64,000 nucleotides of DNA from a virus. Of the stretch, positions 1 through 64,000 are shown one piece after another. The DNA lies in IMG/VR virus record IMGVR_UViG_3300045996_002184; one strand, given 5' to 3'. The notes under the pieces were generated by a model. It searched no databases. It was not told where the DNA came from and saw only the letters and a program-made list of their open reading frames with translations. A program made the position numbers and the translations under genes. Numbering within the stretch: position 1 is the first letter of the stretch; every line of letters starts with the position of its first letter.

Positions 1-405
1 TACCAAGAAGATTGGTAATTACGAAGTGACCGAAATTTCCTCACTATTAATGAGTTTACGGATTTAACGCTTATTACCATTCTGGTCCCGGATAACGATT
101 TCTCGTACACCGGGACAATCTGCTTACTACCCGTTCCACCACTTTCATGGTTATAACTTGGTGCAGACGGAATGATTCACTCGTATCATTCTTCCGGACG
201 GATCTATAGACTCCAGAGCGATGAGACATCCTCTACTATTGTCCTCGTTGATTTTTCACAACTAAGTGGGCCCTTGTCCAGCTTTCCTGACGCCGGATTC
301 CTTGGTCCTGGATAGTGATCACTCACACACCAGGATCGATCTACCCTATGGTATTGCAACCACTTAACTTGGCCTGGGTATGCCCGCCGATTGAATACGG
401 CTTTA
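1..405 (-). ncRNA. Candidate large structured non-coding RNA (probably truncated by the window edge)
   Basis: No ORF of 60 aa or more. Many helices, e.g. 85-91/110-116 with an inner CGA-GAAA-UCG hairpin, 138-151 ACCAU-GAAA-GUGGU, 306-311/330-335 with GUGA-GUGA-UCAC, 13-19/73-79, 168-176/185-196. GNRA loops read on the minus strand, co-oriented with the upstream operon. Confidence 0.5.
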
Positions 406-410
406 ATAGA

Positions 411-1214
411 TCAGTTCATTTTCTGGTTGACTACCACTTCATCTGAAGCTTCGTCTCCCCAGGCTGTAACAATGCAGTAAAGTTCGACCCCTTTATATTG
501 CACCGGGGCCAACACAACAGGATCGGGAACTTCTCTAACGAGCATCTGATTCTTTACCTTGTACCCAACCTGTTCCATATCTTTCAATGGAGCTGCGATC
601 TGCAGCGTTACTCTGTCCTTGTGAATCTCGTTACTATGAAATCGTATTTGATAATGATCAGCAGAAGCTTCGGCAGCAGCAGCAGATTTTGCTGATTCCT
701 GTCGATCGTATTCATCTTTACTACACTCTCTGGAATTGGACCTACCGAAATCACCGCTAATATATTTTGTGTATCTGGTATTGAGTTCGTTTTCGTCCTG
801 AAAGAACTTATCGATCTCAGTCAGGTTCTTAACGGGTACGAATCCCTTGTACTGACTAACACCACCGATCACAAGATCATACTTGTGACAGATTCCAAGC
901 GCAGCCTCCGGAGTAATGAACTTGTAGCCAGGATACCTGGTACCGAAGTATTCAAGCGCTTCGGTAAGTTGCTGGAGTTCCAGTTTCTTGTTATGCGCGG
1001 TATCAGCCTGCTTCACTTCGGACGCATTTCCAAACCCATACTTTTTCAGGGCATGGATCTTGTTCTCGTTGATGACAATAGCTTCGGCAATGATCTCCCT
1101 GGCCTCTTTTACCAGGCGTTCACCGGTACTGTTAAACAGGTTATGGATCTCTTCCACCACTGCCGGGTACCCGGCATCTTTTGATACCGGTCTTTTCTTG
1201 AAGATGTTCAGCAT
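411..1214 (-). CDS. Hypothetical phage protein
   Basis: Long ORF. Start moved to MLNIFKK (1214), which follows an A-rich Bacteroidota-type leader; the upstream 12 codons run into the 1242-1355 RNA element. Confidence 0.75.
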   Translation of the reverse strand: MLNIFKKRPVSKDAGYPAVVEEIHNLFNSTGERLVKEAREIIAEAIVINENKIHALKKYGFGNASEVKQADTAHNKKLELQQLTEALEYFGTRYPGYKFITPEAALGICHKYDLVIGGVSQYKGFVPVKNLTEIDKFFQDENELNTRYTKYISGDFGRSNSRECSKDEYDRQESAKSAAAAEASADHYQIRFHSNEIHKDRVTLQIAAPLKDMEQVGYKVKNQMLVREVPDPVVLAPVQYKGVELYCIVTAWGDEASDEVVVNQKMN

Positions 1215-1241
1215 GACTATTGGGTTTTGTTGAGTTAAAGA

Positions 1242-1355
1242 TAAGCACACCTGACATTTATTATCCCTGCCCGATATTGAACGCTCAACCCGATGTTGAT
1301 CAAAGTGTTTTGCGTTTGTCGTTGACCGTCGGGCCTAGCGCGGTTGGTGTGCTTA
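1242..1355 (-). promoter_or_regulatory. Multi-branched RNA element in the 5' leader of 411-1214
   Basis: 10-bp closing stem TAAGCACACC/GGTGTGCTTA (1242-1251/1346-1355) with internal helices GCCCGA/TCGGGC, AACGC/GCGTT and TCAAC/GTTGA. Confidence 0.45.
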
Positions 1356-1361
1356 AAGTGG

Positions 1362-1817
1362 TTATTGCGGCAAACTCTTCATAACCTTGGCCATCTTGTC
1401 GATGAACATGGCTTGTTTGTCTTCCAGGCTCAGGAATTGCTCGGCCTCCTTCTGGAGTTCCAGCAGCGTCTCTTGAGTTTCCTTCTGCTCGATGATTGCT
1501 TTGCGCAGTTTGATGTCGTCAGTCCAATCCTCCAGCTTGAACCCGTTGTGGGTGAATACTGGATATTCCTGGATATCCAACGCGGTAGCCGCGTCATTGT
1601 AATCGTCATGCTTACGTTTGATCAGCGCATAGGCACGAAGCAGGTTTTCGATCTTGGTCTCCTGGTCTAGGTTCGTAAAGTTGTTACCGATGTTACATGA
1701 CGTCTTGTAGGCGCTATCGGTGATCTTCTTGAGCCGAGCCAGTTTATCCTTAATCGCTTTAAGGATTTCGGGTACTTGTGATGTTGGCGCTATGGCCGTG
1801 TTCTGTGATTTTGACAT
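1362..1817 (-). CDS. Hypothetical alpha-helical/coiled-coil protein
   Basis: 151-aa ORF co-oriented with its neighbours; K/E/L-rich helical composition. Confidence 0.75.
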   Translation of the reverse strand: MSKSQNTAIAPTSQVPEILKAIKDKLARLKKITDSAYKTSCNIGNNFTNLDQETKIENLLRAYALIKRKHDDYNDAATALDIQEYPVFTHNGFKLEDWTDDIKLRKAIIEQKETQETLLELQKEAEQFLSLEDKQAMFIDKMAKVMKSLPQ

Positions 1818-1827
1818 TTGCTTGGTT

Positions 1828-2130
1828 TTAGTAAGGTTGATAATTGTCGTTTACTATCGTGTTGGTAAGGAAATAAGAGGCATCGATAATCTTGTGGCCT
1901 GAGCCTACGTAAAAATGCTCTGGAGCATATCTTATTGTGTTAGGATAATATCCCAAGCTGTAACAGGTCTGTGATCCATACGTTTCCCAGTGATCCTCAG
2001 AAGTAGTGAGCTTATTTGTTGGGGATAATGACCTTAATAAATTACTAAGATCATTTGCTTCCTCCTGAGTATAACAATGAATTACAGTCTTGGTACCCAA
2101 CAACGATGTTAGTTTTTCAATACGGTTCAT
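1828..2130 (-). CDS. Small hypothetical protein with C-terminal tag VNDNYQPY (array gene 5)
   Basis: Start MNRIEK overlaps the stop of the upstream gene by 14 nt; TVIHCYTQEEA motif typical of small phage proteins. Confidence 0.75.
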   Translation of the reverse strand: MNRIEKLTSLLGTKTVIHCYTQEEANDLSNLLRSLSPTNKLTTSEDHWETYGSQTCYSLGYYPNTIRYAPEHFYVGSGHKIIDASYFLTNTIVNDNYQPY

Positions 2131-2434
2131 ATTCATCGTTTACTGGTGAGAAATTGGGTTTGAACGGTGTGTACTTTCTGTTCTGTAAACACCCATCCAG
2201 CCACACTCGTTCTCCGGGTGTTGTTTCGTAGACTTCTTTAATCCTATGTGTTAAGGTAAAAACACCGGAAGAGTATGTATTACCTGTGTCATTGTGACCG
2301 TAGAATTTAACTACTGATCCAAGATCATGGACTTTATCATCATGTATTTCATCGAAGATAATCCACCAGGTATTATCGTCATCCGTAATACTTATACGGT
2401 ACCATTGACCGCGGATCATTTCAGTAGGGTTCAT
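2117..2434 (-). CDS. Small hypothetical protein with C-terminal tag SPVNDEYEPY (array gene 4)
   Basis: Start MNPTEM by analogy with the other junctions; beta-rich N-terminus followed by ETTPGERVWLDGC helix. Confidence 0.75.
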   Translation of the reverse strand: MNPTEMIRGQWYRISITDDDNTWWIIFDEIHDDKVHDLGSVVKFYGHNDTGNTYSSGVFTLTHRIKEVYETTPGERVWLDGCLQNRKYTPFKPNFSPVNDEYEPY

Positions 2435-2765
2435 ACTCGTCATTTACAGGTGAGGAGATATCGTTGAAATCCACAAAAGAGTAAGGGTTAACATGTATGG
2501 GACATGGTACCGTATCATTAGCACGGATACACTCATTAAGCCATGCCTCTTCCATACAGGTAGCCGGTCTAAAACTGACGTGGTTCCCAGAACAACAATG
2601 TCCCACATTGAAAATACGCGGATTACCAGTAGAAATGAATGGAGTATTTTCACTTCCCGCTAAGTTGTTAATGTATTTGAATATGACCTCCATTTGCTTT
2701 CCGTGCCATTCCCAATAACCCACGTACACTCTCCCCGGTACCATGTCTTTTTCAGTAAGGTTCAT
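2421..2765 (-). CDS. Small hypothetical protein with C-terminal tag SPVNDEYEPY (array gene 3)
   Basis: 114-aa ORF; RPATCMEEAWLNECI motif similar to genes 2 and 4. Confidence 0.75.
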   Translation of the reverse strand: MNLTEKDMVPGRVYVGYWEWHGKQMEVIFKYINNLAGSENTPFISTGNPRIFNVGHCCSGNHVSFRPATCMEEAWLNECIRANDTVPCPIHVNPYSFVDFNDISSPVNDEYEPY

Positions 2766-3087
2766 AAGTATCGTTTATGGGTGAATTAATAGGTTGCAGT
2801 GCAGGGACAGGACCGTCAATCAAGTCATAAGCCAGGATCTCTTCGTTAGTAGCCTTACGGAGTTTCAGTTTGTTATTACAATCCTTAGAATCTTTAGTGC
2901 TCCAACCGTTACTGCTACTGCCACGAATATCCTTATGAATTCGGAAACAAAAAGTACTGCTGTCCTCTCTGAGTTTGTACACATGGTTAGCCGGGATAGT
3001 TTCCCAAAAATCGGTACCAGTACATGCTTGTAATAACACCACGTAGGTACCTGCCGGGAAATAATTCGGATCGTTAGTATGGTTCAT
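2752..3087 (-). CDS. Small hypothetical protein with C-terminal tag SPINDTYEPY (array gene 2)
   Basis: 111-aa ORF; LRKATNEEILAY motif. Confidence 0.75.
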   Translation of the reverse strand: MNHTNDPNYFPAGTYVVLLQACTGTDFWETIPANHVYKLREDSSTFCFRIHKDIRGSSSNGWSTKDSKDCNNKLKLRKATNEEILAYDLIDGPVPALQPINSPINDTYEPY

Positions 3088-3565
3088 ACGTGTCGTTTAT
3101 TAGGTTAGGTAATACAGCGGTATCAGGTCTGGTGGCTATTATCAGGTACTCTCCAGTGCGTAATACTTCATTCACTCTTTTCACCGTGAAATTTTGTGTG
3201 AAAAAAGAAGAACTTCGAAGAGTAACCCACTCCATGTGATCAGGAGAATTTGTTATGGGGTAATCTATTTTGAAGATTGTACTGGTTAGTTTGTTTTGTA
3301 TCTGCAGACCAATGAGTTGTCCTCGGGTAAAATCAGGCCACCTGATCTCGAATACAGGTGATACCGATTGCCACTTGCCAGAGTTGAGTCTGTTGAGGAT
3401 GTAACCTAAAGTACAGTTATCGTAGTACACCTCCTTACTCATGGCAGCACGGTACGCATTCGTAACCTGTCCATTGACCGGATTGATCTTGGTGATCGTA
3501 TACACGGTTGAGCCTCCGCGAGTAAACTGGAAGCCTTCTTTGATGTGTTCAGCTGAGTAATTCAT
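3074..3565 (-). CDS. Hypothetical protein, two tandem small beta-domains, C-terminal tag INDTYEPY (array gene 1)
   Basis: 163-aa ORF preceded by an AACCTTAAAC leader; the two halves share a YTITKI/IFKID...LNSGKW/LRTGEY pattern. Confidence 0.75.
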   Translation of the reverse strand: MNYSAEHIKEGFQFTRGGSTVYTITKINPVNGQVTNAYRAAMSKEVYYDNCTLGYILNRLNSGKWQSVSPVFEIRWPDFTRGQLIGLQIQNKLTSTIFKIDYPITNSPDHMEWVTLRSSSFFTQNFTVKRVNEVLRTGEYLIIATRPDTAVLPNLINDTYEPY

Positions 3566-3576
3566 GAGTTTAAGGT

Positions 3577-3861
3577 TTAGAGGGTGACTAATTTGAGTGC
3601 CAGGAAACGTATAGATTCCATGATCGCCTCGTTGTACTTGCCTTTGGGACAGTCTCCTTTTTCAAGACCATAGACATAAAGCAAACCAACTGATACACCC
3701 AAGACCTCTGCTATTATTTTCAGATTATCCGGGTGAGGCATTGACTGGTTGCTTTCTATGAGACTGATACCGGCCTGAGTCAAACCTACAGAAGACGCCA
3801 GTTCGTCCTGGGTCATGCCCACTGCTCTACGGACATCTTTGATTGCTTTTCCAAGGTTCAT
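3577..3861 (-). CDS. XRE/Cro-C1-type helix-turn-helix transcriptional regulator
   Basis: IKDVRRAVGMTQDELASSVGLTQAGISLIESNQSMP...LKIIAEVLGVSV is a canonical HTH_3 pattern. Confidence 0.9.
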   Translation of the reverse strand: MNLGKAIKDVRRAVGMTQDELASSVGLTQAGISLIESNQSMPHPDNLKIIAEVLGVSVGLLYVYGLEKGDCPKGKYNEAIMESIRFLALKLVTL

Positions 3862-3907
3862 ATAAATGGGTTTAAAGGTTAAGGTAAAAATTTGCCCCTA
3901 CGCACTC

Positions 3908-4146
3908 AGTTGTAATAGCCAATGTTTATTACAGCCCTCAGAGCTGTTGATTGGTTGTTTACCAGTCTATAATCACCAGACTGCACTATTACAACTGCTC
4001 ACCCTTGGGAGCTGATTAATTAGGACAGTATGTTTTATGTCCCTACCACATTATTAAGTGAATGTTACTACATAGCTGTAGTTTTATTAATCAGGTAGTT
4101 TCACATCTTAGTCTTTCTGTAAAGGTTATATTTCAAACCACCTAAG
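3908..4146 (-). other. Three tandem multi-branched stem-closed RNA/DNA structures
   Basis: CAGTTGTAATAG/CTATTACAACTG (3908-3997, 12 bp), CTGATTAAT/ATTAATCAG (4012-4094) and TCTTAG/CTAAGA (4107-4146), each enclosing 2-3 hairpins. Confidence 0.5.
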
Positions 4147-4177
4147 ACGTCTCTATTTCTACGTGAGTTGTGGTGCG

Positions 4178-4447
4178 TTAACAAGGATTTTTAGAACTGT
4201 AGCGACCACCGTTACTGTCTACACAGCGCATAGCCTCCTGTTCAGTTATTACGTGATCCTTTCTCCACCTGGTAGATGAGAGACTGGAACGACTGTTGGG
4301 TCCGTAGCTGTAAACGATATTGGTAAACTCACCAACACCGACAGATACGTGGCCATGACCAAAGGACTTACGGTAGCATTTGAGACCCAACTCGGGGTTG
4401 CCATCCCAATCTATGAATGTCCAGTCCGGGTATATTGTCTTATCCAT
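4178..4447 (-). CDS. Hypothetical protein
   Basis: 89-aa ORF with an AACCTTTGAATC leader. Confidence 0.65.
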   Translation of the reverse strand: MDKTIYPDWTFIDWDGNPELGLKCYRKSFGHGHVSVGVGEFTNIVYSYGPNSRSSLSSTRWRKDHVITEQEAMRCVDSNGGRYSSKNPC

Positions 4448-4502
4448 GATTCAAAGGTTTAAAGGTAATAGAAGCGTGACAGAGAAAACAACCCAGGTAA
4501 CA

Positions 4503-4649
4503 CATACCACCAGTCTAAGTAGTCAATAGTTGGTATGATACCGGTGAACGTGTAGTACTCAGTATCCCATCACCCCGTACAGATGTAGCAAACAGGGCCA
4601 GTGAGAGCCAGGTCAGGTACGGTTGTAACGGAAGTGAGTGGGATACTGA
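4503..4649 (-). other. Structured intergenic elements
   Basis: CATACCA/TGGTATG (4503-4536); TCAGTATCCCA/TGGGATACTGA (4559-4649, 11 bp) with nested CCGTAC/GTACGG. Confidence 0.45.
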
Positions 4650-4847
4650 AGCGCCACATGTTTGTATGAGAAAGGGGATTGAGGGATATAGTGAAGGGAA
4701 AATGGGTGTGAGAATGGGGAGTGAGGGTCCTGGCTCGCGCGAAGCGCGTCTCACATCTCAGTTCCAGTAGTTTCCCAGCTAATTGTACTGATTTGGTACG
4801 AAATCCAGCTATTTTAGCTGAAAAAGTTCGAAATCCGGCCGATTTGG

Positions 4848-5303
4848 CTATTTACCACTCTCCAACAGCGGCGTTGTGAAGTTGTTTCCCATCACCAGTA
4901 TGGTTACATTCACCCAGTATAACTCCTTCTTTCCCTTTACCTTACTGATGATTCTCTTCATCATGAGATCCAGCAATGCCTTATAGAATGTGGGTTTGGA
5001 TATGCCCACCTCCCTGGCTGTGAGTTGTATCATGGTAGCATCGAAATCAAGATGTAAGGCCATGTATACGAATACCTTGCAAGCGGCTGGCGATAGGTCA
5101 GCCAGCTTGTCCTTGTTCTGGTACATCTTGGTGAACATGCCTGATGAGTAGTTGTGCTCAATGGTGATGCGCGTACGCTGCTCGATTACCACTGACCTGC
5201 TTACTTCCCTCACCCGGTTATGCGCCCTTATTACGTCTTCGGTGAATGGATAATCCTCTGGCAATTGTGCCTTCATTGGAAGGAGCTTAGGGTTCACGTT
5301 CAT
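4848..5303 (-). CDS. RepL-like winged-HTH replication/maintenance protein
   Basis: LSPAACKVFVYMALHL...TAREVGISKPTFYKALLDLMMKRIISK...LYWVN pattern; RepL-like genes are known in crAss-like phages. Confidence 0.6.
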   Translation of the reverse strand: MNVNPKLLPMKAQLPEDYPFTEDVIRAHNRVREVSRSVVIEQRTRITIEHNYSSGMFTKMYQNKDKLADLSPAACKVFVYMALHLDFDATMIQLTAREVGISKPTFYKALLDLMMKRIISKVKGKKELYWVNVTILVMGNNFTTPLLESGK

Positions 5304-5581
5304 ACTCTGAAAGTAAATAAATTTGGTCTTTGGGCCAAATTTTAGGCCCTGAAAGTAAAAAATCTTTACCGCTAACCCTCACAACGAGCTGATAACCAAC
5401 ACCCCTCTATCTTAAGATAAGGGCGAACCGAGCCAACCACCTGACGCGGAGAGCTGGTGAGAGGCGCTGACCACCTGCCGGGGAGAGCCGACCCTTGTGG
5501 ACACCGGTATCAGAAGAGGAGCCGGCTCGTATAGGTTGCCAGGATCTCCCACTTCTGTTGGTACCGATGTGTTGTGGCTGA

Positions 5582-5710
5582 TCAGTTCAGCCTGTACTTG
5601 CCTGTGTAGCATCCCTTGTATGGTTTGCTGCTGCAAGGATTGTACGTCGTGCTACATGCGGTCATCGCAAGAGCGATAACGACGACGATAAGGATCAGGG
5701 ATCGTTTCAT
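5582..5710 (-). CDS. Small predicted lipoprotein (42 aa; not in the ORF track)
   Basis: MKRSLILIVVVIALAMTA-CSTTYNPCSSKPYKGCYTGKYRLN: basic N-terminus, hydrophobic core, lipobox Cys. Confidence 0.6.
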   Translation of the reverse strand: MKRSLILIVVVIALAMTACSTTYNPCSSKPYKGCYTGKYRLN

Positions 5711-5736
5711 GAGTGTATATTGAGTGGTTAGGAATA

Positions 5737-5769
5737 GCAAGAAAATCTCCCCGACTAATCAGGGAGATT
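5737..5769 (-). terminator. Intrinsic terminator after 5779-6375
   Basis: AATCTCCC/GGGAGATT stem (5744-5769) followed by TTTTCTT on the minus strand. Confidence 0.6.
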
Positions 5770-5778
5770 GTTGTGACG

Positions 5779-6375
5779 TTACGCGTCAACCTTAGCAGCA
5801 TCAGCCTCAGCTGGTACTTCTGCAGTTTCATCGTCCCCGAACACGCCTGTGAGTTCTTCGAGTGAGAACTCCGCTTTCTTAACCTCTTCAGGTTGTGCGA
5901 TAGCGATGGTCTTGGGATCGAGTGACAGCAGCGAGCCTTTCTCGGTTGTGATCTGCTCAACTGTTCCGATGATCTCGGTGTTGGCTGTGATCTGTTCTGC
6001 GACGGCGCTGGGAAGCAGCACACCTACGGAAACCTGCGTTTTGTTCAGGTAATCGTTGAAAAGCTCGGAAGCTTTTTCGGTGTCTCCCGCTTTCTCAGCG
6101 GCAAGGGCGTCTACCAGGATCTGGCGCGTACGAGGATTCTTCATCGCAACCTCTGAGTTCGCGCGAAGATTGAAGATCTTCTTGCGGAGCACTGTACCAG
6201 GCTCTGATACTGATTGTACCAGTTCGCCTGCAGCATCGGTTACGTCTATGACGTTTCCGTTGCCCTGCACCAGTAATCTGATCCTCTTGCCAACGTGTGA
6301 CAATGTGACCAATGCTCTTTGTTTCATGATTGCGATGACACCTTGTTGTGTCATTGTGCGAGTGTTCTGTGACAT
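5779..6375 (-). CDS. Hypothetical protein with acidic tail (possible nucleic-acid-binding protein)
   Basis: Start moved to MSQNTR after the A-rich leader TCATAAAAACTCAAACAGA; beta-rich body and acidic C-terminus. Confidence 0.7.
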   Translation of the reverse strand: MSQNTRTMTQQGVIAIMKQRALVTLSHVGKRIRLLVQGNGNVIDVTDAAGELVQSVSEPGTVLRKKIFNLRANSEVAMKNPRTRQILVDALAAEKAGDTEKASELFNDYLNKTQVSVGVLLPSAVAEQITANTEIIGTVEQITTEKGSLLSLDPKTIAIAQPEEVKKAEFSLEELTGVFGDDETAEVPAEADAAKVDA

Positions 6376-6440
6376 TCTGTTTGAGTTTTTATGAGTTGCA
6401 ACCAAAATAGTTCCAGCACATTTCGAGTACTGCTCGAACA

Positions 6441-6597
6441 AGTGCCGGGTGTTTCGATTGCAAAACTTAGCCGGGGACTATCGTGGGAAGTGGTCACACA
6501 TCTCCGCAACTCACACAAAAATTTTTGATATATAAAAATTTTTCTACCTTCATTCCGCAGTAATGTCGCTGCATAACCAATTAAACAATTAAGCAAA
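6441..6597. promoter_or_regulatory. Divergent strand-switch region with AAAAATTTTT-GATATAT-AAAAATTTTT
   Basis: All real genes to the left are minus-strand and to the right plus-strand; two 10-bp palindromes at 6517-6526 and 6534-6543. Confidence 0.5.
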
Positions 6598-6822
6598 ATG
6601 ACAATCCTCGCAAAGTTCAAGGTCGGCTCAGTGACTGACTTTGGAAACAACAATCACGACGTAGCCATGTCTCCGGTTACAAGCGGTAGTGAAGAAAACA
6701 AATCCTTTAGTAAATGGACTCCCTCGGGTAAGATCGAGATGCACATCACTAATCCTGAGTGTATCGGGTTTTTCCAGGCAGGAGAGGAGTACTATGTAGA
6801 ATTCAGGAAAGCTGAGAAGTAA
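6598..6822 (+). CDS. Small conserved phage protein
   Basis: AKFKV...SEENKSFSKWTPSGKIEMHITNP...EEYYVEF resembles a widespread small phage family of unknown function. Confidence 0.75.
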   Translation: MTILAKFKVGSVTDFGNNNHDVAMSPVTSGSEENKSFSKWTPSGKIEMHITNPECIGFFQAGEEYYVEFRKAEK

Positions 6823-6831
6823 TCCTACCTT

Positions 6832-6909
6832 GAGAGATCACTTCTAAGGCTGCAATGGGATTCTAGGTCTCTTGCAGAGGAGAGAAATGAAGTGATCTCT
6901 CTCTTTTTT
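6832..6909 (+). terminator. Branched hairpin with 13-bp closing stem and T-tract
   Basis: GAGAGATCACTTC/GAAGTGATCTCTC (6832-6844/6889-6901), inner CTGCAA/TTGCAG, followed by a T-run. Confidence 0.5.
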
Positions 6910-6921
6910 TAAAACTACACT

Positions 6922-7128
6922 ATGACTTTCCAGGAAACAGCAATGCGGGTGATGGCTGAAGAGCTGAGACTCTATCATGAGTACGTGTGGGCCTCTGATC
7001 ACTGGTGGATGTTGGTTGCTCTCCGGGTAGTGGATACCGAAGAACTGAGAGAAGCCCTGCAGCTTCACAAAGATTCCCACGTAAGAAACATGATCCAGTT
7101 CAGGGAGATGTTTGCTTCACATAATTAA
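6922..7128 (+). CDS. Hypothetical protein
   Basis: 68-aa ORF with an A-rich leader. Confidence 0.55.
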   Translation: MTFQETAMRVMAEELRLYHEYVWASDHWWMLVALRVVDTEELREALQLHKDSHVRNMIQFREMFASHN

Positions 7129-7163
7129 GATGCAGCCTTGTGTGATACCGGTGTGATCGACCG

Positions 7164-7183
7164 AGTTAACTTATAAGTTAACT
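7164..7183. repeat. Perfect 20-bp palindrome AGTTAACTTATAAGTTAACT
   Basis: Directly visible; intergenic. Confidence 0.85.
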
Positions 7184-7431
7184 TACGGCATCTCATAAGC
7201 AGTTAGTTTTGGTTCTCCCCGGGGTTTTTACTTCGGGGATTATTGTCTATATTGCTCCCACGTATTATTGCTTTCATAGGTCGAGCCTCGTTTCTACGGG
7301 GCTTTCCCGTTGTTAATAACCCAGGTCTCTCGCACAACTTATACACACATATAACCGTTAACAAAATCTTTTGGTTGGTAATAGCTGGTTAACATATCTT
7401 TAGATCGTCAACAACCTTAAACCCTTATTTT

Positions 7432-8016
7432 ATGCCCATCTCCGAACAACAGTTCCTGGAGTCGGCTCAGCTGCTTAACGTACCGGTCGCTGCTATCAAG
7501 GCAGTGGCTGAAGTTGAGAGCGCCGGCGCAGGTTTCCTCTCCACAGGAGAGCCCAAGATTCTCTTCGAACCTCACATCTGGTGGAAAGAACTTCGCAGAG
7601 CCGGGCTTGATCCCGCGCAAATACTCGCTGCAAATCCTGACATCTCTGACATCCTCTACCAAAAGTGGGGAAGCAAACCTTATGGCGGTATCATGGTACA
7701 ACACAAAAGGCTAGCTCGTGCCGTAGATGTTAACCGGGAGACTGCACTGATGAGCGCCTCTTACGGTAAGTTCCAGATCTGTGGTTTCAACTGGCAGCTT
7801 TGCGGTTGCAGGGACCTGCAGGAGTTCATCAACAAGATGTACCGGGACGAAGATGCCCAGCTGGAGCTGTTCTGTAATTACATCAAGCGGACTCACCTGG
7901 ATGATGAACTGCGTGAGGGAGACTGGGCGGCCTTCGCACTGGCATACAACGGACCTTCTTACCGTAAGAATGCCTACGACACCAAACTCAGGATGGCAAA
8001 CGCCCGCTATTCATGA
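7432..8016 (+). CDS. Endolysin, N-acetylmuramidase (DUF3380-type)
   Basis: AIKAVAEVES...PKILFEPH...SASYGKFQICGFNW...DWAAFALAYNGPSY..NAYDTKL motifs. Confidence 0.9.
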   Translation: MPISEQQFLESAQLLNVPVAAIKAVAEVESAGAGFLSTGEPKILFEPHIWWKELRRAGLDPAQILAANPDISDILYQKWGSKPYGGIMVQHKRLARAVDVNRETALMSASYGKFQICGFNWQLCGCRDLQEFINKMYRDEDAQLELFCNYIKRTHLDDELREGDWAAFALAYNGPSYRKNAYDTKLRMANARYS

Positions 8017-8579
8017 TACACGTTATTCATACAAGTGACAGGGTTGACCGGTATGAACTTTTGCAGAAGGAAGTGCATACTCACGCTCTCAAAATCAACC
8101 TCTGGCAGGGAGAGAGAGCTACCCCGGTATCAAAAGGGGTGGCCCTTTCCCATAAAAAGATCGTGCAGTGGGCGCTTGACACCGGGTTGCCGGAAGTGTG
8201 TATCGCTGAAAACGACTTTCACCTTGTCGGTACCGGTGCCTGGGAACATTTCCTCTCTCAGAAGCCTGCTGAATACGACCTCTACCTCGCTTCTATGTAT
8301 GTGAAGTGGCCGGTGGGAGATACCTCAGACGTCAAAGACTTCCGCGGTATGACGCTTTACTTCGTTCACTCACGTTTTTACTCAAGGTTTCTTTCTGTAC
8401 CCGATCAAGGGCACATAGATTTTCAATTATCACGCTTAACCGATAGAAAATATGTCGTCTGTTACCCTTTTGCTGCGATCCAGCATGAAACCTACTCTGA
8501 TAATGCTAAGACGACGCACAGAAACCAGGACTACCTCGCAGACAAATTACTTTATGACCCATTCATTCAAACCCAATGA
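8013..8579 (+). CDS. Glycosyltransferase, GT25-like
   Basis: RVDRYE...KGVALSHKKI...VCIAENDF matches the GT25 R..R / G..LSH / LEDD pattern. Confidence 0.65.
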   Translation: MIHVIHTSDRVDRYELLQKEVHTHALKINLWQGERATPVSKGVALSHKKIVQWALDTGLPEVCIAENDFHLVGTGAWEHFLSQKPAEYDLYLASMYVKWPVGDTSDVKDFRGMTLYFVHSRFYSRFLSVPDQGHIDFQLSRLTDRKYVVCYPFAAIQHETYSDNAKTTHRNQDYLADKLLYDPFIQTQ

Positions 8580-9394
8580 ACCCAAAAGACATGAAGATCC
8601 TTTACAAATTCGCATCCCGCTCCCGGCCAGAGAAGCTGGTAGCAGGGATACGTAATATCATCGACAACTCCCGTCATGATCAGTACATAATACTGCTCAC
8701 ACTCGATTCAGATGATTTAACGGTACCGGTCGGCGACCTGAGCGCTCTTTTAATGAAGTATCCGGGCAAGATCCGGATAAATTACGGCGTTAGTTCCGGG
8801 AAGATCGACGCCATTAACCGGGATATGGATCGAGCGGATCTCACGGCAGATAAAGCCTGGGACGTACTCGTTAATATGAGCGATGACATGCAGTTCATCA
8901 AACCCGGGTTCGACCTGGATATCCTGCTGGACATGTGCCTTTACTTTCCTGATACCGATGGAGTCTTGCATTACCCTGACGGGTTCACCGGGGATAAGAT
9001 CATTACCATGTCGATCATGGGTAGGAAATACTTCGAGCGTTTCGGGTACATCTATCACCCGGAGTATAAGTCCTTGTTCTGCGATAATGAATTTACTGAG
9101 GTGGCCAAAATGATCGGTAAGTACCGGTTCATTGAGAAGAATCTCTATCGACACAATCACCCGGCCTGGGGCGCGGGCGAGAACGATGATCAGTACCGAA
9201 AGACTGAAAGTTATTATATGCAGGACCGTGACGTATGGATAGTAAGAAAAAACAAAAACTACGACCTTGAAAAAGATCTCAATTCTTGTATGTTCATTGC
9301 TCCAGCGGGAACATCACCTGAACAACCTGATGAAGTTGCTTTCACCACAGATGGCCGAGTGGCCTGTATCGGTGGAGATACTCACAGCGATTGA
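8576..9394 (+). CDS. Glycosyltransferase, GT-A fold (GT2-like); last ~42 codons may be read-through
   Basis: KFASRSRPEK, GKIDAINRD, DVLVNMSDDM, YKSLFCDNEFTE..HNHPAW motifs. Confidence 0.75.
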   Translation: MNPKDMKILYKFASRSRPEKLVAGIRNIIDNSRHDQYIILLTLDSDDLTVPVGDLSALLMKYPGKIRINYGVSSGKIDAINRDMDRADLTADKAWDVLVNMSDDMQFIKPGFDLDILLDMCLYFPDTDGVLHYPDGFTGDKIITMSIMGRKYFERFGYIYHPEYKSLFCDNEFTEVAKMIGKYRFIEKNLYRHNHPAWGAGENDDQYRKTESYYMQDRDVWIVRKNKNYDLEKDLNSCMFIAPAGTSPEQPDEVAFTTDGRVACIGGDTHSD

Positions 9395-9857
9395 TTCAGG
9401 CGAGTGGACCACTGGCAGGAAGCGTAACTGGTTGCTCTCTCAAGCTGTCGGCGACTACGTTGTCTTCGTGGATGATGACGACGAGATACCAGCCTACTAC
9501 GTGGAAGAGCTGCTTAAAGCTCATGGCAGTGGCGCTGATTGCTTCGGTATCAACGGTATCATAACAACCAATGGTGCCGATGAGAAGCAATGGTTCATAT
9601 CTAAGGATTACGAGTATAAGGCGGAACAGCGTGACGGACGTGAAGTATACTTGCGCTACCCAAATCATATTACACCCATCAAAAGGAAGATAGCCTTGCT
9701 CGCTGAATTCCCGGATGTGTCCCATGGTGAGGATTACGAGTGGGCGACAAAGATTCGAAAGACCGGTAAGATCAAAACTGAGTGCACTATTGAGCGGCCG
9801 ATGTATCACTACAAATTCGTAACCCATAAACCTTTATTACATGTACAGCCAGAATAA
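9267..9857 (+). CDS. Glycosyltransferase family 2 (TTG start)
   Basis: ISILVCSL, GRKRNWLLSQAVGDYVVFVDDDD and GEDYEWA motifs. Confidence 0.85.
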   Translation: MKKISILVCSLLQREHHLNNLMKLLSPQMAEWPVSVEILTAIDSGEWTTGRKRNWLLSQAVGDYVVFVDDDDEIPAYYVEELLKAHGSGADCFGINGIITTNGADEKQWFISKDYEYKAEQRDGREVYLRYPNHITPIKRKIALLAEFPDVSHGEDYEWATKIRKTGKIKTECTIERPMYHYKFVTHKPLLHVQPE

Positions 9858-10464
9858 TGAAGAGGAGATCATCCTCAAATACTTTTCATCCAATTCATAC
9901 GAGAAGGGTACTGTACTCTCCATCGGGGAGAATGACGGTAAAACCTTAAGCAATTCACTGGCCCTGATCGAACGGGGCTGGAGCGGTATCCTGGTAGAAC
10001 CGGACCCGGGAGTATTCGCTAAATGCGTGGCCCTGCACGGTGACAACAGGAACGTACAATGTGTCAACGCGGCCGTAGGACCGGTGAAAGGAAAACAGAA
10101 GTTTTGGAGCAGTGGCTCGCTGCTTGGTACCGGTGACATGTCGCTGGTCTCTACGCTTGATCCCGAAGAACTAAAAAGGTGGGAGGCTGCCCGCATTCCT
10201 TTCCGCGAGATGGAGGTGGATGTTATTACAACCGAAGACCTGATCGACATGCTGCCTGCGCACCAGTGTTTTGATTTCATATCCATTGATGCGGAAGGAT
10301 ACGACTTTCTTATCCTCACCCAGATCGATCTTGACCGTGTGGGTTGTAATCTTATATGCGTAGAGTGGAACGGCAAGAATTTCGAGCAGTATGATGATTA
10401 TATAACAGGATTCGGCTTCAGGCTGATCCATTCAAACCAGGAAAATTTGATCTATGGCAGATAA
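9841..10464 (+). CDS. FkbM-family methyltransferase
   Basis: VLSIGENDGKTLSNS...WSGILVEP, DFISIDAEGYDFLIL, LICVEWN. Confidence 0.85.
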   Translation: MYSQNNEEEIILKYFSSNSYEKGTVLSIGENDGKTLSNSLALIERGWSGILVEPDPGVFAKCVALHGDNRNVQCVNAAVGPVKGKQKFWSSGSLLGTGDMSLVSTLDPEELKRWEAARIPFREMEVDVITTEDLIDMLPAHQCFDFISIDAEGYDFLILTQIDLDRVGCNLICVEWNGKNFEQYDDYITGFGFRLIHSNQENLIYGR

Positions 10465-11212
10465 ATGCATTATCTCTTACGCCTCTTCCGGCCGGGAGAA
10501 TTATAACAAAGCGCAGCTTAACATGATCCGTTCCTGCAAGAATGCGGGTTGGGACGGGGATTATTTAATTCGTTCCCTCGACGGTTACGTCGATGAATAT
10601 CTCGGCGTAAAGATTCACCAGGGTAAACCCGTCAGTCGAGTGTATGGTAACAAGGAAATGAGTTACCAGTGCTACAACCATAACGAGGTACCATACCAGT
10701 TCAAGCCTTACCTGATAGCAGAAGCACTGGAGCTGGGTTACCGCAAGATCATCTGGTGTGACTCGACTGTCAGAATGGTAAAGGACCCGATGACGCTGTT
10801 CAGAAATCACAAGAGTGATTATGGTGTAATCGGTTTCGATAACCTTGGGCACCCGTTGCACCAGTACCTGCACGACTACGCGTTGGAAAGACTGGAGATA
10901 TCAGAAGAAGATTTACCCAATGTAAAACAGATCATGGCTTGTGTCATGCTCTTCGATTTTACTCGCCCGGGTACGTTTCGGATATTCGAGGAGTGGATGA
11001 AGATGTCCCATGATGGAGTATCGTTTCAGAACTACGGTTCTAAGCGTGAAGCTTTCAAAGTACATCGCCACGACCAGGCATGCATGAGTGGTCTTCTTCA
11101 CAAGTATGGCGTACCTTTATTACCGTATGGCAGACTGGTGTATCCACCCCATGACCAGGAGCCATTCGATTTTGGTACCGATATTTATTTTGTAAACAAA
11201 GGAGTGAACTAA
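10454..11212 (+). CDS. Putative nucleotide-diphospho-sugar transferase
   Basis: FKPYLIAEAL...IIWCDST and HRHDQACMS motifs typical of GT-A-like enzymes. Confidence 0.6.
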   Translation: MADKCIISYASSGRENYNKAQLNMIRSCKNAGWDGDYLIRSLDGYVDEYLGVKIHQGKPVSRVYGNKEMSYQCYNHNEVPYQFKPYLIAEALELGYRKIIWCDSTVRMVKDPMTLFRNHKSDYGVIGFDNLGHPLHQYLHDYALERLEISEEDLPNVKQIMACVMLFDFTRPGTFRIFEEWMKMSHDGVSFQNYGSKREAFKVHRHDQACMSGLLHKYGVPLLPYGRLVYPPHDQEPFDFGTDIYFVNKGVN

Positions 11213-11214
11213 AT

Positions 11215-11814
11215 ATGGGAGTAACAGACTTTTCTATCAAGCTGCTGGAGACAGCCATGCAGCACACTACTGTAAAGCGGGTGGTAGAACTCGGTGCTCA
11301 GAACCTGTACACTGCAGGTAAGGATTACGGTAAGTATGCGGACCATTATTATAAGCTCCTCGGTATCGAATACACCTGTATCGATGTATCGAAGGAGAAC
11401 TCGTCTCTTAGCTGGGACCTGTCGCGTCCGGTCAATGATTTCGGCCAGGCGATCGGTTTTGACCTGGTAACTGACTTCGGTACAAGTGAGCATGTGGGAG
11501 ATGACGGCAAGTTCGGCTGGGAAGCGATCTATAACTGCTGGCTGACCAAGCATCGGCTCTTAAGAATAGGTGGCGTTATGGTGAGTGAGAATCCTAAGAC
11601 TGGTAACTGGCCCGGGCATGGTTTCAATTATTACTCACTGGAGTTCTATTCGAAGCTGCAAGCCATCGCTGGATATACGGTCATTGATATCGGTGAGAAC
11701 GCTGCCATGGGTAATATAACCGATGGATGGAACGTGTACTGTATCATGAAGAAAACCTCTGAGGTATTTCCAACGCTGGAGCAGTTCATGACCCTACCAC
11801 TCAAGACAAGTTAA
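11215..11814 (+). CDS. Class I SAM-dependent methyltransferase
   Basis: VVELGAQ (motif I), YTCIDV, FDLVTDFGTSEHV, LLRIGGVMV. Confidence 0.8.
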   Translation: MGVTDFSIKLLETAMQHTTVKRVVELGAQNLYTAGKDYGKYADHYYKLLGIEYTCIDVSKENSSLSWDLSRPVNDFGQAIGFDLVTDFGTSEHVGDDGKFGWEAIYNCWLTKHRLLRIGGVMVSENPKTGNWPGHGFNYYSLEFYSKLQAIAGYTVIDIGENAAMGNITDGWNVYCIMKKTSEVFPTLEQFMTLPLKTS

Positions 11815-12198
11815 ATGGAAAGACGTACTATAAAAGATGTACCGGTAGCCAACTCGCGTATCTATGACGAGGTAGCTCACAAGAACCGTATTCGCAAAGG
11901 AGAGGTAGAAGATATCATCACCTTTGTGGGACAGTACACAGCCGGGGTGCTGAAAGCCGATAACATGGAGTCGGTACAGCTTCCTTACTTCGGTAAGTTC
12001 AAACCAAAGAAAAGCAGGATCAAGGTGCTGAAGAAAATAGAGGAAGGACAACGAAACGGCAAGGACCTTATCTACCGTGCGCTTACCGGGAGAAACATGA
12101 CCACTAAACCCAACCCAGATGAAATTATTCGAGATCGACGAGAACTACCAGGTGAGGATCAACAAGGAGTGGATCCTTCTGATACCGGAGCTGGCTGA
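11815..12198 (+). CDS. HU/IHF-like DNA-binding protein
   Basis: IYDEVAHKNRIRKGEVEDII...SVQLPYFGKFKPK pattern. Confidence 0.65.
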   Translation: MERRTIKDVPVANSRIYDEVAHKNRIRKGEVEDIITFVGQYTAGVLKADNMESVQLPYFGKFKPKKSRIKVLKKIEEGQRNGKDLIYRALTGRNMTTKPNPDEIIRDRRELPGEDQQGVDPSDTGAG

Positions 12199-12883
12199 GC
12201 TTTTCCGTCGCGATAAGGGCACAGTGAGAAAAGACCCTGACGGTAAATCCATCCGTGTGAAGCAACAGGTTCACCGGGAACTCGCATTCATATATTTCTA
12301 CGTATCATTTGCCTCACCACTTAGGGACTGGCCTGATCATGAGCGTCTGCTGGAGAGTCTCAAATACGCCAACCTTACTGAGAAGGATATTGATAAGGAC
12401 GTTCAGGCAGCCTGCGAGATGTATAGGAAACTGCAACTCAGTACCGCTCGTTCACTTCGTACACTCAATTCTATATGGAAGGGACTGGATGCGCTTGACA
12501 CGCACTTCGAGAGTATCAACTTTACCAAGACCAACAAGCTGGGTAACCTCGTGAACAGCCCGACTGACTTCACGGCTTCGATCGTAAAGCTGGAGATGAT
12601 GTACGATGCGCTCAATAAATTCGAGAAACGTGTGGAAGAAGAACTCAAGAACCCCGATACCGGTATACGTGGTACCGCTGTAAAAGGGGAGAACGAGGAT
12701 AAGAAAAGAAAGTGGAGTGAGAGTGATATCGCTCAAGGTTCAGTGAAGTCTTCCGAAGGTGAGGGACCTAACAGTAACGGGCGCGATATGACCGGGTTCA
12801 TGCACATTGTCCAAAAAGAAATGAGCGCGGCTGATATCTTCCAGGATAAGGAAGATGACGATGAAGATGAAGATGATCTTTAA
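12119..12883 (+). CDS. Conserved crAss-like protein upstream of TerL (terminase small subunit candidate)
   Basis: Position and helical composition with acidic tail; function inferred from synteny only. Confidence 0.45.
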   Translation: MKLFEIDENYQVRINKEWILLIPELAELFRRDKGTVRKDPDGKSIRVKQQVHRELAFIYFYVSFASPLRDWPDHERLLESLKYANLTEKDIDKDVQAACEMYRKLQLSTARSLRTLNSIWKGLDALDTHFESINFTKTNKLGNLVNSPTDFTASIVKLEMMYDALNKFEKRVEEELKNPDTGIRGTAVKGENEDKKRKWSESDIAQGSVKSSEGEGPNSNGRDMTGFMHIVQKEMSAADIFQDKEDDDEDEDDL

Positions 12884-12900
12884 CCAATAAACCAATAGTC

Positions 12901-13173
12901 ATGTCAGAATTAACACGCGGCCAACAGGTCATGTCAGTAAGTTTCAATCCCGGACAAAGGGATGATGTAGGTACTATCAAACTCGCTTTCGCCAACACCT
13001 TCGACGTCATTGCGTACTGGGCTGATGAAGCGGTAGCTGCAGCTGTACAGAAGGAAAAGGAGACTGGTGTTTCCACGGCCGGGCAGGTAAGTGATATCCG
13101 CAGGCTGGAAGCAATCTCCAAGACTAACCTGGAGACAGCGCAGATGTACGCCGTAAAAGCAGTGACCCGCTAA
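12901..13173 (+). CDS. Small helical-hairpin protein, possibly Acb2/Tad1-hairpin-like
   Basis: SFNPG...IK.AFA...RLEAISKTNLETAQMYAVKA pattern; family assignment from memory. Confidence 0.4.
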   Translation: MSELTRGQQVMSVSFNPGQRDDVGTIKLAFANTFDVIAYWADEAVAAAVQKEKETGVSTAGQVSDIRRLEAISKTNLETAQMYAVKAVTR

Positions 13174-15281
13174 TGGCATTTCACTCACTCGTAAATACCG
13201 GTTACTTTTCCGAGGCTGCAAAAGGCTGGGTGAAAAACGGGGGACGTTACACAGACGCCCCCGTCGGATCCCGTGACTACCACCAGTACTGGGAAGAGCA
13301 GGAGAAGCGCTGTCTCTACGGCTATAAAGTAGGCGATCTTTGGATACCGGGGAGATTCTACTTCTATCTGAACTTCTTTCCCATGTCGCGGGTACCTGAG
13401 GCAACCCTCATGCGCGCGCTGGAAGAAAGAAGGAGCGGGCGCAAAGGAACGATATCGGTATCCACGGCTGAAAAGACGATCGATTTTCCCAAGTTCTGGG
13501 AGATAGACTATGAGTGGTGGAACTTCAAACACATTGCCTGGTACGGTGGAAAGTTCATGGGTATAGAGTCCGAAGGTGGTAAACACATGTGTTGCCTCAA
13601 AACGCGTGGTGCAGGTTTCTCCTACAAGGAAGCTGCCGACGGTATCTACAACTATAACTTCATTGATGGCAGTAAGTCATACTTCTTCGCAGGAGCTGAG
13701 CCCTACCTCGTGGGTGACGCAATCATGGATAAGGTACAAGGTGGCCTTGATTGGCTGAACCAGTACTGTACTCCTTGGTATAAGAACCGCCAGAAGAAGT
13801 ACACGATCACTCACCAGAGAGCATCTTACGTCGATGATTTCAACCGGGAGCGTGGTAGCTTCTCGGAGATCATCGCCCAGATCGTAGACAAGCCTTCGAA
13901 GACCAGGGGTAAGAGAGGACGCAAGGCTTCCTTCGAGGAAGGTGGATCCTTCCCACACATGGAAGATGCGCTTGAAGTATGTCTTGGTTCCATGCGCGAA
14001 GGCTCGGTGTACGTAGGCCAGGTAACGGTTTTCGGTACCGGTGGTGAGCAGGGACCTGGTATCCAGGGACTGGAGAACGTATTCAACTCCCCTGAGAGCT
14101 GGGATATGCTGGCGTTCCCTAACATCTATGACGAGGGCATGCAACACACATCCTGCGGTTACTTCGTTCCATGCTACCGGGCAGACTCCTGGTTTATGGA
14201 CGAGAACGGTAACGTGGATGTGGCGGGTGCTATCAAATCAGATGAGAAGGAACGGCAGAAGAAAAAGAAGAGCGGTAAACCAAAGGATCTTGATCGCAGG
14301 AAAGCGGAGTACCCGCGCAACCCCTCGGAAGCACTGCAGCGTCTTACGCTCAACGGGTTCAATATCGCAGAGATCGACGCCCAGATAAACCGCATCAGGA
14401 GTGACAAGGCAATCCAGGGGCTGCTACGTCACGGTGAATTCGTGACTTCTGAGGCCGGCATAGGCGGGTACGACTTTGATATCAAACCCAAACACGTTGC
14501 ACGGCCGATCGAGCACTTTCCGCATAACAATGGCGATGACCTGGAAGGTTGCGTTACGATCGTTCAGCGCCCTTACCAGGATCAGAAAGGTAACGTACCT
14601 GCAGGTATGTATATCATTACGTTCGACGGTATCGCAAAAGAAGAGTCCGAGGATAAGACCTCACTGTTCTCTTTCAAGGTATGGAAACAAGAGAACTTTG
14701 TTGACTCGTCTTATACCGGTCTCCCGGTAGCCTGGTGCGCCGGCAGGCCCCGGAGCCTGAATAAGAACTTCGAACGTCTTTTCGCCGCGGCTGAGTATTA
14801 CAACGCGGAGATACAAGGTGAGATCGCAGGTGGGGGACAGATGGTGGTGAACTATGCCCGTACGCACCGTAAACTCCACAGGCTCAAAAAAGAGCCGGAC
14901 ATGACTCACAATAAGGAACTGGCTTCTAAGTCAGCCGGTAACTCGATGCTCATGAACATGCCTACCGATCGTAAGCTGGTAGGTATCTCATACCTGGAAG
15001 ACTGGCACGTAGAACCCCGGGGAGTGGACGAGAAAGGTAACGTGATACTTACTATTCACCGGATATATGATATCGCATGGCTACTGGAGATGAAGAAGTT
15101 TGATCCCTCGAAGCTGAAGGGTAACTATGACCGTATATCTGACGCGCTGATCGCAATGTTCGAACTGAAAGAACGGATCGCTCAGCTGATTGGTCACAGG
15201 AGAGCCTCCAAGAAGATACTCGGCGGACGTCCGCTCTTCGGCGCTTCCGGTCCGGTGCAGGGTACTACTAGCGCGTATTGA
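13173..15281 (+). CDS. terL: Terminase large subunit
   Basis: crAss-type YYFYLNF, LKTRGAGFSY (Walker A region), FEEGG (Walker B), FGTGG, and a C-terminal nuclease with D..DR.SDA. Confidence 0.92.
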   Translation: MAFHSLVNTGYFSEAAKGWVKNGGRYTDAPVGSRDYHQYWEEQEKRCLYGYKVGDLWIPGRFYFYLNFFPMSRVPEATLMRALEERRSGRKGTISVSTAEKTIDFPKFWEIDYEWWNFKHIAWYGGKFMGIESEGGKHMCCLKTRGAGFSYKEAADGIYNYNFIDGSKSYFFAGAEPYLVGDAIMDKVQGGLDWLNQYCTPWYKNRQKKYTITHQRASYVDDFNRERGSFSEIIAQIVDKPSKTRGKRGRKASFEEGGSFPHMEDALEVCLGSMREGSVYVGQVTVFGTGGEQGPGIQGLENVFNSPESWDMLAFPNIYDEGMQHTSCGYFVPCYRADSWFMDENGNVDVAGAIKSDEKERQKKKKSGKPKDLDRRKAEYPRNPSEALQRLTLNGFNIAEIDAQINRIRSDKAIQGLLRHGEFVTSEAGIGGYDFDIKPKHVARPIEHFPHNNGDDLEGCVTIVQRPYQDQKGNVPAGMYIITFDGIAKEESEDKTSLFSFKVWKQENFVDSSYTGLPVAWCAGRPRSLNKNFERLFAAAEYYNAEIQGEIAGGGQMVVNYARTHRKLHRLKKEPDMTHNKELASKSAGNSMLMNMPTDRKLVGISYLEDWHVEPRGVDEKGNVILTIHRIYDIAWLLEMKKFDPSKLKGNYDRISDALIAMFELKERIAQLIGHRRASKKILGGRPLFGASGPVQGTTSAY

Positions 15282-15322
15282 TTATTCCCGTTATATTTGT
15301 ATCAACCTAAACCCAGTGCCTC

Positions 15323-17743
15323 ATGGACACAAAGACAGTGGCCGACAAACCCCTGCAGCGGATTGCGTATTCGCAAAAGACTGAAGAGTGGTTTAAACAG
15401 AACGCCGATTACTATATCGCGCGATCTAATTTCAACTTTGGCGATGGCGCTGGACAGCGAAGGGACTTGGGCGTTTTCTACGATGTCTACAATAACAAGT
15501 TCCCGCTGGAATGGTTCAAGCACGTAACTGATCCCCTGTCCGCAGCCAAGGCAGAGAACAAATCTTTCCCGGCTAAGATCAGGCCCGTAACGATACTCCG
15601 TCCGAATATAGATCTACTGTTGGGAGAATATGCCCACCGTCCGTTCGTTTACAACGTAGAGAATTTAGGTGAGTCTGGTTTCAATAGTTACATGGAGCAA
15701 CTCTCCGGCCAGCTCAAACAGAACCTGACGCAGCACTTTATTCAGCGGGCCCTGGCTGAAATGCAGGCCGGCGGGCAGAAGCTTTCTCCTGAGCAGATGG
15801 AGCAACTCAAGGTAAATCCCCCACTGCCGGAACAGGTCAAACAGGAATTTCACCTCTCATATAAAGATGCCCTGGCTGTCAAGGGTCAAAAGTGGCTCAA
15901 GCGTACCATACGAGAGTACGGTATCAGGCCCAAATTCCGTAAAATGTTCAAGCACTGGCTCATCGCCGGTGAAGCTTATTCGTATAAGAATATCGAACAG
16001 GGAAGATTCGTCTACGAGGACATCTCTCCCATGATGCTGGACTTTGACAAGAGTTCCTCATCTGATTTCCTGGAAGATGGCGAATGGGTAGTGGCCGTTC
16101 GTGACCTCACTGTATCTGATACCGTTGACCGGTTTTATGACCGGATCTCAACCAAGGACTCAGACAGTATGGAAAAGAAGGCTGCCATGGCAAACCCAAC
16201 CGCGTTCTTTTCACTCGTCCGGGGACTTACCCTTGGTGAAACCGGGGATCACAACCAATACAAGGTACGTGTGTATCATGTGCAGTGGAAGGGTAGAAAG
16301 AAGATCGGCTTCAGGTCTTACCTGGACATGGATACCTTCCAGTACGTGGAAGATACCGTAGATGAAGACTATGTAGTGGACCGCGAGCGTGGCGAACAGG
16401 TGGAATGGAAGTGGGTCAATGAAGTGTACGAGACCTGGAGAATACATGATGATATCTATGCCGACATGCAGGCGGTACCATACCAGCGTAACCCGCTTAA
16501 TCACCACAGCTCCTGCAAATTGAATTACAACGGGCGCAAGTTCTCGGACATGCACTCGCAGAATACCTCCGTGATGGAAATGGGTCTTCCCTTCCAGATC
16601 ATGTATATCATCGTTACGTTCATCCTGGAAAAAACGATCGCTAAGTCCAAGGGTAAGATCCTGTTGATGGATGTTAACGCGATACCGGACAGCGATGATT
16701 GGGATGATGAGAAGTTCTTCTATTATTCAGAAGCCCTTGGCTACGGTATGCTGGATCGTAACCAGGCCGGGGTGGATAAGACCTGGAACCAGTACCAGGT
16801 AATTGATATGGGACTCTTTGACCAGATCAAAGAACTGATCGGGCTCCAGCAACACTTTAAGCAGGAATGGGATGATATCCTTGGTATCTCCCGGCAACGT
16901 AAAGGTCAAACCATGTCTTCCGACGGACAAGGTGTGAACGAACGTGCGGTCTTCCAGTCTACCGTCATGACTGACATGATCTTCCTGCCGTTCGAGGAAT
17001 TTACCGAGCGTGAACTCCAGGGAATAATGGACTTTGGAAAGTTCCTTACTGCATCCGGCGATCGCTCGATGTATAACGACGATGAACTAGGTACCATGCT
17101 CCTGGAGATCTTTCCGGAAGATTTCCCCAACGGTGACTTAGGGGTATTCGTTGATTCATCCAGTGATCATTTGCAGAAGCTCAAAGAAGCCAAAGGTTAC
17201 GCGCAGGCCATGCTGCAAAATGGTGTGAAGACCTCGACCATGCTGGAAGTGATCGACTCCGTAAATATCAGTGAACTGAAATCTAAACTCAAGCGTATTG
17301 AGGAAATTGAAGAGGAGATCGCTCAAGGTAACGCGGCATCTGAACAGGAAGCGCAGGCGGAACTGGAAGAGATACGCAAGATGCACGAGGAATTCAAGGT
17401 AATGCTTGAGACCCGCAAAATGCACGAGGAATACGACCGTAAGGAAGATATAGAGCACATCAGGGGATCATACAACACCTTTACTTTCCAGGACGGTGAC
17501 GCCAATGATAACGGTGTACCGGACGCCATGGAAGTGCAGAAGATGCTCAATGATAAAGAGAAGCTCGCACAAGCCTGGATTAAGATGAAGGAAGACCGGG
17601 CCGCTGAACGCCAGGAATCAGACCGTAAGGAACGCGAGTTCCAGCAATCGATAGTAGATAAGAAAAACGATTTTAAGCTCAAGCAGGAGAAGCTTAAGAT
17701 CGATCGGAAGAAAGCATCGCAGAAACCCAAATCTTCAAAATAA
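15323..17743 (+). CDS. Portal protein
   Basis: 806 aa directly after TerL; RP.IDLLLGE, DGEWVV, DILGISRQRKG motifs of crAss-like portals; coiled-coil C-terminus. Confidence 0.88.
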   Translation: MDTKTVADKPLQRIAYSQKTEEWFKQNADYYIARSNFNFGDGAGQRRDLGVFYDVYNNKFPLEWFKHVTDPLSAAKAENKSFPAKIRPVTILRPNIDLLLGEYAHRPFVYNVENLGESGFNSYMEQLSGQLKQNLTQHFIQRALAEMQAGGQKLSPEQMEQLKVNPPLPEQVKQEFHLSYKDALAVKGQKWLKRTIREYGIRPKFRKMFKHWLIAGEAYSYKNIEQGRFVYEDISPMMLDFDKSSSSDFLEDGEWVVAVRDLTVSDTVDRFYDRISTKDSDSMEKKAAMANPTAFFSLVRGLTLGETGDHNQYKVRVYHVQWKGRKKIGFRSYLDMDTFQYVEDTVDEDYVVDRERGEQVEWKWVNEVYETWRIHDDIYADMQAVPYQRNPLNHHSSCKLNYNGRKFSDMHSQNTSVMEMGLPFQIMYIIVTFILEKTIAKSKGKILLMDVNAIPDSDDWDDEKFFYYSEALGYGMLDRNQAGVDKTWNQYQVIDMGLFDQIKELIGLQQHFKQEWDDILGISRQRKGQTMSSDGQGVNERAVFQSTVMTDMIFLPFEEFTERELQGIMDFGKFLTASGDRSMYNDDELGTMLLEIFPEDFPNGDLGVFVDSSSDHLQKLKEAKGYAQAMLQNGVKTSTMLEVIDSVNISELKSKLKRIEEIEEEIAQGNAASEQEAQAELEEIRKMHEEFKVMLETRKMHEEYDRKEDIEHIRGSYNTFTFQDGDANDNGVPDAMEVQKMLNDKEKLAQAWIKMKEDRAAERQESDRKEREFQQSIVDKKNDFKLKQEKLKIDRKKASQKPKSSK

Positions 17744-17755
17744 AACAACAGTCAC

Positions 17756-18907
17756 ATGAACATTCGATTATTCCGTGACCCGCTCGCACCGGGTCCTTCG
17801 CTGGCGGATCTGGACGATCCCAATTATGTACCCAAGACAAACGACATTACTGATCCTAAGAACCAGGTCGATCCTCCGGGCGATGATAAGCCTGCTGATG
17901 ATCCAAAGGTGGAAGGCGTCAATGATGATGGTACGCTCGCAGAAGGTTACGAACGTAACGAGCTGGGAGAAGTAGTTAAGAAGCCGGATGATTCTGCTGA
18001 TGACAACCCGGATGATGATGCTGACGACGCCGGAGATGACGCTGGAGATGAGGTCAAGCCAGAAGCGTTCTTCGAAGAGGTGAATAAACTCACCGGTATC
18101 GAACTCAAAGTGGAATACCCAGAAGGTGTTGATCCACTCACGCCACAAGGTATAGCTGTAAGAGACAAGGTAGTAAGAGAACAAGCCATGCTTGACTTTG
18201 AAGAAACGATCAAGAAGGCTGATCCACGCGCGTACGCCTATATGGTACACCGCGCAGGTGGTGGAGCTGATACCGATTTTTTCGAGAAGCGTAGTGCAGG
18301 CTATGTACTCCCGTCATCTGATGAATTGAAAGATTCAGTTGATATGCAAACAGCGGTATACAAGCATGACCTGATCGCTAAGGGTAACTCCGAAGAAGAA
18401 GCAGACCTGCTCGTGAAAAACGCCATCACCAATAACAAGCTCCTGGAGAAAGCAACCGCCTCTCACAAGAGTATTGATGAGGCCCAGAAAAGTCAACTCG
18501 CACAAGCCGAAGCCCGCCAGGCAGATGAGCAAAAGAAGTTCGATACCGCAGTAAAGACGGTGACCAAGCAGATCGAAACAACGATCACTTCAGGCATTTC
18601 TTTCGTGGTACCGGAGTCAAAGCGCAACGAGTTCCAGCAGTTCGTTATCGACAAACTGCAGTATGACCAGGAGAGCGGAAAGTTCATCATGGTACAGGAA
18701 CTCGATCCTACTGATTTGAAAAAATCTATGGAAGCGATGCTTTTCCAGTTCATGGACGGTGATTTGAGCAAAGTTGTGAAGCAACAGGCAGGGAAGGAAG
18801 CAGCACATCAATTAAGGCTGCGTATAAAAAAGGACCAACAGGGTGGTGGCGGAGGCTCACAAGGCGATAGAAATAAAACCGGATACATACCTTTAGGCTC
18901 ATTATAG
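17756..18907 (+). CDS. Putative scaffolding/capsid-assembly protein
   Basis: Very acidic N-terminus and helical body; lies between portal and MCP. Confidence 0.6.
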   Translation: MNIRLFRDPLAPGPSLADLDDPNYVPKTNDITDPKNQVDPPGDDKPADDPKVEGVNDDGTLAEGYERNELGEVVKKPDDSADDNPDDDADDAGDDAGDEVKPEAFFEEVNKLTGIELKVEYPEGVDPLTPQGIAVRDKVVREQAMLDFEETIKKADPRAYAYMVHRAGGGADTDFFEKRSAGYVLPSSDELKDSVDMQTAVYKHDLIAKGNSEEEADLLVKNAITNNKLLEKATASHKSIDEAQKSQLAQAEARQADEQKKFDTAVKTVTKQIETTITSGISFVVPESKRNEFQQFVIDKLQYDQESGKFIMVQELDPTDLKKSMEAMLFQFMDGDLSKVVKQQAGKEAAHQLRLRIKKDQQGGGGGSQGDRNKTGYIPLGSL

Positions 18908-18937
18908 TTTTTCATCAACCAAAAACCCTTTTAAATC

Positions 18938-20452
18938 ATGTCAAGCACACTTTTGCCTGCTATGAAGTTCCAGGTGCAGGAGCAGATCTTCGATTCGAAG
19001 ACAATGCTCGACGAAACGAACTTCTATCACCAGCGCCAGGGAGCACCTTCAGAGTTGACAAAGAAGTTGACTTACATCCTCGGCAACTACACCAAAAATT
19101 ACCCGATCTCTACCATGACCCTCGGCGGTTCTGGCTTCGGTAACAAAGGTGGCGCCGTCGAGTTGGACGACGTTCAATTCACTTACCCGGTTATGGGCCA
19201 GGACGACAAGGTTGCCATCACGTATTCTTCTGAATACTCCGGCAGCGACAAGCCTGGTATCGGCCACGGTAAGTTCTTCATCACATTTTCTGACAACTGG
19301 ATCAAAAGGTTCTATACGATAGAATCCGAAGATGGTACCCAGGTGTACGTACACTCCGACGGTGAGCCTGTTGCGGGCGGTTTCCGTTACGAAGTACAGC
19401 TCGCCCAGTCCCAGGCTTCTGATTACTGCGCACTGGACCAGTTGGAAGCAAACGTCAAATGGTGTGAACTCTTTACCTCAGTTGCTGAATCTGAGTCTCG
19501 CTCAACCGAGTCGAAGATGGTAATGCCGGGTATGTTCAAAAACCAGATGGGCTTCATGAGAGCTGGCTTTAGCTGGGCTGGTAACTCTGCCAATAAGGTA
19601 ATGCGTATCTCCGTTCAAACCGACAAGGGCTCAACAGACGTGTGGCTTGACTACGCACTGTGGCAGTTCGAGAAGCGCTGGATGGAAGAGTGCGAGCACC
19701 TTTACTGGTACAGCCGTTATAACAGGAAGGCCGATGGTACGATCGCGCTGAAGGACATGTTGACCGGAAAGGTAATTCCTCAAGGTTCAGGTATCCTGGA
19801 GCAAATCACCAATAAGTCTACCTACTCCGCCCTTTCTTTCAACAATCTCGTCAACAAGGTAGGTGATGCACTCTTCGGCCAGGCTGATACCGGTGACATG
19901 ACCATCACGCTTATGACCGGTACCGGTGGTATCCGTGAATTCGACCGTGCTGCGCGCGAGGCTGGTATCCAGAAGATCGGGCCTTTGGGAGCTGGCGATA
20001 TCGCATCTAAGTTCGTAACCGGTACAGGTCACAACCTGGCACTCGGCGGATACTTCGATACCTTCTACCACGTAGACGGTTACACCATCAAGGTGAAGAA
20101 GAACCCGATCTTCGATCTGGGCCGCGTTGCCAAGAAGAGTCCTATCCATCCTGAGACTGGTCTTCCTTTGGAATCATACCGCATGGTATTCCTGGATGAC
20201 TCAGACGTGGACGGTTCACCTAACATCAAGCACGTAGCTCAAAAGGGCCGTAGCTTCATGGACGGTGTTGTACCGGGTCTTACGCCAATGCCTAAGTCAC
20301 TTCAGATCCTGCTGGGTCAGACCGGCGGAACTGCTTCGAAAATACTTTCTACCGTACAGGACAAGAGTGAATACACAAGGTTCAAATCAGCGGGTATCCA
20401 GATCCTGCGTGCGAACAGGTGTTTCGATCTTCAGTGTACTGCAGGTCAGTAA
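18938..20452 (+). CDS. Major capsid protein
   Basis: 504 aa; GIGH..F.I.F.DNW, LMTGTGG.REF and DLGRVAKKSPIHPETGLPLESYRMVFLD match the crAss-type MCP. Confidence 0.9.
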   Translation: MSSTLLPAMKFQVQEQIFDSKTMLDETNFYHQRQGAPSELTKKLTYILGNYTKNYPISTMTLGGSGFGNKGGAVELDDVQFTYPVMGQDDKVAITYSSEYSGSDKPGIGHGKFFITFSDNWIKRFYTIESEDGTQVYVHSDGEPVAGGFRYEVQLAQSQASDYCALDQLEANVKWCELFTSVAESESRSTESKMVMPGMFKNQMGFMRAGFSWAGNSANKVMRISVQTDKGSTDVWLDYALWQFEKRWMEECEHLYWYSRYNRKADGTIALKDMLTGKVIPQGSGILEQITNKSTYSALSFNNLVNKVGDALFGQADTGDMTITLMTGTGGIREFDRAAREAGIQKIGPLGAGDIASKFVTGTGHNLALGGYFDTFYHVDGYTIKVKKNPIFDLGRVAKKSPIHPETGLPLESYRMVFLDDSDVDGSPNIKHVAQKGRSFMDGVVPGLTPMPKSLQILLGQTGGTASKILSTVQDKSEYTRFKSAGIQILRANRCFDLQCTAGQ

Positions 20453-20495
20453 ACGAATACTGCGAGGAAAAGACTGTTGGGTGTTTTCTTCTGCC

Positions 20496-20527
20496 AAGTC
20501 CCGCTCTTGTAGCGGGATTTGTTTTTT
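20496..20527 (+). terminator. Intrinsic terminator after MCP
   Basis: TCCCGCT-cttgt-AGCGGGA followed by TTTGTTTTTT. Confidence 0.75.
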
Positions 20528-20576
20528 AGCCTATATTTGGATGGTAATTCACTCTTAACAGTCAAAACCTAAACCC

Positions 20577-21506
20577 ATGTCATCACACAAGAACTCTCAT
20601 GTAATTGAGGTATTTCGTGCAGGATCCTTCCTCGCGCGTGCTCAAGGTCCCGAGGTACAGGAACACTTTTCATCAGCAAAAATCTCTATCGGCTCTTACT
20701 GGTCCCGCCAGGGAGTAAAGATCGCAAGCGGCCTGTCGTTCGAAGAAGAAGAACTACTTCTGCCCAAGATCATTGATACACCGAAGGAAGACAAGGAATT
20801 CAGAAAAAAGCTCAGGGTATTTTACGTGGATATCGATACCAAGGTGCCAGCAGCCGGCCTCAAGCTGGAAATCGGGCTGGCAGTTGATAACTCTAAACCG
20901 GTATCAGAAGAAAACTGGCCGATAGAACTGATGGATTACCTGCGCTGGCGCCACATGCTTGGTCACCCCAAGGTTGCCAAGACAAAAGAGATCTCGGATT
21001 CCGATCCGAAAAAATGGTTTTACATCTTTGACCGTAAAGCGATCCAGGCTACAACGATTGCCCAGAATAAGGAGAAAGACGATGCACTGGCGATCTACCT
21101 CAAGCTCAAGGCTGAGAAGGAGAAGATACCGATGATGCTTACCCTCCTGAACCACGATCCAAAGGAGTACACCCCGTCCCAGCAACTGGAGAAGGTACGC
21201 GAACTGGCAGAGACAGACCCGGCTGGGTTCATTGCGGCTTACGAGCAGGAAGACCTGGAGATCCGCTTCCATATCCAGAGCATGATCAGAAACAAGGTGC
21301 TCAATCATTCCCTTTCAAAATATTACAGGACCGAGGATAAGAAACTCCTGGCAAATTCACTCGACGAACTGATCCTTTGGTTCACGACCGAGGATAATGC
21401 CAACGAGGTGAGCGCGCTTAAAGCACTGAACCAGGAAGCCATGAAAGCTCCTGTGGTAGCTGCTAAGAGAGTGACCCAGCCTTTGCCTGGTAAAACCCTT
21501 AAATAA
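20577..21506 (+). CDS. Conserved crAss-like protein following MCP ('gene 75'-like)
   Basis: Synteny; PIELMDYLRWRHMLGHPKVA motif. Confidence 0.6.
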   Translation: MSSHKNSHVIEVFRAGSFLARAQGPEVQEHFSSAKISIGSYWSRQGVKIASGLSFEEEELLLPKIIDTPKEDKEFRKKLRVFYVDIDTKVPAAGLKLEIGLAVDNSKPVSEENWPIELMDYLRWRHMLGHPKVAKTKEISDSDPKKWFYIFDRKAIQATTIAQNKEKDDALAIYLKLKAEKEKIPMMLTLLNHDPKEYTPSQQLEKVRELAETDPAGFIAAYEQEDLEIRFHIQSMIRNKVLNHSLSKYYRTEDKKLLANSLDELILWFTTEDNANEVSALKALNQEAMKAPVVAAKRVTQPLPGKTLK

Positions 21507-21512
21507 GAAACG

Positions 21513-22574
21513 ATGTCACCAAGGGACATGCACATTGAGGTCAACCAGTCGCTGCAGGTCGTGGCGGCTAACAAGACCCACAAGTTCGAACCGGAAGAGA
21601 TCGACTGGGTGCTCAATAAGCAGGTCGATCGTTTCATCCAAAGCCACATGCGCCCGAAAAGCGATGGCTCCGGGGGATTCGAACTGGACCAGATTGGAGT
21701 GGACGCACTGCGTAACCTGATCGTGACCGAGCATGAGCTTACTCCCTACATCGATAATGACCGCAGGTATAAGTGTTTCCTGCCACCGGACTACGCCTAT
21801 CTTCTAAGTGACTGGTCAAAGACGACCAATCTCTGCGACGATGAGGCGGAAACAACCGCGGCAACGCTTTATGTCAACGCGCTTCGCCAGGACTACTCCG
21901 GTAAGTCAGCTCCCAAGTATTATGAGTCACTCGACGTCGAGATAAAGGACAAGGCTGTACTGATACCGGCGAACCTGAACTACGGTCACACTTACGAGGG
22001 CTACAATGCAAAGCAGGATATTGAATTTCTGATACCGTGGATATGCATCAAGGGATCGTTCTACTGGGAAAGATTCGGACCGTACTATTACCCGGGTTAT
22101 TATATCCGGGTAGGTTCAGTCAATACCGGTAATTTCAAAGCGACGATTGATGCCAACGCATCACCCGCTCCCGCTACATCGGTATTCACCAATACGCTTT
22201 CACATACCTTGTCACTCACCCGTCACGATGGGGAAGGTACCTTCACTGAAAACAGGCTCACGCCTTCCAACAAAGTGAATGGACTAATGGGTGTACCGTA
22301 CTTCGGTACCCTGCACACATCCCCGATCAGTGAATTAAGTGGCAATGTACTCTACATTTACAGGGATGAAAGCTTCACAGTAAACGTGGCGGGCATATCC
22401 TACGTTAGGAAGCCATTTCCTATTTCTCTAAGTTTGAATTCAGGATCGGAGATCGCACCCGAGTTTCACCAAACGATCTGTGACCTGGCCGTGGAATATC
22501 TCAAGGGAAGACTGGAGAATCCGGTTGGCCAGCAACTAATCGAGCGGGACACTTCAAGGAGAGTGATACTCTGA
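21513..22574 (+). CDS. Tail ring (adaptor) protein
   Basis: MHIEVNQSLQ...FEPEEIDWVLNKQ N-terminus and SEIAPEFHQTICDLAVE C-terminus, as in crAss ring proteins. Confidence 0.6.
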   Translation: MSPRDMHIEVNQSLQVVAANKTHKFEPEEIDWVLNKQVDRFIQSHMRPKSDGSGGFELDQIGVDALRNLIVTEHELTPYIDNDRRYKCFLPPDYAYLLSDWSKTTNLCDDEAETTAATLYVNALRQDYSGKSAPKYYESLDVEIKDKAVLIPANLNYGHTYEGYNAKQDIEFLIPWICIKGSFYWERFGPYYYPGYYIRVGSVNTGNFKATIDANASPAPATSVFTNTLSHTLSLTRHDGEGTFTENRLTPSNKVNGLMGVPYFGTLHTSPISELSGNVLYIYRDESFTVNVAGISYVRKPFPISLSLNSGSEIAPEFHQTICDLAVEYLKGRLENPVGQQLIERDTSRRVIL

Positions 22575-22607
22575 TAGAAATCTTAAAAACCTTAAACCTT
22601 AAAGACA

Positions 22608-23558
22608 ATGCGCAAGAATCGCTTTTTCAAAGACACTATCGGAGTTCCCTGCGAAGCAATCGTAGCCCAGCTCTTCGATATTTCAGACTCACCTTCAGGA
22701 GCACAGGAATCTCATCAGGCGTTCGTTGAGAACGCACCAGCCGGAGCCATCGCGGCTTACTGGGATGACACCAACCTGGAAGTTGCTACCGGTGGAACCG
22801 CACTGGCAGCCAACGCCAATCGTAAATTCTTCTATGCCTGGAAAGACGCCGACGGTGAAGCTCGCAGGAGCCAGCCCATCCCGACGCGCGGCCTGACCTA
22901 CAAGCAGGTATCGTATAACGCCGGCACAGCAGACGTGTTCACGGTAACTTATGGTGGAACGATCGCTGTTAGCCAGTGGATCCATGTTCGTATCCAGGAC
23001 ACTACCGCAACCATCCTGCCTTACCCACACTGGGCTTATTCAGCGAAAGTTACATCTACCGTGGCCGCAGCCGTTACTGCCCTTGCAGCAGCAATCAATG
23101 CTGAGACTCATGACGATGCTTTCGTTACTGCCTCAGGTGATGGTACTACACTTACCGTGACTTCAGGCAACAGCCAGCGTAACATCAAAGTGACCGCTTA
23201 CATCGAGACTTCTGCTTCTGAAGATACTGATGCAAGCTCTATCACGATCACTCACACGACCAAGGCAACTGCACCGGTAGGTACACTTGCTGATGTTCAG
23301 GAGTTCGAGAAGTATTCCAACATCGGTCAGGGTGGTATCAACTACACCAACACCCAGGCTGGTACCTCAGCCGAGGAGTTCGGTCAGCTCGCTTCCAATG
23401 CAGTGAACAACTCAACGACTTCAGGCCAGTATGGTTACCTGATCGTGAGCGCTGAGAAGAGCGAGTACACGCAAGGATCTACACGTTCTTACCCTGCTAA
23501 GGCGTACGTGATCATCGCGGTTCGCAAGAACGACGTAGTACTGATGGCGGCACTGTAA
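22608..23558 (+). CDS. Structural protein, likely auxiliary capsid protein
   Basis: A/T/G-rich beta composition and synteny with crAss-like auxiliary capsid genes. Confidence 0.5.
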   Translation: MRKNRFFKDTIGVPCEAIVAQLFDISDSPSGAQESHQAFVENAPAGAIAAYWDDTNLEVATGGTALAANANRKFFYAWKDADGEARRSQPIPTRGLTYKQVSYNAGTADVFTVTYGGTIAVSQWIHVRIQDTTATILPYPHWAYSAKVTSTVAAAVTALAAAINAETHDDAFVTASGDGTTLTVTSGNSQRNIKVTAYIETSASEDTDASSITITHTTKATAPVGTLADVQEFEKYSNIGQGGINYTNTQAGTSAEEFGQLASNAVNNSTTSGQYGYLIVSAEKSEYTQGSTRSYPAKAYVIIAVRKNDVVLMAAL

Positions 23559-23583
23559 AAGAGCCTTTCAACCCTAAACCTTG

Positions 23584-23618
23584 AAAAATCCCCCGGGCGC
23601 GAGTTTCGGGGGATTTTT
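23584..23618 (+). terminator. Intrinsic terminator
   Basis: AAAAATCCCCCG/CGGGGGATTTTT stem. Confidence 0.75.
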
Positions 23619-23648
23619 GTATAACTTTACGAGTACAACCTTGAACCC

Positions 23649-24308
23649 ATGCCTTCACTAAACGAGATCACTACCGGTCTTGCTGCGCATTTTGATAAGC
23701 AGACCGATGAACCGTTTAAGCGGTTCCTTGCTCCCAAAGTAAACTTCTGGCGAAGCAAGCTGGTTGTCAATTCACTTGAAAAGCATCCTGAGCAACGTAA
23801 GTTTTTCCGACAAACGATCTGGCTTTCCATGGAAGAAGATGACCTGGTAGATTGCCCGATACCGATGACGCTTTGCCGTATCGCTTCATCCAAGTTCGAG
23901 GTACCTCGTCCCATGCGCGTGGGAGATATACTATTCGATTACGTAGGAGCGATCGATGGTAAGGTACCGTTTCGTGAAGCGGCCCCGGGCATGATCGGAT
24001 TCATGACAGAAGGAAGATATTCCAGGAACACAACCTTTTACGAATACTGGAACGACAAGATCAAGGTGAGGGCTTACAAGAGTCTTCCCAAGATACGTGT
24101 CGATGGTGTCTTCGACGATCCTATCGCTGTGATGGAATTCAATTGCCGTAACTCAGGTCAGTGTGACTGGTGGAATGAAGAGTATCCTATCACTGGCGAT
24201 ATGCTCCAGATGGTAGTACAGTATATTCTCCAGGTTGACTTCAATCGCTCGGCGATGCCAATCACTCCGGAAGTCGAGGTCAATAAAGAAACCCAAGGTC
24301 CCCAATGA
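23649..24308 (+). CDS. Tail ring protein (putative)
   Basis: Synteny; IRVDGVFDDP...EEYPI..DM motif. Confidence 0.55.
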   Translation: MPSLNEITTGLAAHFDKQTDEPFKRFLAPKVNFWRSKLVVNSLEKHPEQRKFFRQTIWLSMEEDDLVDCPIPMTLCRIASSKFEVPRPMRVGDILFDYVGAIDGKVPFREAAPGMIGFMTEGRYSRNTTFYEYWNDKIKVRAYKSLPKIRVDGVFDDPIAVMEFNCRNSGQCDWWNEEYPITGDMLQMVVQYILQVDFNRSAMPITPEVEVNKETQGPQ

Positions 24309-24916
24309 AAACAATACCGATTCATACCGTAAAACACATGTGGGAGGCTTACTCTCGTAAGATCCTGGCTGAGAACCCGGAGTTCTTTAGCCGTCGTCAC
24401 AATAAGATCAAGAACTTTTACATCTACCGTGGCCACACTGATGACCCGATACCGGTGGTCTCTTACACCAAGTTCCGCAAGATCATAGAAGATTATTTCG
24501 ATCGTGCGAAGACAGCCATCATAAAAGGTGAAGCAATCGATATGCGCGGCGGCCTGGGGAAGATATGCGCCAAAAGAGTGGAACGTGACTTCACTTCCCG
24601 CAAGCAGCGTAACATGGTTGACTGGAAGCGCACCGAGAAGTATAAGGTGTGGGACGAGGAGAAAGAGAAATTCATTTACACCAAGATAATCTATTACGCC
24701 AACGATGACTGGTCACGTATATGCTGGTTCAGGAATGGTATGGTAAAAAACGAACTGATGTACGAGTTCAAGCCTTCCGGCAATTCATCCAAAGGTATCA
24801 ACGGGTTCAGGGGAGAGTTCTCCCAAGCCCTGCGCAACGATCCTTTGCTTAAATACCGCTACCTCTATCACTCGGTCGTTCACCCATTCATAAACCCTAA
24901 AGCAATTAAAGAATGA
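24305..24916 (+). CDS. crAss-type IHF-like DNA-binding protein
   Basis: SYTKFRKIIEDYF...IIKGEAIDMRGGLGKI; basic protein; synteny. Confidence 0.55.
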   Translation: MKTIPIHTVKHMWEAYSRKILAENPEFFSRRHNKIKNFYIYRGHTDDPIPVVSYTKFRKIIEDYFDRAKTAIIKGEAIDMRGGLGKICAKRVERDFTSRKQRNMVDWKRTEKYKVWDEEKEKFIYTKIIYYANDDWSRICWFRNGMVKNELMYEFKPSGNSSKGINGFRGEFSQALRNDPLLKYRYLYHSVVHPFINPKAIKE

Positions 24917-25728
24917 TATACCAGTCTACCTCGATCAAAGAAGTGATTGCGCGGGTGATACGTAACACGCGGCTGCAGGACTCGTCCTATATCACTGACA
25001 TGGGTGAATGGATACCGGAGGCTATGGGGATCCTAAAAACAAAATGGGTACTGGTGCCCCGTTACCAGGACGTGAACATATACTTTCATAAAGGTGCGCT
25101 TCCTTGCGACCTGGATTATATTACTGCAGTTGAGTGGCAGGGTCAAAGAGTGCAGCGTATGAACGGTGCCCGTATGGCGGAGGTAGTGCGTGGACAGATC
25201 ACGTCTGACTCAGGACCGGAAGATATCTCGGTATTTGCATCTGACCCAGATACAGTGGAATCACCTAACGGTAATTTGATGTTCACATCCGACGCCGTAC
25301 CATTCTGTTCACTTACTGATACCGATTGTAACCAGCTTCCTTGCGCTACCGACCTATGGTACGATGTAGAGCTGGGTCACATTACTATGTCCTTCAAGGA
25401 TGGTATGGTTCGCGTACATTACCGTGGTCTTCCCCTGGACGAGGAAGGCTTCCCTTTGATACCGGATAACGAGGAGTATAAGCAGGCGCTGTACTGGTAT
25501 TGCCGCGCGCAGATGATCGGTGCCGGTTATAAGGATACCGTATTTTCTTACGCCCACTGCGAAGCGCAGTTCGATAAGTATGTGGCAAAGGCTAAGGGCA
25601 GGATCAAGTACCCAAGTCCTGACCAGATGCAGTCACGCATCAATACGCTCAACCGGTTGGTATTCGATGACTCGTATTTCTCACGTTTCTTTCATTCACC
25701 TAACGCAGAACCACAGTTCCCTATATGA
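24913..25728 (+). CDS. Tail tubular/ring protein
   Basis: YQSTSIKEVIARV, EWIPEAM, LPCDL, LDEEGFPLIPDNEEYKQALYWY motifs. Confidence 0.7.
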   Translation: MIYQSTSIKEVIARVIRNTRLQDSSYITDMGEWIPEAMGILKTKWVLVPRYQDVNIYFHKGALPCDLDYITAVEWQGQRVQRMNGARMAEVVRGQITSDSGPEDISVFASDPDTVESPNGNLMFTSDAVPFCSLTDTDCNQLPCATDLWYDVELGHITMSFKDGMVRVHYRGLPLDEEGFPLIPDNEEYKQALYWYCRAQMIGAGYKDTVFSYAHCEAQFDKYVAKAKGRIKYPSPDQMQSRINTLNRLVFDDSYFSRFFHSPNAEPQFPI

Positions 25729-28700
25729 AACCCATTAAAGGACTGAACAGAGATTCCCGGCCTCATGAACAACCTGACGGTACTTATCCGTTCGGGAAAA
25801 ACGGTATTCAGCATGATCAGCCCGGGAGCGTGTTTAATGAACCGGGTTTTGAATTGATGGATGCGGTAGCACCTTACCGTATCATCGGTATCATAGAAAC
25901 AGATGATAAGCCGGTACTGATCTCAACTGATAACACCAATACTGCTTTTGGGTATTTTAATCCGGCACTTGGCACCTATGAAGCGATCATTGATGACGCT
26001 ACCTGGGGACTTACCGGTACGATCGGGTTTAATACCGATAGGTTTGTGACGGGTGTATCCCAGCGTAACTATAAAGGCGAACTGGTAATAGCATGCACGG
26101 ATAAATCTGTTTTCCCGATATATCTCAACTGCGATAACCCGGGTCTTGAATCGATCAATGACCTGCGCCTGTTTCCTTTCTTTACTCCGCCAGTGATCTC
26201 AGCTACCCAGATGTCTGGTGGAAGACTTTCTGCAGGTGCATACTATATCGCTGTTGGGTACGAACGTAACGACGGCACTTCTACTCCTTACTCAGAAGTG
26301 AGCGAGGTAGTGGTGGTAACGCCGGACGCTAATGGTGGCAGGACCGGTAAGGCTCTTGAGATCACGATCACGCAAGCTGACGCGACTTACGATATGCTCA
26401 GGGTAGCGATTATTGCGAAAGTAGATGGTAAGACTACCGCGGTAGAACTGCAGGACTTTATACCCATTTCATCCGGCACCGTACAATTCATTTATACCGG
26501 TGACAACCTTACGACCGATATCTCGGTAGAAGAAGTACTCACGCCCGCAGCCCAGTACGAAACTGTTGGAACGATCGGTCAACTCAATGACGCGCTCTAC
26601 CTGGCAGTACTTGAAAGCGAAGCTGACTTTAACGAGCTTCAACCTTACGCGCTCGCTGTTCAGCCGGAGTGGGTGAGTGAACTGATAGATGCTACCGCTC
26701 CACCGCTTGATCATGTCAATGGAGTGAAGCGCGGAATGATGCACGAAGAGGTATATGCTGCTTACATCCGTTATACCAAGACCCGTGGCGGAAAGACCAA
26801 GTGGTTCCATATACCAGGCGTATCGCCGACCAGCCTGGATACGGGAGCTTCTACTGAGGCTACAACCGGTGGATCCACTACTTCAGTACCGAAGTTCAAA
26901 GTGGAAGACACGATCGGGTTCTTTGACCCGATAGCAAAAAGAGGAAAACCCGGTATTTGGCAGAACGCGACTGAGACCTATCCCGATACCGCTGATTTTG
27001 ACGCGTCCGGGATCGGTGGCAGGAACTTGCGCGGTGAGAAGGTATTGCACCATAAGATGCCTTCTTTGAGATGGTGTAAGCAAAATCTGTACGCTTCAGA
27101 AACTGAATATGGTAAAACAAAGCTTGACCTGCTTGGGATCAGGCTCACCAACGTAAGGATCCCGACGGCACTTGTCGGTCTTGTCAGTGGGTATGAACTA
27201 GGGTTCGCCAAGCGTACAACCAGTAATATGACCGTCTACGGCCAGAGTGCACTCTTGCACGGAGCGGTAAATAACTTCGACCTTTCTCACACAACAGCGA
27301 ATTCCGAGATATATACCACTGGTGGAAACTGGAGATCAGAGATCTTCCACCAGGGTAAAGGTGACTATAACGATAACTGGGAATTGGTACAGGTAAGGCG
27401 TGATACGATGCGCTTTCACGCGTTTGATATCCTGTTTACCAGGCCATCTATTGAGCCGACTTTTATTTCATCACAGCTCAAATTGAAAAGGGAGAATCTT
27501 ATCACTGAAGGATACGTGGAAGATGGCTCTCACGAAGACGAGTACAATATGCCTACCACTCACCTGGTAGATTATACTCGCGGGCTGACACCGGTGGTAG
27601 CCGCCACGGGAGAAAAACTCCGTACAATCACAGACAGTTTTTATCTCACCGGCCAGATCAACTCGAACCGGTTTCAGAATATGCGTCATGAAGCTTGTTT
27701 CGCGGGCGTACTGGGCGGCACCAACTGGCCACTCAACGTCGGTACCGCGGCATTCAGGATACGTGGCCAGGGTTATACGGAGCCGTCGATCGGTTCTCCA
27801 GGCTTTGAAGAAACCTACCTGGTCAACCTGATCGGGGTCAAAACCGATATCTATGCAAACTTCTATTCCCAGCTTCTCGTCTCTGCAGGTAGGGCAAAGA
27901 GTCTTACTGACACTTCAGTCTTCTGGGGTGGAGATACGTTTGTCGTGGATTATACCTTCCACACCTACGGAAGACACGACTCCATCGATACGCATGGAGA
28001 AGGTATCAAGGGTAAAAAAGTGATCCGTCGGCTGGTGTGTGAAAGTGCAGCCAATCTTCACCTGCGCTATGAACTTGACGCCAACCAATATTCAAAGTGG
28101 TACCCGAGGACTTCAGTTACTGCTGGACCACCAACTAACCATTACATCACGCTATTTGACCGCTCTATTGAACCAAACCAGTTCGGTTATTCCCGTGACT
28201 TAAACTCACTCAATGAGCTGACTTCATCCGTTATATTCTCACCTTACCGCGAAGAGATCACGTCCCACCCTTACCGGGTACACCGGGGCGGTAAGCAATC
28301 CCGCCAGGCCCGGCCGCGTTCATGGCGGACATTTCTGCCACTGGACTTCTACGAGTGCCAGAAGAATATGGGAGCGATCACCCACCTGGAAGGGATGGAT
28401 GATCACTTGCTTATTCATCACGAGAACGCCCTTTTCCGCACGCAAGACAAAGCAAAGCTGGACGCGGGACTGCTCTCCGTTACACTCGGGTCCGGGGACA
28501 TCTTCCAGTTCGAGCCCCAGGAAGCGATCTCAGCCAAACTCGGCTACGCTGGTACCCAGCACGAGCTGGCCTGCGTGCGCACACCGATCGGTTACGTATT
28601 CCTGGACGCCAAACTGGGTGAGCTTTATATCTACAAGGGAGAACCAAAGAACCTAAACCAGGGTCTCAACGCGTTTTTGCGCGAGTACCTGAAAATAACT

Positions 28701-30521
28701 GAGAACAATCCCTTCACCGGTAACGGGGTAACGATCGGTTGGGACCAGAAATATAAAAGGATCCTGCTGACCGTGAAGAACTCCCGGCCTACTATCACGG
28801 ATTACAAGATCTATGAAGATACCGATGACTTCTGGAGTGACCTTACCGTAGGTGATATCATACTAAAAGACGGCCGTTACATAGAATACCTCGGACCTAA
28901 CACTTCTGAGTTCGATTGTCCGGATGATAGCGGGCTGGTAGTATATACCTGGCAAAGGGAAGCGCCCTACTGCCTGGTAAATTCAGATGGTGAGACAACA
29001 GGCATGATCGGGTACGCCCTTCGTCAAAGGCTTGCTGACGGCGTACTGGATGGTACCTACGAGATCAACGAACCAAACGGCGGTACCGGTACTTACTTCC
29101 CACCTGAGGTAGACGACTCATCCCCGGCCGAGTGCTCCGCTTCTCCTACGATCGAGTGGGAAGGAATGGCACCTTACTGCGAACAGGACTCTACCTGCGC
29201 GGTCGGTGTGTTAAGTAACGGACAGTGTTTTGAGACACTTACTGAAGCTGCTACCGCGCCTGAGGAAACGCTTGCCCTGATCGTAGCTGCCTCTTCCAAG
29301 CTATGGAACCGGGGTGGTGCGCTCGTATACCAGGAAGGCTTCAACCTGGACGGTTCCGGAACAGTCCTTGCCAATATTACTACACCGGTTCTCTGGCTCA
29401 ATGGTACCGCTCAGTGGAATCAGAATAGTGACGCGGGCGTTACCAGTTCGCGCATGAATGCAGCTGGTGTATGGACTTCACCAGTAGCGGTATTAAACGA
29501 GTGGATCGGATTTTCTCACAAGATGACCGGTGTAGCTGGCCAGGTGATTCACGTCGGTATCAGTTCAGTCAATGCGTTTAAGATAAGGCTCAACGGGGAA
29601 GTAGTAGTGTCTTGCCCTACCGGCCAGATCAGCGGATCGGAGGCTTACAACTACCTGCACATCTATCCCATCTCTCTTCGTAACGGGGATAACTATATCG
29701 AGATGTTCGGTATGAACTTCGAGGATACACCCGGACTGGTAGCGGAGATATATGATAATACCCTTCCGGAACTGCAGGGCGCAGCGGTGGAAGGGGACCT
29801 GAATATCCTGTTTTCTTCCAAAGACAAGGTTGGCTATTACAATGAGCTTGGTTCGATATACGGTTACTCCTGCCCTGCAGGGTACTCGCTTGATATCTCT
29901 GGTAGCCCGGCTGCATACTCTTGTGTAAAGATCAATGTCACGCCAGCCACCGGTACCAACTCGACTACCAAGTACTTTACTATGCGCAGACTCCTGATCA
30001 ATGATGAGCCTACGGGCCTGGAGCAGGAGAATGATTACGGTGAAAATTACGTAGAGCCTATCACTGACGCTACCGAGTGTCCGCTGGGTTCACCTGACCA
30101 GACGCCACCGGAACAAAACATTACGGGAACGATCGCGCTGACTGACCTGGGTGAGGTAGGAGTTGGTCTGCAGATAGAACTTAGCGCTGCACCGACGCTC
30201 GCACTCCGGCTCAGGATCGGGGCTAGGTGGGCCGGGTCCCCTGCGGATTACTACGTGGGCAGCGAACTGTTTACTCCCGGGGCAAATGACTCACTCAACC
30301 CTGACTACGATGAAGATGAGCCGTTCTACGTGATCATCCCAGCTGGAGAAGACTCCATTACCATTTCGCCGGCCATCTGGCAGGACGGAAGGAAAGGACA
30401 GGAGAACTCGCAGTGGTTGCATGACGAGACCCTGGAGCATTTGTATATAGAACTGCAAACACCGTCACAAAGATTTTCACTGGCGCTCACGGGTGTCGGT
30501 ATCACAGTAACAAACGTATAA
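25725..30521 (+). CDS. Muzzle (tail stabilisation) protein, N-terminal part, with inserted C-terminal accessory domains
   Basis: KGLNRDSRP N-terminus, FWGGDTF, G.I..L....D.LL.H.E..LF, Y.G.QH and IGWDQKYKRILLT motifs; then ~580 aa of unrelated Cys-containing/beta domains. Confidence 0.75.
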   Translation: MKPIKGLNRDSRPHEQPDGTYPFGKNGIQHDQPGSVFNEPGFELMDAVAPYRIIGIIETDDKPVLISTDNTNTAFGYFNPALGTYEAIIDDATWGLTGTIGFNTDRFVTGVSQRNYKGELVIACTDKSVFPIYLNCDNPGLESINDLRLFPFFTPPVISATQMSGGRLSAGAYYIAVGYERNDGTSTPYSEVSEVVVVTPDANGGRTGKALEITITQADATYDMLRVAIIAKVDGKTTAVELQDFIPISSGTVQFIYTGDNLTTDISVEEVLTPAAQYETVGTIGQLNDALYLAVLESEADFNELQPYALAVQPEWVSELIDATAPPLDHVNGVKRGMMHEEVYAAYIRYTKTRGGKTKWFHIPGVSPTSLDTGASTEATTGGSTTSVPKFKVEDTIGFFDPIAKRGKPGIWQNATETYPDTADFDASGIGGRNLRGEKVLHHKMPSLRWCKQNLYASETEYGKTKLDLLGIRLTNVRIPTALVGLVSGYELGFAKRTTSNMTVYGQSALLHGAVNNFDLSHTTANSEIYTTGGNWRSEIFHQGKGDYNDNWELVQVRRDTMRFHAFDILFTRPSIEPTFISSQLKLKRENLITEGYVEDGSHEDEYNMPTTHLVDYTRGLTPVVAATGEKLRTITDSFYLTGQINSNRFQNMRHEACFAGVLGGTNWPLNVGTAAFRIRGQGYTEPSIGSPGFEETYLVNLIGVKTDIYANFYSQLLVSAGRAKSLTDTSVFWGGDTFVVDYTFHTYGRHDSIDTHGEGIKGKKVIRRLVCESAANLHLRYELDANQYSKWYPRTSVTAGPPTNHYITLFDRSIEPNQFGYSRDLNSLNELTSSVIFSPYREEITSHPYRVHRGGKQSRQARPRSWRTFLPLDFYECQKNMGAITHLEGMDDHLLIHHENALFRTQDKAKLDAGLLSVTLGSGDIFQFEPQEAISAKLGYAGTQHELACVRTPIGYVFLDAKLGELYIYKGEPKNLNQGLNAFLREYLKITENNPFTGNGVTIGWDQKYKRILLTVKNSRPTITDYKIYEDTDDFWSDLTVGDIILKDGRYIEYLGPNTSEFDCPDDSGLVVYTWQREAPYCLVNSDGETTGMIGYALRQRLADGVLDGTYEINEPNGGTGTYFPPEVDDSSPAECSASPTIEWEGMAPYCEQDSTCAVGVLSNGQCFETLTEAATAPEETLALIVAASSKLWNRGGALVYQEGFNLDGSGTVLANITTPVLWLNGTAQWNQNSDAGVTSSRMNAAGVWTSPVAVLNEWIGFSHKMTGVAGQVIHVGISSVNAFKIRLNGEVVVSCPTGQISGSEAYNYLHIYPISLRNGDNYIEMFGMNFEDTPGLVAEIYDNTLPELQGAAVEGDLNILFSSKDKVGYYNELGSIYGYSCPAGYSLDISGSPAAYSCVKINVTPATGTNSTTKYFTMRRLLINDEPTGLEQENDYGENYVEPITDATECPLGSPDQTPPEQNITGTIALTDLGEVGVGLQIELSAAPTLALRLRIGARWAGSPADYYVGSELFTPGANDSLNPDYDEDEPFYVIIPAGEDSITISPAIWQDGRKGQENSQWLHDETLEHLYIELQTPSQRFSLALTGVGITVTNV

Positions 30522-30522
30522 T

Positions 30523-31284
30523 ATGCCAACAGGTTGTATGAATCCGGCCGCGGCCAATTACTCTCCCGGGTACACTACTCCGGACAGGAGTTGTATCTAC
30601 CTGTTGAAAAACGAGGAAGTCTGCCACATGTTCCGTGACCTGCAGGCTGACGATGCGGAGGATAGGTCCTTTACCTTGTCTTACTCGGTACCGGGTGGTT
30701 CCTGGGTATTCTTTCATGATTATCATCCTGATTTCTATTTCCATACGCGTGATCAACTCTGGAACCTGAAGGATAATAGGGTATACAAGCACCACACGGG
30801 AGACCCGGGGCAGTTCCATGATGCGGATAAAAAGCCGTTCTTCATTGATATTGTATTCAAAAGTGGGGAAGAACTCCTGCTGGAATCGGTCAATTGGGTG
30901 AGCGAGTTCCTGAACGCAGACAGTGCCGATCAACTGCTTGGTACGATTTCTCATATATCCTGCTGGAACTCACGTCAACACTCCGGAAGGATTGCGCTGA
31001 CCCAGGTGTTTGAGAAACTGCAGTATGATGCTCGCCGATTGAAAGGCCAGTGGAGCTTCAATAACCTGCGGGATATTCTCCTGAGTAACGGGGAACAGTT
31101 CCTGCTCAGTCTCTTTGATGATTTTGAGTTGGATCAAAACCAGGTAGACAGCGCTGCGAGCTGGTACACTAAGCAACTGATGCAGGATAACTGGTTTTGT
31201 GTTAGATTTGAATTCGATAACTCGACTCCCGGGACACTGGTTATCCATGATACCGAGATCGAAGCCCTAAAAACCCATAGATAA
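30523..31284 (+). CDS. Probable C-terminal part of the muzzle protein encoded separately
   Basis: SFTLSYS...SWVFFHDYHPDFY and ...MQDNWFCVRFEFDN resemble muzzle C-termini; N-terminal GCMNPAAANY...DRSCIY module. Confidence 0.55.
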   Translation: MPTGCMNPAAANYSPGYTTPDRSCIYLLKNEEVCHMFRDLQADDAEDRSFTLSYSVPGGSWVFFHDYHPDFYFHTRDQLWNLKDNRVYKHHTGDPGQFHDADKKPFFIDIVFKSGEELLLESVNWVSEFLNADSADQLLGTISHISCWNSRQHSGRIALTQVFEKLQYDARRLKGQWSFNNLRDILLSNGEQFLLSLFDDFELDQNQVDSAASWYTKQLMQDNWFCVRFEFDNSTPGTLVIHDTEIEALKTHR

Positions 31285-33164
31285 TGTCAACCCTATACAA
31301 ACGGTACCGCAGGTACGAGGATGGAACCGAAGACATGCGTGGCCAAAACTTTGGTAACGTAGCCGGCACGGTCGGAGCGATCGGTTCCGGTATACTGGAC
31401 GCCGTTGATACACCGAATGACCTGGGCTTCCAGGGTAAGGGAACGGTGATCGGCAAGTCCGCGCTTTCTCTTGCTGGTACCGGGGCAATGGTCGGGGGAC
31501 CAATCGGTGCTGCCATCGGTGGCGTGGTCGGGGCAGGTATCGGTCTGATCAGTGCCAATAAGCAACGCAAACTCGCAAATGCAATTCGCACCAACGCGCA
31601 GATCGCGCGGTATTCCCAGGAGCAAGACCTCTCTTCAAAAAGAATAGCAAGCGATCCATCACTCATTGAAGGAAATGAAAATGCCATGTCATATAAACAC
31701 GGTGGACCGCTCTACCAGAAGTTCAAGGAAGGCGGCGACACAAAGAAGGCCGCAGCCAAGGCAGCGCCAAGGAAAGTAGATAAGATACCTGACGGATATG
31801 AACTCGAAGGAGAGGAAGAAGGCCGCAAGATCTACCGCAAGACGACTGCTCAGAAGCAGGAAGCAAAGACCGCTAAGGTGATACCGGTCAAACCTAAGAC
31901 CACTACGGCGGCACCTGCCAAGTCGAAGATATATTCTCAAGGCCAGCGTCCGAAACCCAAACCAAAGCCTGTTGCAAACGCAGGTGCCGGGATGGATGAA
32001 ATGATTGACCGTGTTTATATGGAAGACACTCCGCCCCCGCAGCCTAAGATCAACAAGTTTGATCCATGGGAATACGTGGCCGGCTACCAGGGTCACTCCT
32101 CACTCGTGCCTTCGGGCGGAGAGGGAGAAGGAAGACAAGGTATGACAACAGTATGGAACACGCAGGCTTCCGGAAGCAATGCTACTGGAGGCGGTGGCGC
32201 ATTCCAGAACGGTGCAGCCGGAGAAAACTACATGGTATTCGGTATGGGAGAACAGGAGATGATCAAAAAGGGAGTCAACTCGGTCACACCTGGTAAGACT
32301 GATTGGATCGACAGATCTAAACCAATATATGCTTTTGGACAAGGTGAGAAACCTTTGCCTGATCTGAACCGTAGCTGGAAAGACCGGCATGATCCGAAGG
32401 GAGAAGGCTTACTTCCTTACTACAATATGCTGGATGGTACCGCTGATGGAATGAATAAATTCCTCGGTACGATCGCTTCCAATCCGGAATTGGCCAAAAC
32501 CTATGGAGTAAAGAGTTTTATGGGAGCGCCTACTGTTACAGATAAGCAGGACGCAGCGTATTACTCGGGCGAGAACGAAGCCAACAAGGTATACCAGTCA
32601 ACCGGACCGCAGCAATACGGTAAGACCTATACACCGAACCTTTCATGGGAAGAAAAGGAAGGAAGTTACATTCCTTACGTGGATGGTAAACCGGTAGATG
32701 GACAGACCTTCAAGGATAAGAACGAGGTGCAGAAATACCTTTTCAATTACAAGCCGGCTGTGAAGTCTGCTTCGGTAAACGAAAGCCAGGTAACAAGGCC
32801 AGTCATGAGAACAGGCGGCGACGTGAAAGCGCCACTCATGGATATGTATATGCAAGGTGGCAATGCTCGCCAGCTTTCTTCAACCGCGTCTGAAATGGTT
32901 GGACCATCCCACGAGTCGGGCGGTATCAAAGTACCGGAGCTTGGGGCTGAGCTGGAAGGTGGCGAGTCTACCAACGGGTCTTACGTATTCTCAAAATCAC
33001 TGGGGTTTGCTCAAAAGCACATTCCGCTTGCTCGCGCGATAGGTAAGATCGAGAAAAAGCCGATGACTACTGAGCGCAGGAATTCACTTAAACTGCTCAA
33101 AGGACGTGAGAGCGCACTTGCTGAGCAACAAGAGTCACTGAAAAAATATTACGGTATCAAATAA
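31284..33164 (+). CDS. Virion cargo (ejection) protein with glycine-zipper membrane segment
   Basis: AGTGAMVGGPIGAAIGGVVGAGIG N-terminus; C-terminal GPSHESGGI..AELEGGE..YVFS motif. Confidence 0.65.
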   Translation: MSTLYKRYRRYEDGTEDMRGQNFGNVAGTVGAIGSGILDAVDTPNDLGFQGKGTVIGKSALSLAGTGAMVGGPIGAAIGGVVGAGIGLISANKQRKLANAIRTNAQIARYSQEQDLSSKRIASDPSLIEGNENAMSYKHGGPLYQKFKEGGDTKKAAAKAAPRKVDKIPDGYELEGEEEGRKIYRKTTAQKQEAKTAKVIPVKPKTTTAAPAKSKIYSQGQRPKPKPKPVANAGAGMDEMIDRVYMEDTPPPQPKINKFDPWEYVAGYQGHSSLVPSGGEGEGRQGMTTVWNTQASGSNATGGGGAFQNGAAGENYMVFGMGEQEMIKKGVNSVTPGKTDWIDRSKPIYAFGQGEKPLPDLNRSWKDRHDPKGEGLLPYYNMLDGTADGMNKFLGTIASNPELAKTYGVKSFMGAPTVTDKQDAAYYSGENEANKVYQSTGPQQYGKTYTPNLSWEEKEGSYIPYVDGKPVDGQTFKDKNEVQKYLFNYKPAVKSASVNESQVTRPVMRTGGDVKAPLMDMYMQGGNARQLSSTASEMVGPSHESGGIKVPELGAELEGGESTNGSYVFSKSLGFAQKHIPLARAIGKIEKKPMTTERRNSLKLLKGRESALAEQQESLKKYYGIK

Positions 33165-33171
33165 TTAAGCC

Positions 33172-34098
33172 ATGCCAGGACCTACCAGATATACACCTAA
33201 GATCGATGTGAGGGATATCCTCAATCGGAAGGGTAAGAAAGGATCACCAATGGAGCCGCCTCCGGGTATGCCTAGAGGAAATACAACAAGATTTCCTGAG
33301 CAAAGGCCAAGTAGTATCACTCCTCCAGGTTTGGTTAATGCCAGTACGGCTGGTATACCTGTATCTTCCGGGATACCGGTAACAAAGCCAAAGGTGAAGA
33401 AAGCTTCTGCACTTCCTGGTGAAGAACAACCAAGTGGTGATGGTATGGCTAAAGCAGCCAAGATAGGTAACGATGTATTGCCGTTCGCGTCTAACATCAT
33501 CAATGCTTTTCGTAAGCCGCCTATGCCTGTTCGTGGTACGAAGGATAACTATGTATCACTTTCCAAGGTGAACATGGATGATGAACGTAACCAGGTATCA
33601 CGCGAGATCAATGCGACCAATAAGTCAATTGAGCGTACCATTGATGGTAATGCATCTGCCGCGGTGAAACTTTTCAACCAGGGACAGAAACTGGGTAAGT
33701 TCTCCGAGATCACTGAACGTGAAAAGAATACAAACGCGGGCATCCAGGGTAGAGAAGCTATGATGAACGCGCATATTTCTATGAGCAATAGCGCCAAGGA
33801 CGATCGTTATAACGAACAACTCGTAGAAAGGAATATCGCTCACCAGAATAACCAGGCCGCCAACATTGCCAATGCCGGGGATAAGATCGTTGGTATCAGA
33901 AATGAAAAGCAGAAGGCTAAGGTGGAAATGGATAAAACTCGTGTGATGAGTGAGGCTTTCAATCGCCAGGGAGTATTCGATCGCTTCCGCGTGCAGATGA
34001 AGAAGAAAGGTGAACCTGATCCGTTGGGACAGGATTACAAAGATTTAAAGAATGGTGGATCAATAAAGACCGCCGGCAAACGTAAAAAAATCAGGTAA
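33172..34098 (+). CDS. Virion cargo protein 2 (putative)
   Basis: Synteny; Pro-rich N-terminus and N/Q/A-rich coiled coil. Confidence 0.55.
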   Translation: MPGPTRYTPKIDVRDILNRKGKKGSPMEPPPGMPRGNTTRFPEQRPSSITPPGLVNASTAGIPVSSGIPVTKPKVKKASALPGEEQPSGDGMAKAAKIGNDVLPFASNIINAFRKPPMPVRGTKDNYVSLSKVNMDDERNQVSREINATNKSIERTIDGNASAAVKLFNQGQKLGKFSEITEREKNTNAGIQGREAMMNAHISMSNSAKDDRYNEQLVERNIAHQNNQAANIANAGDKIVGIRNEKQKAKVEMDKTRVMSEAFNRQGVFDRFRVQMKKKGEPDPLGQDYKDLKNGGSIKTAGKRKKIR

Positions 34099-36269
34099 TG
34101 GGACTCTACGACAGATACCAATCACAGAACTCGTCCACTATACCTACGTTCCAGGGCTCATCGGGCCCTGAAGCCATTAAAGTAGGTCAGTACCTGCAGG
34201 GTCTTTACGATACCGGGCAAGCTGGTTGGATGAAGCTGATGGGAGATAAAGAGCAGCTCACTTCTCTTAAACAGGACGAAGGACTGAAAAACGAGCTGTA
34301 CAGCAGCGTGACCGGGGAGCTGGATAAGATGAGCAAAGAAGGAAACTTCGAAGACATGATCCCGCGCGTACAACTTCTTGGGTCTAATTTCGCCAGCCGT
34401 TACCGCGAACTCATGGCACCTATCCAGCAACGCCAGGAGTATGAAACAAAGATGCTGGAAGATAAAGATCGCAATCTCACTCCATGGCAGAAGCAATTAC
34501 TTCTCGCTAAGAGTGATCATGAATATAAAGGACTCCAGAAAGACGCTCAGGGCAGGTATGTAGGTGGATACCGGGGTACTATGCCTGATAAGAATATTGA
34601 CGTCAACGCAAAGGTTGATAAGTGGATGGATGGGATCGCTGTGGCTGAAGGGGGCAGCAAAATGACCAATGACAACGGTATCTGGAAAACATGGACAGGT
34701 AAAACCTGGAAGCAACTCGAACCGCAAAAGATAGAGAATGCACTTCGATTGGCTATGGCCAATGACCAGGAGTACCAGGGTTACCGCAAGATGATGGGAG
34801 ACCTTTCCGGTTTCTCGGCTGGTCAAAGGATCACCGATCCAAACCAGATATCAGATCCTGCTTTCCGTAAAGCGGTGGAAGATACTGCAGCCAAGTACGG
34901 TGTGCCTATTAATGAGGCGGCCGGGATCGTGGTTGGCTCCCAGACTCAGAAGGATATCGAGAACTACGCACTCAGTTATGCCAAGACCAAGTATGCGGTA
35001 AATAACCTGTTTACTGATAACGGTAACGAACTTGGTGATGTGGAGAAAGAAGCACGTAAGAAAGCGCTCACTGATGAGTCTCCTTATATCGTAGCTGGTC
35101 CTAATGTACAGACTACTGATGACGAGGCCAATATTACCAAGCTCAATGAAAACTTCGGTACCGTTACAACGAACCTGAAAGAGGTGAATAAAGAGATCGT
35201 CAGGTTGAATACGCAGCTTAAGCGTACAGATCTGAAGCCTGATGAAAGGTCGCAGATGCAAACGCAGGTGCATAATCTGAAAGAGCAGCAACGCGGGTTG
35301 GTAGAGAAGACCGATCGCATCAACCAGGTGATCGATTACTCCAAGGCTAAGACCGTTCAGTCAATGGGTTACACTACGTTCGAAGACTTTAAGAAGGCCC
35401 AAATGACTAAAGTTTTAGATGTAGTTAACAATGGTACAAAGGACAAACAGGTAACTTTTGGAAAGAATGATAGCTTCAAGCTTACTAAAGAGCAAGTAGC
35501 TGAGGCTATTGTTGATGGTAGGATAAAACTTGCAAACACAGGTCGGCCTTATTATATAGATCACGATGGTACCGAGCATAAGATGGGTGATAAGTATATG
35601 GTGATGGTCACTAATGCAATCACTCAAAGTGACGTACAGAAATTCAATAACAACTGGGCCAGGGATCATAAGAACAACGTGAAAGATTACTCTGTATCTA
35701 CTCAGGTGATTAATTTACCCAAGTCGGAACAGGATGCAGTGACCAGTGCGCTCAAAGGTGGTGTTAATGGTGTATCGTTCAGGACACCGGGCAGTTACGG
35801 TGATGGTGACGAGAAAGAACGTCCAGCAAACTTCAAGGTATACGGTATCCGTAACATTTCGCCTAACGGTGAGGTTACACTTATCGTGCGTGAACTGGAT
35901 GAAGATAACAAGGAGACAGGTAAGGAGTATGAAGCAGTGGCCAAGAACTCAAACATTGCAGGAGAACTTGCACGCAAGTTCGCAAAGCAGGGTCAGACCA
36001 ATCGCCAGGCACAGGTTATCTCCCAGATACTCACTCCAGGTTCCGGTGCGTCTCAACTGTTCAATAAGCCGATTGGTTTTGGTATGTCGATCGGAACAGT
36101 CGGCGGTAAAGCGCTGTCAGTGAAAGTAATCAAAACCGAAGGTGGAAAGATATATTATGGACTTGTAGATCCTACCGGTACCATTCAAAGTACTACTGAT
36201 GGGAAACAATTCTATACCGATGATATTGGTGAGGCGGGCCAGTGGGTGGACCAACTAAAAACTGATTAA
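34098..36269 (+). CDS. Virion RNAP-region protein 1
   Basis: First of three large genes after the cargo genes, the standard crAss arrangement. Confidence 0.6.
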   Translation: MGLYDRYQSQNSSTIPTFQGSSGPEAIKVGQYLQGLYDTGQAGWMKLMGDKEQLTSLKQDEGLKNELYSSVTGELDKMSKEGNFEDMIPRVQLLGSNFASRYRELMAPIQQRQEYETKMLEDKDRNLTPWQKQLLLAKSDHEYKGLQKDAQGRYVGGYRGTMPDKNIDVNAKVDKWMDGIAVAEGGSKMTNDNGIWKTWTGKTWKQLEPQKIENALRLAMANDQEYQGYRKMMGDLSGFSAGQRITDPNQISDPAFRKAVEDTAAKYGVPINEAAGIVVGSQTQKDIENYALSYAKTKYAVNNLFTDNGNELGDVEKEARKKALTDESPYIVAGPNVQTTDDEANITKLNENFGTVTTNLKEVNKEIVRLNTQLKRTDLKPDERSQMQTQVHNLKEQQRGLVEKTDRINQVIDYSKAKTVQSMGYTTFEDFKKAQMTKVLDVVNNGTKDKQVTFGKNDSFKLTKEQVAEAIVDGRIKLANTGRPYYIDHDGTEHKMGDKYMVMVTNAITQSDVQKFNNNWARDHKNNVKDYSVSTQVINLPKSEQDAVTSALKGGVNGVSFRTPGSYGDGDEKERPANFKVYGIRNISPNGEVTLIVRELDEDNKETGKEYEAVAKNSNIAGELARKFAKQGQTNRQAQVISQILTPGSGASQLFNKPIGFGMSIGTVGGKALSVKVIKTEGGKIYYGLVDPTGTIQSTTDGKQFYTDDIGEAGQWVDQLKTD

Positions 36270-39200
36270 TGCCAGATCCTAAGGACCTCAATAGTATATA
36301 TGATCCCAATGGGGTCAATGACCCGGTACCTGTACCGAAGGTTAAACCGCGCTCCCTTGATGAACTTCACAAGGGAGTTATGCGTACCTATACTAAGGCG
36401 GGTACGCCGGAAGAAGTTGATGTAAGTGAGTATATCGATTACATGCCGGGCGGTGTTTATACTACACGTAAACCAATTGACTTCATACGTGGAGAGAACC
36501 AGACAGTCGGAGAGAAACTCTGGCGTCGTACCGCTAACCTGATACCGAATATTGCAGCGGGACTGGTAGAAGGTGTTGGTTACCTCGGCGCACTGGCAAC
36601 TGAATGGGGTGATGATAAGGATTATTCCAACTGGCTCACCCAAGGTGCAGCCGCAATGAAGAACTCATGGGCTGGAGATACGTATAGAGAGAGCAATGAT
36701 GTGTGGGATATCGGTGATCCTACCTGGTGGATCGATAACGTTTTCTCACTGGCCGAGACCGCTACGACCTTTGCCATTGGTGGTATGGGTGCTTCCGCTG
36801 TCTTGGGAAAAGCGGCAAGTACTGTTGGTAAACTGGCTCAGGCCGGCCAACTCGGTACGCGTGCACTTAATGCAGGTGCAAAGCTTGGTACCGCAGGTTA
36901 CCTGGCGTTCACTGAAGGAGCCATGAGTGGCGCAAAGGTTTACGACCAGGTGTTCGATGATCAATTCAAAAAACATATTACCAATGGTCTTACGCCGGAA
37001 GAAGCAAAGGAGCGTGCAGCACATACTGCTTCTCAGTCTGCTGCGACTACCGTTCAGTTAAATACCATACTCAATACCGGTCTCAACCTCACGTCTATTT
37101 CTCCTTTCTTTCGTAAAGCAGATGACGTCGTAGGTGATATCATGAAGCAACAAATGCGTCGCCAGGCGGGAGAGACACTGGAAGACGTGGGTAAACGAGT
37201 GGCAGCGCTTGAAGCCAGTACGTTTGGAAAGCAACTGCGCTCGCGTAAAGGTTACCTGGCTGAAATGGGCCAGGAGTCTCTGGAAGAACTTACCAACCAG
37301 TTCGCTGAACAGACCGGTATCCAGGAAGGAACCAAAGGAAGAACCCATGGGTTCCTGGAGCAACTCGGTCAACTGGAGAACTACTTCGCCCGTACCATGA
37401 ATGAAGAGGGTGCACTTGCTGCAACCCTGGGAGCTTTCGGCGGGTTCGCGCAAACAGCGATCACTTATAACATGATACCGTCCAGGTCTGTCGAGAAACT
37501 CGGCAGTGACGGGCAGGCCCTGCAACGAGTGGATAAGGATGGTAATTTCCAGACTGATGCAGCCGGCAAACCGGTATATCAAAAGAAAAGGATATCAGCA
37601 CGCAGCTATGACAACTGGATGATGCAGCAACACTTCTCCAGTGTGAAGGACGCCGTGGCAAACGAGATAGATAATTTCACCAAGCTTCAGAATGAACTGG
37701 CGGTAGCTGCTGCCAAGGGAGATTCAGTAGAGGTGTCCAGGATCAAGCAAGAGATGTTCGATATCGGCCAGATCGCGGCCGTTCGTAATGGTCTCACTGA
37801 ACCGTGGATCGCTACCTATAACGATATTGCCGAGATGGATCAGGCTGAGGCTGTGAAGAAGGGCCTCGCTACTGACGATACCGATGAGGAGTTCAGGGCT
37901 AAGGCCAAGCAGGCTGGTGTGGAACTCAAAGAAGCTCAGCAGGAATACCAGGCTCTTCAGAAGAAATACGGTACGCTCTACGAAGATAACGCCGGTATGA
38001 AGCAAGTAGTGGACATGGTGTTTGCCCGCAAGATCGAACTGAAAGGTTGGGACAAACAACTCAAAGAGCACGATGAGAAACTGAAAGAGATCGAGAAAGA
38101 AAGAGATGAGCTGGCCAAACTCTCCAATCCGGAAGACTACGACCAGCACATGGCGGGTTATGTAACCAACGTCAAGGCTTCTCAGGAAGTGAACCAGAGA
38201 CTCAAAGCCGACCTGGAAGAACTCCAGTCTGCAGCTGCGTCCAATGACATCAAGAAGATCAAGCGTTTGCTTAAGAAATACCGTGCAGTCGGAGTCAATG
38301 ATTCAGATCTGCAGCCAGCGGTCGATGACCTGGTACGTAAGCTTGTCGCTCACAACGAGAAACTCCAGGCTAGGGTAAAGGAAGCTGAAGACACACTCTT
38401 TAATTCATCTGGTTTCACCGCCTGGCAGGCTGAGCATCCGGAAGGAAAGTTCGAAACATTTATGCAGGAGGTAGTCAAGAATTATTCACTTGACTCCCGC
38501 GCGATATCATATAAGGCGAGCATTGATGAGTCACGTAAGCAACACGCGATCGCTTCTCAGAACTTAGGTGACATACTGAAAACAAAAGGACTCCAGAAGT
38601 TTGCGTCAAAAGCAAAGTCCTGGAACGATCGTATTATGGAGGAGGCTGAGAACCTGGAAAAGGTAAAACTCGCCGACTTGCAAACCAGGGCCAAGGACAA
38701 GGCTACACTCAGGCGTATCGACAAGATACAACTGGACGCTATGGCCCAGCGTTACAAAGATGAGTTGGATAAGGTGGAAAAGAGGATCACGGAAGTGACC
38801 GCGCGGATTGCCGAGGTAAGAACAGAAAGAGAGAGCAAACCGTGGAGAGCATGGGATGAGAGAAAGATTTTGCGGCGCGAAGAGCTGCAACTGAAAAAAG
38901 AGCTGGAGCAACTGATTGCCCGGAAAAGAAAGCTCGAAACCCTTTACCATGATTCTCATATTGACACTTCTACTACTGGCGAGATGCCTGTACCTGTGGG
39001 AGAAGTTACAAAGGAAAACGATGAACTCGGAGAAGAAGAAACTCCGTCCGAGGTCGATCCTTTAACTGAAATAGAAAACTCATCTGTCCCGGCTGAAGAA
39101 GCAACTGAACCGGTAAAAAGCGAGGCTGATCGTCTGATCGAAGAGGCCCTGGCTGACGCACCGGTAGCGGAAGTGACCGAAGAGGAACAGCGTGAGGACC

Positions 39201-41374
39201 CGGAGATCGCTTACCTGGAAGCTGCTATGGCGGCACCGAAACCTGTACAGAAAGAACTGCTCAGGCTGCTCACTGGTATCCGTGACGGATCGATCGGGTT
39301 TTCCTATGACCTTTTAAAACAGCAAGTAAATGATGGTACTATTTCCCAGCCGGACGCTGCGCAACTACTGCAGAAACTTTACGATTACATCGAAGCTACA
39401 AGGTCACAGGAAGCGTTTACTCAAGTTGTTACAGAGAAGGTAGAGGAGCAGAAGAGTAACCTGCCCAAGGTTGATGTCAATGTCCCGGGACTCCCGGACT
39501 CGCCGGCCATCTTTATTATGGATGACGCGTTAGCTGAAGAGCTGCCGGGTGAGATGCACCACGGCGGAAAGAAGACCAAGGACGTACTCTCAGTTGCCAA
39601 CTCCACGATCAAGTACCGAGAAATAAAGCAAGGTGACAAGTACCGCAAAGTAGCTGATCCTACGTCGCTGTCAGAAACAACCAACCCGGATGTTTTGATA
39701 CCGGGGAAACTCACTGAAGGTCATCCCGTTCGTTTCGAGGTGGATACTGCCTACGATGGTGATATCAATATAGATGATTTCCATGTCCAGGACGAATACG
39801 GTGAGCGTGGCCAGCGCAAAGAGAAGACCGCCGATCGTATGCGCGCTGGCAGAGTAGTACCTACGGAAGATAACATTGGTAGTGTAGCGATCAAGGTAGT
39901 GGACACCGTTACCGGTAACACGATCGGTTATGTTCGCCGCCTTGACTGGGTTACCGCCAAGTACCCGGGTACCAGCGACTACCGTAACGTAGCTGATACC
40001 GAGGTGGTAAACGATACCGTGATCGATATTATGCCTCGTCATATTGATGAGATCATGAGCCTTCGCCGTAAGGTCATTGAGCAGTTCAACGCCAACGGTA
40101 CCGGGTTGGAAGGAGAGATCACCGGTAAAGGAACAGGATCGCTCATCAAGAATATACAGGTCAATCTCAATACAGATAAGACAAAAGCAGTACTAGGTCT
40201 TGCCCGTTCCAGTAAGCCTGAGAATTCAATGCTACCTGACGAATCGCTGGAGATTGCGGTTGTCCAGAGTGGTAAGGCTTACACCGGAAAGGATTATATG
40301 TTCAGCAGGTCTCAAGGGTTCGATACCGTAGATCTCCCTGATGGCTCGGTGGTTGTCATGCTCCCCGGGGCGAATGGGCAATACCTGTACGCACCACTCG
40401 TGGGCCACCGACTGGTAGACGATCAAAGGAAGACTGCCGTTAACGCGGTATCAAAAGCAATCGAGCTTTACCTATCCAATGACGGATCTAACCCGCAGGC
40501 GGAAGCTGAGATCCTGGAACTCCAGAAACTGAGCGGTTTTGATATCTCAACTGAGCAAGGACTGAAAGCTTTCATTAACCAGTATTTCACTTACTCTCAG
40601 GACTTCCTGGACTCAGTTACATCTGTTGCGGCGGCCAAAGATTCAGAAGAGGCTCAAGAGCGTTTCCTGTTCTCGATCCAGGAAAGGACCGGTACCCAGA
40701 ACAAAGGCAACATCAAGCTGGGCTGGAGCTATTCAGGCCGTGCTCCTGTCTACGCAAAGCTCACCGGTGGAAGACTGGACCCTAAATTTGTCGAGGCCCT
40801 GGAAGAAGGCTTTGCTACCCGCTCACGCGCAGTGGTATACACCAATCCGGAACTAGGTATCCGCGGTATCAACTCAAGTGGGTCGTTCACGGAGATCTAC
40901 GCCGATAAGAATGGTAAGTTCAAGCCACGTCACTTTCCTTCATACAACGAATACGTGAAGTCTTTCTCCCGTACGATCGTGTACGGACGTAACCAGATCG
41001 GTGACAGGTATGTGTATACGGCCAACCCGTCCATACCGTTCGCGGTCAAGGTAAAACCGGTAGCTACCAACCTGGTAGTGAAACAGAACGAAACTCCTGA
41101 CAAGGTCCAGGACAACCCGGAACTGCCTTACGATGCGAAGGCCGCCAATATGTTCGACCTGGACAATGAGTACAGGAGCGTAGAGGTCAGTGAGCGGGGA
41201 ACCGCCCCGGATAATGCCCGGGAGCTGAGTGTGCAGACTCTCACAGAAATCTATAACTTTACTCCCGTAGACAATCGCAACGGTAAGACCGTCCTGGAAG
41301 TATACGAAGACTTATTGAGCAGGGGCCACAGCTTCATACCGGATGGATTCAACCCGTTTACCCGTTGTCTCTAA
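36269..41374 (+). CDS. Virion RNAP-region protein 2 (hydrophobic segments plus long coiled coil)
   Basis: 1701 aa; ESLEELTNQFAE motif, glycine-rich hydrophobic helices, C-terminal FNPFTRC. Confidence 0.6.
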   Translation: MPDPKDLNSIYDPNGVNDPVPVPKVKPRSLDELHKGVMRTYTKAGTPEEVDVSEYIDYMPGGVYTTRKPIDFIRGENQTVGEKLWRRTANLIPNIAAGLVEGVGYLGALATEWGDDKDYSNWLTQGAAAMKNSWAGDTYRESNDVWDIGDPTWWIDNVFSLAETATTFAIGGMGASAVLGKAASTVGKLAQAGQLGTRALNAGAKLGTAGYLAFTEGAMSGAKVYDQVFDDQFKKHITNGLTPEEAKERAAHTASQSAATTVQLNTILNTGLNLTSISPFFRKADDVVGDIMKQQMRRQAGETLEDVGKRVAALEASTFGKQLRSRKGYLAEMGQESLEELTNQFAEQTGIQEGTKGRTHGFLEQLGQLENYFARTMNEEGALAATLGAFGGFAQTAITYNMIPSRSVEKLGSDGQALQRVDKDGNFQTDAAGKPVYQKKRISARSYDNWMMQQHFSSVKDAVANEIDNFTKLQNELAVAAAKGDSVEVSRIKQEMFDIGQIAAVRNGLTEPWIATYNDIAEMDQAEAVKKGLATDDTDEEFRAKAKQAGVELKEAQQEYQALQKKYGTLYEDNAGMKQVVDMVFARKIELKGWDKQLKEHDEKLKEIEKERDELAKLSNPEDYDQHMAGYVTNVKASQEVNQRLKADLEELQSAAASNDIKKIKRLLKKYRAVGVNDSDLQPAVDDLVRKLVAHNEKLQARVKEAEDTLFNSSGFTAWQAEHPEGKFETFMQEVVKNYSLDSRAISYKASIDESRKQHAIASQNLGDILKTKGLQKFASKAKSWNDRIMEEAENLEKVKLADLQTRAKDKATLRRIDKIQLDAMAQRYKDELDKVEKRITEVTARIAEVRTERESKPWRAWDERKILRREELQLKKELEQLIARKRKLETLYHDSHIDTSTTGEMPVPVGEVTKENDELGEEETPSEVDPLTEIENSSVPAEEATEPVKSEADRLIEEALADAPVAEVTEEEQREDPEIAYLEAAMAAPKPVQKELLRLLTGIRDGSIGFSYDLLKQQVNDGTISQPDAAQLLQKLYDYIEATRSQEAFTQVVTEKVEEQKSNLPKVDVNVPGLPDSPAIFIMDDALAEELPGEMHHGGKKTKDVLSVANSTIKYREIKQGDKYRKVADPTSLSETTNPDVLIPGKLTEGHPVRFEVDTAYDGDINIDDFHVQDEYGERGQRKEKTADRMRAGRVVPTEDNIGSVAIKVVDTVTGNTIGYVRRLDWVTAKYPGTSDYRNVADTEVVNDTVIDIMPRHIDEIMSLRRKVIEQFNANGTGLEGEITGKGTGSLIKNIQVNLNTDKTKAVLGLARSSKPENSMLPDESLEIAVVQSGKAYTGKDYMFSRSQGFDTVDLPDGSVVVMLPGANGQYLYAPLVGHRLVDDQRKTAVNAVSKAIELYLSNDGSNPQAEAEILELQKLSGFDISTEQGLKAFINQYFTYSQDFLDSVTSVAAAKDSEEAQERFLFSIQERTGTQNKGNIKLGWSYSGRAPVYAKLTGGRLDPKFVEALEEGFATRSRAVVYTNPELGIRGINSSGSFTEIYADKNGKFKPRHFPSYNEYVKSFSRTIVYGRNQIGDRYVYTANPSIPFAVKVKPVATNLVVKQNETPDKVQDNPELPYDAKAANMFDLDNEYRSVEVSERGTAPDNARELSVQTLTEIYNFTPVDNRNGKTVLEVYEDLLSRGHSFIPDGFNPFTRCL

Positions 41375-41380
41375 ACCCTT

Positions 41381-44300
41381 ATGTCTTCTGTATGTCATCA
41401 CCTGGCTCCCAACGGCCAGAAATCCATTCTTTACCAGCAACTAGAACTTAAGGTTGGTGCCGACAAGGCCCATGACATCTGGACGGACATCCGTTCCCAG
41501 CAGTTCTTGAATAAGCATGGCGACTGGACCAACACGACAGGATCGGTGGAGTCAGGATCTTCTTATACAAATCACTCCGGTGGAGCCAATGGGGCAGATA
41601 CCTGGTGGGAAAAGATCGGCAAGGAGTACGGTGTAGACCAACATAATCAATACTGGCACGGTACCAAGACACCTACTGGTAATTTCGAGATCAGTAATGA
41701 GGAGATTGAAGAGGGTTGGCAGCAGGTATTGAAAGCAAATCTGTCTCTTAAACGCAGGCCGAATGCAGCGAAGCATAAGTCCTTACTCGGCAGGAACTGG
41801 TTCCAGGTAAAAAACTCAGATGGCGTATTTGCGATAGGAAAGCTTGCTTCTCCCGCAACTGTTGACGGTGGAACAGGTTGGGCTGTACAGATGGCCATTG
41901 ATAATAACAAACCGGTTTACGTATTCGACCAGGAAACAATGGATTGGTACGAGTATTCCTATAAACTGAACAGATTCATAAGAACGACTACGCCAAAACT
42001 CACAAAGAACTTTGCCGGTATTGGTAGCAGGAAACTGACTGAGGCTGGTAAAGCAGCGATCCGTACGGTATATGCAAAAACCTTTACAGCGAGTACAGCA
42101 GAGATCTCGTTGGATATGAACGGTGAACCTACGATCGATTGGGTATTGGAACGTGTAAATGTTCAATCGGTACCAGTAGAACGTGAGGTTGTGAAAAGGT
42201 CATTCGAACCGGCCAAAGCAGTAAAGGTCTCGGAGCGTCAAACCGAAGAGGAATTCCTGGCTACGATCAAGAACTTCTACGATGAGGCAAGTAAGAACCC
42301 GGAGAAGATCTATACAGTGGATTACCTGGCCAAGTCTGAGAAGAAGCGTTACCCAAGCGGGTACACGTCCAAGGAACTGGCTATCCTCTTTGATTCGATA
42401 CCGATGCCATCTAACGTGGCCTTCACGGAAAGTTTCGGTAAGCTGATCGCTAATACTCCTCGCAGGATCCTTTCATCTTTCACTTCTATAATACCGGTGG
42501 AACTAATGGGAAGAGATGAGGCAGCAATTCACCAGGATATGGCCAGGCTGCTTGTACCAAGGATAGATGCCGATGGGAACCACGTAGGTTTCTTTGATTC
42601 AGCTGAACATCTGGAAGTAGTTAACTCCATGCTCTATACTACTGTAAAATACCTGACGAGTGATCCTTCCCTGAAGGGTAACGCAATCATCAAAGCTTTT
42701 TACTCGGCTAACGAGAGTCGTAAAGCGATGGATGCCGCTGGTATTCAAAATGACCGCAGGGAGAACCTGTTTCATATTTACCAGGCGAGAGAGCAGTTCG
42801 CTGATGCGCTGATCACAAAGCTGGAAACGCTGGGTTGGAAGATATCTGACCAGGCCCGTGCACGCATACTCTCCGGGGTACGGTACCTGCAGAACTTAGG
42901 TGAACGTGAAAAGCAGGTGATGGATGAAAAGGAACTGGAGTTTGCAGATACGCTTGATGATACAGAAGATTTTGAAGAGGCTATGGGTCACGGTCTTAAA
43001 GATTGGAACGACGTTGTGTTCGAACTTGACCCAAAGGACACTGCCTCAGCCAGGTTGAAACTCTTCATGGCAGTACTGCCTGAGATGGACCGCGGTGTAT
43101 TCACTGTGAGTGAGGAAGGAGTAAAGATCATGGACGCAGATATCATCCAGGCTGCCAAGACTGGTCCTGCCGCGCTTAAAGCTTTGAAGGAAAAAGACCC
43201 GGCGAGAATGTCTGGTCTTATGCGTTCGGTACACCGCAGGCAGATGTGGCTGGGTAGCCAGGAAGCTTCTGAGAACATGCAGAAGTTCCTGCAGGAAGAG
43301 TATCCAAGGATACCGATGACCAACTTTATCGGTCTTCGTAAGCTGGTGGATTTTGAAGAGATCTTTAAGGATACCATGGAGCTGCTCGCCGATCAGCCGC
43401 AGGACATTGGCAAGTATATAGAAACTCTTGCAGGTAGCGGTAAACCCAACCTGCAGAACCTGGCACTGGAACTGGAGCGGGCCCCGGAGCAACTCCAAAA
43501 CGAGTTTGCCAAGGTGATGAAAAAGCAGTACCAGCAATTCACCCTATTGCTGTTCAAGAACACCAAGGAAGACGGGATGGAGTTCTTTGAACTCAACCCG
43601 ATCAATGCCAATCGTTACAGCCAGAAAAATACCATACTCAAGCACTGGAAGGAAAACCAGAAGCTGTCTCCCATTATGATACCGGCCCCGGGTGGGGATC
43701 GCCAGATCGATACTGAGCGGGCAATCAAAAAGTGGGTCCCTTACCTGGAACGGGCAAGGTCAATTGATAAGTGGGTGACTGAAACGGTGGACAAGAATAC
43801 CAGGAGAAAAAAGAAATGGCTCACTGAGGAAGCCAAGCGCGAGGTAGCGACCTTTGGTAATATCCTTCGCTACGTCGGTATCGACATGAGTGATGAGATG
43901 CTCAAAGACCTTTTCCTCAATACTGAACGCTGGACCAAGGGTAGTAAGTATGAAGGTGGTATTGCTCGCCAGTTCATGGTGACCAAGGATGGGCAACCCA
44001 ACGGTATATTCTCGTCCATCATTATGAAGCTTGCCGGGTTTAGCAGTGACGCCGACCAGGAAGAAGATGTAGAACCGGCCAAGCGTGCTGAGCTGAATAA
44101 TCCACTCTATACCGAGAACAGTGCGATGAAGGTACTCTCAGCAGTGGCTGCCAAGTATACACCTGCACTTCACTCACCCAATCACAAGAGCGGCGAAGGA
44201 AAGAGCGTGTGGGATTACGGACTGCCTACCAGGCTTTCCAATACTGTGCTTGCTATGAAGACGGACTTCGAGGGGTTTAAGGCACAGTTCAAGGATATAG

Positions 44301-47300
44301 ATATCGCACGCGACAACTGGATGCTTACGCTGCTCAGTGATAATCCGAAGATGCAAAGTAAGATCCAGGTTGAGTACATGGATGTTATCAAACCGAGCTG
44401 GGCCAAAAAAGGTACCACCAGGCAAGGTATGAGCGATCGGGAACAGGCTTTGTTTGCGATAGGTAATTTCCAGAACAAGGGCCAGTCCCCAAAATATGTA
44501 TCACTCACCCACGCGGATAAAACAACCACACCGGTATTCTCCGGGTTTGGTAAAGCGGTGAACATCGGTAAGGTAATCGACGATCGTGGTGCGCACCTGC
44601 CACTCCCCTCAACCGTTGTGGGAGATATGACAAGTAAGTTTTTCCAGGTGTTTAAAGCGGAGCACTCCCGCATACTCAACCAGAAGAAGCCTACTAATAA
44701 CCGCCAGTACGATCAGGGTAAGCAACTCTTTTATTTCATACCGGACTTTAACTATGACGCGATGAAAGCCATGGTTGAGACTGGTGAGCTTACCGAAAAG
44801 GAGTTCACTTATATATGGGTGGGTGGCCAGAGGAACCTTACTCAAGTGATACACGACGATCGGGAACTGCCAGTGATCAATAAGATCATCAACCGTTACC
44901 TTGATCGTATCATCCTTAATACCGAGGAGCGTTGGATGAAGTACGGTATCATTGGAAAAAAGAACCTGCAGTTCGATCGGAAGTATATCCGTAAAATGCT
45001 CAAAGCCGCCGGTATCAAAGCAAGCAAGTCACCATCAGGTAAATACACCTATACGAATGATAAAGGTTTAATCCTTAGCGAGGAGCAGTTACGAACAATA
45101 ATGATAAAGACCGCAACAAGGGACTTTGCTGTAAACTATACGCTCTTTAACATCAGTACCTCACAGATCATGTTCGGCGATCCTGCCATGGCCTATAAGG
45201 GCAAAGATGGAATGAACGACCTGGAGAAGGTAGCTGCTACCATGAAGGAATACTCCAAACGTCTGGCCAAAGACATTGCCCCGGGTCAGGAAGGTAACTG
45301 GTTACCCAATGAACGAAAGTTCACCGCTATTACCCTTGCCGATGTGGAGACTTCAGAAAACTACCTGGAGAATACTGCACCTGAGCTGGCCAAGGCGTAC
45401 GGTAAGGTTGATGCGACAGACGCCCAGGAATTCACTACCGTGAAAGAGCACCTGAGAATACTCAAAGCCATGGGCCTGGTACCGGCGACAGTCTTCAATG
45501 AAATGGTAAAGATCATTGATGAAGCTGGTCCGGAAGGTTATTATGCTTTCGAGAAACCGGAACACCTGGAAGTGGTCATGCAGCCAATGAAACCAGTGTA
45601 TTCCTACACCAGGAAGGTTGGCCGGGCAATGATGGAAGATTACGTGAAGTCCTCTTCTTACCCACTCTACCCGCCAATGATACGTGGTACCGAGTTATGG
45701 CACTTGCGTACCATGATGGAGTTTGAAGGTATCGATCGCGCACATTTCGCCTCAGCCAAGAAATTGGGCCAGCCAACAGAGCCGGTGACTGTATTCAATA
45801 AGAAAGGTGAGTTTACCTTGCCTTCTACCGAAGTACTCAAAGCAGGCATCGTTCAACTGGACCGTGCAGGTTTCAGGATCCAGCAGGAAGTACCTTACGA
45901 GGAGACCAAAACGCATATCAAGACCGTGAGCCAGATGAATAAGCTCATCACTCAAGGGATTGGAAAGATATCAGGTTTCCAGGTACCGGGCCACGATAAG
46001 ATGAACGGTACTGAACTGCGCAAGCTGAAAGAAGAAGTTAGATCTAAGATGATCGGTCTTCAGCTCCGCGAGTTCCTGTCAAAGCTGAATATTGATGAAG
46101 ATACTCTGGACTTTAATGACAAGGGTAAAATCTATGAACTCCTGGTTGAGGAAGCTACCCGTAAGGGCTATACGCTTAATGAACTCCAGAGCCTGATCGG
46201 CCGTGATGAAAATGGTGAATTGCATATCCCGCTTGTTTACAATACCGGGGTTGACCGGTTTGAGTCGCTGCTGATGAGTATGGTAAAGAAGATCGTGGAT
46301 GTGAAGATGACCGGTAAGTCATTTATCCAGGCGTCTTCCGTTGGCTATTCATTCAAGGATGAGGCAAGTATCAACAAGAGCAAGATCGTATGGTTGGATG
46401 GATACGACGGTTCACCGCTTAAGACTTTGCACCACGATAAAGATGGTAAGGTTAGAGCAGCTCAGGTACTGGTACCGTTCAACTTTATGGACGCTAGTGG
46501 TAACGCAGTTGACATTTCAAAGTATACTATCCGCCGTGACGGCCGGACTTATATAGATGAGACCAAGATCCCAAGGGAACTGATGCAGTTGATCGGTGCG
46601 CGTATTCCCAACCAGGGTCACAACTCCATGTTACCGATCGAGATAGTTGGCTTCGTGCCAGCAGAGATGGGAGATATCATTGTGGTACCGTCGGCAATCA
46701 CTAAACAGATGGGAGCTGACTTTGACGTGGATAAACTGTTCACCTACCGTAGGCCGTACGTTATCCAAGAAGACGGCTCGTTCACTATGGTACCGCTGGA
46801 AAGTGAAGACCAGATGGCAAAGCTCCAGGGCCAGTACTTCGATATCCACTGGGCAGTACTCATGCATCCAAAGATGACCCAAAAGATCTTGAGTCCGCTG
46901 GATAAGAAGGATCTGAAACTGGAGGCTGAGAAACATGATCCGAAAACACTGGTTGATTTCTATGATGTAAACTCCCAGATGGATGACTTCCAGCGCGGTA
47001 AGGATGCCAAGCTCCTGGTAGGTGCTACATCTCTTTCAGTGACATTCAACTCAGTGATAGAAGACAAGGCTTTGCATATCGTAAAGCAGGTACTGGTAGA
47101 CAGTGATGAAGTAGAAGGAGAAAAGAAAGTAAAGATCGTTCGTGACCATGTTTATGTACTCGGTGACAACGGAGAAGAGATCGGGCTCACCAATCTCTCC
47201 GGAGAAGGTAAGTCCAGTTATAACGGTGAGGAACGTACCAAGCATGACAACCATACTACCATTCAGTCTGCGGCAGTGGATAACGCCAAGGAGAGAACCC

Positions 47301-50300
47301 TGGATAACTTAAATATCACGCGGCACACCTACCGTGCAGCAGCTGCGTTTGTACAACTGGAAGATGAAAGTGGTACCGCAGTTGACTTGCGTTACGTAGT
47401 GGGACTACTCACTCAACCGGTTATCCGGGAGTATGATGAGCTGATGAGGCAAGGCAATGACTCACTCTCAGAGGAGTTCTCCCGTGATCTCCACGGTAAG
47501 GTAGTGGCTCAACTCCTGAGCAAACTGATCAGTGAAGGAAAGTTGACCGAGGAGCAAATAGAAGAGATAGATACGATCAGGTTCTCACCAAAGAAATTCG
47601 ACCAGGCCCGTTCTATGGATGGCGCTGCTTTTGTTATGCATCAGCTCGCTGCCTTGCAACTGTTCAGTAAGCTCACCGATATCGGTCAGCGTATGGGTGA
47701 GATCAAATCCATGATCAACCAGGATACCAACGGTGCCGGAAAAAACATATTAGCATCGCTGGACAAGCAAAAAAAGATTGACGAAATATCAACCGGTATC
47801 ATCGCAGGGGCAGAAGACCTGCTAGATGGTACTGAGCAGGAGACCATATACAATGCGACAACCGTGATCGCAAACGTAGTTCTCACGCAAGTACTCCCTT
47901 ACCATAAACTCCAACCGGTATTCGACAGGATCCTGGCAGAAAGTGGCAGGGATAAACTTTCTAACGATCAGCAGCGCAGTATCGTAAAAGCGGTGCGGTC
48001 GTTCGTGTACTCTCAAGGCCAGCACTGGTGGATCAATGCCCAGGAAGATCGCGTTCGTTTGATGTACAACCGGGCCGATGAACCTTCTCTTGCACGCAGG
48101 CTGATGGAAGTCAAAAGAACCTGGGGCAAAGACAATTACTTCCTGGCAAGGCTTGACGTAAGGATCGGGGACAGCAAGGAAGGCCCTGATTACGTTGAGT
48201 ACCAGGCGGCATCCATTGGCCGGATAGACGAGCAGCAGAACGTACGCGCCTGGATGGAGATGTTACTCTCCAGTGACCCTTTAGTGAGATCTCTCGGCGA
48301 GGACCTGCTTCGCTACGCGTTCCTTACCGGTGGCGTACAGGATGCCAACTCCTTTGTCAAGTTTGTACCAGTATCGTATATAGCCAACACTGGGTTTGGC
48401 CAGATGCTCAAAGACCGTAACTGGGCGCAAGTAGGTTCAGAAGTGAACGGATCTGAGACTCCCGGGTTTATCGAGCAATTCTTCCAGCACAATCCTGATA
48501 TGGCAACTCAGCTCTCCACAGATGTCTTCAAGGGAGAATCAGTAGAATACCTGGAAGCGATACCGGTGCCAGAGATTGATAACCCAAAGTTCTCTGCCTT
48601 CTCAAATCTCTTGCGCGGTAAGGAACTGCTTCCTTACGCATCTTTCAGGAGTAAGACCGAAGGAAAGATGATCCTGTATAAGCTACACTACCAGGGTGCT
48701 CAGCCTTATTATATCCGGATCGATACGCTGGGTAACCAGTATTCAGACGAGTACAATGGTAATATCGACAGTGGCCAACGTTCACTCTTTACCGATAACA
48801 GGTCCCTGGCTCAGGTGATACCGGCGGCCAATGCCATTCAGCAGATCGAGGATGCTATCCGTCAGGAAGGTGGCAGTGCAAACGAGACTGTGTATGAAAA
48901 ACTGGGTGTATCCCCGGGCGGTCTTCGTAATATTGAAGCAGCTACGTCACAGATCGCAAGTAATGTCTGGGTACCGCAATACCTGCGTACCACAGCTACG
49001 ATGCTCAGCGGTACCAAAGGACTCAACCGTGAGGCTGCAGCCGTGCTTGGGATACACTTTATCCCCTCACTCGTATTTGACGAGACACTAGCAACTGCGG
49101 GCACATCCAAGTCTTCGGGATCGATTGTTATCAATCCGCTGATGGCTTCCTCAGTTAAAGGTGGAGCCGAGGTATTTCTGCACGAGCTTATGCACAACCG
49201 CTTGCAGACAGTGATCATGGCTACCGGTAATGATCCAAGGGTGATCGCTCAACTCCAGGAAGCTGGACCAGATGCACTCCAGGCATACTTAAACAACGTA
49301 GCGAAGTTCAAGGGAAAGTATACGAAGCTGCAGGAACATATTGATGAACTGGAGCGGGTACGCTATGAAGCGCTCAACCGTCTTCGTAAAGACCTGGGGG
49401 AAGAAAGGTTTAACGAGGTAGTATCAGAGGTTACGAATGGTACTACCGGGTCGCATGAACACATGCTAGTCTATGCGCTCTCTTCCGTGCACGAGCTGAC
49501 CTCTCACGTCATGACCAACTCTCACGTTGCAGCGTATCTAAATAAGATAGAGTCGTCCAAGGGCCAAAGTATTCTGTCACTCATCATGGATAAGATCGCG
49601 GAACTCTTCCTGGAGATGGCAAATGCATTTGGTTTCCCGGTGCGTGATAAGTCACTTTTAAAGGACGCGCTCATTCATACTATCGCACTCGTACAATCAG
49701 AAGGTGACGTGCAGGTGACGGTAGATGAAGCACTATCCAAGCAAACCCTGATCATTACAGATACGGAAGGAAAAGCAAACGAGATACGTGACCTGGCTGA
49801 GAACGTGTATCACCGGGTAACCAATACCGAGCTGCGTGGCCATGAGCATGTGATCCATATCACGAACGAGATCCGTGGGAAAAGCCAGGTGGATAAACTG
49901 ACTGAGGCCCTTGGTAAGCAACTCGAAGACGCAGGTTACGCCATGGGCACTGCACGTTCGCGCAAGGAAAGGATCGCAGCCGCCATCCGGTATCGTGATA
50001 TCAAGGAGCAACTGCAGGAACTCAAGCGTACCAAAAGCGTGAACCTGATCGCTGTTACCGGTAAGAAACAAATGGAGTGGGTGGATAAGGTGCTCGCCAA
50101 GGATAAACCAACGGCAGTCGAGGTCAATATGGCGATCAAGCTTTCCAACATGTGGGGCGGGATCATCGAGCTGTTGTACAGCGAGTTTGACCAGACTCCA
50201 GAAGTGAGTGATGACCTGGCAAAGATCGCAGCTGCCGGCAAGCGTCGTGTGATCGATCTTACCGCTAAGGCAAAAGAAGTAGTAGCTGAAGCGCTCTCTG

Positions 50301-53230
50301 GTCGTATCACGCTCAAAGCATCCGACTTTAAAGAGATAGAAGAAAAGGATACCATCACGGCGAACGTCATGAGTCTATCCCGTACGCGTAACCTGCTCGT
50401 GCAATCCATTGCTACCTTGGGCAGGGACGCCGCTGGTAACAGGGATGAAGAGATGTTCCGTGTAAGAAAGAGACTGGAAGCGCTGGAACAAAAAATGAAG
50501 AAACACGGTATCAAGCCGGAAGACCTCATGCAGGAAGAAGGCTGGGGACTGATGGGTAGGCTTTCATCTAAGTGGAATGAACATATCACTGGACTGAAAG
50601 ACAAGTTACATAGCTCACTTGACGCCATTGACCGCGCACAATATGCACCGAACAAGGCTGAAAACGAAAAGATCATTAACCAGCGTAAGGCCCAAACCTG
50701 GGAAGCTTACTGGAAAGAGATCCGCCGGACCGCGGTATTTGTAGATACCCGGCTCTTCTTCAATTTCGATACCGGTGAACTCCTGACGGATACCGAGGAA
50801 CATTTTAAAGCGCTCGCTACGGCGGTAGGTTCTGAGTCTTATGCGCAAGAGTTGGTAGATGACGCGCAAGACCGGTTCAAAGATTACCTGCAGTACCGCA
50901 CGGACGCTGAGGAACATATCAAGGAAGTAACTGAGCTTTCAGATGAAGAGAAAGCCGGCAAGACTCCGGAAGAGGTAAAGCAACTCTTGGCTGAGAAAGT
51001 ATCAAAGGAAGTAGACAAGTGGCGGGCGTATAATTCACCTACCGAGTTCCTTCGCAAGATGACCGGTAAGGAAGCAGACATGCGCTACCTGAACTACGGC
51101 GATCGCTGGGTGATCATGGCTCCACGGGCAAAGTTCCAGGAGTTCTATGACAAGAATTTTACCAGGCTGGATAAGAACAAGGCGCTGGAATCAGTCCTGG
51201 AAGAGTACCGTAGTATCATGCAGGAACTAATCCCGTACCTGCCTGTGCACGAACGCCAGGACCTGGATGATAACTTTCTTCCGATCGTGTCTCCCGATAC
51301 CGTGAACTCCATGGCGGGCATGCTGGATAAGATCCGCAATTTCGATAAGACTGTAATGGAGGCAATGACTGCTACTGAAGAAGAGGAATATGCCAGGCTC
51401 CACCCTGACAAGGTACCGGTGTTATATACTAAGGCTTCAGGCAGGACCAAGGAACTGGAAAACCGCAGCACGGACCTGATCCGGGTAGCAGAAGCTTTTG
51501 CTAACATGGCTCTTCACTATAAGTACATGGCACCAGTGGTAGAGGCGATCAATGTGGCTGAGACCATTATCAAAGAAGAAAACGCTGAGCGCATCGCTGG
51601 CCGTTCTGAAGGTAAGGTCCTGCGCAATACCATGGATACGATCAAGTATTTCAAAGACGCACTGATCTATAAGAAGCCAAAGGAACTCCAGGGTAAGATC
51701 GATACACCGATCTATTCGATCAATCCGGCCAAGTCCAGGAAGATGGAAAACCGCGCGCGTGAACTGGAGAAGCGCAGGATCGAGATCAAAGACGAGATCA
51801 ATCGCCAGATGATTGATGAAGGAAACTTTGAAACACCCGAGCTGGATAAAGAACTGGAAGAGATCGATAAGGAACTTACCTCGATCGCGGACCAGGCCAG
51901 GTTCATCTACGGATCCAAACTAGCCGATAACCTGATCACGATTAATCAGCTCAAAGCACTTTCCTATAATCCGTTCTCAGCCGTAACCAACTTCACCTTC
52001 GGTATGATGTCTATCTGGCTTCATGCCAATGGCAGAAGGGATTTCGACAAGAGTACCTTAGGTAAGGCTCAACTCCTGATGCGTAGTGCGCAGGCCAGGT
52101 ATTTCACCTTCGGGGCCTCTACTGATAAGACTGCCCAGAAAGTGTCAGCGCTCATGGAACGACTCGGTGTAATGGGAGATATCGTAGACTCGGCCTATGG
52201 CGCTTCTCAACTTCATACTAGGCAGAAAGGAGTGGTACGTAAAGCGGTATCACCTTATAACTGGCAGAAGAGTGGTGACTATTATAACAAGGGATCAATG
52301 ATGGTAGCGATGCTGATGTACTATAAGGTGCAGGCTACCGATAAAAATGGTGTAGTGCGGGAGATCTCGCTCTGGGAGGCTCTGGATGAGAATGGGAACT
52401 GGGATACAACCCAGTACCAGGCCAACCAGGAATGGTATTCCGACGACGTAAACGAGCAGGTGAAGTGGAATCACTTCCGTTCCCGGGTACGTAAAGTGGG
52501 TATGCTGGTCTTTGGTAACCAGGATAAGAACTCACCTCTCATGGCAAAGAAGCACTTCCTAACCAGGCTGATCGGCCAGTTCCGTCTCTCCTGGTTCCCG
52601 GAAGGAGTGGCCGCACGCTTCATGACCGAGAGAATGGATACCGAACTCGGCCGGGTAGTAAAAGGCAGGTACCGTACCTACGGATCACTTGGCTTCAGTT
52701 CCCTGGCGGTTCTGTTCAAGCAACTACTTTCTACCCTGCCCGGTTTGCGAGTGGATCCTTTCAACGGTGTAACGGACCGGAAGGGTAACCCGATATCGGA
52801 AGCCGACATTGAGAATATGCGGAAGAATTTCGCTGAGATCGGTCTTGCCGCCCTGCTCTTCGCAGCCTTCCTTTTGGTAAAGTCACTGGCTGATGGGGAT
52901 GATGACAAGAAGCGCAAGAAAAAGAAGGGGACAGAAGCGATGAGTATGATGCTACTGGCAAACATGCTCACCCGTAACTACAATGACCTCATGCTTTACG
53001 CGCAACCAGGGGTCTTTGATACCGTAACGGGTAACCTGGTACCGGCCACCGCAGTGGTGACCGACACATGGAAGGCACTAAAGGCCAGTGCCCATTACAT
53101 GGTGTCTGAAGGAGAACAGGAAGACTTCGACAAATGGTTGACCAAGTTTACAAGGGCGATACCGGTCGTGAACCTCTATCCGAAGACACGTACCATGCTC
53201 ACCCGTGACTTAAATACAATTGAGAGATAA
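41381..53230 (+). CDS. Giant virion-associated RNA polymerase (crAss/phi14:2 gp66-like), multidomain
   Basis: IGARIPNQG..SM...I.GF...GDIIVVP.AI.KQMGADFDVDKLF catalytic signature (DFDVD at 46718-46732); HELMH zincin motif at 49181-49195. Confidence 0.9.
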   Translation: MSSVCHHLAPNGQKSILYQQLELKVGADKAHDIWTDIRSQQFLNKHGDWTNTTGSVESGSSYTNHSGGANGADTWWEKIGKEYGVDQHNQYWHGTKTPTGNFEISNEEIEEGWQQVLKANLSLKRRPNAAKHKSLLGRNWFQVKNSDGVFAIGKLASPATVDGGTGWAVQMAIDNNKPVYVFDQETMDWYEYSYKLNRFIRTTTPKLTKNFAGIGSRKLTEAGKAAIRTVYAKTFTASTAEISLDMNGEPTIDWVLERVNVQSVPVEREVVKRSFEPAKAVKVSERQTEEEFLATIKNFYDEASKNPEKIYTVDYLAKSEKKRYPSGYTSKELAILFDSIPMPSNVAFTESFGKLIANTPRRILSSFTSIIPVELMGRDEAAIHQDMARLLVPRIDADGNHVGFFDSAEHLEVVNSMLYTTVKYLTSDPSLKGNAIIKAFYSANESRKAMDAAGIQNDRRENLFHIYQAREQFADALITKLETLGWKISDQARARILSGVRYLQNLGEREKQVMDEKELEFADTLDDTEDFEEAMGHGLKDWNDVVFELDPKDTASARLKLFMAVLPEMDRGVFTVSEEGVKIMDADIIQAAKTGPAALKALKEKDPARMSGLMRSVHRRQMWLGSQEASENMQKFLQEEYPRIPMTNFIGLRKLVDFEEIFKDTMELLADQPQDIGKYIETLAGSGKPNLQNLALELERAPEQLQNEFAKVMKKQYQQFTLLLFKNTKEDGMEFFELNPINANRYSQKNTILKHWKENQKLSPIMIPAPGGDRQIDTERAIKKWVPYLERARSIDKWVTETVDKNTRRKKKWLTEEAKREVATFGNILRYVGIDMSDEMLKDLFLNTERWTKGSKYEGGIARQFMVTKDGQPNGIFSSIIMKLAGFSSDADQEEDVEPAKRAELNNPLYTENSAMKVLSAVAAKYTPALHSPNHKSGEGKSVWDYGLPTRLSNTVLAMKTDFEGFKAQFKDIDIARDNWMLTLLSDNPKMQSKIQVEYMDVIKPSWAKKGTTRQGMSDREQALFAIGNFQNKGQSPKYVSLTHADKTTTPVFSGFGKAVNIGKVIDDRGAHLPLPSTVVGDMTSKFFQVFKAEHSRILNQKKPTNNRQYDQGKQLFYFIPDFNYDAMKAMVETGELTEKEFTYIWVGGQRNLTQVIHDDRELPVINKIINRYLDRIILNTEERWMKYGIIGKKNLQFDRKYIRKMLKAAGIKASKSPSGKYTYTNDKGLILSEEQLRTIMIKTATRDFAVNYTLFNISTSQIMFGDPAMAYKGKDGMNDLEKVAATMKEYSKRLAKDIAPGQEGNWLPNERKFTAITLADVETSENYLENTAPELAKAYGKVDATDAQEFTTVKEHLRILKAMGLVPATVFNEMVKIIDEAGPEGYYAFEKPEHLEVVMQPMKPVYSYTRKVGRAMMEDYVKSSSYPLYPPMIRGTELWHLRTMMEFEGIDRAHFASAKKLGQPTEPVTVFNKKGEFTLPSTEVLKAGIVQLDRAGFRIQQEVPYEETKTHIKTVSQMNKLITQGIGKISGFQVPGHDKMNGTELRKLKEEVRSKMIGLQLREFLSKLNIDEDTLDFNDKGKIYELLVEEATRKGYTLNELQSLIGRDENGELHIPLVYNTGVDRFESLLMSMVKKIVDVKMTGKSFIQASSVGYSFKDEASINKSKIVWLDGYDGSPLKTLHHDKDGKVRAAQVLVPFNFMDASGNAVDISKYTIRRDGRTYIDETKIPRELMQLIGARIPNQGHNSMLPIEIVGFVPAEMGDIIVVPSAITKQMGADFDVDKLFTYRRPYVIQEDGSFTMVPLESEDQMAKLQGQYFDIHWAVLMHPKMTQKILSPLDKKDLKLEAEKHDPKTLVDFYDVNSQMDDFQRGKDAKLLVGATSLSVTFNSVIEDKALHIVKQVLVDSDEVEGEKKVKIVRDHVYVLGDNGEEIGLTNLSGEGKSSYNGEERTKHDNHTTIQSAAVDNAKERTLDNLNITRHTYRAAAAFVQLEDESGTAVDLRYVVGLLTQPVIREYDELMRQGNDSLSEEFSRDLHGKVVAQLLSKLISEGKLTEEQIEEIDTIRFSPKKFDQARSMDGAAFVMHQLAALQLFSKLTDIGQRMGEIKSMINQDTNGAGKNILASLDKQKKIDEISTGIIAGAEDLLDGTEQETIYNATTVIANVVLTQVLPYHKLQPVFDRILAESGRDKLSNDQQRSIVKAVRSFVYSQGQHWWINAQEDRVRLMYNRADEPSLARRLMEVKRTWGKDNYFLARLDVRIGDSKEGPDYVEYQAASIGRIDEQQNVRAWMEMLLSSDPLVRSLGEDLLRYAFLTGGVQDANSFVKFVPVSYIANTGFGQMLKDRNWAQVGSEVNGSETPGFIEQFFQHNPDMATQLSTDVFKGESVEYLEAIPVPEIDNPKFSAFSNLLRGKELLPYASFRSKTEGKMILYKLHYQGAQPYYIRIDTLGNQYSDEYNGNIDSGQRSLFTDNRSLAQVIPAANAIQQIEDAIRQEGGSANETVYEKLGVSPGGLRNIEAATSQIASNVWVPQYLRTTATMLSGTKGLNREAAAVLGIHFIPSLVFDETLATAGTSKSSGSIVINPLMASSVKGGAEVFLHELMHNRLQTVIMATGNDPRVIAQLQEAGPDALQAYLNNVAKFKGKYTKLQEHIDELERVRYEALNRLRKDLGEERFNEVVSEVTNGTTGSHEHMLVYALSSVHELTSHVMTNSHVAAYLNKIESSKGQSILSLIMDKIAELFLEMANAFGFPVRDKSLLKDALIHTIALVQSEGDVQVTVDEALSKQTLIITDTEGKANEIRDLAENVYHRVTNTELRGHEHVIHITNEIRGKSQVDKLTEALGKQLEDAGYAMGTARSRKERIAAAIRYRDIKEQLQELKRTKSVNLIAVTGKKQMEWVDKVLAKDKPTAVEVNMAIKLSNMWGGIIELLYSEFDQTPEVSDDLAKIAAAGKRRVIDLTAKAKEVVAEALSGRITLKASDFKEIEEKDTITANVMSLSRTRNLLVQSIATLGRDAAGNRDEEMFRVRKRLEALEQKMKKHGIKPEDLMQEEGWGLMGRLSSKWNEHITGLKDKLHSSLDAIDRAQYAPNKAENEKIINQRKAQTWEAYWKEIRRTAVFVDTRLFFNFDTGELLTDTEEHFKALATAVGSESYAQELVDDAQDRFKDYLQYRTDAEEHIKEVTELSDEEKAGKTPEEVKQLLAEKVSKEVDKWRAYNSPTEFLRKMTGKEADMRYLNYGDRWVIMAPRAKFQEFYDKNFTRLDKNKALESVLEEYRSIMQELIPYLPVHERQDLDDNFLPIVSPDTVNSMAGMLDKIRNFDKTVMEAMTATEEEEYARLHPDKVPVLYTKASGRTKELENRSTDLIRVAEAFANMALHYKYMAPVVEAINVAETIIKEENAERIAGRSEGKVLRNTMDTIKYFKDALIYKKPKELQGKIDTPIYSINPAKSRKMENRARELEKRRIEIKDEINRQMIDEGNFETPELDKELEEIDKELTSIADQARFIYGSKLADNLITINQLKALSYNPFSAVTNFTFGMMSIWLHANGRRDFDKSTLGKAQLLMRSAQARYFTFGASTDKTAQKVSALMERLGVMGDIVDSAYGASQLHTRQKGVVRKAVSPYNWQKSGDYYNKGSMMVAMLMYYKVQATDKNGVVREISLWEALDENGNWDTTQYQANQEWYSDDVNEQVKWNHFRSRVRKVGMLVFGNQDKNSPLMAKKHFLTRLIGQFRLSWFPEGVAARFMTERMDTELGRVVKGRYRTYGSLGFSSLAVLFKQLLSTLPGLRVDPFNGVTDRKGNPISEADIENMRKNFAEIGLAALLFAAFLLVKSLADGDDDKKRKKKKGTEAMSMMLLANMLTRNYNDLMLYAQPGVFDTVTGNLVPATAVVTDTWKALKASAHYMVSEGEQEDFDKWLTKFTRAIPVVNLYPKTRTMLTRDLNTIER

Positions 53231-53263
53231 AACATAACTTTATCACACCTAAACCCTGATATC

Positions 53264-54007
53264 ATGAGCTTTCAACCAGTGATAGCGCTCGTCGAGATAC
53301 CTCGTACCAACGACTCTTTCGAGGTTATTGACGATACCGATGATTCCCCGGCGTACGCGCAAGGCTGGGGAGCGGCAAATGCGCCGGCAAACCTAGCGGC
53401 TATCACCTCGATATATTCCCAACTTCAACCTTACGGTGAAGACGTAGTGCAGATCGTTCCAACCGGTAACCTTACCGATGGGCTGGAAAGTGCGGTTGAT
53501 ATCCGTGACGGGGTAAATACCCTGGGAGTCTACTATGGTAAATCCCTGACGGTATCAGTTACAGCGATATCCGACGACCGTAAAACACTTACCCTCAATA
53601 GCTCGATCGTGGATCACCTGGCTGTACTGGCCAACGTCTACGCGATAGATGTTGACGGGACCAACTTCCCGGTACGGATCCGTTCTCTTAGTGCAACTAC
53701 CCTGGAACTGTACGAAGCCTTGCCTGATACGGCGGTTGTGTATTCCACGCTCTATGTTTACTGGCTTGCTACTTACATGACCCTGGTATTAAACCAGGCT
53801 GAAGGAAGGATCGCAAAGCTGATCGCAGCCGTACCAATCAAGGCAAAGACGTGTGAGGCTGCAGACGAGGCTGCTCATGCGGTACACTTAAAGCTCGCGG
53901 CGGAAGCCGCCTTTGCCAACGGTGACTATGCCAAGGCGCATGAGGCGGCCAGGCTCATAACATCGGATCTTACTTATCCCACTTCAAATTGTGCAACCTG
54001 TGAGTAA
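53264..54007 (+). CDS. Putative tail-region structural protein
   Basis: Position ahead of the tail fibre; C-terminal helical bundle ending in CATCE. Confidence 0.5.
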   Translation: MSFQPVIALVEIPRTNDSFEVIDDTDDSPAYAQGWGAANAPANLAAITSIYSQLQPYGEDVVQIVPTGNLTDGLESAVDIRDGVNTLGVYYGKSLTVSVTAISDDRKTLTLNSSIVDHLAVLANVYAIDVDGTNFPVRIRSLSATTLELYEALPDTAVVYSTLYVYWLATYMTLVLNQAEGRIAKLIAAVPIKAKTCEAADEAAHAVHLKLAAEAAFANGDYAKAHEAARLITSDLTYPTSNCATCE

Positions 54008-54683
54008 CGTATACGTAGAAACAACCACTACCAATATCGATACGACAGAGATCGATGCAGCGGTACTCAGGGCTCAGTCCCTGCTTACCCTCACTGCCGT
54101 GCGTGGTGGTTACCAGCGACTTTACCGGATGACGGATACCGATTTCTGTAAACGAAAGCAACTCTACTTATACATCTACTTTTTACAACTCTGGGACTCA
54201 GCCGATGACGCGGATAATTATACCTCTACACCGGAAATGCTCATGGTGCTTTCAGCTATGGAAAAACTATTCCACGACATCGGGCACTGTGATGGAGAGC
54301 TTGAGTATACTGTGGCAGTTAACGTAGTGACCAATGACGAACCGGTGGAGAATACCGGGAGGTTCAGGGCATACTGGGGCTGGAAGACTACCGACGATAT
54401 ACTCACTGAGTCCGAGATTGAGGCCAGCATCTATACCAGTGCCTTCACAAACAACGGTATCGTTACAGCAGACTACCGTACCAATAACTCACCAAGGTAT
54501 CTCTGGGTGGCGATACCGCTCACGCAACCTGCCAGGACGGACTGGTATGTCAGCGATCTCAATAATGGCCAGTTCGGTACTGGTGAATTGTTTGATACCG
54601 GGGTTACCGTTGGCAACTACCGGTTCTATATCACCAGTTACCCGACGCAACAAAACGAATTACCAATCCAGTTTAGAATATGA
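53991..54683 (+). CDS. Putative tail-associated protein
   Basis: Helical N-terminus and beta-sandwich-like C-terminus (YLWVAIP...YRFYIT). Confidence 0.5.
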   Translation: MQPVSNVYVETTTTNIDTTEIDAAVLRAQSLLTLTAVRGGYQRLYRMTDTDFCKRKQLYLYIYFLQLWDSADDADNYTSTPEMLMVLSAMEKLFHDIGHCDGELEYTVAVNVVTNDEPVENTGRFRAYWGWKTTDDILTESEIEASIYTSAFTNNGIVTADYRTNNSPRYLWVAIPLTQPARTDWYVSDLNNGQFGTGELFDTGVTVGNYRFYITSYPTQQNELPIQFRI

Positions 54684-57600
54684 CAGGTGGTACCCAGATA
54701 AACAACGGATTTGAAAACAAGATGCCAAAGCCGATGGACTTGCGCAAAGGCAAGTTCGTGTCCGGTGCCTGGGTAGGCTATGATGATGTAGATGAAGCCA
54801 ACTCCACTATCCTTGTTTACTACCGTTACGTGGGTCTCACTGTTCATATCAGTGATGGATCCGGAGGTATAATTGAATACTGGTATAAAGAAGGTACGGC
54901 AGACGGTGACCTGGTAGTAAAAGAGACTTCACTCACTGGGTATGTCCAGGGAGCTGGCACTGCTGGGTACCTCGCCCGCTGGACCGATACCGATTCCATT
55001 GGTAACAGCCCGATCTATTCTGATGGTACCGACGTAGTAGTAGGAGGATCCACGATCACCGGTATTTATAAGATGGACGTGATCGGTGGGTTTCGCGCAA
55101 CCTCAATTGCGATCAGCGGACTTACCAGCGGCAGAGTGCCTAGAGCGTCAACTGGCGGCTTAATCATAGACGGCACTATCCGTGATGACGGTACTAATGT
55201 AGGTATAGGGGTTGCTCCTGTGACTGGGAATAATTTATCAGTGGGTGGTACGTCAACTGTTCAACAGAGATGGCTTTCTTCTGCTGCTAATGCTACTCCA
55301 ATATACATAGGAACGAACAGTGGAAATAACTTATATATCGCCCTTAATAGAGATGTAGTCGGTACCGTACATAACACAGCGTATACGATTCCTGCTATCC
55401 TCTTGAACAACGGCACGAACACTTCTTCTATAAGTTTTTATCTCAGCAACACCCCGAATACTGTTACAGAGACAGGTAGAGCATTTGGCACAGGCAACTG
55501 GTTCTTCGGTGCATCACCAACTGACGCAGGATATAAAGTAGATATTAATGGTACGCTGAGAGTGCAGAACAACTCATTCCACTCAACAAAGATGTGGGTT
55601 GGTTCAGACTTCACAGACAATGGATACACGCTTCAGATTAGAAGTGCAAGCGCGGGAATGGCGGGATTGTATCTAAGGGGAGGAGGAACGGGTGGCTATC
55701 CAATAATTTACGCATCTGATTATAGTGGGAGCACGAGCAGTACATTCCTTGTAGATAATGTGGGTAACATCGTTTCAGGTGCAACATCCACTTTAGCCAA
55801 TTTACAGTTAGCAAGAAGTATCACCGCATCCTCAGCCATAGCAAGAGGAGTATATGTAAACAATACCCTTGTAAGCGCTGCTAATAATGATGTACTGGTA
55901 GCACTTGATATTAACCCTACCTTCTCTATTACTCATTCTACAGTATTACAAGTAGGGCTGAGAGTGAACAAAGGCAATGTACTTGTTAATGGAACTACAG
56001 CATTTGCATGGGCTACGAGCAATACTGCAAATGTGAATATAGGTTCTGCTTCTAATGAATTTACTGGACAGTACATATTAAACAGCAATGCAGGGTCAAG
56101 TGTATTTACTGGTTTATATATGGGTAGTTCTCTTTCTCAAGGAAATTACTCATCAATTGGACATCTTCATTCAAGTGGTCAGGGTGTAGGATTAGCAAAT
56201 CAAGGTTATTGGTTTGGTACAGGTGTTAATGGTTTAAAGATTGCAGCCGCAAATGCAACAGGCGTAATAGAGTTTGCAACAGGAGCATTCACGGTTAATG
56301 CCAAGATGTTCTCTACTGGTAACTGGTTTATCGGAACATCACCAACAGACGCAGGCTACAAACTTGATGTAGCAGGCACATTCAGGAATACAGGGAACAC
56401 ATATTTGGCTACAACAGTAGGCGGCATAGTTGGTATTGGTACAACCTCACCTGTTCTTCCATTGGACTTGGTTCATGATGGAGTGACAGTTAATGGTATC
56501 GGTAAGAGTCATATTAGGGCATTAGATAGTTCAGCAACAGCACAAGATGTTGGAGGTGCTATTTTATTTGGAGGCAAAGGTGATAGTGTACCTAATTACT
56601 ACAACTTCGCTGCTATAAAGGGTGGTAAAGAGAATGGAACATCTGGAAACTACGCTGGTTACTTTGCAGTTTATACCAGACCACATGGAGGAGACTTAAC
56701 TCAGCAATTAAAAATATCATCAACAGGTGTAGCAACATTCACAGGAAGTATCTCAGCCACTTCTCTTACAGCCACAGGGCTTACAGCAGGAAGGATACCT
56801 TATGTGGGTACGGGGGGGTTGTTGCAAGACCATGCTTCTTTTAGTATTGATAATACAAGTTGGAATTTACTTAAAGTTAAAGGTGCAGCAACAAATGCTG
56901 CTGGTGTTGTAATATATAGCCCTGATGAAACTAAGTATGGTTATATAATTCACAGGTATGGGGCAGGGTCTTTAGGGTTGTCTGATTACTTGGAAATAAA
57001 TGCAAATACGGCAATTGGTTTTCTTACATCCCAAGAGGTTATTATAGGCACTAATCCTACAACTGGTAGACGATTTCGTTTAACATCAACAGGCAACCTT
57101 GAGATATTAGACCAAATTAGCGGTGCAAGGTTTCAAAATACAACAGGCAACAATTTTTTCAATAGTACTTCAGGCAACACACTTATAGGCACTACCACAG
57201 ATGCAGGGCAGAAGTTACAAGTGAATGGAACAACATTGCTTGGTGGGAATGTTACGTTTGGTGGAACACAGAATAGTTTCTCAACCGCTAACTCATATCT
57301 CTTTTTCCCTAACAGTGGCGGGATAAGAATATCTCCTACTAATGCTATCAACACTGCTTCAACAACTGTAAGCGCTTTAACAGTGATGGACAGTGGTTTC
57401 GGTGCGATTGCTTGGACAACGGGAACCAACGTGTTCAACGCTATCACCATTAACACGCAAATAAATACTACGGGAGGCACGACAACTGCAAGAGGCTTCT
57501 ATTACAACCCTACGCTCACAGGAGTAGTCGGCTTGACTAACATAGCACTAGAGAGCACGAATGGTTTATATAGAATAGTTCACTCCACGCTTAATAATGA

Positions 57601-58819
57601 TGCAATATTTCAAATATCAAGCACAAGGACTTTAACTGTGCTTGGCCAGAATGCGGTACATGCTCACATCACTGCTACCATCACCGATAATAACGCAAGT
57701 AACAACTCACAGCACACGTACTTTGGGGTTGCTCCTGCCATAACTCATACAGTAGGTTTAGCGGGAACGACAAATATGATTGCATACATCAATCCAACTT
57801 TTACAGCTTCAGGTAGTACGATTGATATAGGCACAGGAACAAAGATGCTTGAGATAGCTCCAACTTTCTCAGGACAAAGACATCTCAATGCAAAAGGTCT
57901 TTATATCAATCCTACGTTCACTGGCATAACTGGAACTAATGCTTTCTATGCAATAGAGACCGTGAGAGGTAATGTGGTGTTTGGCTCAACCTCTGGTAAT
58001 GTGTTGATTGGTACAACAACCGATGCTGGTCAAAGATTGCAGGTGAATGGCACAAGTTTATTAGGGGGAAACACTACAATAACAGGAACTCTTGGAATTG
58101 GTGCTGTGTCTGGCGGCAGTAAAATACACATAACTACCTCAACACTTGTTGACGCTGACTTAAGGTTCACTTCGGGAGGAGAAACCGCAAGAATACTGTA
58201 TTCGGATGCAGACCAAAACATGAGAATTATCAATCAGGGTACCTACTCTGCTACAGACGCAACTACTACTGGGATTAATTTTTACCTGAACAACGAAACC
58301 ACAACTCCAAAAGTTAGAATACAAAGGCTGGGCGATACGAGGCTTATGGGAACATTTACTAATAGTACTGGTGTTGCCATCTTCAACCAACTTGCTCTAA
58401 CTCCAACAATTAATAACACTGGTACATACTCTGGAACAGTTAGGGGTTTGTACTACAACCCAACCCTGACATCTGTAACAGGAACCACGCACTACTTCAT
58501 TGAAAGCACAAGCGGTAGGGTACAGTTTGTTGACGACAGTAACGCCTTGTACTTCAACTCAGGTAACCAGTTCATCGTAAACATGGTAACTGGTCATATC
58601 CTTCAGGTAGGTGGCAATAATAAGTTACAGATCAGCGTAACATCGGTATCAGTTCAAGATAGCTACCTAGCTCTGGCTGCCGCAACAACAGTAAGACCAA
58701 GCTTAAACATACCATCCGGCACCGCTCCAACCACACCGACAAACGGTGACATCTGGAACGATGGTTCGGATCTTAAAATCCGTCTAGGCGGCGTCACTTA
58801 CACACTTCAAAAAGTATAA
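54680..58819 (+). CDS. Long tail fibre / receptor-binding protein
   Basis: 1379 aa, G/T/N/S-rich; repeated IGTTTDAG.KL.VNG modules and GLYYNPTL repeats. Confidence 0.8.
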   Translation: MTGGTQINNGFENKMPKPMDLRKGKFVSGAWVGYDDVDEANSTILVYYRYVGLTVHISDGSGGIIEYWYKEGTADGDLVVKETSLTGYVQGAGTAGYLARWTDTDSIGNSPIYSDGTDVVVGGSTITGIYKMDVIGGFRATSIAISGLTSGRVPRASTGGLIIDGTIRDDGTNVGIGVAPVTGNNLSVGGTSTVQQRWLSSAANATPIYIGTNSGNNLYIALNRDVVGTVHNTAYTIPAILLNNGTNTSSISFYLSNTPNTVTETGRAFGTGNWFFGASPTDAGYKVDINGTLRVQNNSFHSTKMWVGSDFTDNGYTLQIRSASAGMAGLYLRGGGTGGYPIIYASDYSGSTSSTFLVDNVGNIVSGATSTLANLQLARSITASSAIARGVYVNNTLVSAANNDVLVALDINPTFSITHSTVLQVGLRVNKGNVLVNGTTAFAWATSNTANVNIGSASNEFTGQYILNSNAGSSVFTGLYMGSSLSQGNYSSIGHLHSSGQGVGLANQGYWFGTGVNGLKIAAANATGVIEFATGAFTVNAKMFSTGNWFIGTSPTDAGYKLDVAGTFRNTGNTYLATTVGGIVGIGTTSPVLPLDLVHDGVTVNGIGKSHIRALDSSATAQDVGGAILFGGKGDSVPNYYNFAAIKGGKENGTSGNYAGYFAVYTRPHGGDLTQQLKISSTGVATFTGSISATSLTATGLTAGRIPYVGTGGLLQDHASFSIDNTSWNLLKVKGAATNAAGVVIYSPDETKYGYIIHRYGAGSLGLSDYLEINANTAIGFLTSQEVIIGTNPTTGRRFRLTSTGNLEILDQISGARFQNTTGNNFFNSTSGNTLIGTTTDAGQKLQVNGTTLLGGNVTFGGTQNSFSTANSYLFFPNSGGIRISPTNAINTASTTVSALTVMDSGFGAIAWTTGTNVFNAITINTQINTTGGTTTARGFYYNPTLTGVVGLTNIALESTNGLYRIVHSTLNNDAIFQISSTRTLTVLGQNAVHAHITATITDNNASNNSQHTYFGVAPAITHTVGLAGTTNMIAYINPTFTASGSTIDIGTGTKMLEIAPTFSGQRHLNAKGLYINPTFTGITGTNAFYAIETVRGNVVFGSTSGNVLIGTTTDAGQRLQVNGTSLLGGNTTITGTLGIGAVSGGSKIHITTSTLVDADLRFTSGGETARILYSDADQNMRIINQGTYSATDATTTGINFYLNNETTTPKVRIQRLGDTRLMGTFTNSTGVAIFNQLALTPTINNTGTYSGTVRGLYYNPTLTSVTGTTHYFIESTSGRVQFVDDSNALYFNSGNQFIVNMVTGHILQVGGNNKLQISVTSVSVQDSYLALAAATTVRPSLNIPSGTAPTTPTNGDIWNDGSDLKIRLGGVTYTLQKV

Positions 58820-58829
58820 ACCAATAGTT

Positions 58830-59150
58830 ATGTATAATCCAGAAAACAAAGAGCAATTCAAAGTACAGCCTAAGCCTGTATTCAATTTCGATGGAGAACA
58901 GATCGGTACCATTGAGCAGGTGGTCCTGCGCAGTTTAGGTTATAGACCTTTTGATACCGCTGTAAACTTTTACATCGAACTGCAGGACGCAACCGGTAAG
59001 AACTTACGCGAACCCTTCAATCACAGTATCGACGTACCAACTGATTGGGGCAAAGATGACATGGTACTCATCCAGGCACTCGCTGCAGACCTGAAGCTGA
59101 CGCTTCTCCCCTGGCCTGCACCTGTTGTGGAAGAAGGAGAGGAAGCATGA
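58830..59150 (+). CDS. Small tail-fibre-associated protein (putative chaperone)
   Basis: Immediately downstream of the fibre gene; ends WGKDDMVLIQALAADLKLTL. Confidence 0.5.
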   Translation: MYNPENKEQFKVQPKPVFNFDGEQIGTIEQVVLRSLGYRPFDTAVNFYIELQDATGKNLREPFNHSIDVPTDWGKDDMVLIQALAADLKLTLLPWPAPVVEEGEEA

Positions 59151-59500
59151 TCTCGATTGTGCTCTTTGTACTGGCCGGCATGTTCTCGGCCATCAAAGAC
59201 TCAGTAGAAAACGAACATATCTGGGATACCTGGTTCGCACACCCGAGATGGAGGTTCAAACCAGTATTCTCTAAATTCATTTACAAACGCCTCAGCTGGA
59301 ACCAGGCTAAAGTGATCTTTAGCTACAAAGTGGATCTCTGGCATATCTCGAAGACCTGCGAATGGGGATGCTTTGTAATGGCAATGGTATGCTACCGGGA
59401 AGTGATAAACCCGTTTGTGGATATTGTAGTATATTCATCTGCGGTAACGCTGTCGTTCAACACGTTCTATAACCATATTTTCAAACTCAAAAAACCTTAA
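59147..59500 (+). CDS. Predicted membrane protein
   Basis: Hydrophobic segments; DLWHISK motif. Confidence 0.6.
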   Translation: MISIVLFVLAGMFSAIKDSVENEHIWDTWFAHPRWRFKPVFSKFIYKRLSWNQAKVIFSYKVDLWHISKTCEWGCFVMAMVCYREVINPFVDIVVYSSAVTLSFNTFYNHIFKLKKP

Positions 59501-59503
59501 ACC

Positions 59504-59602
59504 ATGGACAACGGAATCAAAGTAGTGATCAAACTGATCTTACTGTTCGTAGTGCTCGGAGCCGGTATCCTGCTTATCGGGCAATTTGGTGGATGCGATT
59601 AA
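59504..59602 (+). CDS. 32-aa single-pass membrane peptide (not in the ORF track)
   Basis: MDNGIKVVIKLILLFVVLGAGILLIGQFGGCD after an ACCTTAAACC leader. Confidence 0.5.
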   Translation: MDNGIKVVIKLILLFVVLGAGILLIGQFGGCD

Positions 59603-59636
59603 TTCGTATCTTGCTTCATCTTAAACCCTTACAGTC

Positions 59637-60005
59637 ATGTCATATCACATCAATTTAGACCGTCCGTTGATGATGCCCAACGGCGACTTCGCAGAGAAGG
59701 CAGAAACAATAGGCGAAACCCTGGCGGGCATGCTCGCCTCAGCAGGAGAAGTTCAGGACGTTTCACTGATCACCAAGTATTGGAGCTGGGCTAAATCCTT
59801 GGCCCAAAAAGAGCCACTCAGCCTGGATAAGGCTGATAAGAAAAGCCTGGAATCGTTCGTTCAGACAGACAAGAGAATGAACGTAATTCTTAAGGCCCAG
59901 ATACTGGAGATCATTGAGAAGGCCCCTTCAGTAAAGAAGGTAATAAAAGAGGCTGAACCGGAGACTGAACCGGTGGCGGAAAAAGAGCCTGAACCAAGCA
60001 ATTAA
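59637..60005 (+). CDS. Hypothetical protein
   Basis: 122-aa ORF with a leader motif and acidic/Pro tail. Confidence 0.65.
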   Translation: MSYHINLDRPLMMPNGDFAEKAETIGETLAGMLASAGEVQDVSLITKYWSWAKSLAQKEPLSLDKADKKSLESFVQTDKRMNVILKAQILEIIEKAPSVKKVIKEAEPETEPVAEKEPEPSN

Positions 60006-60023
60006 GAAGCCATTAAAGAAGTG

Positions 60024-60054
60024 ATAAAAGCTGCACAGAGAGTGCGGCTTTTAT
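60024..60054. terminator. Bidirectional-type terminator
   Basis: ATAAAAGCTGCAC/GTGCGGCTTTTAT stem. Confidence 0.65.
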
Positions 60055-60126
60055 GCTTTAGGGCATGACCTAGAAGTGTGGCAAAATCGATACAATACTA
60101 TAACTTAGACCCCGGACTTTGTACCT

Positions 60127-60678
60127 ATGGATAACCCAGGTTCTAAATTCATAAGTATGACATTCAAACCCACAACCCTAACCAAGATGCAATACTTACT
60201 GTTCAGCCCGAAGGGTATCTCCCTGCTATTCGCAGCAGGCTTTTTGGATACCGTAGTGCTTCCACAGCCAATAGCATTCGTTGCCTTCACGTTCTTTTTC
60301 TTCTTCGACCTGCTTTCAGGAATCATGCTTGCCCGTAAGAAGGGAGTTATCAAGTCATCTACTGCTCGCCAGAAGACCTTTGAAAAGCTCCTCCAGTATA
60401 CGGTTGTGATCTCAATCGGTATCGGGGCAAGTTCAGTCAGCAGTTTCCTTCCTAAGGGCCTGGGCCCATACGCGCCAGCGCTCAGGGTCATCGGGGACGT
60501 CCTGGTCTGGTATTGCGTAGCGATCGAAATGCTCTCCAACGTGGAGAATGTAATTGCCATATCACCTGATTCACCCGTATCCAAAGCCTTACTCATACCG
60601 ATAGCCAGGAAACTAAAGCTCAAAATCGATACCTTTAGTGATCAGTTGAATAAGATCGATGGCGCTAAACCTAGTTGA
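60127..60678 (+). CDS. Holin (phage holin family 4-like)
   Basis: Three hydrophobic segments; DLLSGI..A, K....Y, IEMLSNVEN motif. Confidence 0.75.
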   Translation: MDNPGSKFISMTFKPTTLTKMQYLLFSPKGISLLFAAGFLDTVVLPQPIAFVAFTFFFFFDLLSGIMLARKKGVIKSSTARQKTFEKLLQYTVVISIGIGASSVSSFLPKGLGPYAPALRVIGDVLVWYCVAIEMLSNVENVIAISPDSPVSKALLIPIARKLKLKIDTFSDQLNKIDGAKPS

Positions 60679-60943
60679 TATTGGCCGAGGCTGGATAGAA
60701 TACGCGAAGGGATCTGGTGATACCAGGGCACTGATGGAGTCACGCTTGAAAGTATGTGACCGTTGCCCAAACAAGGAACTGCAGGGCAGGCTTGGAAGAT
60801 GGCTCACCGGTATCGTAAATAAGAAAGGATCACTGTACAGGTGCGGGATTTGTAAATGCCCGCTTTCTCCGTTAACTGCAAACCCGGGATCGGCCTGCAA
60901 GGACAAAAGATGGTTCCCGGCGGGCGACCCCAGAAACCCTTAA
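60659..60943 (+). CDS. Small Cys-rich zinc-binding protein (DUF6171-like)
   Basis: RLKVCDRCP...CGICKCPL...C..KRW. Confidence 0.7.
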   Translation: MALNLVDIGRGWIEYAKGSGDTRALMESRLKVCDRCPNKELQGRLGRWLTGIVNKKGSLYRCGICKCPLSPLTANPGSACKDKRWFPAGDPRNP

Positions 60944-60948
60944 AACCC

Positions 60949-61683
60949 ATGATAAAGAAACTCTTCGACAATCCCAGCGGGATTATTCTCGCCCTGGTGA
61001 TTATTGGCATCGGTGTCCTGCTGTTCATTCAAGGATGCCCATCTTACATACGTGGAAAACAGATCGCTAAGATCAGTACGCTTCAAGAAATAAAGAAAGA
61101 CAGTACCCAGTACTGGAAAGACCAGTATGGCCGGGAACATGCTACCCGCAAGCAATCAGAAGCCTCTCTGGCAGAACTGGAGTTGGTGTACTTCGATGAA
61201 CTGGATCGTAAGACCGATGAGCTCAATATCAAGTCAAAGCAGATCCGTAGCCTGACCGGCGTGGTGACTTCCAGAACAGTGCTCCTGGACTCACTCCTGA
61301 AGACCAGGCGCGGGAGAGATACTACCTTTCTGCCCGGCAAGCCGGGAGATCCTGATACCCTGGTGATCCGTGATACGATACCGCTGGGTTCTTCAGTCAC
61401 TTTCGTGGATTCCCTTTCCATTACCGATTACATTAAAAAACACGGGTTCCTGAAGCTCAAGCGTACGCGCATGCTGGACGTGACCAATTATGCTCCTAAT
61501 GGGGCCAAGGTAACATCGGTATCAGGTTTTACGGTGAAGAACGCGGAGTCGCTTATTAGGATCAGGCCCACCGGGTCAGTACTTATCTTTCCGGACAGGA
61601 CCCTTCATTTCTCAGCCGGAGGTGGTCTGGAATTCCGTATCCTGAAGATACCGGTGTTCATCAGCCTTCAAAAAGTTTTTTAA
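60949..61683 (+). CDS. Spanin-like membrane-anchored protein (putative)
   Basis: N-terminal TM (IILALVIIGIGVLLFI), coiled coil, beta-rich C-terminus; next to the holin; start moved to MIKKLF. Confidence 0.5.
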   Translation: MIKKLFDNPSGIILALVIIGIGVLLFIQGCPSYIRGKQIAKISTLQEIKKDSTQYWKDQYGREHATRKQSEASLAELELVYFDELDRKTDELNIKSKQIRSLTGVVTSRTVLLDSLLKTRRGRDTTFLPGKPGDPDTLVIRDTIPLGSSVTFVDSLSITDYIKKHGFLKLKRTRMLDVTNYAPNGAKVTSVSGFTVKNAESLIRIRPTGSVLIFPDRTLHFSAGGGLEFRILKIPVFISLQKVF

Positions 61684-61699
61684 AGCAGAGAGCAAAAAA

Positions 61700-61727
61700 G
61701 AAGTCCCAGCACTTGGGCTAGGACTTC
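61700..61727. terminator. Terminator at the convergence of the late and replication blocks
   Basis: GAAGTCC/GGACTTC stem preceded by an A-run. Confidence 0.55.
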
Positions 61728-62272
61728 ATTACTGGTTCGAGCGTCTCCAGGTCGATTACAGATCGCTTGTCAGGAATTGAGAGCAGGTCCATGTCGTTTA
61801 AGTACACGTCCAGCGCTCTTTCCCACATATCTTTCAAAGCTTCGTTCTTGTCCAGGGCCATCAGTCGCGCATCGGTGATGGTTGCATCACCTTGCACTTC
61901 ACGATAGGGAAGACCGCTGTACCGGCGGATCATCTCTTTAGCCTTCTCGCTCATCTGCGAGAACTTGCCTTCCATGAATTTGTTCAGATCTCTTTCCCAA
62001 TGCGCCGGTATCTCAAAGACCAGGTAGAAATACTCCAGGTCCCTGCCGACGTAACGGAATTGAGGATGACGAAAAACTTCACTCATGACAAGTGCTGGCT
62101 CAAGCACTTTTACAACGATCGTGTTGACGACATTGCCGTCACGCACACCGATGTAACTGTTTACGAAATTTGAAGATAAGAAGCTAACTTTTCCTTGCAG
62201 CTTCAACAGCGGAAGAATGAAATGGGTGCACAAATTCTCCCTGTGTAATTCGTCTATGAGCGTTTGTGACAT
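61718..62272 (-). CDS. Conserved hypothetical protein of the replication block
   Basis: 184-aa ORF; FMEGKFSQMSEKAK motif. Confidence 0.7.
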   Translation of the reverse strand: MSQTLIDELHRENLCTHFILPLLKLQGKVSFLSSNFVNSYIGVRDGNVVNTIVVKVLEPALVMSEVFRHPQFRYVGRDLEYFYLVFEIPAHWERDLNKFMEGKFSQMSEKAKEMIRRYSGLPYREVQGDATITDARLMALDKNEALKDMWERALDVYLNDMDLLSIPDKRSVIDLETLEPVMKS

Positions 62273-62289
62273 AGAACAAATTTAAGCGT

Positions 62290-63099
62290 TTAGCTCCGAG
62301 TGATCTCATCGAACGGGCTTCTTTCGATACCAATATGGTTAAATTCTATTAAGTGATTATTAAGCAAAGACTGGATGATCGGTACGTAGCCTAGGTACAG
62401 TGAGTGTCTGGAACAAAGTAGCTGTACTGCGTCCTTGGTCTCCTTGAATATGATCTGACCGTAGTGGTCCCCGAAGTACTTGTTGTAAGCCAGCTTCACC
62501 GTGGTCTCGTACATGAGCGGCTCAACGGACTTCAGCAGCGCTTCAGCTTTCTTCTCACCGAGCCCCGGTACTCCCTTGATGTTATCAGTAGTATCCCCGA
62601 TCAGCATCTGGTACCAGAAATTGTAATGCGCCTGGTCGTCTGATACCGTTTCTACCTGGGATCCTTCCTTCTTGTAATCGTAGTGCAGTCCCGGTATCTG
62701 TCTCAGGTCTTTGTCCGGGGAACAGATCACATGATTCCATTTATTTTCAGAAAACCCTTCTGAAAGTAATGCAACTACGTCATCTGCTTCCAGTCCCTCA
62801 ACATGAAAGAAGGCCCACTGTTCTTTCAGGTACCCATCAATGATAGGCTTCCAGAACACCTGCCATTCAGGCCGTTCGTCACGTTTGCGATTTCCCTTGT
62901 AAGGAGCGTACTTATACGTATCATACCGGAAGTTCTTTTCCGGTGAAAGCAAACCGATGTACGAGGTAGCACCAACCAGGGTACAGATCGTATGAACGAA
63001 ACCGTGAGTGGCTTCCTTCATCAGTTCCACATCCTGGTGTTCCCGGTGATTCCATCCGAGTATGTATGAGATCGAGTCCCCGTCAATAATTGCGATCAT
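62290..63099 (-). CDS. 5'-3' exonuclease / flap endonuclease (PolI N-terminal-like)
   Basis: IIDGDS, GLEADDV, SPDKDLRQIPG and LIGDTTDNIKGVPGLGEKKA motifs. Confidence 0.92.
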   Translation of the reverse strand: MIAIIDGDSISYILGWNHREHQDVELMKEATHGFVHTICTLVGATSYIGLLSPEKNFRYDTYKYAPYKGNRKRDERPEWQVFWKPIIDGYLKEQWAFFHVEGLEADDVVALLSEGFSENKWNHVICSPDKDLRQIPGLHYDYKKEGSQVETVSDDQAHYNFWYQMLIGDTTDNIKGVPGLGEKKAEALLKSVEPLMYETTVKLAYNKYFGDHYGQIIFKETKDAVQLLCSRHSLYLGYVPIIQSLLNNHLIEFNHIGIERSPFDEITRS

Positions 63100-63506
63100 G
63101 GGAGTCCTCCTTCTTTGAGTTTCTTATTCTCTTCTACCAACTTCAGGAAGTCATCCATTTCCAGGATCGCGTAGTGACCCTTGGTGACAAACTTGCCGGT
63201 AGAGTTCTTGTTACCCTTGTTACACGTGAACTTGTGAAGGATCACGTTGATTACACCAGGTGTCTTCGGTATCCGGTTGAGTAGCTCATCGTACTTCGGT
63301 ATCCTGTTAGAATTCTTGCATTGTACATTGAAGGGAAGCCTGCCATTGGTCGCCTCGTCCTTATTGATAAGATCGATTCCTTCTCCATCCCTTGACCTGC
63401 TTTCTGACCTGCAAGTAACTACGTGTGGAAACCCGAGTGAAATGAAAATGTTCTTGATTGTGAGTTCAAAGCCGTGGCCCGCTCTTCTGTTTCGACTACC
63501 TGACAT
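63096..63506 (-). CDS. PD-(D/E)xK nuclease, Holliday-junction-resolvase-like
   Basis: NRRAGHGFE...GIDLI...FNVQCKN; start moved to MSGSRN because the upstream codons overlap a terminator. Confidence 0.7.
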   Translation of the reverse strand: MSGSRNRRAGHGFELTIKNIFISLGFPHVVTCRSESRSRDGEGIDLINKDEATNGRLPFNVQCKNSNRIPKYDELLNRIPKTPGVINVILHKFTCNKGNKNSTGKFVTKGHYAILEMDDFLKLVEENKKLKEGGLP

Positions 63507-63520
63507 AAGTTTAGAGTTTT

Positions 63521-63552
63521 TTGAAAAAGCTCCCCTAAGATAGGGGAGCTTT
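63521..63552 (-). terminator. Intrinsic terminator after the rIIB-like gene
   Basis: AAAGCTCCCCT/AGGGGAGCTTT stem with a T-tract on the minus strand. Confidence 0.75.
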
Positions 63553-63567
63553 CCTGATTGTCCTAAT

Positions 63568-63999
63568 TTAGTCAACGCTGACAGTCTGCAGCGCGAGTGT
63601 CTCGCCCAGCAGTTGCTCAGCTTCGGCTTGTTTCATCTTGGCCTTTTCAACCACTTCCTTCACCATCTCTGCGTACTGCGCATCAGTCCACGCTGCATAT
63701 TCAGAAGAATGATAGATGGTCTTGTTCACACCGGCAAAAGAGCTGTGTACGAAGTATCTCAGTACGCGCATAGCTCCATCATTGCCGTAACCCAAACCAA
63801 CGATCGCACCGATATCCATCGGGTCCACGAAGATGTTGTGTGTAACGGTACCGTCGTTCTGGTAACCCTGGATGTACCGGAGTCCCCCGACGTGCAGACC
63901 TGGCGCACCTACGCGGCCGTCATTGGTATCTACCTGACCCCAGTTGTCCAGAGAGATCCTGCAACCTACACGGATGATATGGCCCTTGTAATCGCCGCA
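63568..63999 (-). CDS. rIIB-like protein, C-terminal part (5' end outside the window)
   Basis: Frame open to the window edge: ...GLHVGGLRYIQGY...NIFVDPMDIGAI...AMRVLRYFV, similar to the rIIB GLH..VNP.DVV..R.C.Y motif. Confidence 0.65.
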   Translation of the reverse strand, partial: CGDYKGHIIRVGCRISLDNWGQVDTNDGRVGAPGLHVGGLRYIQGYQNDGTVTHNIFVDPMDIGAIVGLGYGNDGAMRVLRYFVHSSFAGVNKTIYHSSEYAAWTDAQYAEMVKEVVEKAKMKQAEAEQLLGETLALQTVSVD

Positions 64000-64000
64000 A

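What the first reader, a model, noticed from the sequence alone, without database searches (positions are those of the whole stretch)
1..405. Over 400 nt of ORF-free, GNRA-rich structured RNA at the end of the leftward operon
Seen on the minus strand: hairpins closed by GAAA (CGA-GAAA-UCG, ACCAU-GAAA-GUGGU) and GUGA loops, nested long-range helices (UGGUAAU/AUUACCA; GUCCCGG/CCGGGAC; UCCUGG/CCAGGA; CGGAA..AUGAU/AUCAU-UCCG; AGAG-GAUG/CAUC-CUCU) and no coding capacity. I do not recognise tRNA, tmRNA, RNase P or group I/II intron signatures. Large ornate phage ncRNAs (GOLLD, ROOL) are precedents; this could be a new class and probably continues past position 1.
Basis: partly seen in the sequence, partly recalled or inferred. 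Interest (0 to 1): 0.75.

Follow-up and report, generated by a model that had tools for sequence, protein, structure and literature searches.

The report
Modular hairpin RNA tail of phage operon
The gene-free 410 bases at the end of this soil crAss-like phage's leftward operon are real non-coding, hairpin-dense sequence, but the evidence points to a string of separate RNA hairpins rather than one giant ornate RNA; two of them are copies of a conserved, uncatalogued 30-base hairpin that other Bacteroidota phages keep beside their tmRNA and tRNA genes.

Summary
Observation confirmed. It folds better than shuffles (z about -4). No Rfam family, tRNA or tmRNA matches.

Interpretation partly supported. 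I found no evidence for one large GOLLD/ROOL-like RNA. The closest complete relative (G001, 95.6 kb) has a 705-nt ORF-free structured stretch in the same neighbourhood. It shares only two short modules with the window, and in permuted order. The excess folding lies in 1-200; 201-400 is unremarkable.

One module is well supported: a 30-nt hairpin I call R1, at window 306-335 and 85-116 on the minus strand. It has a UCCYGG/CCRGGA base, a U-rich 3x3 internal loop, a 4-bp free-sequence stem and a GNRA cap. I found 13 copies in 7 phage or prophage lineages, all on the transcribed strand and in ORF-free stretches. On 14 aligned CM matches (these 13 plus one probable chance match), 8 of 10 pairs show compensatory changes.

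In five lineages R1 lies within about 2 kb of a tmRNA, tRNA or tRNA-like gene. The likeliest role is a protein-recognised processing, protection or read-through signal in a phage stable-RNA locus.

The RNA may continue past position 1; I could not fetch that DNA. This scan noted similar modular RNA cassettes in other phages (unchecked AI notes), but none with this sequence.

The parts
411..1214 (-). Last protein gene of the leftward operon (267 aa from the ATG at 1214; the ORF is open from the GTG at 1250). Function unknown. The non-coding stretch starts directly after its stop codon.
   Evidence: ORF; 199 homologues, none with Pfam domains. In relatives L001, L003, L005 and L007 the homologue is followed directly by other genes.
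386..401 (-). Small hairpin GCCG-UAUUCAAU-CGGC
   Evidence: MFE structure. No comparative support.
346..375 (-). Module M1. Its core GUUAAGUGGUUKCAAUACCAYAG is shared with phage G001. It holds a local hairpin GUGGU-UKCAAU-ACCAY, whose closing G-U pair in the window is G-C in G001.
   Evidence: window 375-320 matches G001 10508-10454, E 6e-5. Pattern scans of IMG/VR and JGI metagenomes found only G001. A 3-mismatch search of all fetched loci added only one match, inside a gene in L007.
306..335 (-). R1 hairpin, copy a: UCCUGG-UGU-GUGA-GUGA-UCAC-UAU-CCAGGA, followed by CCAAGG
   Evidence: CM R1 scores 51.1 bits. The apical 18 nt are identical to the prophage copy in L278, while the base pair U-A is flipped to A-U.
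277..297 (-). Hairpin UCCGGC-GUCAGGAAA-GCUGGA. By eye, phage G003 has a hairpin (CCGAG/CUCGG) at the same place after its R1 copy.
   Evidence: The comparison rests on two sequences only.
214..262 (-). Two short local hairpins: GUUG/CAAC with an A-rich loop, and UAGAG-GAUG/CAUC-CUCUG
   Evidence: No comparative support, and this block does not fold better than shuffles.
168..196 (-). Hairpin GAAUGAU-ACGAGUGA-AUCAUUC, flanked by CGG/CCG
   Evidence: It lies in the strongly structured block 1-200.
118..168 (-). Extended hairpin closed by GUCUGC/GCAGAU and tipped by ACCAU-GAAA-GUGGU (151-138). G001 has a short CUGC-CUCG-GCAG hairpin at the corresponding place in front of its R1 copy.
85..116 (-). 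R1 hairpin, copy b: GUCCCGG-UGU-ACGA-GAAA-UCGU-UAU-CCGGGAC
   Evidence: CM R1 scores 47.9 bits. Window 125-86 matches G001 10929-10889.
13..79 (-). Long irregular hairpin closed by the 7-bp stem UGGUAAU/AUUACCA and followed by the U-rich AUCUUCUU. It may be the 3' end of this unit or a branched terminator. The window ends 12 nt later.
   Evidence: In G001's second non-coding region an R1 copy is likewise followed by a long-range closing stem and a U run.

Best explanation
**What it is.** Window 1-410 is the non-coding tail of the leftward early/accessory operon of a soil crAss-like phage. It reads best as a string of about ten separately folding stem-loops on the minus strand, not as one large tertiary-folded RNA.

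**The conserved part.** Two of the stem-loops are copies of a hairpin I call R1. R1 has:
- a sequence-conserved 6-7 bp base, UCCYGG/CCRGGA
- a U-rich 3x3 internal loop
- a 4-bp stem in which only the pairing is conserved
- a GNRA cap
- a 3' tail whose second base is always C

**Where else it occurs.** R1 recurs in ORF-free stretches of six other Bacteroidota phage or prophage lineages, always on the transcribed strand. In five of those lineages it lies beside a tmRNA, tRNA or tRNA-like gene.

**Proposed mechanism (inferred).** The operon transcript runs through the stop codon at 411 into this array. R1 is a docking hairpin for a trans-acting protein, from phage or host. That protein directs cutting or protection of stable-RNA precursors, or lets the polymerase read through the internal terminators that follow these loci.

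**Shown versus inferred.** Shown here: absence of coding capacity, excess folding of 1-200, the R1 fold with covariation, its strand, its distribution and its neighbours. Inferred: transcription, protein binding and the actual function.
For: **Non-coding and structured.**

**The R1 fold.**
- Five copies from two phages: 100% of cells paired, 5 of 10 pairs changed on both sides, 0 of 500 shuffles as good.
- Fourteen CM matches from seven lineages (one a probable chance match): 94.8% paired, 8 of 10 pairs changed on both sides, covariation score 0.541 against 0.156 +/- 0.031 for shuffles. Slid controls score at most 0.12. That alignment was fitted to the model.
- Window copy a and the L278 copy have identical tips but a flipped U-A/A-U base pair. 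L288 has the same tip on a different base, CCCUCGG/CCGAGGG.

**Strand.**
- All 13 copies lie on the strand of the flanking genes or RNA genes.
- GNRA caps read as such only on that strand.
- G-U pairs occur in R1 copies (AGUA/UAUU, GUGA/UCGC).
- The minus-strand MFE is 14.6 kcal/mol lower than the plus-strand MFE.

**Specific to non-coding loci.** Across about 860 kb of related phage DNA, the strong R1 hits fall only in ORF-free gaps: window 1-410, G001 10393-11097, G001 7890-8262 and G003 48422-49033.

**Neighbours.**
- G003: R1 is about 130 nt upstream of a canonical tmRNA.
- L288: a tmRNA lies 1.7 kb upstream, and tRNA-Ser and tRNA-Phe lie downstream.
- L171, L278 and L279: R1 follows or sits between tRNA-like genes in prophage early regions.

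**Terminators.** Read directly from the sequence, internal terminators with U runs follow the R1 loci in G001 (both regions), G003, L278 and L279, with further same-strand genes behind them.

**Modularity.** Outside R1 and M1 nothing aligns between lineages.

**Precedent.** In crAss-like phage phi14:2, two long early intergenic regions are transcribed above most genes and stay abundant (10.1101/2020.03.07.982082). ARAGORN calls a tmRNA inside one of them.
Against:
- No binding protein was identified. The only protein shared near R1 loci is a DUF6011 protein in L288, G001 and G003. It was not found in the 64-kb window, and nothing ties it to RNA.
- Both strands fold about equally well against shuffles, and most stems are pure Watson-Crick, so a DNA-level hairpin role is not excluded.
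- No tRNA or tmRNA gene lies next to R1 in the visible part of the window or directly beside it in G001.
- In the window R1 lies at the end of an operon, not near its start, which does not favour a lambda-nut-like antitermination role.
- The helices other than R1 rest on energy prediction from one sequence.
Confidence: 0.5

Rival explanations
1. One large ornate non-coding RNA of a new class. The whole stretch plus sequence beyond position 1 folds into a single tertiary structure. The GNRA-capped arms, including R1, dock into receptors within the RNA or between copies, as in GOLLD or ROOL assemblies.
For: - The 410 nt as a whole score z -3.95.
- There are four GNRA-type loops.
- The closest relative also has a large (705 nt) ORF-free structured stretch, z -3.4.
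- phi14:2 makes abundant long non-coding RNAs.
- The window is cut at position 1, so part of the RNA may be missing.
Against: - Only two short modules are shared with G001, in permuted order.
- Only R1 is shared with five further lineages.
- No long-range helix has comparative support.
- Block 201-400 folds no better than shuffles.
- R1 sits in non-homologous contexts, which fits a trans-recognised module better than a part of one fixed architecture.
- Rfam found nothing, even at E<=10.
Confidence: 0.15
2. R1 is specifically a processive antitermination element, working like lambda nut boxB with an N-like protein or like HK022 put RNA. The nascent hairpin modifies the elongating polymerase so that it reads through the terminators of the embedded RNA genes into downstream early genes.
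For: - R1 is a GNRA-capped hairpin on the nascent strand of early operons.
- In prophage L171 it lies about 2 kb downstream of a divergent CI/LexA-like repressor gene.
- In G001, G003, L278 and L279, intrinsic terminators follow R1 within a few hundred nt, with same-strand genes beyond them.
Against: - In the window both copies lie at the end of the operon.
- There are several copies per locus.
- The loop and tip vary (GAAA, GUGA, GAGA) while the base is conserved. That is the opposite of boxB, where the loop is what the protein reads.
- I neither looked for nor identified a boxA-like partner or an N-like protein.
- crAss-like early genes may be transcribed by the virion polymerase, whose termination rules are unknown.
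Confidence: 0.15
3. A DNA-level element. The hairpins act as cruciforms or single-strand hairpins at a replication origin, a packaging site or a recombination site, or they mark a physical genome end.
For: - Both strands fold equally far above shuffles.
- The stems are mostly perfect Watson-Crick inverted repeats.
- The stretch lies at the first base of the window.
Against: - The R1 orientation always follows transcription (13 of 13 copies).
- G-U pairs in several copies would be A-C mismatches on the other strand.
- GNRA caps occur on one strand only.
- GC content is 46%, like the genome, with no AT-rich tract or iterons.
- The homologous regions are internal in G001 (10.4-11.1 kb) and G003 (48.4-49.0 kb); IMG/VR lists direct terminal repeats at the ends of the G003 record.
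Confidence: 0.07
4. Mostly non-functional spacer. It is a decayed remnant of former RNA genes or inserted DNA, in which only the R1 copies, and perhaps M1, are under selection. The other hairpins are incidental or merely stabilise the 3' end of the mRNA.
For: - Sequence turns over very fast outside R1 and M1.
- Block 201-400 is not unusually structured.
- Relatives that have the neighbouring gene lack any such gap.
Against: - Block 1-200 is the strongest folding outlier in 32 kb.
- Phage genomes are compact and rarely keep 400 nt of junk.
- G001 keeps two such regions and G003 one.
Confidence: 0.13

Closest known systems
Abundant early long non-coding RNAs of crAss-like phage phi14:2 (g004-g005 and g005-g006 junctions; Drobysheva et al. 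preprint, 10.1101/2020.03.07.982082)
   Same: Both are long ORF-free stretches inside the early gene block of a crAss-like phage, on the transcribed strand. In phi14:2 they are shown to be highly transcribed and persistent, with function stated as unknown. ARAGORN places a tmRNA in one of them, which parallels the R1-tmRNA adjacency in G003 and L288.
   Different: There is no sequence similarity and no R1 hit in the phi14:2 region. Transcription of the window stretch has not been shown.
Stable RNAs of unknown function encoded within the phage T4 tRNA gene cluster (species 1 and 2; from my own knowledge, not checked here)
   Same: These are small structured non-coding RNAs that sit with phage tRNA genes and are cut from a common precursor. 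That is the arrangement I infer for R1-bearing loci beside tmRNA, tRNA and tRNA-like genes.
   Different: There is no homology. Processing of the present RNA is inferred, not shown, and no tRNA is visible next to it within the window.
Lambda nut site boxB hairpin / HK022 put RNA (processive antitermination; established knowledge)
   Same: Both are GNRA-type capped hairpins on nascent early phage transcripts upstream of internal terminators, recognised as RNA.
   Different: boxB is a 5-bp stem whose pentaloop is what the protein reads. R1 is about 30 nt, with a conserved base and internal loop and a variable tip. R1 occurs in several copies per locus, and in the window it lies at the operon end. 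I identified no boxA or N-like protein.
GOLLD and ROOL large ornate phage RNAs (Rfam)
   Same: All are large ORF-free structured regions in phage genomes, often near tRNA genes.
   Different: cmscan gave no match at gathering score or at E<=10. There is no conserved multi-domain architecture; only a 30-nt module is conserved.

Membership tests
GOLLD / ROOL / any other Rfam 15 family | Match to the family covariance model (sequence plus structure) at or near its gathering score | tested here: not met
   Rfam gathering gave 0 matches over 64 kb. At E<=10 on 1-700 there were only mir-569 and a Tetrahymena snoRNA at E about 6. The homologous G001 stretch gave only alpha_tmRNA at 14 bits, E 0.17.
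tmRNA | tRNA-like domain (acceptor stem with G3-U70, T arm), a tag reading frame, and pseudoknots | tested here: not met
   ARAGORN found none in the window or in G001. Rfam tmRNA models gave no hit at E<=10. As a positive control, the same tools find the G003 tmRNA at 72 bits. A 3' part beyond position 1 cannot be excluded.
tRNA / tRNA-like gene | Cloverleaf with a T arm GGUUCRANYCC and an acceptor stem | tested here: not met
   ARAGORN and the Rfam tRNA model found nothing in 1-410. The same Rfam model finds tRNA-like genes beside R1 in L171.
Group I / group II intron | Match to the catalytic core models (P3-P9 for group I; domains V-VI for group II) | tested here: not met
   No Rfam hit at E<=10. 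R1 has a symmetric 3x3 loop, not the 2-nt bulge and AGC triad of domain V (direct reading of the sequence).
CRISPR repeat mimic (RNA anti-CRISPR, solitary repeat unit) | The same hairpin sequence occurs as regularly spaced repeats in a host CRISPR array | tested here: inconclusive
The stricter pattern gave 22 single matches. The inner stem differs between copies within one phage, which does not suit mimicry of one repeat.
Intrinsic (Rho-independent) terminator | GC-rich hairpin directly followed by a U run | tested here: not met
   The terminator scan found none on the minus strand in 1-1500. Both window R1 copies are followed by CCAAGG or CCAGAA, not by U runs. Only the last hairpin (13-79) is followed by the U-rich AUCUUCUU.
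R1 hairpin motif (defined here) | 6-7 bp base UCCYGG/CCRGGA, 3x3 U-rich internal loop, 4-bp stem, GNRA cap, C at the second base after the stem, on the transcribed strand of an ORF-free stretch | tested here: met
   Window 300-341 scores 51.1 bits and 80-121 scores 47.9 bits (these two sequences were in the seed). Independent copies not in the seed: L279 43.7, L278 42.2 and 34.7, L171 39.9, L288 36.9, G003 27.2 bits.

The most novel reading that the evidence does not exclude
R1 is the RNA handle of an undescribed trans-acting system shared by lytic crAss-like phages and temperate phages of Chitinophagaceae and other Bacteroidota. A protein that reads the conserved UCCCGG/CCGGGA base and U-U loop would mark phage 'stable-RNA islands' (tmRNA, tRNA look-alikes and lineage-specific structured RNAs such as window 1-410). 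It would control their maturation, or the polymerase's passage through them. The variable RNAs hung between R1 copies would then be exchangeable cargo with functions of their own, for example decoys against host defences.
Probability: 0.3. Interest if true: 0.65.

Novelty: new variant of a known kind. Interest (0 to 1): 0.45.

Why it matters
crAss-like phages are among the most abundant phages known, and the one model studied (phi14:2) makes very abundant early non-coding RNAs whose role is unknown. This finding gives a concrete, testable handle on such RNAs. R1 is a small covarying hairpin, absent from Rfam, that links non-coding stretches of lytic crAss-like phages to the tmRNA and tRNA-like islands of temperate Bacteroidota phages.

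One R1-bearing prophage sits in a cultured isolate, Danxiaibacter flavus SYSU DXS3180, so experiments are possible without culturing the soil phage.

The stretch is not shown to be a GOLLD-class giant RNA, so it should not be counted as one.

Tried and rejected
**Extending the contig to the left**
- No whole genome is held for the window.
- The window's own 94,084-bp contig could not be fetched through its proteins. Only a 1.6-kb Logan contig (L153) appeared, and it ends before the stretch.
- Exact-pattern scans of IMG/VR and JGI metagenomes do not contain the window.

**Synteny through the upstream gene**
- The gene has 199 homologues, but in four long contigs it is followed directly by genes, and nothing there resembles 1-410.

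**Pseudogene reading**
- tblastx against relatives and against the rest of the window found nothing. Codon usage is negative.

**tmRNA or tRNA reading of the window RNA**
- Rejected by ARAGORN and Rfam, with positive controls.

**DNA similarity to GenBank phages**
- None.

**Chance or mis-specified pattern matches**
- L065 is a chance match inside a Flavobacterium membrane-protein gene.
- L120 lies inside a coding region of a high-GC contig.
- One IMG/VR scan was wasted on a mis-spaced pattern.
- Weaker CM hits in Terriglobia, Chloroflexota, Bacteriovorax, Victivallis and Streptomyces contigs have unpaired inner stems or high GC. I did not count them.

**Terminal-repeat or genome-end reading**
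- The homologous regions are internal in G001 and G003.

**Partner protein by co-occurrence**
- Only a DUF6011 protein is shared by three of the R1 lineages. It is absent from the window and has no known RNA link.

**Extended R1-plus-downstream family**
- Downstream sequences are conserved only between the two closely related prophages L278 and L279.

**Folding background**
- The z-score scan of window 32001-64000 timed out, as did the first 400-nt version.

Full report
**1. What the window is**

PHROG matches to the large terminase (13173-15281), portal (15323-17743) and major head protein (18938-20452), plus a 3,949-aa virion protein, mark a crAss-like phage. Its own contig is 94,084 bp. Genes at 411-6441 run leftward, so the finding lies directly after the stop codon (411) of the last visible leftward gene. 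That gene is a 267-aa protein of unknown function.

**2.

- No ORF in 1-410 exceeds 51 aa.
- A codon-usage score trained on 38 genes of the window is -0.15 for the best of six frames, with at least 3 stops in every frame. Coding windows give 0.226 +/- 0.077 and never fall below 0.011.
- The minus strand folds to -132.3 kcal/mol against -109.0 +/- 5.9 for dinucleotide shuffles, z -3.95. The plus strand gives z -4.04.
- I scanned 320 strand-windows of 200 nt over window 1-32000 as a background (mean z -0.49, sd 1.18). Block 1-200 is the top outlier on both strands (-5.2 and -4.45). Block 201-400 is ordinary (-0.72 and -0.86). The scan of the second half of the window timed out.
- Rfam 15 gives nothing at gathering thresholds over the whole window and nothing meaningful at E<=10 over 1-700. 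ARAGORN finds no tRNA or tmRNA.

**3. Looking for relatives**

- The stretch has no match in GenBank phages and none in this scan's index.
- The upstream gene has 199 homologues. In four long contigs it is followed directly by other genes, and nothing there resembles 1-410.
- Through the major head protein I reached 34 IMG/VR loci and fetched four complete relatives.
- Only the closest relative shows similarity. This is G001 = IMGVR_UViG_3300015050_001142 = Ga0181338_1000002, 95,585 bp, with 77% head-protein identity.
- G001 has a 705-nt ORF-free stretch (10393-11097, minus strand), z -3.4. It lies directly after the homologue of window gene 1362-1817.
- Two local matches link the two stretches. 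Window 375-320 matches G001 10508-10454 (E 6e-5; module M1, core GUUAAGUGGUUKCAAUACCAYAG). Window 125-86 matches G001 10929-10889 (E 0.008).
- Their order is reversed. M1 comes first in the window and last in G001, where a hairpin with a U7 run and the next gene follow it.
- Nothing else aligns between the two stretches.

**4. The R1 hairpin**

The second match, window 306-335, and three places in G001 all have the same design:
- a 6-7 bp base, UCCYGG/CCRGGA
- a 3x3 U-rich internal loop
- a 4-bp stem of free sequence
- a GNRA cap

The five copies pair in 100% of cells, and 5 of 10 pairs change on both sides. No shuffle out of 500 reaches these values.

A covariance model of them (R1) found strong hits only in ORF-free gaps across about 860 kb of related phage DNA. 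It added a copy in G003, an 87-kb crAss-like genome for which IMG/VR reports direct terminal repeats.

Pattern scans and the model then found copies in four more lineages:
- a prophage of a Deminuibacter MAG (L171, 39.9 bits)
- a prophage of the isolate Danxiaibacter flavus (L279, 43.7 bits)
- a prophage of a Bacteroidota MAG (L278, 42.2 and 34.7 bits)
- a 40-kb IMG/VR contig (L288, 36.9 and 22.3 bits)

On the model-fitted alignment of 14 matches (one a probable false hit), 94.8% of cells pair. Eight of 10 pairs change on both sides, and the covariation score is 0.541 against 0.156 +/- 0.031 for shuffles. Partner-slid controls give 0.12 or less.

Two comparisons are clear even without statistics:
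- Window copy a and the L278 copy have identical tips (UGUGUGAGUGAUCACUAU) on bases that differ by a U-A to A-U flip.
- L288 carries nearly the same tip on a different base, CCCUCGG/CCGAGGG.

All 13 copies lie on the strand of the flanking genes. Several contain G-U pairs that would be A-C mismatches on the other strand. I therefore treat R1 as an RNA element.

**5. What sits next to R1**

- G003: R1 lies about 130 nt upstream of a canonical tmRNA (ARAGORN; Rfam RF00023 at 72 bits).
- L288: a tmRNA lies 1.7 kb upstream, and tRNA-Ser and tRNA-Phe lie downstream on the same strand.
- L171: R1 lies between two genes that the Rfam tRNA model scores at 39 and 48 bits. The locus is in a prophage early region beside a CI/LexA-like repressor and AAA_24, PD-(D/E)XK-FtsK and DUF1376 genes.
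- L279 and L278: R1 follows two class-II-tRNA-like sequences, identified by direct reading.
- G001 (both regions), G003, L278 and L279: a hairpin with a U run follows the locus, and same-strand genes continue behind it.
- Outside R1 the flanking RNA is not conserved between lineages.

A scan of species genomes showed only single matches, never arrays.

**6. Interpretation**

The data fit a modular reading. The window stretch is a string of independently folding hairpins in which R1 (two copies) and M1 are conserved modules and the rest is lineage specific.

The pattern of conservation in R1 is what one expects of a docking site for a trans-acting protein:
- a base conserved in sequence
- a tip conserved only in pairing
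- recurrence in non-homologous surroundings
- a fixed strand

Its company (tmRNA, tRNA and tRNA look-alikes) and the terminators behind these loci suggest a role in maturation or protection of phage stable RNAs, or in read-through. I cannot separate those roles with the present tools.

The precedent is phi14:2, a cultured crAss-like phage. Two long early intergenic regions there are transcribed above most genes and persist through infection, 'functions ... remain to be determined' (10.1101/2020.03.07.982082). ARAGORN calls a tmRNA inside one of them.

The single-giant-RNA reading is not excluded, because the window is cut at position 1. But it has no comparative support: modules are permuted between the two closest phages, and no long-range helix is conserved. 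A DNA-level role is unlikely given the strand rule and the G-U pairs.

**7. Limits**

- I could not read beyond position 1 or obtain any expression data.
- Helices other than R1 rest on single-sequence energy prediction. The hairpin at 277-297 has a by-eye counterpart in G003 only.
- The 14-sequence covariation count uses a model-fitted alignment, which leans toward the structure. The 5-sequence MAFFT count does not have that bias.
- Earlier AI notes of this scan describe similar 'modular RNA cassettes' and insertion-bearing tRNA-Leu look-alikes in other phages. I did not check them and do not use them as evidence.

Noticed in passing
window 3862-4177: This other ORF-free spacer of the accessory region is 66% identical over 318 nt (E 8e-24) to an ORF-free stretch of another complete crAss-like relative, G002 = IMGVR_UViG_3300042526_000097, at 1735-2494. 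It is a second conserved non-coding region and much better conserved than 1-410.
   Followed up: no
L066 (Cellulophaga phage phi14:2, NC_021806) 4031-4500, + strand: ARAGORN calls a 470-nt tmRNA (tag GSSVQKLAMVA*) inside the g005-g006 intergenic region. The Drobysheva preprint reports that region as an abundant long non-coding RNA of unknown function. Rfam gathering thresholds miss it.
   Followed up: partly
L053 8487-8830 (-) = G003; L288 4304-4721 (-): Two uncultured phages carry full tmRNA genes. G003 is an 87-kb crAss-like genome; L288 is from a 40-kb IMG/VR contig of unknown type. The G003 tmRNA is canonical (RF00023, 72 bits; tag ends ...KAIAA*). L288 also has tRNA-Phe and tRNA-Ser.
   Followed up: partly
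L171 352-453 and 996-1076 (+); L279 about 7063-7203 and 7313-7412 (+); matching genes in L278: Prophages of Chitinophagaceae/Bacteroidota carry class-II-tRNA-like genes with tRNA-Leu-type D arms and good T arms. They have 20-85 extra nucleotides in the anticodon/variable region. ARAGORN does not call them; the Rfam tRNA model gives 39-48 bits for the two in L171.
   Followed up: partly
L288 4754-5254 (-); L043 9608-10048 (-); G003 about 50883-51104 (-): A small protein with a C-terminal DUF6011 motif (CxxC...GIGPxC) lies within about 0.4-2 kb of the R1/tmRNA loci in three lineages. None was found in the 64-kb window.
   Followed up: partly
L153 (Logan contig SRR35179664_6429182, 1,569 bp): This contig encodes window proteins 1362-1817 and 1831-2130 with identical sequence, so the same phage is present in that public run. 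The contig stops before the non-coding stretch.
   Followed up: partly
L043 5490-5562 (-); L044 14281-14354 (-) (phage G001): ARAGORN calls a tRNA with anticodon UCA (labelled SeC; it reads UGA) and a tRNA-Cys with anticodon ACA in the closest relative. The window itself has no tRNA in its 64 kb.
   Followed up: no
L043 7890-8262 (-) (phage G001): G001 has a second ORF-free structured region with its own R1 copy (8041-8010), several GNRA-capped hairpins, and a long-range closing stem followed by a U run.
   Followed up: partly

Follow-up and report, generated by a model that had tools for sequence, protein, structure and literature searches.

Five adjoining small genes of a soil crAss-like phage encode proteins with the same eight-residue tail, and we show here that this tail is a tag selected as a peptide, strictly terminal, widespread and genomically linked to p151, a neighbouring gene. 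The stretch of DNA analysed, hereafter the window, is 64,000 nucleotides long. The tail seen there represents, locally, a more widely distributed tag, hydrophobic-N-(N/D)-x-Y-x-(I/P)-(Y/F)-COOH, which was found on 119 proteins in 72 BLAST clusters. The tagged proteins come from 20 or more independent contigs of uncultured phages, and unrelated phage lineages have the tag in common. The tail very likely works as a peptide address read by a common partner, and p151 is a credible if still tentative candidate for that partner. No description of such a tag was found in the literature searched, and the association of p151 with the arrays is new here.

Results

Five consecutive genes share one C-terminal tail

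The original prediction of five consecutive genes with a shared C-terminal tag was borne out by five minus-strand ORFs at 1828-3565 (Table 1). A six-frame search of the 64-kb window with the pattern [VIL]ND.Y[EQD]PY returned exactly five matches, each directly before a stop, which confirms that no other gene of the window is tagged. All the synonymous alternatives that had been listed for the tag codons are present, namely AAC/AAT, GAC/GAT, all four Pro codons and TAC/TAT, together with both TAA and TGA stops. An 11-nt gap separates the regulator gene from the start of g5. At its start g4 shares 14 nt (3074-3087) with the g5 tag, while the probable starts of g2 (2434) and g1 (2130) give overlaps at 2421-2434, again 14 nt, and at 2117-2130. 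The 14-nt overlap, ATGAACCNTAYTRA, is common to four junctions of the array; at the fifth, as had been noticed, the g1 tag reads TATCAA and supplies no start codon, there is no overlap and the next gene begins 10 nt past the g1 stop, while the peptide is kept.

Table 1. The tag array of the window and its two flanking genes.
Feature	Coordinates	Strand	Length (aa)	C-terminal end	Tag encoded at	Remarks
p151	1362..1817	-	151			Untagged, single-copy; directly downstream of array
g1	1828..2136	-	100-102	IVNDNYQPY	1831-1854
g2	2117..2443	-	105-108	SPVNDEYEPY	2120-2143
g3	2421..2765	-	114	SPVNDEYEPY	2424-2447
g4	2752..3087	-	111	SPINDTYEPY	2755-2778
g5	3074..3565	-	163	LINDTYEPY	3077-3100
XRE/Cro-type HTH regulator gene	3577..3861	-				Directly upstream of array, same strand; Pfam HTH_3, E=1.3e-14

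The claim that the bodies of the five proteins are largely different holds for pairwise comparison, since no similarity remains once the tag is removed (Smith-Waterman z -1.4 to 2.6), but g2 and g3 fall into one sequence cluster via intermediate homologues. BLAST matched g2 to a tagged gene of the phage G004 (18554-18868), while g5 has no homologue besides itself among 5.8 billion proteins. The five proteins gave nothing in Pfam or PHROG profile scans, and no relatives turned up among GenBank phages for the window region, for P0015 (a protein of the g3 family) or for the window p151. The locus was present in no RNA run found.

In the AF2 model of g3 (pLDDT 70.7 overall, ~40 in the tail), a small beta-barrel body and a helix are followed from about residue 88 by a low-confidence linker, and the tag-bearing tail sits behind this probably disordered linker. 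A fold search with the body gave only a weak Sm/SH3-like match (Z 5.5). Tag conservation in orthologues could be followed with this protein: homologues that share 31-46% identity with it have retained a related tail, with the standalone ones ending in NFPIY, QYEIY, NYEIF or SYDIY, and the neighbours of these standalone homologues have unrelated bodies with the same genome-specific tail. The g3-type domain also occurs within multidomain proteins of 385-954 aa.

The tail is the local form of a widespread tag

In a profile of 117 tags, the terminal residue is Tyr in 106 and Phe in 11, position -1 is Ile in 108 (Val in 5, Pro in 4) and position -2 is Glu in 91, the rest being P, D, Q, A, S or I. 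Position -3 is Tyr in 107 and Phe in 10, while position -4 is more variable (N 46, Q 18, T 12, S 10), so that Gln is found there in only ~15% of the tags. The consensus for the family, Y-x-I-Y-COOH, contains one acidic residue only, and variants are specific to individual genomes (YEPY, FPIY, YPIY, YEIY and Y-x-IY); at the loci L161, L163 and L296 position -2 is Q, S, A, N or P, and Pro at -1 is confined to the window phage in the data searched.

This profile bears on the suggestion that the tail imitates the tip of SSB, an acidic (I/L)-P-F end, and would compete with it for the pockets that bind SSB. The window version does resemble the tip D-D-D-(I/L)-P-F, ending acidic-Pro-aromatic (E-P-Y) with a free carboxylate on a disordered tail. 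However, Ile replaces Pro at -1 in 108 of the 117 tags, the family consensus has no acidic run, with at most one acidic residue that is itself dispensable, terminal Tyr is far commoner than Phe, and these phages lack a Pfam-type SSB bearing such a tail. Moreover, one SSB tail is read by many partners, whereas here many proteins carry the tail. The Pro being peculiar to the window, mimicry of the SSB tip as originally proposed is extremely improbable.

The number of tagged genes can be high, with 27 in a 175-kb phage, or ~7% of its ORFs; the counts are 27 within 24 kb in G001 and 12 in G004. More than 110 of the carriers are small proteins without known function. When 44 representatives of the tagged clusters were compared with Pfam and PHROG, informative matches were obtained to one Dam methyltransferase only, the remaining matches being weak or to families of unknown function. 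Two tagged enzymes were identified, this Dam methyltransferase in G004 and a PD-(D/E)XK exonuclease in G001. A paralogue array with a conserved end was ruled out for most members by the 72 clusters, and the original idea of variable bodies with a common address label is strongly supported, with dozens of unrelated proteins in many phages.

Searched as a DNA pattern, N-D-x-Y-E-P-Y-stop gave in IMG/VR one chance match, on a high-GC contig and not at an ORF end, and in JGI metagenomes 39 matches with no arrays and no p151; (D/E)-N-F-P-I-Y-stop gave 16 matches in IMG/VR, mostly out of frame and with no arrays. With a codon-restricted pattern in bacterial and archaeal genomes, neither arrays nor p151 were seen among the 120 matches listed, which weakly suggests that the tag may be phage-specific. 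Similarly, four unrelated singletons among these 120 listed matches argue, weakly, against mimicry of a host tail.

Selection acts on a free peptide end

The motif is ~900-fold enriched at C-termini when compared to internal positions; G001 alone has 27 terminal copies versus 5 internal ones in ~56,000 residues. At the nucleotide level, the first and second codon positions of the tag are fixed while the wobble positions vary freely. In G001, position -3 is encoded by TAT (11) and TAC (17), position -1 by ATA (11), ATT (16) and ATC (2), and the terminal Tyr by TAC (9) and TAT (19), with all three stops in use. Altogether, free synonymous variation, terminal enrichment, the linker and the persistence of the tag independently of a start codon reveal selection on a free peptide end, as the original prediction held from the variation of synonymous sites.

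One alternative is that the tail is the by-product of a nucleic-acid element at the gene junctions, either for translational coupling or as a cassette recombination joint. The same 14-nt stop/start overlap is indeed found at four of the five window junctions and at 27 of 117 overall, with TAT-GAR supplying the ATG. Most tags, however, overlap no start: the next gene lies from -32 to beyond +100 nt, with the 14-nt overlap in 27 of the 117 cases, a +2 spacing in 30 and no start within 100 nt in 13. The Tyr codon at -3 is TAC in 61% of cases in G001 versus 15% genome-wide, a preference that avoids ATG where none is needed, and the FPIY and YPIY variants contain no ATG at all. In addition, the tags of any one genome are too dissimilar in DNA sequence to form a recombination joint. 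The junction element is largely refuted by the variable spacing and wobble variation, and its chances are very slim.

The chances are just as slim that the tails bind each other, an N/Y-rich, beta-strand-like peptide (I-I-N-N-Y-E-I-Y) zipping the proteins into mixed oligomers or condensates without any receptor. In the last eight residues, hydrophobic and polar positions alternate and Asn and Tyr are abundant, which recalls short self-associating peptides, while the strict requirement for a free carboxy terminus and the linkage to p151 would be left without explanation.

p151 is genomically linked to the tag arrays

In its AF2 model (pLDDT 86.6) p151 is a four-helix protein, and two of its loops are conserved (K-T, F, G, W..D-I). 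It belongs to a family of 33 members that matches phrog_2574, of no known function (E=6.9e-8 with the window p151, 4.4e-10 with its G001 homologue). Fold searches (PDB Foldseek, AFDB clusters, VIA wide and atlas) returned only generic coiled-coil matches with Z below 7, no recognisable peptide-binding fold, and one unnamed AFDB homologue. The gene, which lies just downstream of the array and carries no tag, had no part in the original interpretation.

Homologues of p151 with 39-42% identity were found inside the tag arrays of G004 and G001. Overall, p151 lies beside or within a tag array at 16 of 17 independent loci, a set that includes unrelated phage lineages and loci picked by p151 homology alone. 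In contexts chosen by that homology alone, arrays abut p151 in three of four, while in IMG/VR a search by p151 homology retrieved seven loci, every one of them with a tagged gene 73-843 nt away. Conversely, each of five further array-bearing viral records has exactly one p151 copy, flanked by tagged genes in four, and among the ~160 loci fetched p151 is confined to array-bearing ones. It is also the sole non-housekeeping protein common to the window (64 of the ~94 kb of the phage), G004 and G001; with this part compared, the phage may share further genes with the other two.

The locus L162 has p151 without clear tags. The G001 homologue had only weak matches among GenBank phages, with a best E of 5e-3. 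In favour of the link, a Lak megaphage has a remote p151 homologue (hhalign 91%), and three genes that come after it end in Y-(E/D)-(I/L). Bacillus phage Smudge has a remote homologue with no tag array nearby, so that the p151 family is not obligatorily tied to the tag. Complex prediction for p151 (34-row alignment) with g3 (7-row alignment) gave 0.15 and 0.01, below the mark of 0.32, and counts neither for nor against binding. The synteny could instead reflect shared regulation or a shared mobile cassette, and not contact.

The tag might alternatively be read by a conserved host hub, the beta sliding clamp or another DNA- or RNA-associated hub of Bacteroidota, with p151 a co-regulated member that has another job. 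Bacterial clamp-binding motifs are C-terminal pentapeptides of the Q-L-(S/D)-L-F type, and the T4 gp43, gp55 and gp33 tails bind gp45. Like these tails, the tag is a short hydrophobic/acidic C-terminal peptide on otherwise unrelated proteins, and its core (N/Q)-(Y/F)-(E/D)-I-(Y/F)-COOH follows the order polar, hydrophobic, acidic/small, aliphatic, aromatic, positions -3 to 0 (aromatic, E, I, aromatic) fitting loosely. Both tagged proteins of known function act on DNA, the same tag recurs in unrelated phage lineages as expected of a conserved host target, and the five tag-bearing phages checked encode no DnaN-type clamp. Yet the Gln of the clamp motif is mostly absent, the window Pro at -1 replaces the aliphatic residue that the clamp pocket needs, and genome-specific variants are more readily expected with a phage partner that co-evolves than with a host pocket that is highly conserved. 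Most carriers are tiny proteins of unknown function, thirty small proteins competing for one clamp pocket are hard to rationalise, and the tight synteny with a dedicated helical protein is left unexplained. We consider a host hub unlikely.

A C-terminal degron, which would set the time at which a protease of host or phage removes early proteins, p151 being its adaptor or anti-adaptor, is improbable. The linker-borne, terminal hydrophobic/aromatic tail on many small, probably early proteins is degron-like, and one p151 locus has a phage ClpS homologue 3 kb away. ClpS, however, reads N-termini and not C-termini, no protease gene accompanies the arrays consistently, and a degron has no obvious need for a dedicated co-inherited helical protein. 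The pairing of a C-terminal peptide with a small protein recalls ssrA and its dedicated adaptor SspB, and on this idea p151 would hand tagged proteins to another machine. In contrast to ssrA, the tag is genome-encoded and not added by tmRNA, it lacks an LAA-type signal such as ClpX recognises, and the helical p151 gave no SspB match. The original suggestion of a PDZ or protease-adaptor ligand gained no support, as neither a PDZ nor a protease gene accompanies the arrays. PDZ ligands have a hydrophobic residue with a free carboxylate at position 0; position 0 of the tag is aromatic and strictly terminal, and no PDZ domain was found in the window neighbours or the scanned array genes. Host PDZ proteins are periplasmic. 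No signal peptides were noticed on the tagged proteins.

The tag might also be a virion-loading signal, by which tagged proteins would be packed in the capsid and injected with the DNA, p151 acting as loader or scaffold, in analogy to encapsulin cargo or to the P1 Dar and T4 internal-protein systems. The targeting peptide of encapsulin cargo is short and C-terminal and follows a flexible linker. The tagged proteins are built in the same way, with unrelated bodies and a peptide at the extreme C terminus. One partner reads the encapsulin peptide and its gene is clustered with those of the cargo, a place for which p151 is the candidate here. In addition, cargo proteins are known from crAss-like phages, P1 DarB sets a precedent for packaging a methyltransferase, and p151 is all-helical like scaffolding proteins. 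On the other hand, the encapsulin motif is Gly/Ser/Leu-rich and not Y-x-I-Y, and the candidate reader p151 is small and helical where encapsulins have an HK97-fold shell. Cargo-like genes number in the dozens per genome, and their setting in these lytic phages is a non-structural block at a distance from the capsid genes: the window array and p151 lie behind the XRE regulator, divergent from the late operon, and in G001 tens of kb separate the arrays and p151 from the genes for terminase and portal. The tag also occurs in phages whose capsid genes are unrelated, and virion loading is highly improbable.

Discussion

We favour, although tentatively as a whole, an explanation in which the tail acts as a free C-terminal peptide and serves as a short linear docking motif. 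Its core would be an aromatic residue at -3, Ile (Pro in the window) at -1 and Tyr or Phe at the carboxy terminus. In most cases N-(N/D) and a hydrophobic residue stand before the core, and the motif is placed at the end of a flexible linker. Such a tag would let one partner recognise as a group many unrelated small phage proteins, probably early or accessory ones, plus occasional enzymes. The most likely reader would be the phage's own p151, travelling with the arrays between unrelated phage lineages. We infer that p151 binds the tag physically and then serves as a hub, which would gather the tagged proteins into one complex or to one place. Somewhat more doubtful is the broader proposal that a p151 hub, via Y-x-(I/P)-(Y/F)-COOH, assembles a non-covalent 'modular polyvalent' complex of dozens of unrelated small effectors together with enzymes such as the Dam methyltransferase and the PD-(D/E)XK nuclease, a portable and previously undescribed system exchanged between unrelated Bacteroidota phage lineages and spanning, on the same doubtful footing, soil crAss-like phages to Lak megaphages.

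Most small early phage genes have no known function and no handle by which to study them. The tag offers a single peptide handle common to up to 7% of the genes in some large phages, across unrelated lineages, and p151 is a concrete, cloneable candidate reader. If the pairing of tag and p151 is true, a whole set of host-takeover or counter-defence proteins could be retrieved at once, and Bacteroidota biology would gain a compact orthogonal tag-receptor pair. It would also explain how an accessory repertoire that evolves fast stays functionally connected in phages: to join it, a new gene would need only eight terminal codons.

The arrangement can be compared with other ways in which phages deliver counter-host functions. 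Polyvalent proteins of phages and conjugative elements were reportedly described by Iyer et al. in 2017. Like these proteins, P1 Dar and the T4 internal proteins, the tagged set would be many small counter-host domains handled as a unit. Unlike polyvalent proteins, its members are encoded separately and could be joined only non-covalently, through the tag.

Five consecutive genes of the window share one C-terminal tag

The five small genes g1-g5 (see the gene table) all terminate in (V/I)-N-D-x-Y-(E/Q)-P-Y-stop. Searching the window in six frames turned up this motif nowhere outside their ends. Pairwise comparison of the five bodies with the tail removed revealed no similarity, and Pfam and PHROGs gave no match for any of them. 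A 14-nt overlap is common to four junctions, where the TAT-GAA of the tag provides the ATG of the next gene, and is absent from the fifth (TAT-CAA). The original prediction of a five-gene array with one common tag, carried by no other window gene and no longer supplying a start codon in its last copy, was thus borne out in every detail by ORF inspection, motif search and body comparison.

Features of the window, in coordinate order
Feature	Coordinates	Strand	Remark
ORF-poor stretch	1-405
279-aa gene	411-1250	minus	after p151
p151, 151-aa gene	1362-1817	minus	after g1
g1	1828-2136	minus
g2	2117-2443	minus
g3	2421-2765	minus
g4	2752-3087	minus
g5	3074-3565	minus
XRE-type HTH gene	3577-3861	minus	first in order, before the five small genes
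ORF-poor stretch	3862-4177
3949-aa ORF	41381-53230		virion-RNAP-like

The window (48% GC) belongs to a phage contained in soil metagenomes on a contig of ~94 kb. It encodes a terminase, a portal, the 3949-aa ORF and a major capsid protein with 32% identity to its crAss002 counterpart; the phage is a divergent crAss-like one. The 3949-aa ORF matches a 4737-aa ORF of the tag-bearing genome G004 (28% over 239 aa) and presumably encodes the virion RNA polymerase of the crAss type. The two ORF-poor stretches had been flagged as structured RNA; no Rfam family was detected at gathering threshold, nor any tRNA or tmRNA anywhere in the window.

The tag is widespread among unrelated phage proteins

An exhaustive HMMER search with g3 recovered standalone homologues of ~100 aa (31-46% identity) ending in DNFPIY, NDFPIY, PQYEIY, NNYEIF or PSYDIY, so that related tails are kept in distant orthologues; a search for relatives of g5 found none. 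These homologues lie in arrays of dissimilar small genes, each array with its own common tail (see the array table). The tail of L022 aligns with that of the window residue for residue, the sole difference being Ile for Pro at position -1 (the last residue being 0).

Tag arrays around homologues of g3
Locus	Tagged genes	Tail
L003	3	DNFPIY
L004	4	(E/D)(N/D)FP(I/T)(Y/W)
L005	4	(Q/E)(Y/E)EIY
L022	10	I-N-(N/D/S)-x-Y-(E/D)-I-(F/Y)
L023	10	P-(N/Q)-Y-E-I-Y
L024	6	N-Y-E-I-Y
L025	4	Y-(E/D)-I-Y

Scanning IMG/VR for the DNA pattern of N-Y-E-I-Y-stop returned 116 loci; 101 lacked an in-frame tagged ORF, and a minority held 3-12 each. Two complete genomes were examined: G001 (175 kb) carries 27 tagged genes in 24 kb, with EIY by far its top C-terminal tripeptide, and G004 (164 kb) carries 12. 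The 119 tagged proteins collected (median ~89 aa) form 72 BLAST clusters, the largest with 27 members including g2 and g3. Many unrelated phage proteins carry the tail, which is widespread and strictly confined to the terminus. Judged from their genes, the phages bearing it belong to more than one lineage: G004 is distantly crAss-like, the terminase and portal of G001 are unrelated, and only six ORFs are common to both.

Nearly all tagged proteins are small and lack an assigned function. The g3 body has a weak Sm/SH3-like barrel match (Z 5.5), and g3-related domains are also repeated inside proteins of 385-954 aa. Two carriers have a known function, a Dam-type methyltransferase adjoining the G004 array (ending IHNYKIY) and a PD-(D/E)XK exonuclease of G001 (ending SPFEIF). 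In the tag-bearing 22.7-kb phage contig L023, a tellurite-resistance-like PRTase_3/TerC/TerD/TerD cluster (2748-6490) sits between tagged genes. A 43-aa ORF ending FNDAYEPY is common to five unrelated-looking metagenome contigs (L303, L304, L310, L318, L330), one of them labelled a human gut metagenome assembly; since these contigs have neither an array nor p151, the ORF probably has no connection with the phage tag.

The tag is evidently selected as a free peptide end

Codon positions 1 and 2 of the tag are fixed and the wobble position varies. All four Pro codons are in use in the window, while G001 uses TAT 11/TAC 17 at -3, ATA 11/ATT 16/ATC 2 at -1, TAC 9/TAT 19 at 0, and all three stop codons. 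This variation, present in both sets of tags, upholds the earlier argument for peptide-level selection and, together with the varied spacing to the next start, largely refutes a nucleotide element at the gene junctions. The next start lies at -14 in only 27/117 junctions and at +2 in 30/117; in the remainder it is mostly between -32 and +60, with none within 100 nt in 13/117, and no ATG is present in the FPIY and YPIY variants. TAT-GAR is thus exploited opportunistically for the overlap, and the overlap does not cause the conservation. Tyr -3 in G001 (L154-L155) is TAC in 17/28 tags (61%) versus 15% genome-wide, so that the tag avoids ATG where no start is wanted and keeps Tyr; a spurious ATG within the tag seems to be selected against when the start of the following gene lies elsewhere.

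The motif occurs in G001 in 27 copies at ORF ends versus 5 among ~56,000 internal positions, and the AF2 model of g3 predicts a small beta-barrel and a helix, then a low-confidence linker of ~25 residues, then the tail. Taken with the codon patterns, the tag is evidently selected as a free peptide end and not as DNA or RNA. A 150-aa tagged protein of G001 (L154:15852-16304) resembles a fusion of two tagged genes; its internal relic EPTYEIL runs straight into MKYTKEQL, with which the next gene usually begins, and is apparently a tag that became internal when its stop codon was lost.

Terminal docking peptides common to several proteins are a known principle, exemplified by clamp-binding tails, SSB tips, encapsulin cargo peptides and degrons. 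Across 117 tags, the determinants are aromatic residues at -3 (Y 107/F 10) and 0 (Y 106/F 11) and Ile at -1 (in 108); -2 is mostly Glu, with Q, S, A, N or P also occurring, and ahead of the core stand, as a rule, N or Q and E-P or I-(I/N). Mimicry of SSB tails, raised when the array was first noticed, disagrees with this family consensus and is not supported.

The tag is linked to one conserved protein, p151

When the window, G004 and G001 were compared all against all, the untagged p151 proved to be the only three-way common protein besides a FEN-type exonuclease; G004 and G001 also have in common thymidylate synthase and homing endonucleases, and in both p151 lies within the tag array. The p151 family (33 members, 83-171 aa) shows no fusions and no Pfam domain, and among ~160 loci its homologues are confined to those bearing arrays. 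When four contexts were picked by p151 homology alone, arrays abutted p151 in three: in L161 the eight genes immediately upstream end in IIN-x-Y-x-IY, in L163 five genes surrounding p151 end in LYPIY, and in L164 five upstream genes end in NYEI(Y/F). Five further array-bearing viral records contain exactly one p151 each, flanked by tagged genes in four, and in each of the seven IMG/VR loci found via p151 alignment a tagged gene lies 73-843 nt away. Overall p151 adjoins a tag array in 16/17 independent loci, the order array to p151 recurring in the window, L025, L028, L161, L164 and L296. Genome context ties the tail to a single conserved phage protein in different lineages.

The fourth context, L162 (JGI 3300060297; 1921-2428, 5605-5946, 7757-8074), has no clear tag: two consecutive genes end WWW-stop, the gene immediately upstream of p151 ends SIKPY and another ends SPINSYNLI, similar to SPIND-x-YEPY of the window. 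These endings may represent a diverged or alternative tag. The tag-bearing contig L161 also encodes a phage ClpS homologue (PF02617; 5428-5727) 3 kb downstream of p151.

Very probably the tail is a docking tag with a single partner as its reader, onto which the tagged proteins would dock; p151 is tentatively proposed as that partner, in the role of a hub with putative tag binding, at somewhat less than even probability. Foremost among the alternatives, the tag would be read by a hub of the host, for instance the sliding clamp, and p151 would be an accessory protein. Neither a DnaN-type clamp nor a Pfam-type SSB was found in the tag-bearing phages searched, and the 120 pattern matches listed from cellular genomes comprised no arrays, no p151 and no conserved host gene with a tag-like ending. 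Ranked behind a host hub in descending order, the free end could be a degron, a virion-loading signal or a means of tag-tag self-association; a nucleotide element at the junctions and SSB-tail mimicry come fifth and last. With p151 as candidate reader, the pairing is directly testable, p151 against tag peptides. The literature searched held no account of this tag, of how many proteins carry it, of its occurrence in unrelated phages or of its association with a dedicated helical protein.

Predicted fold and remote homologues of p151

The predicted fold of p151 (pLDDT 86.6) has four helices and two joining loops, which hold the nearly invariant K38-T39, F47, G92 and W98-x-x-D101-I102 of the family, and F88, invariant in a six-sequence alignment. 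Structural searches returned no informative relative. Remote homologues (hhalign 91-94%) are found in two groups of phages that have been cultured or published. The first is gp235 of Bacillus phage Smudge (KX156152.1, 6962-7384; hhalign 94%), whose neighbours have no common tail and form no array; the p151/phrog_2574 family is hence wider than the tag. The other is in Prevotella phage Lak-A2 (MK250019.1, 6995-9243, code 15; hhalign 91%), a published megaphage that infects Bacteroidota, where the three genes after the homologue end KYEI, NYDI and MYEL, endings that read as the core tag minus its last aromatic residue.
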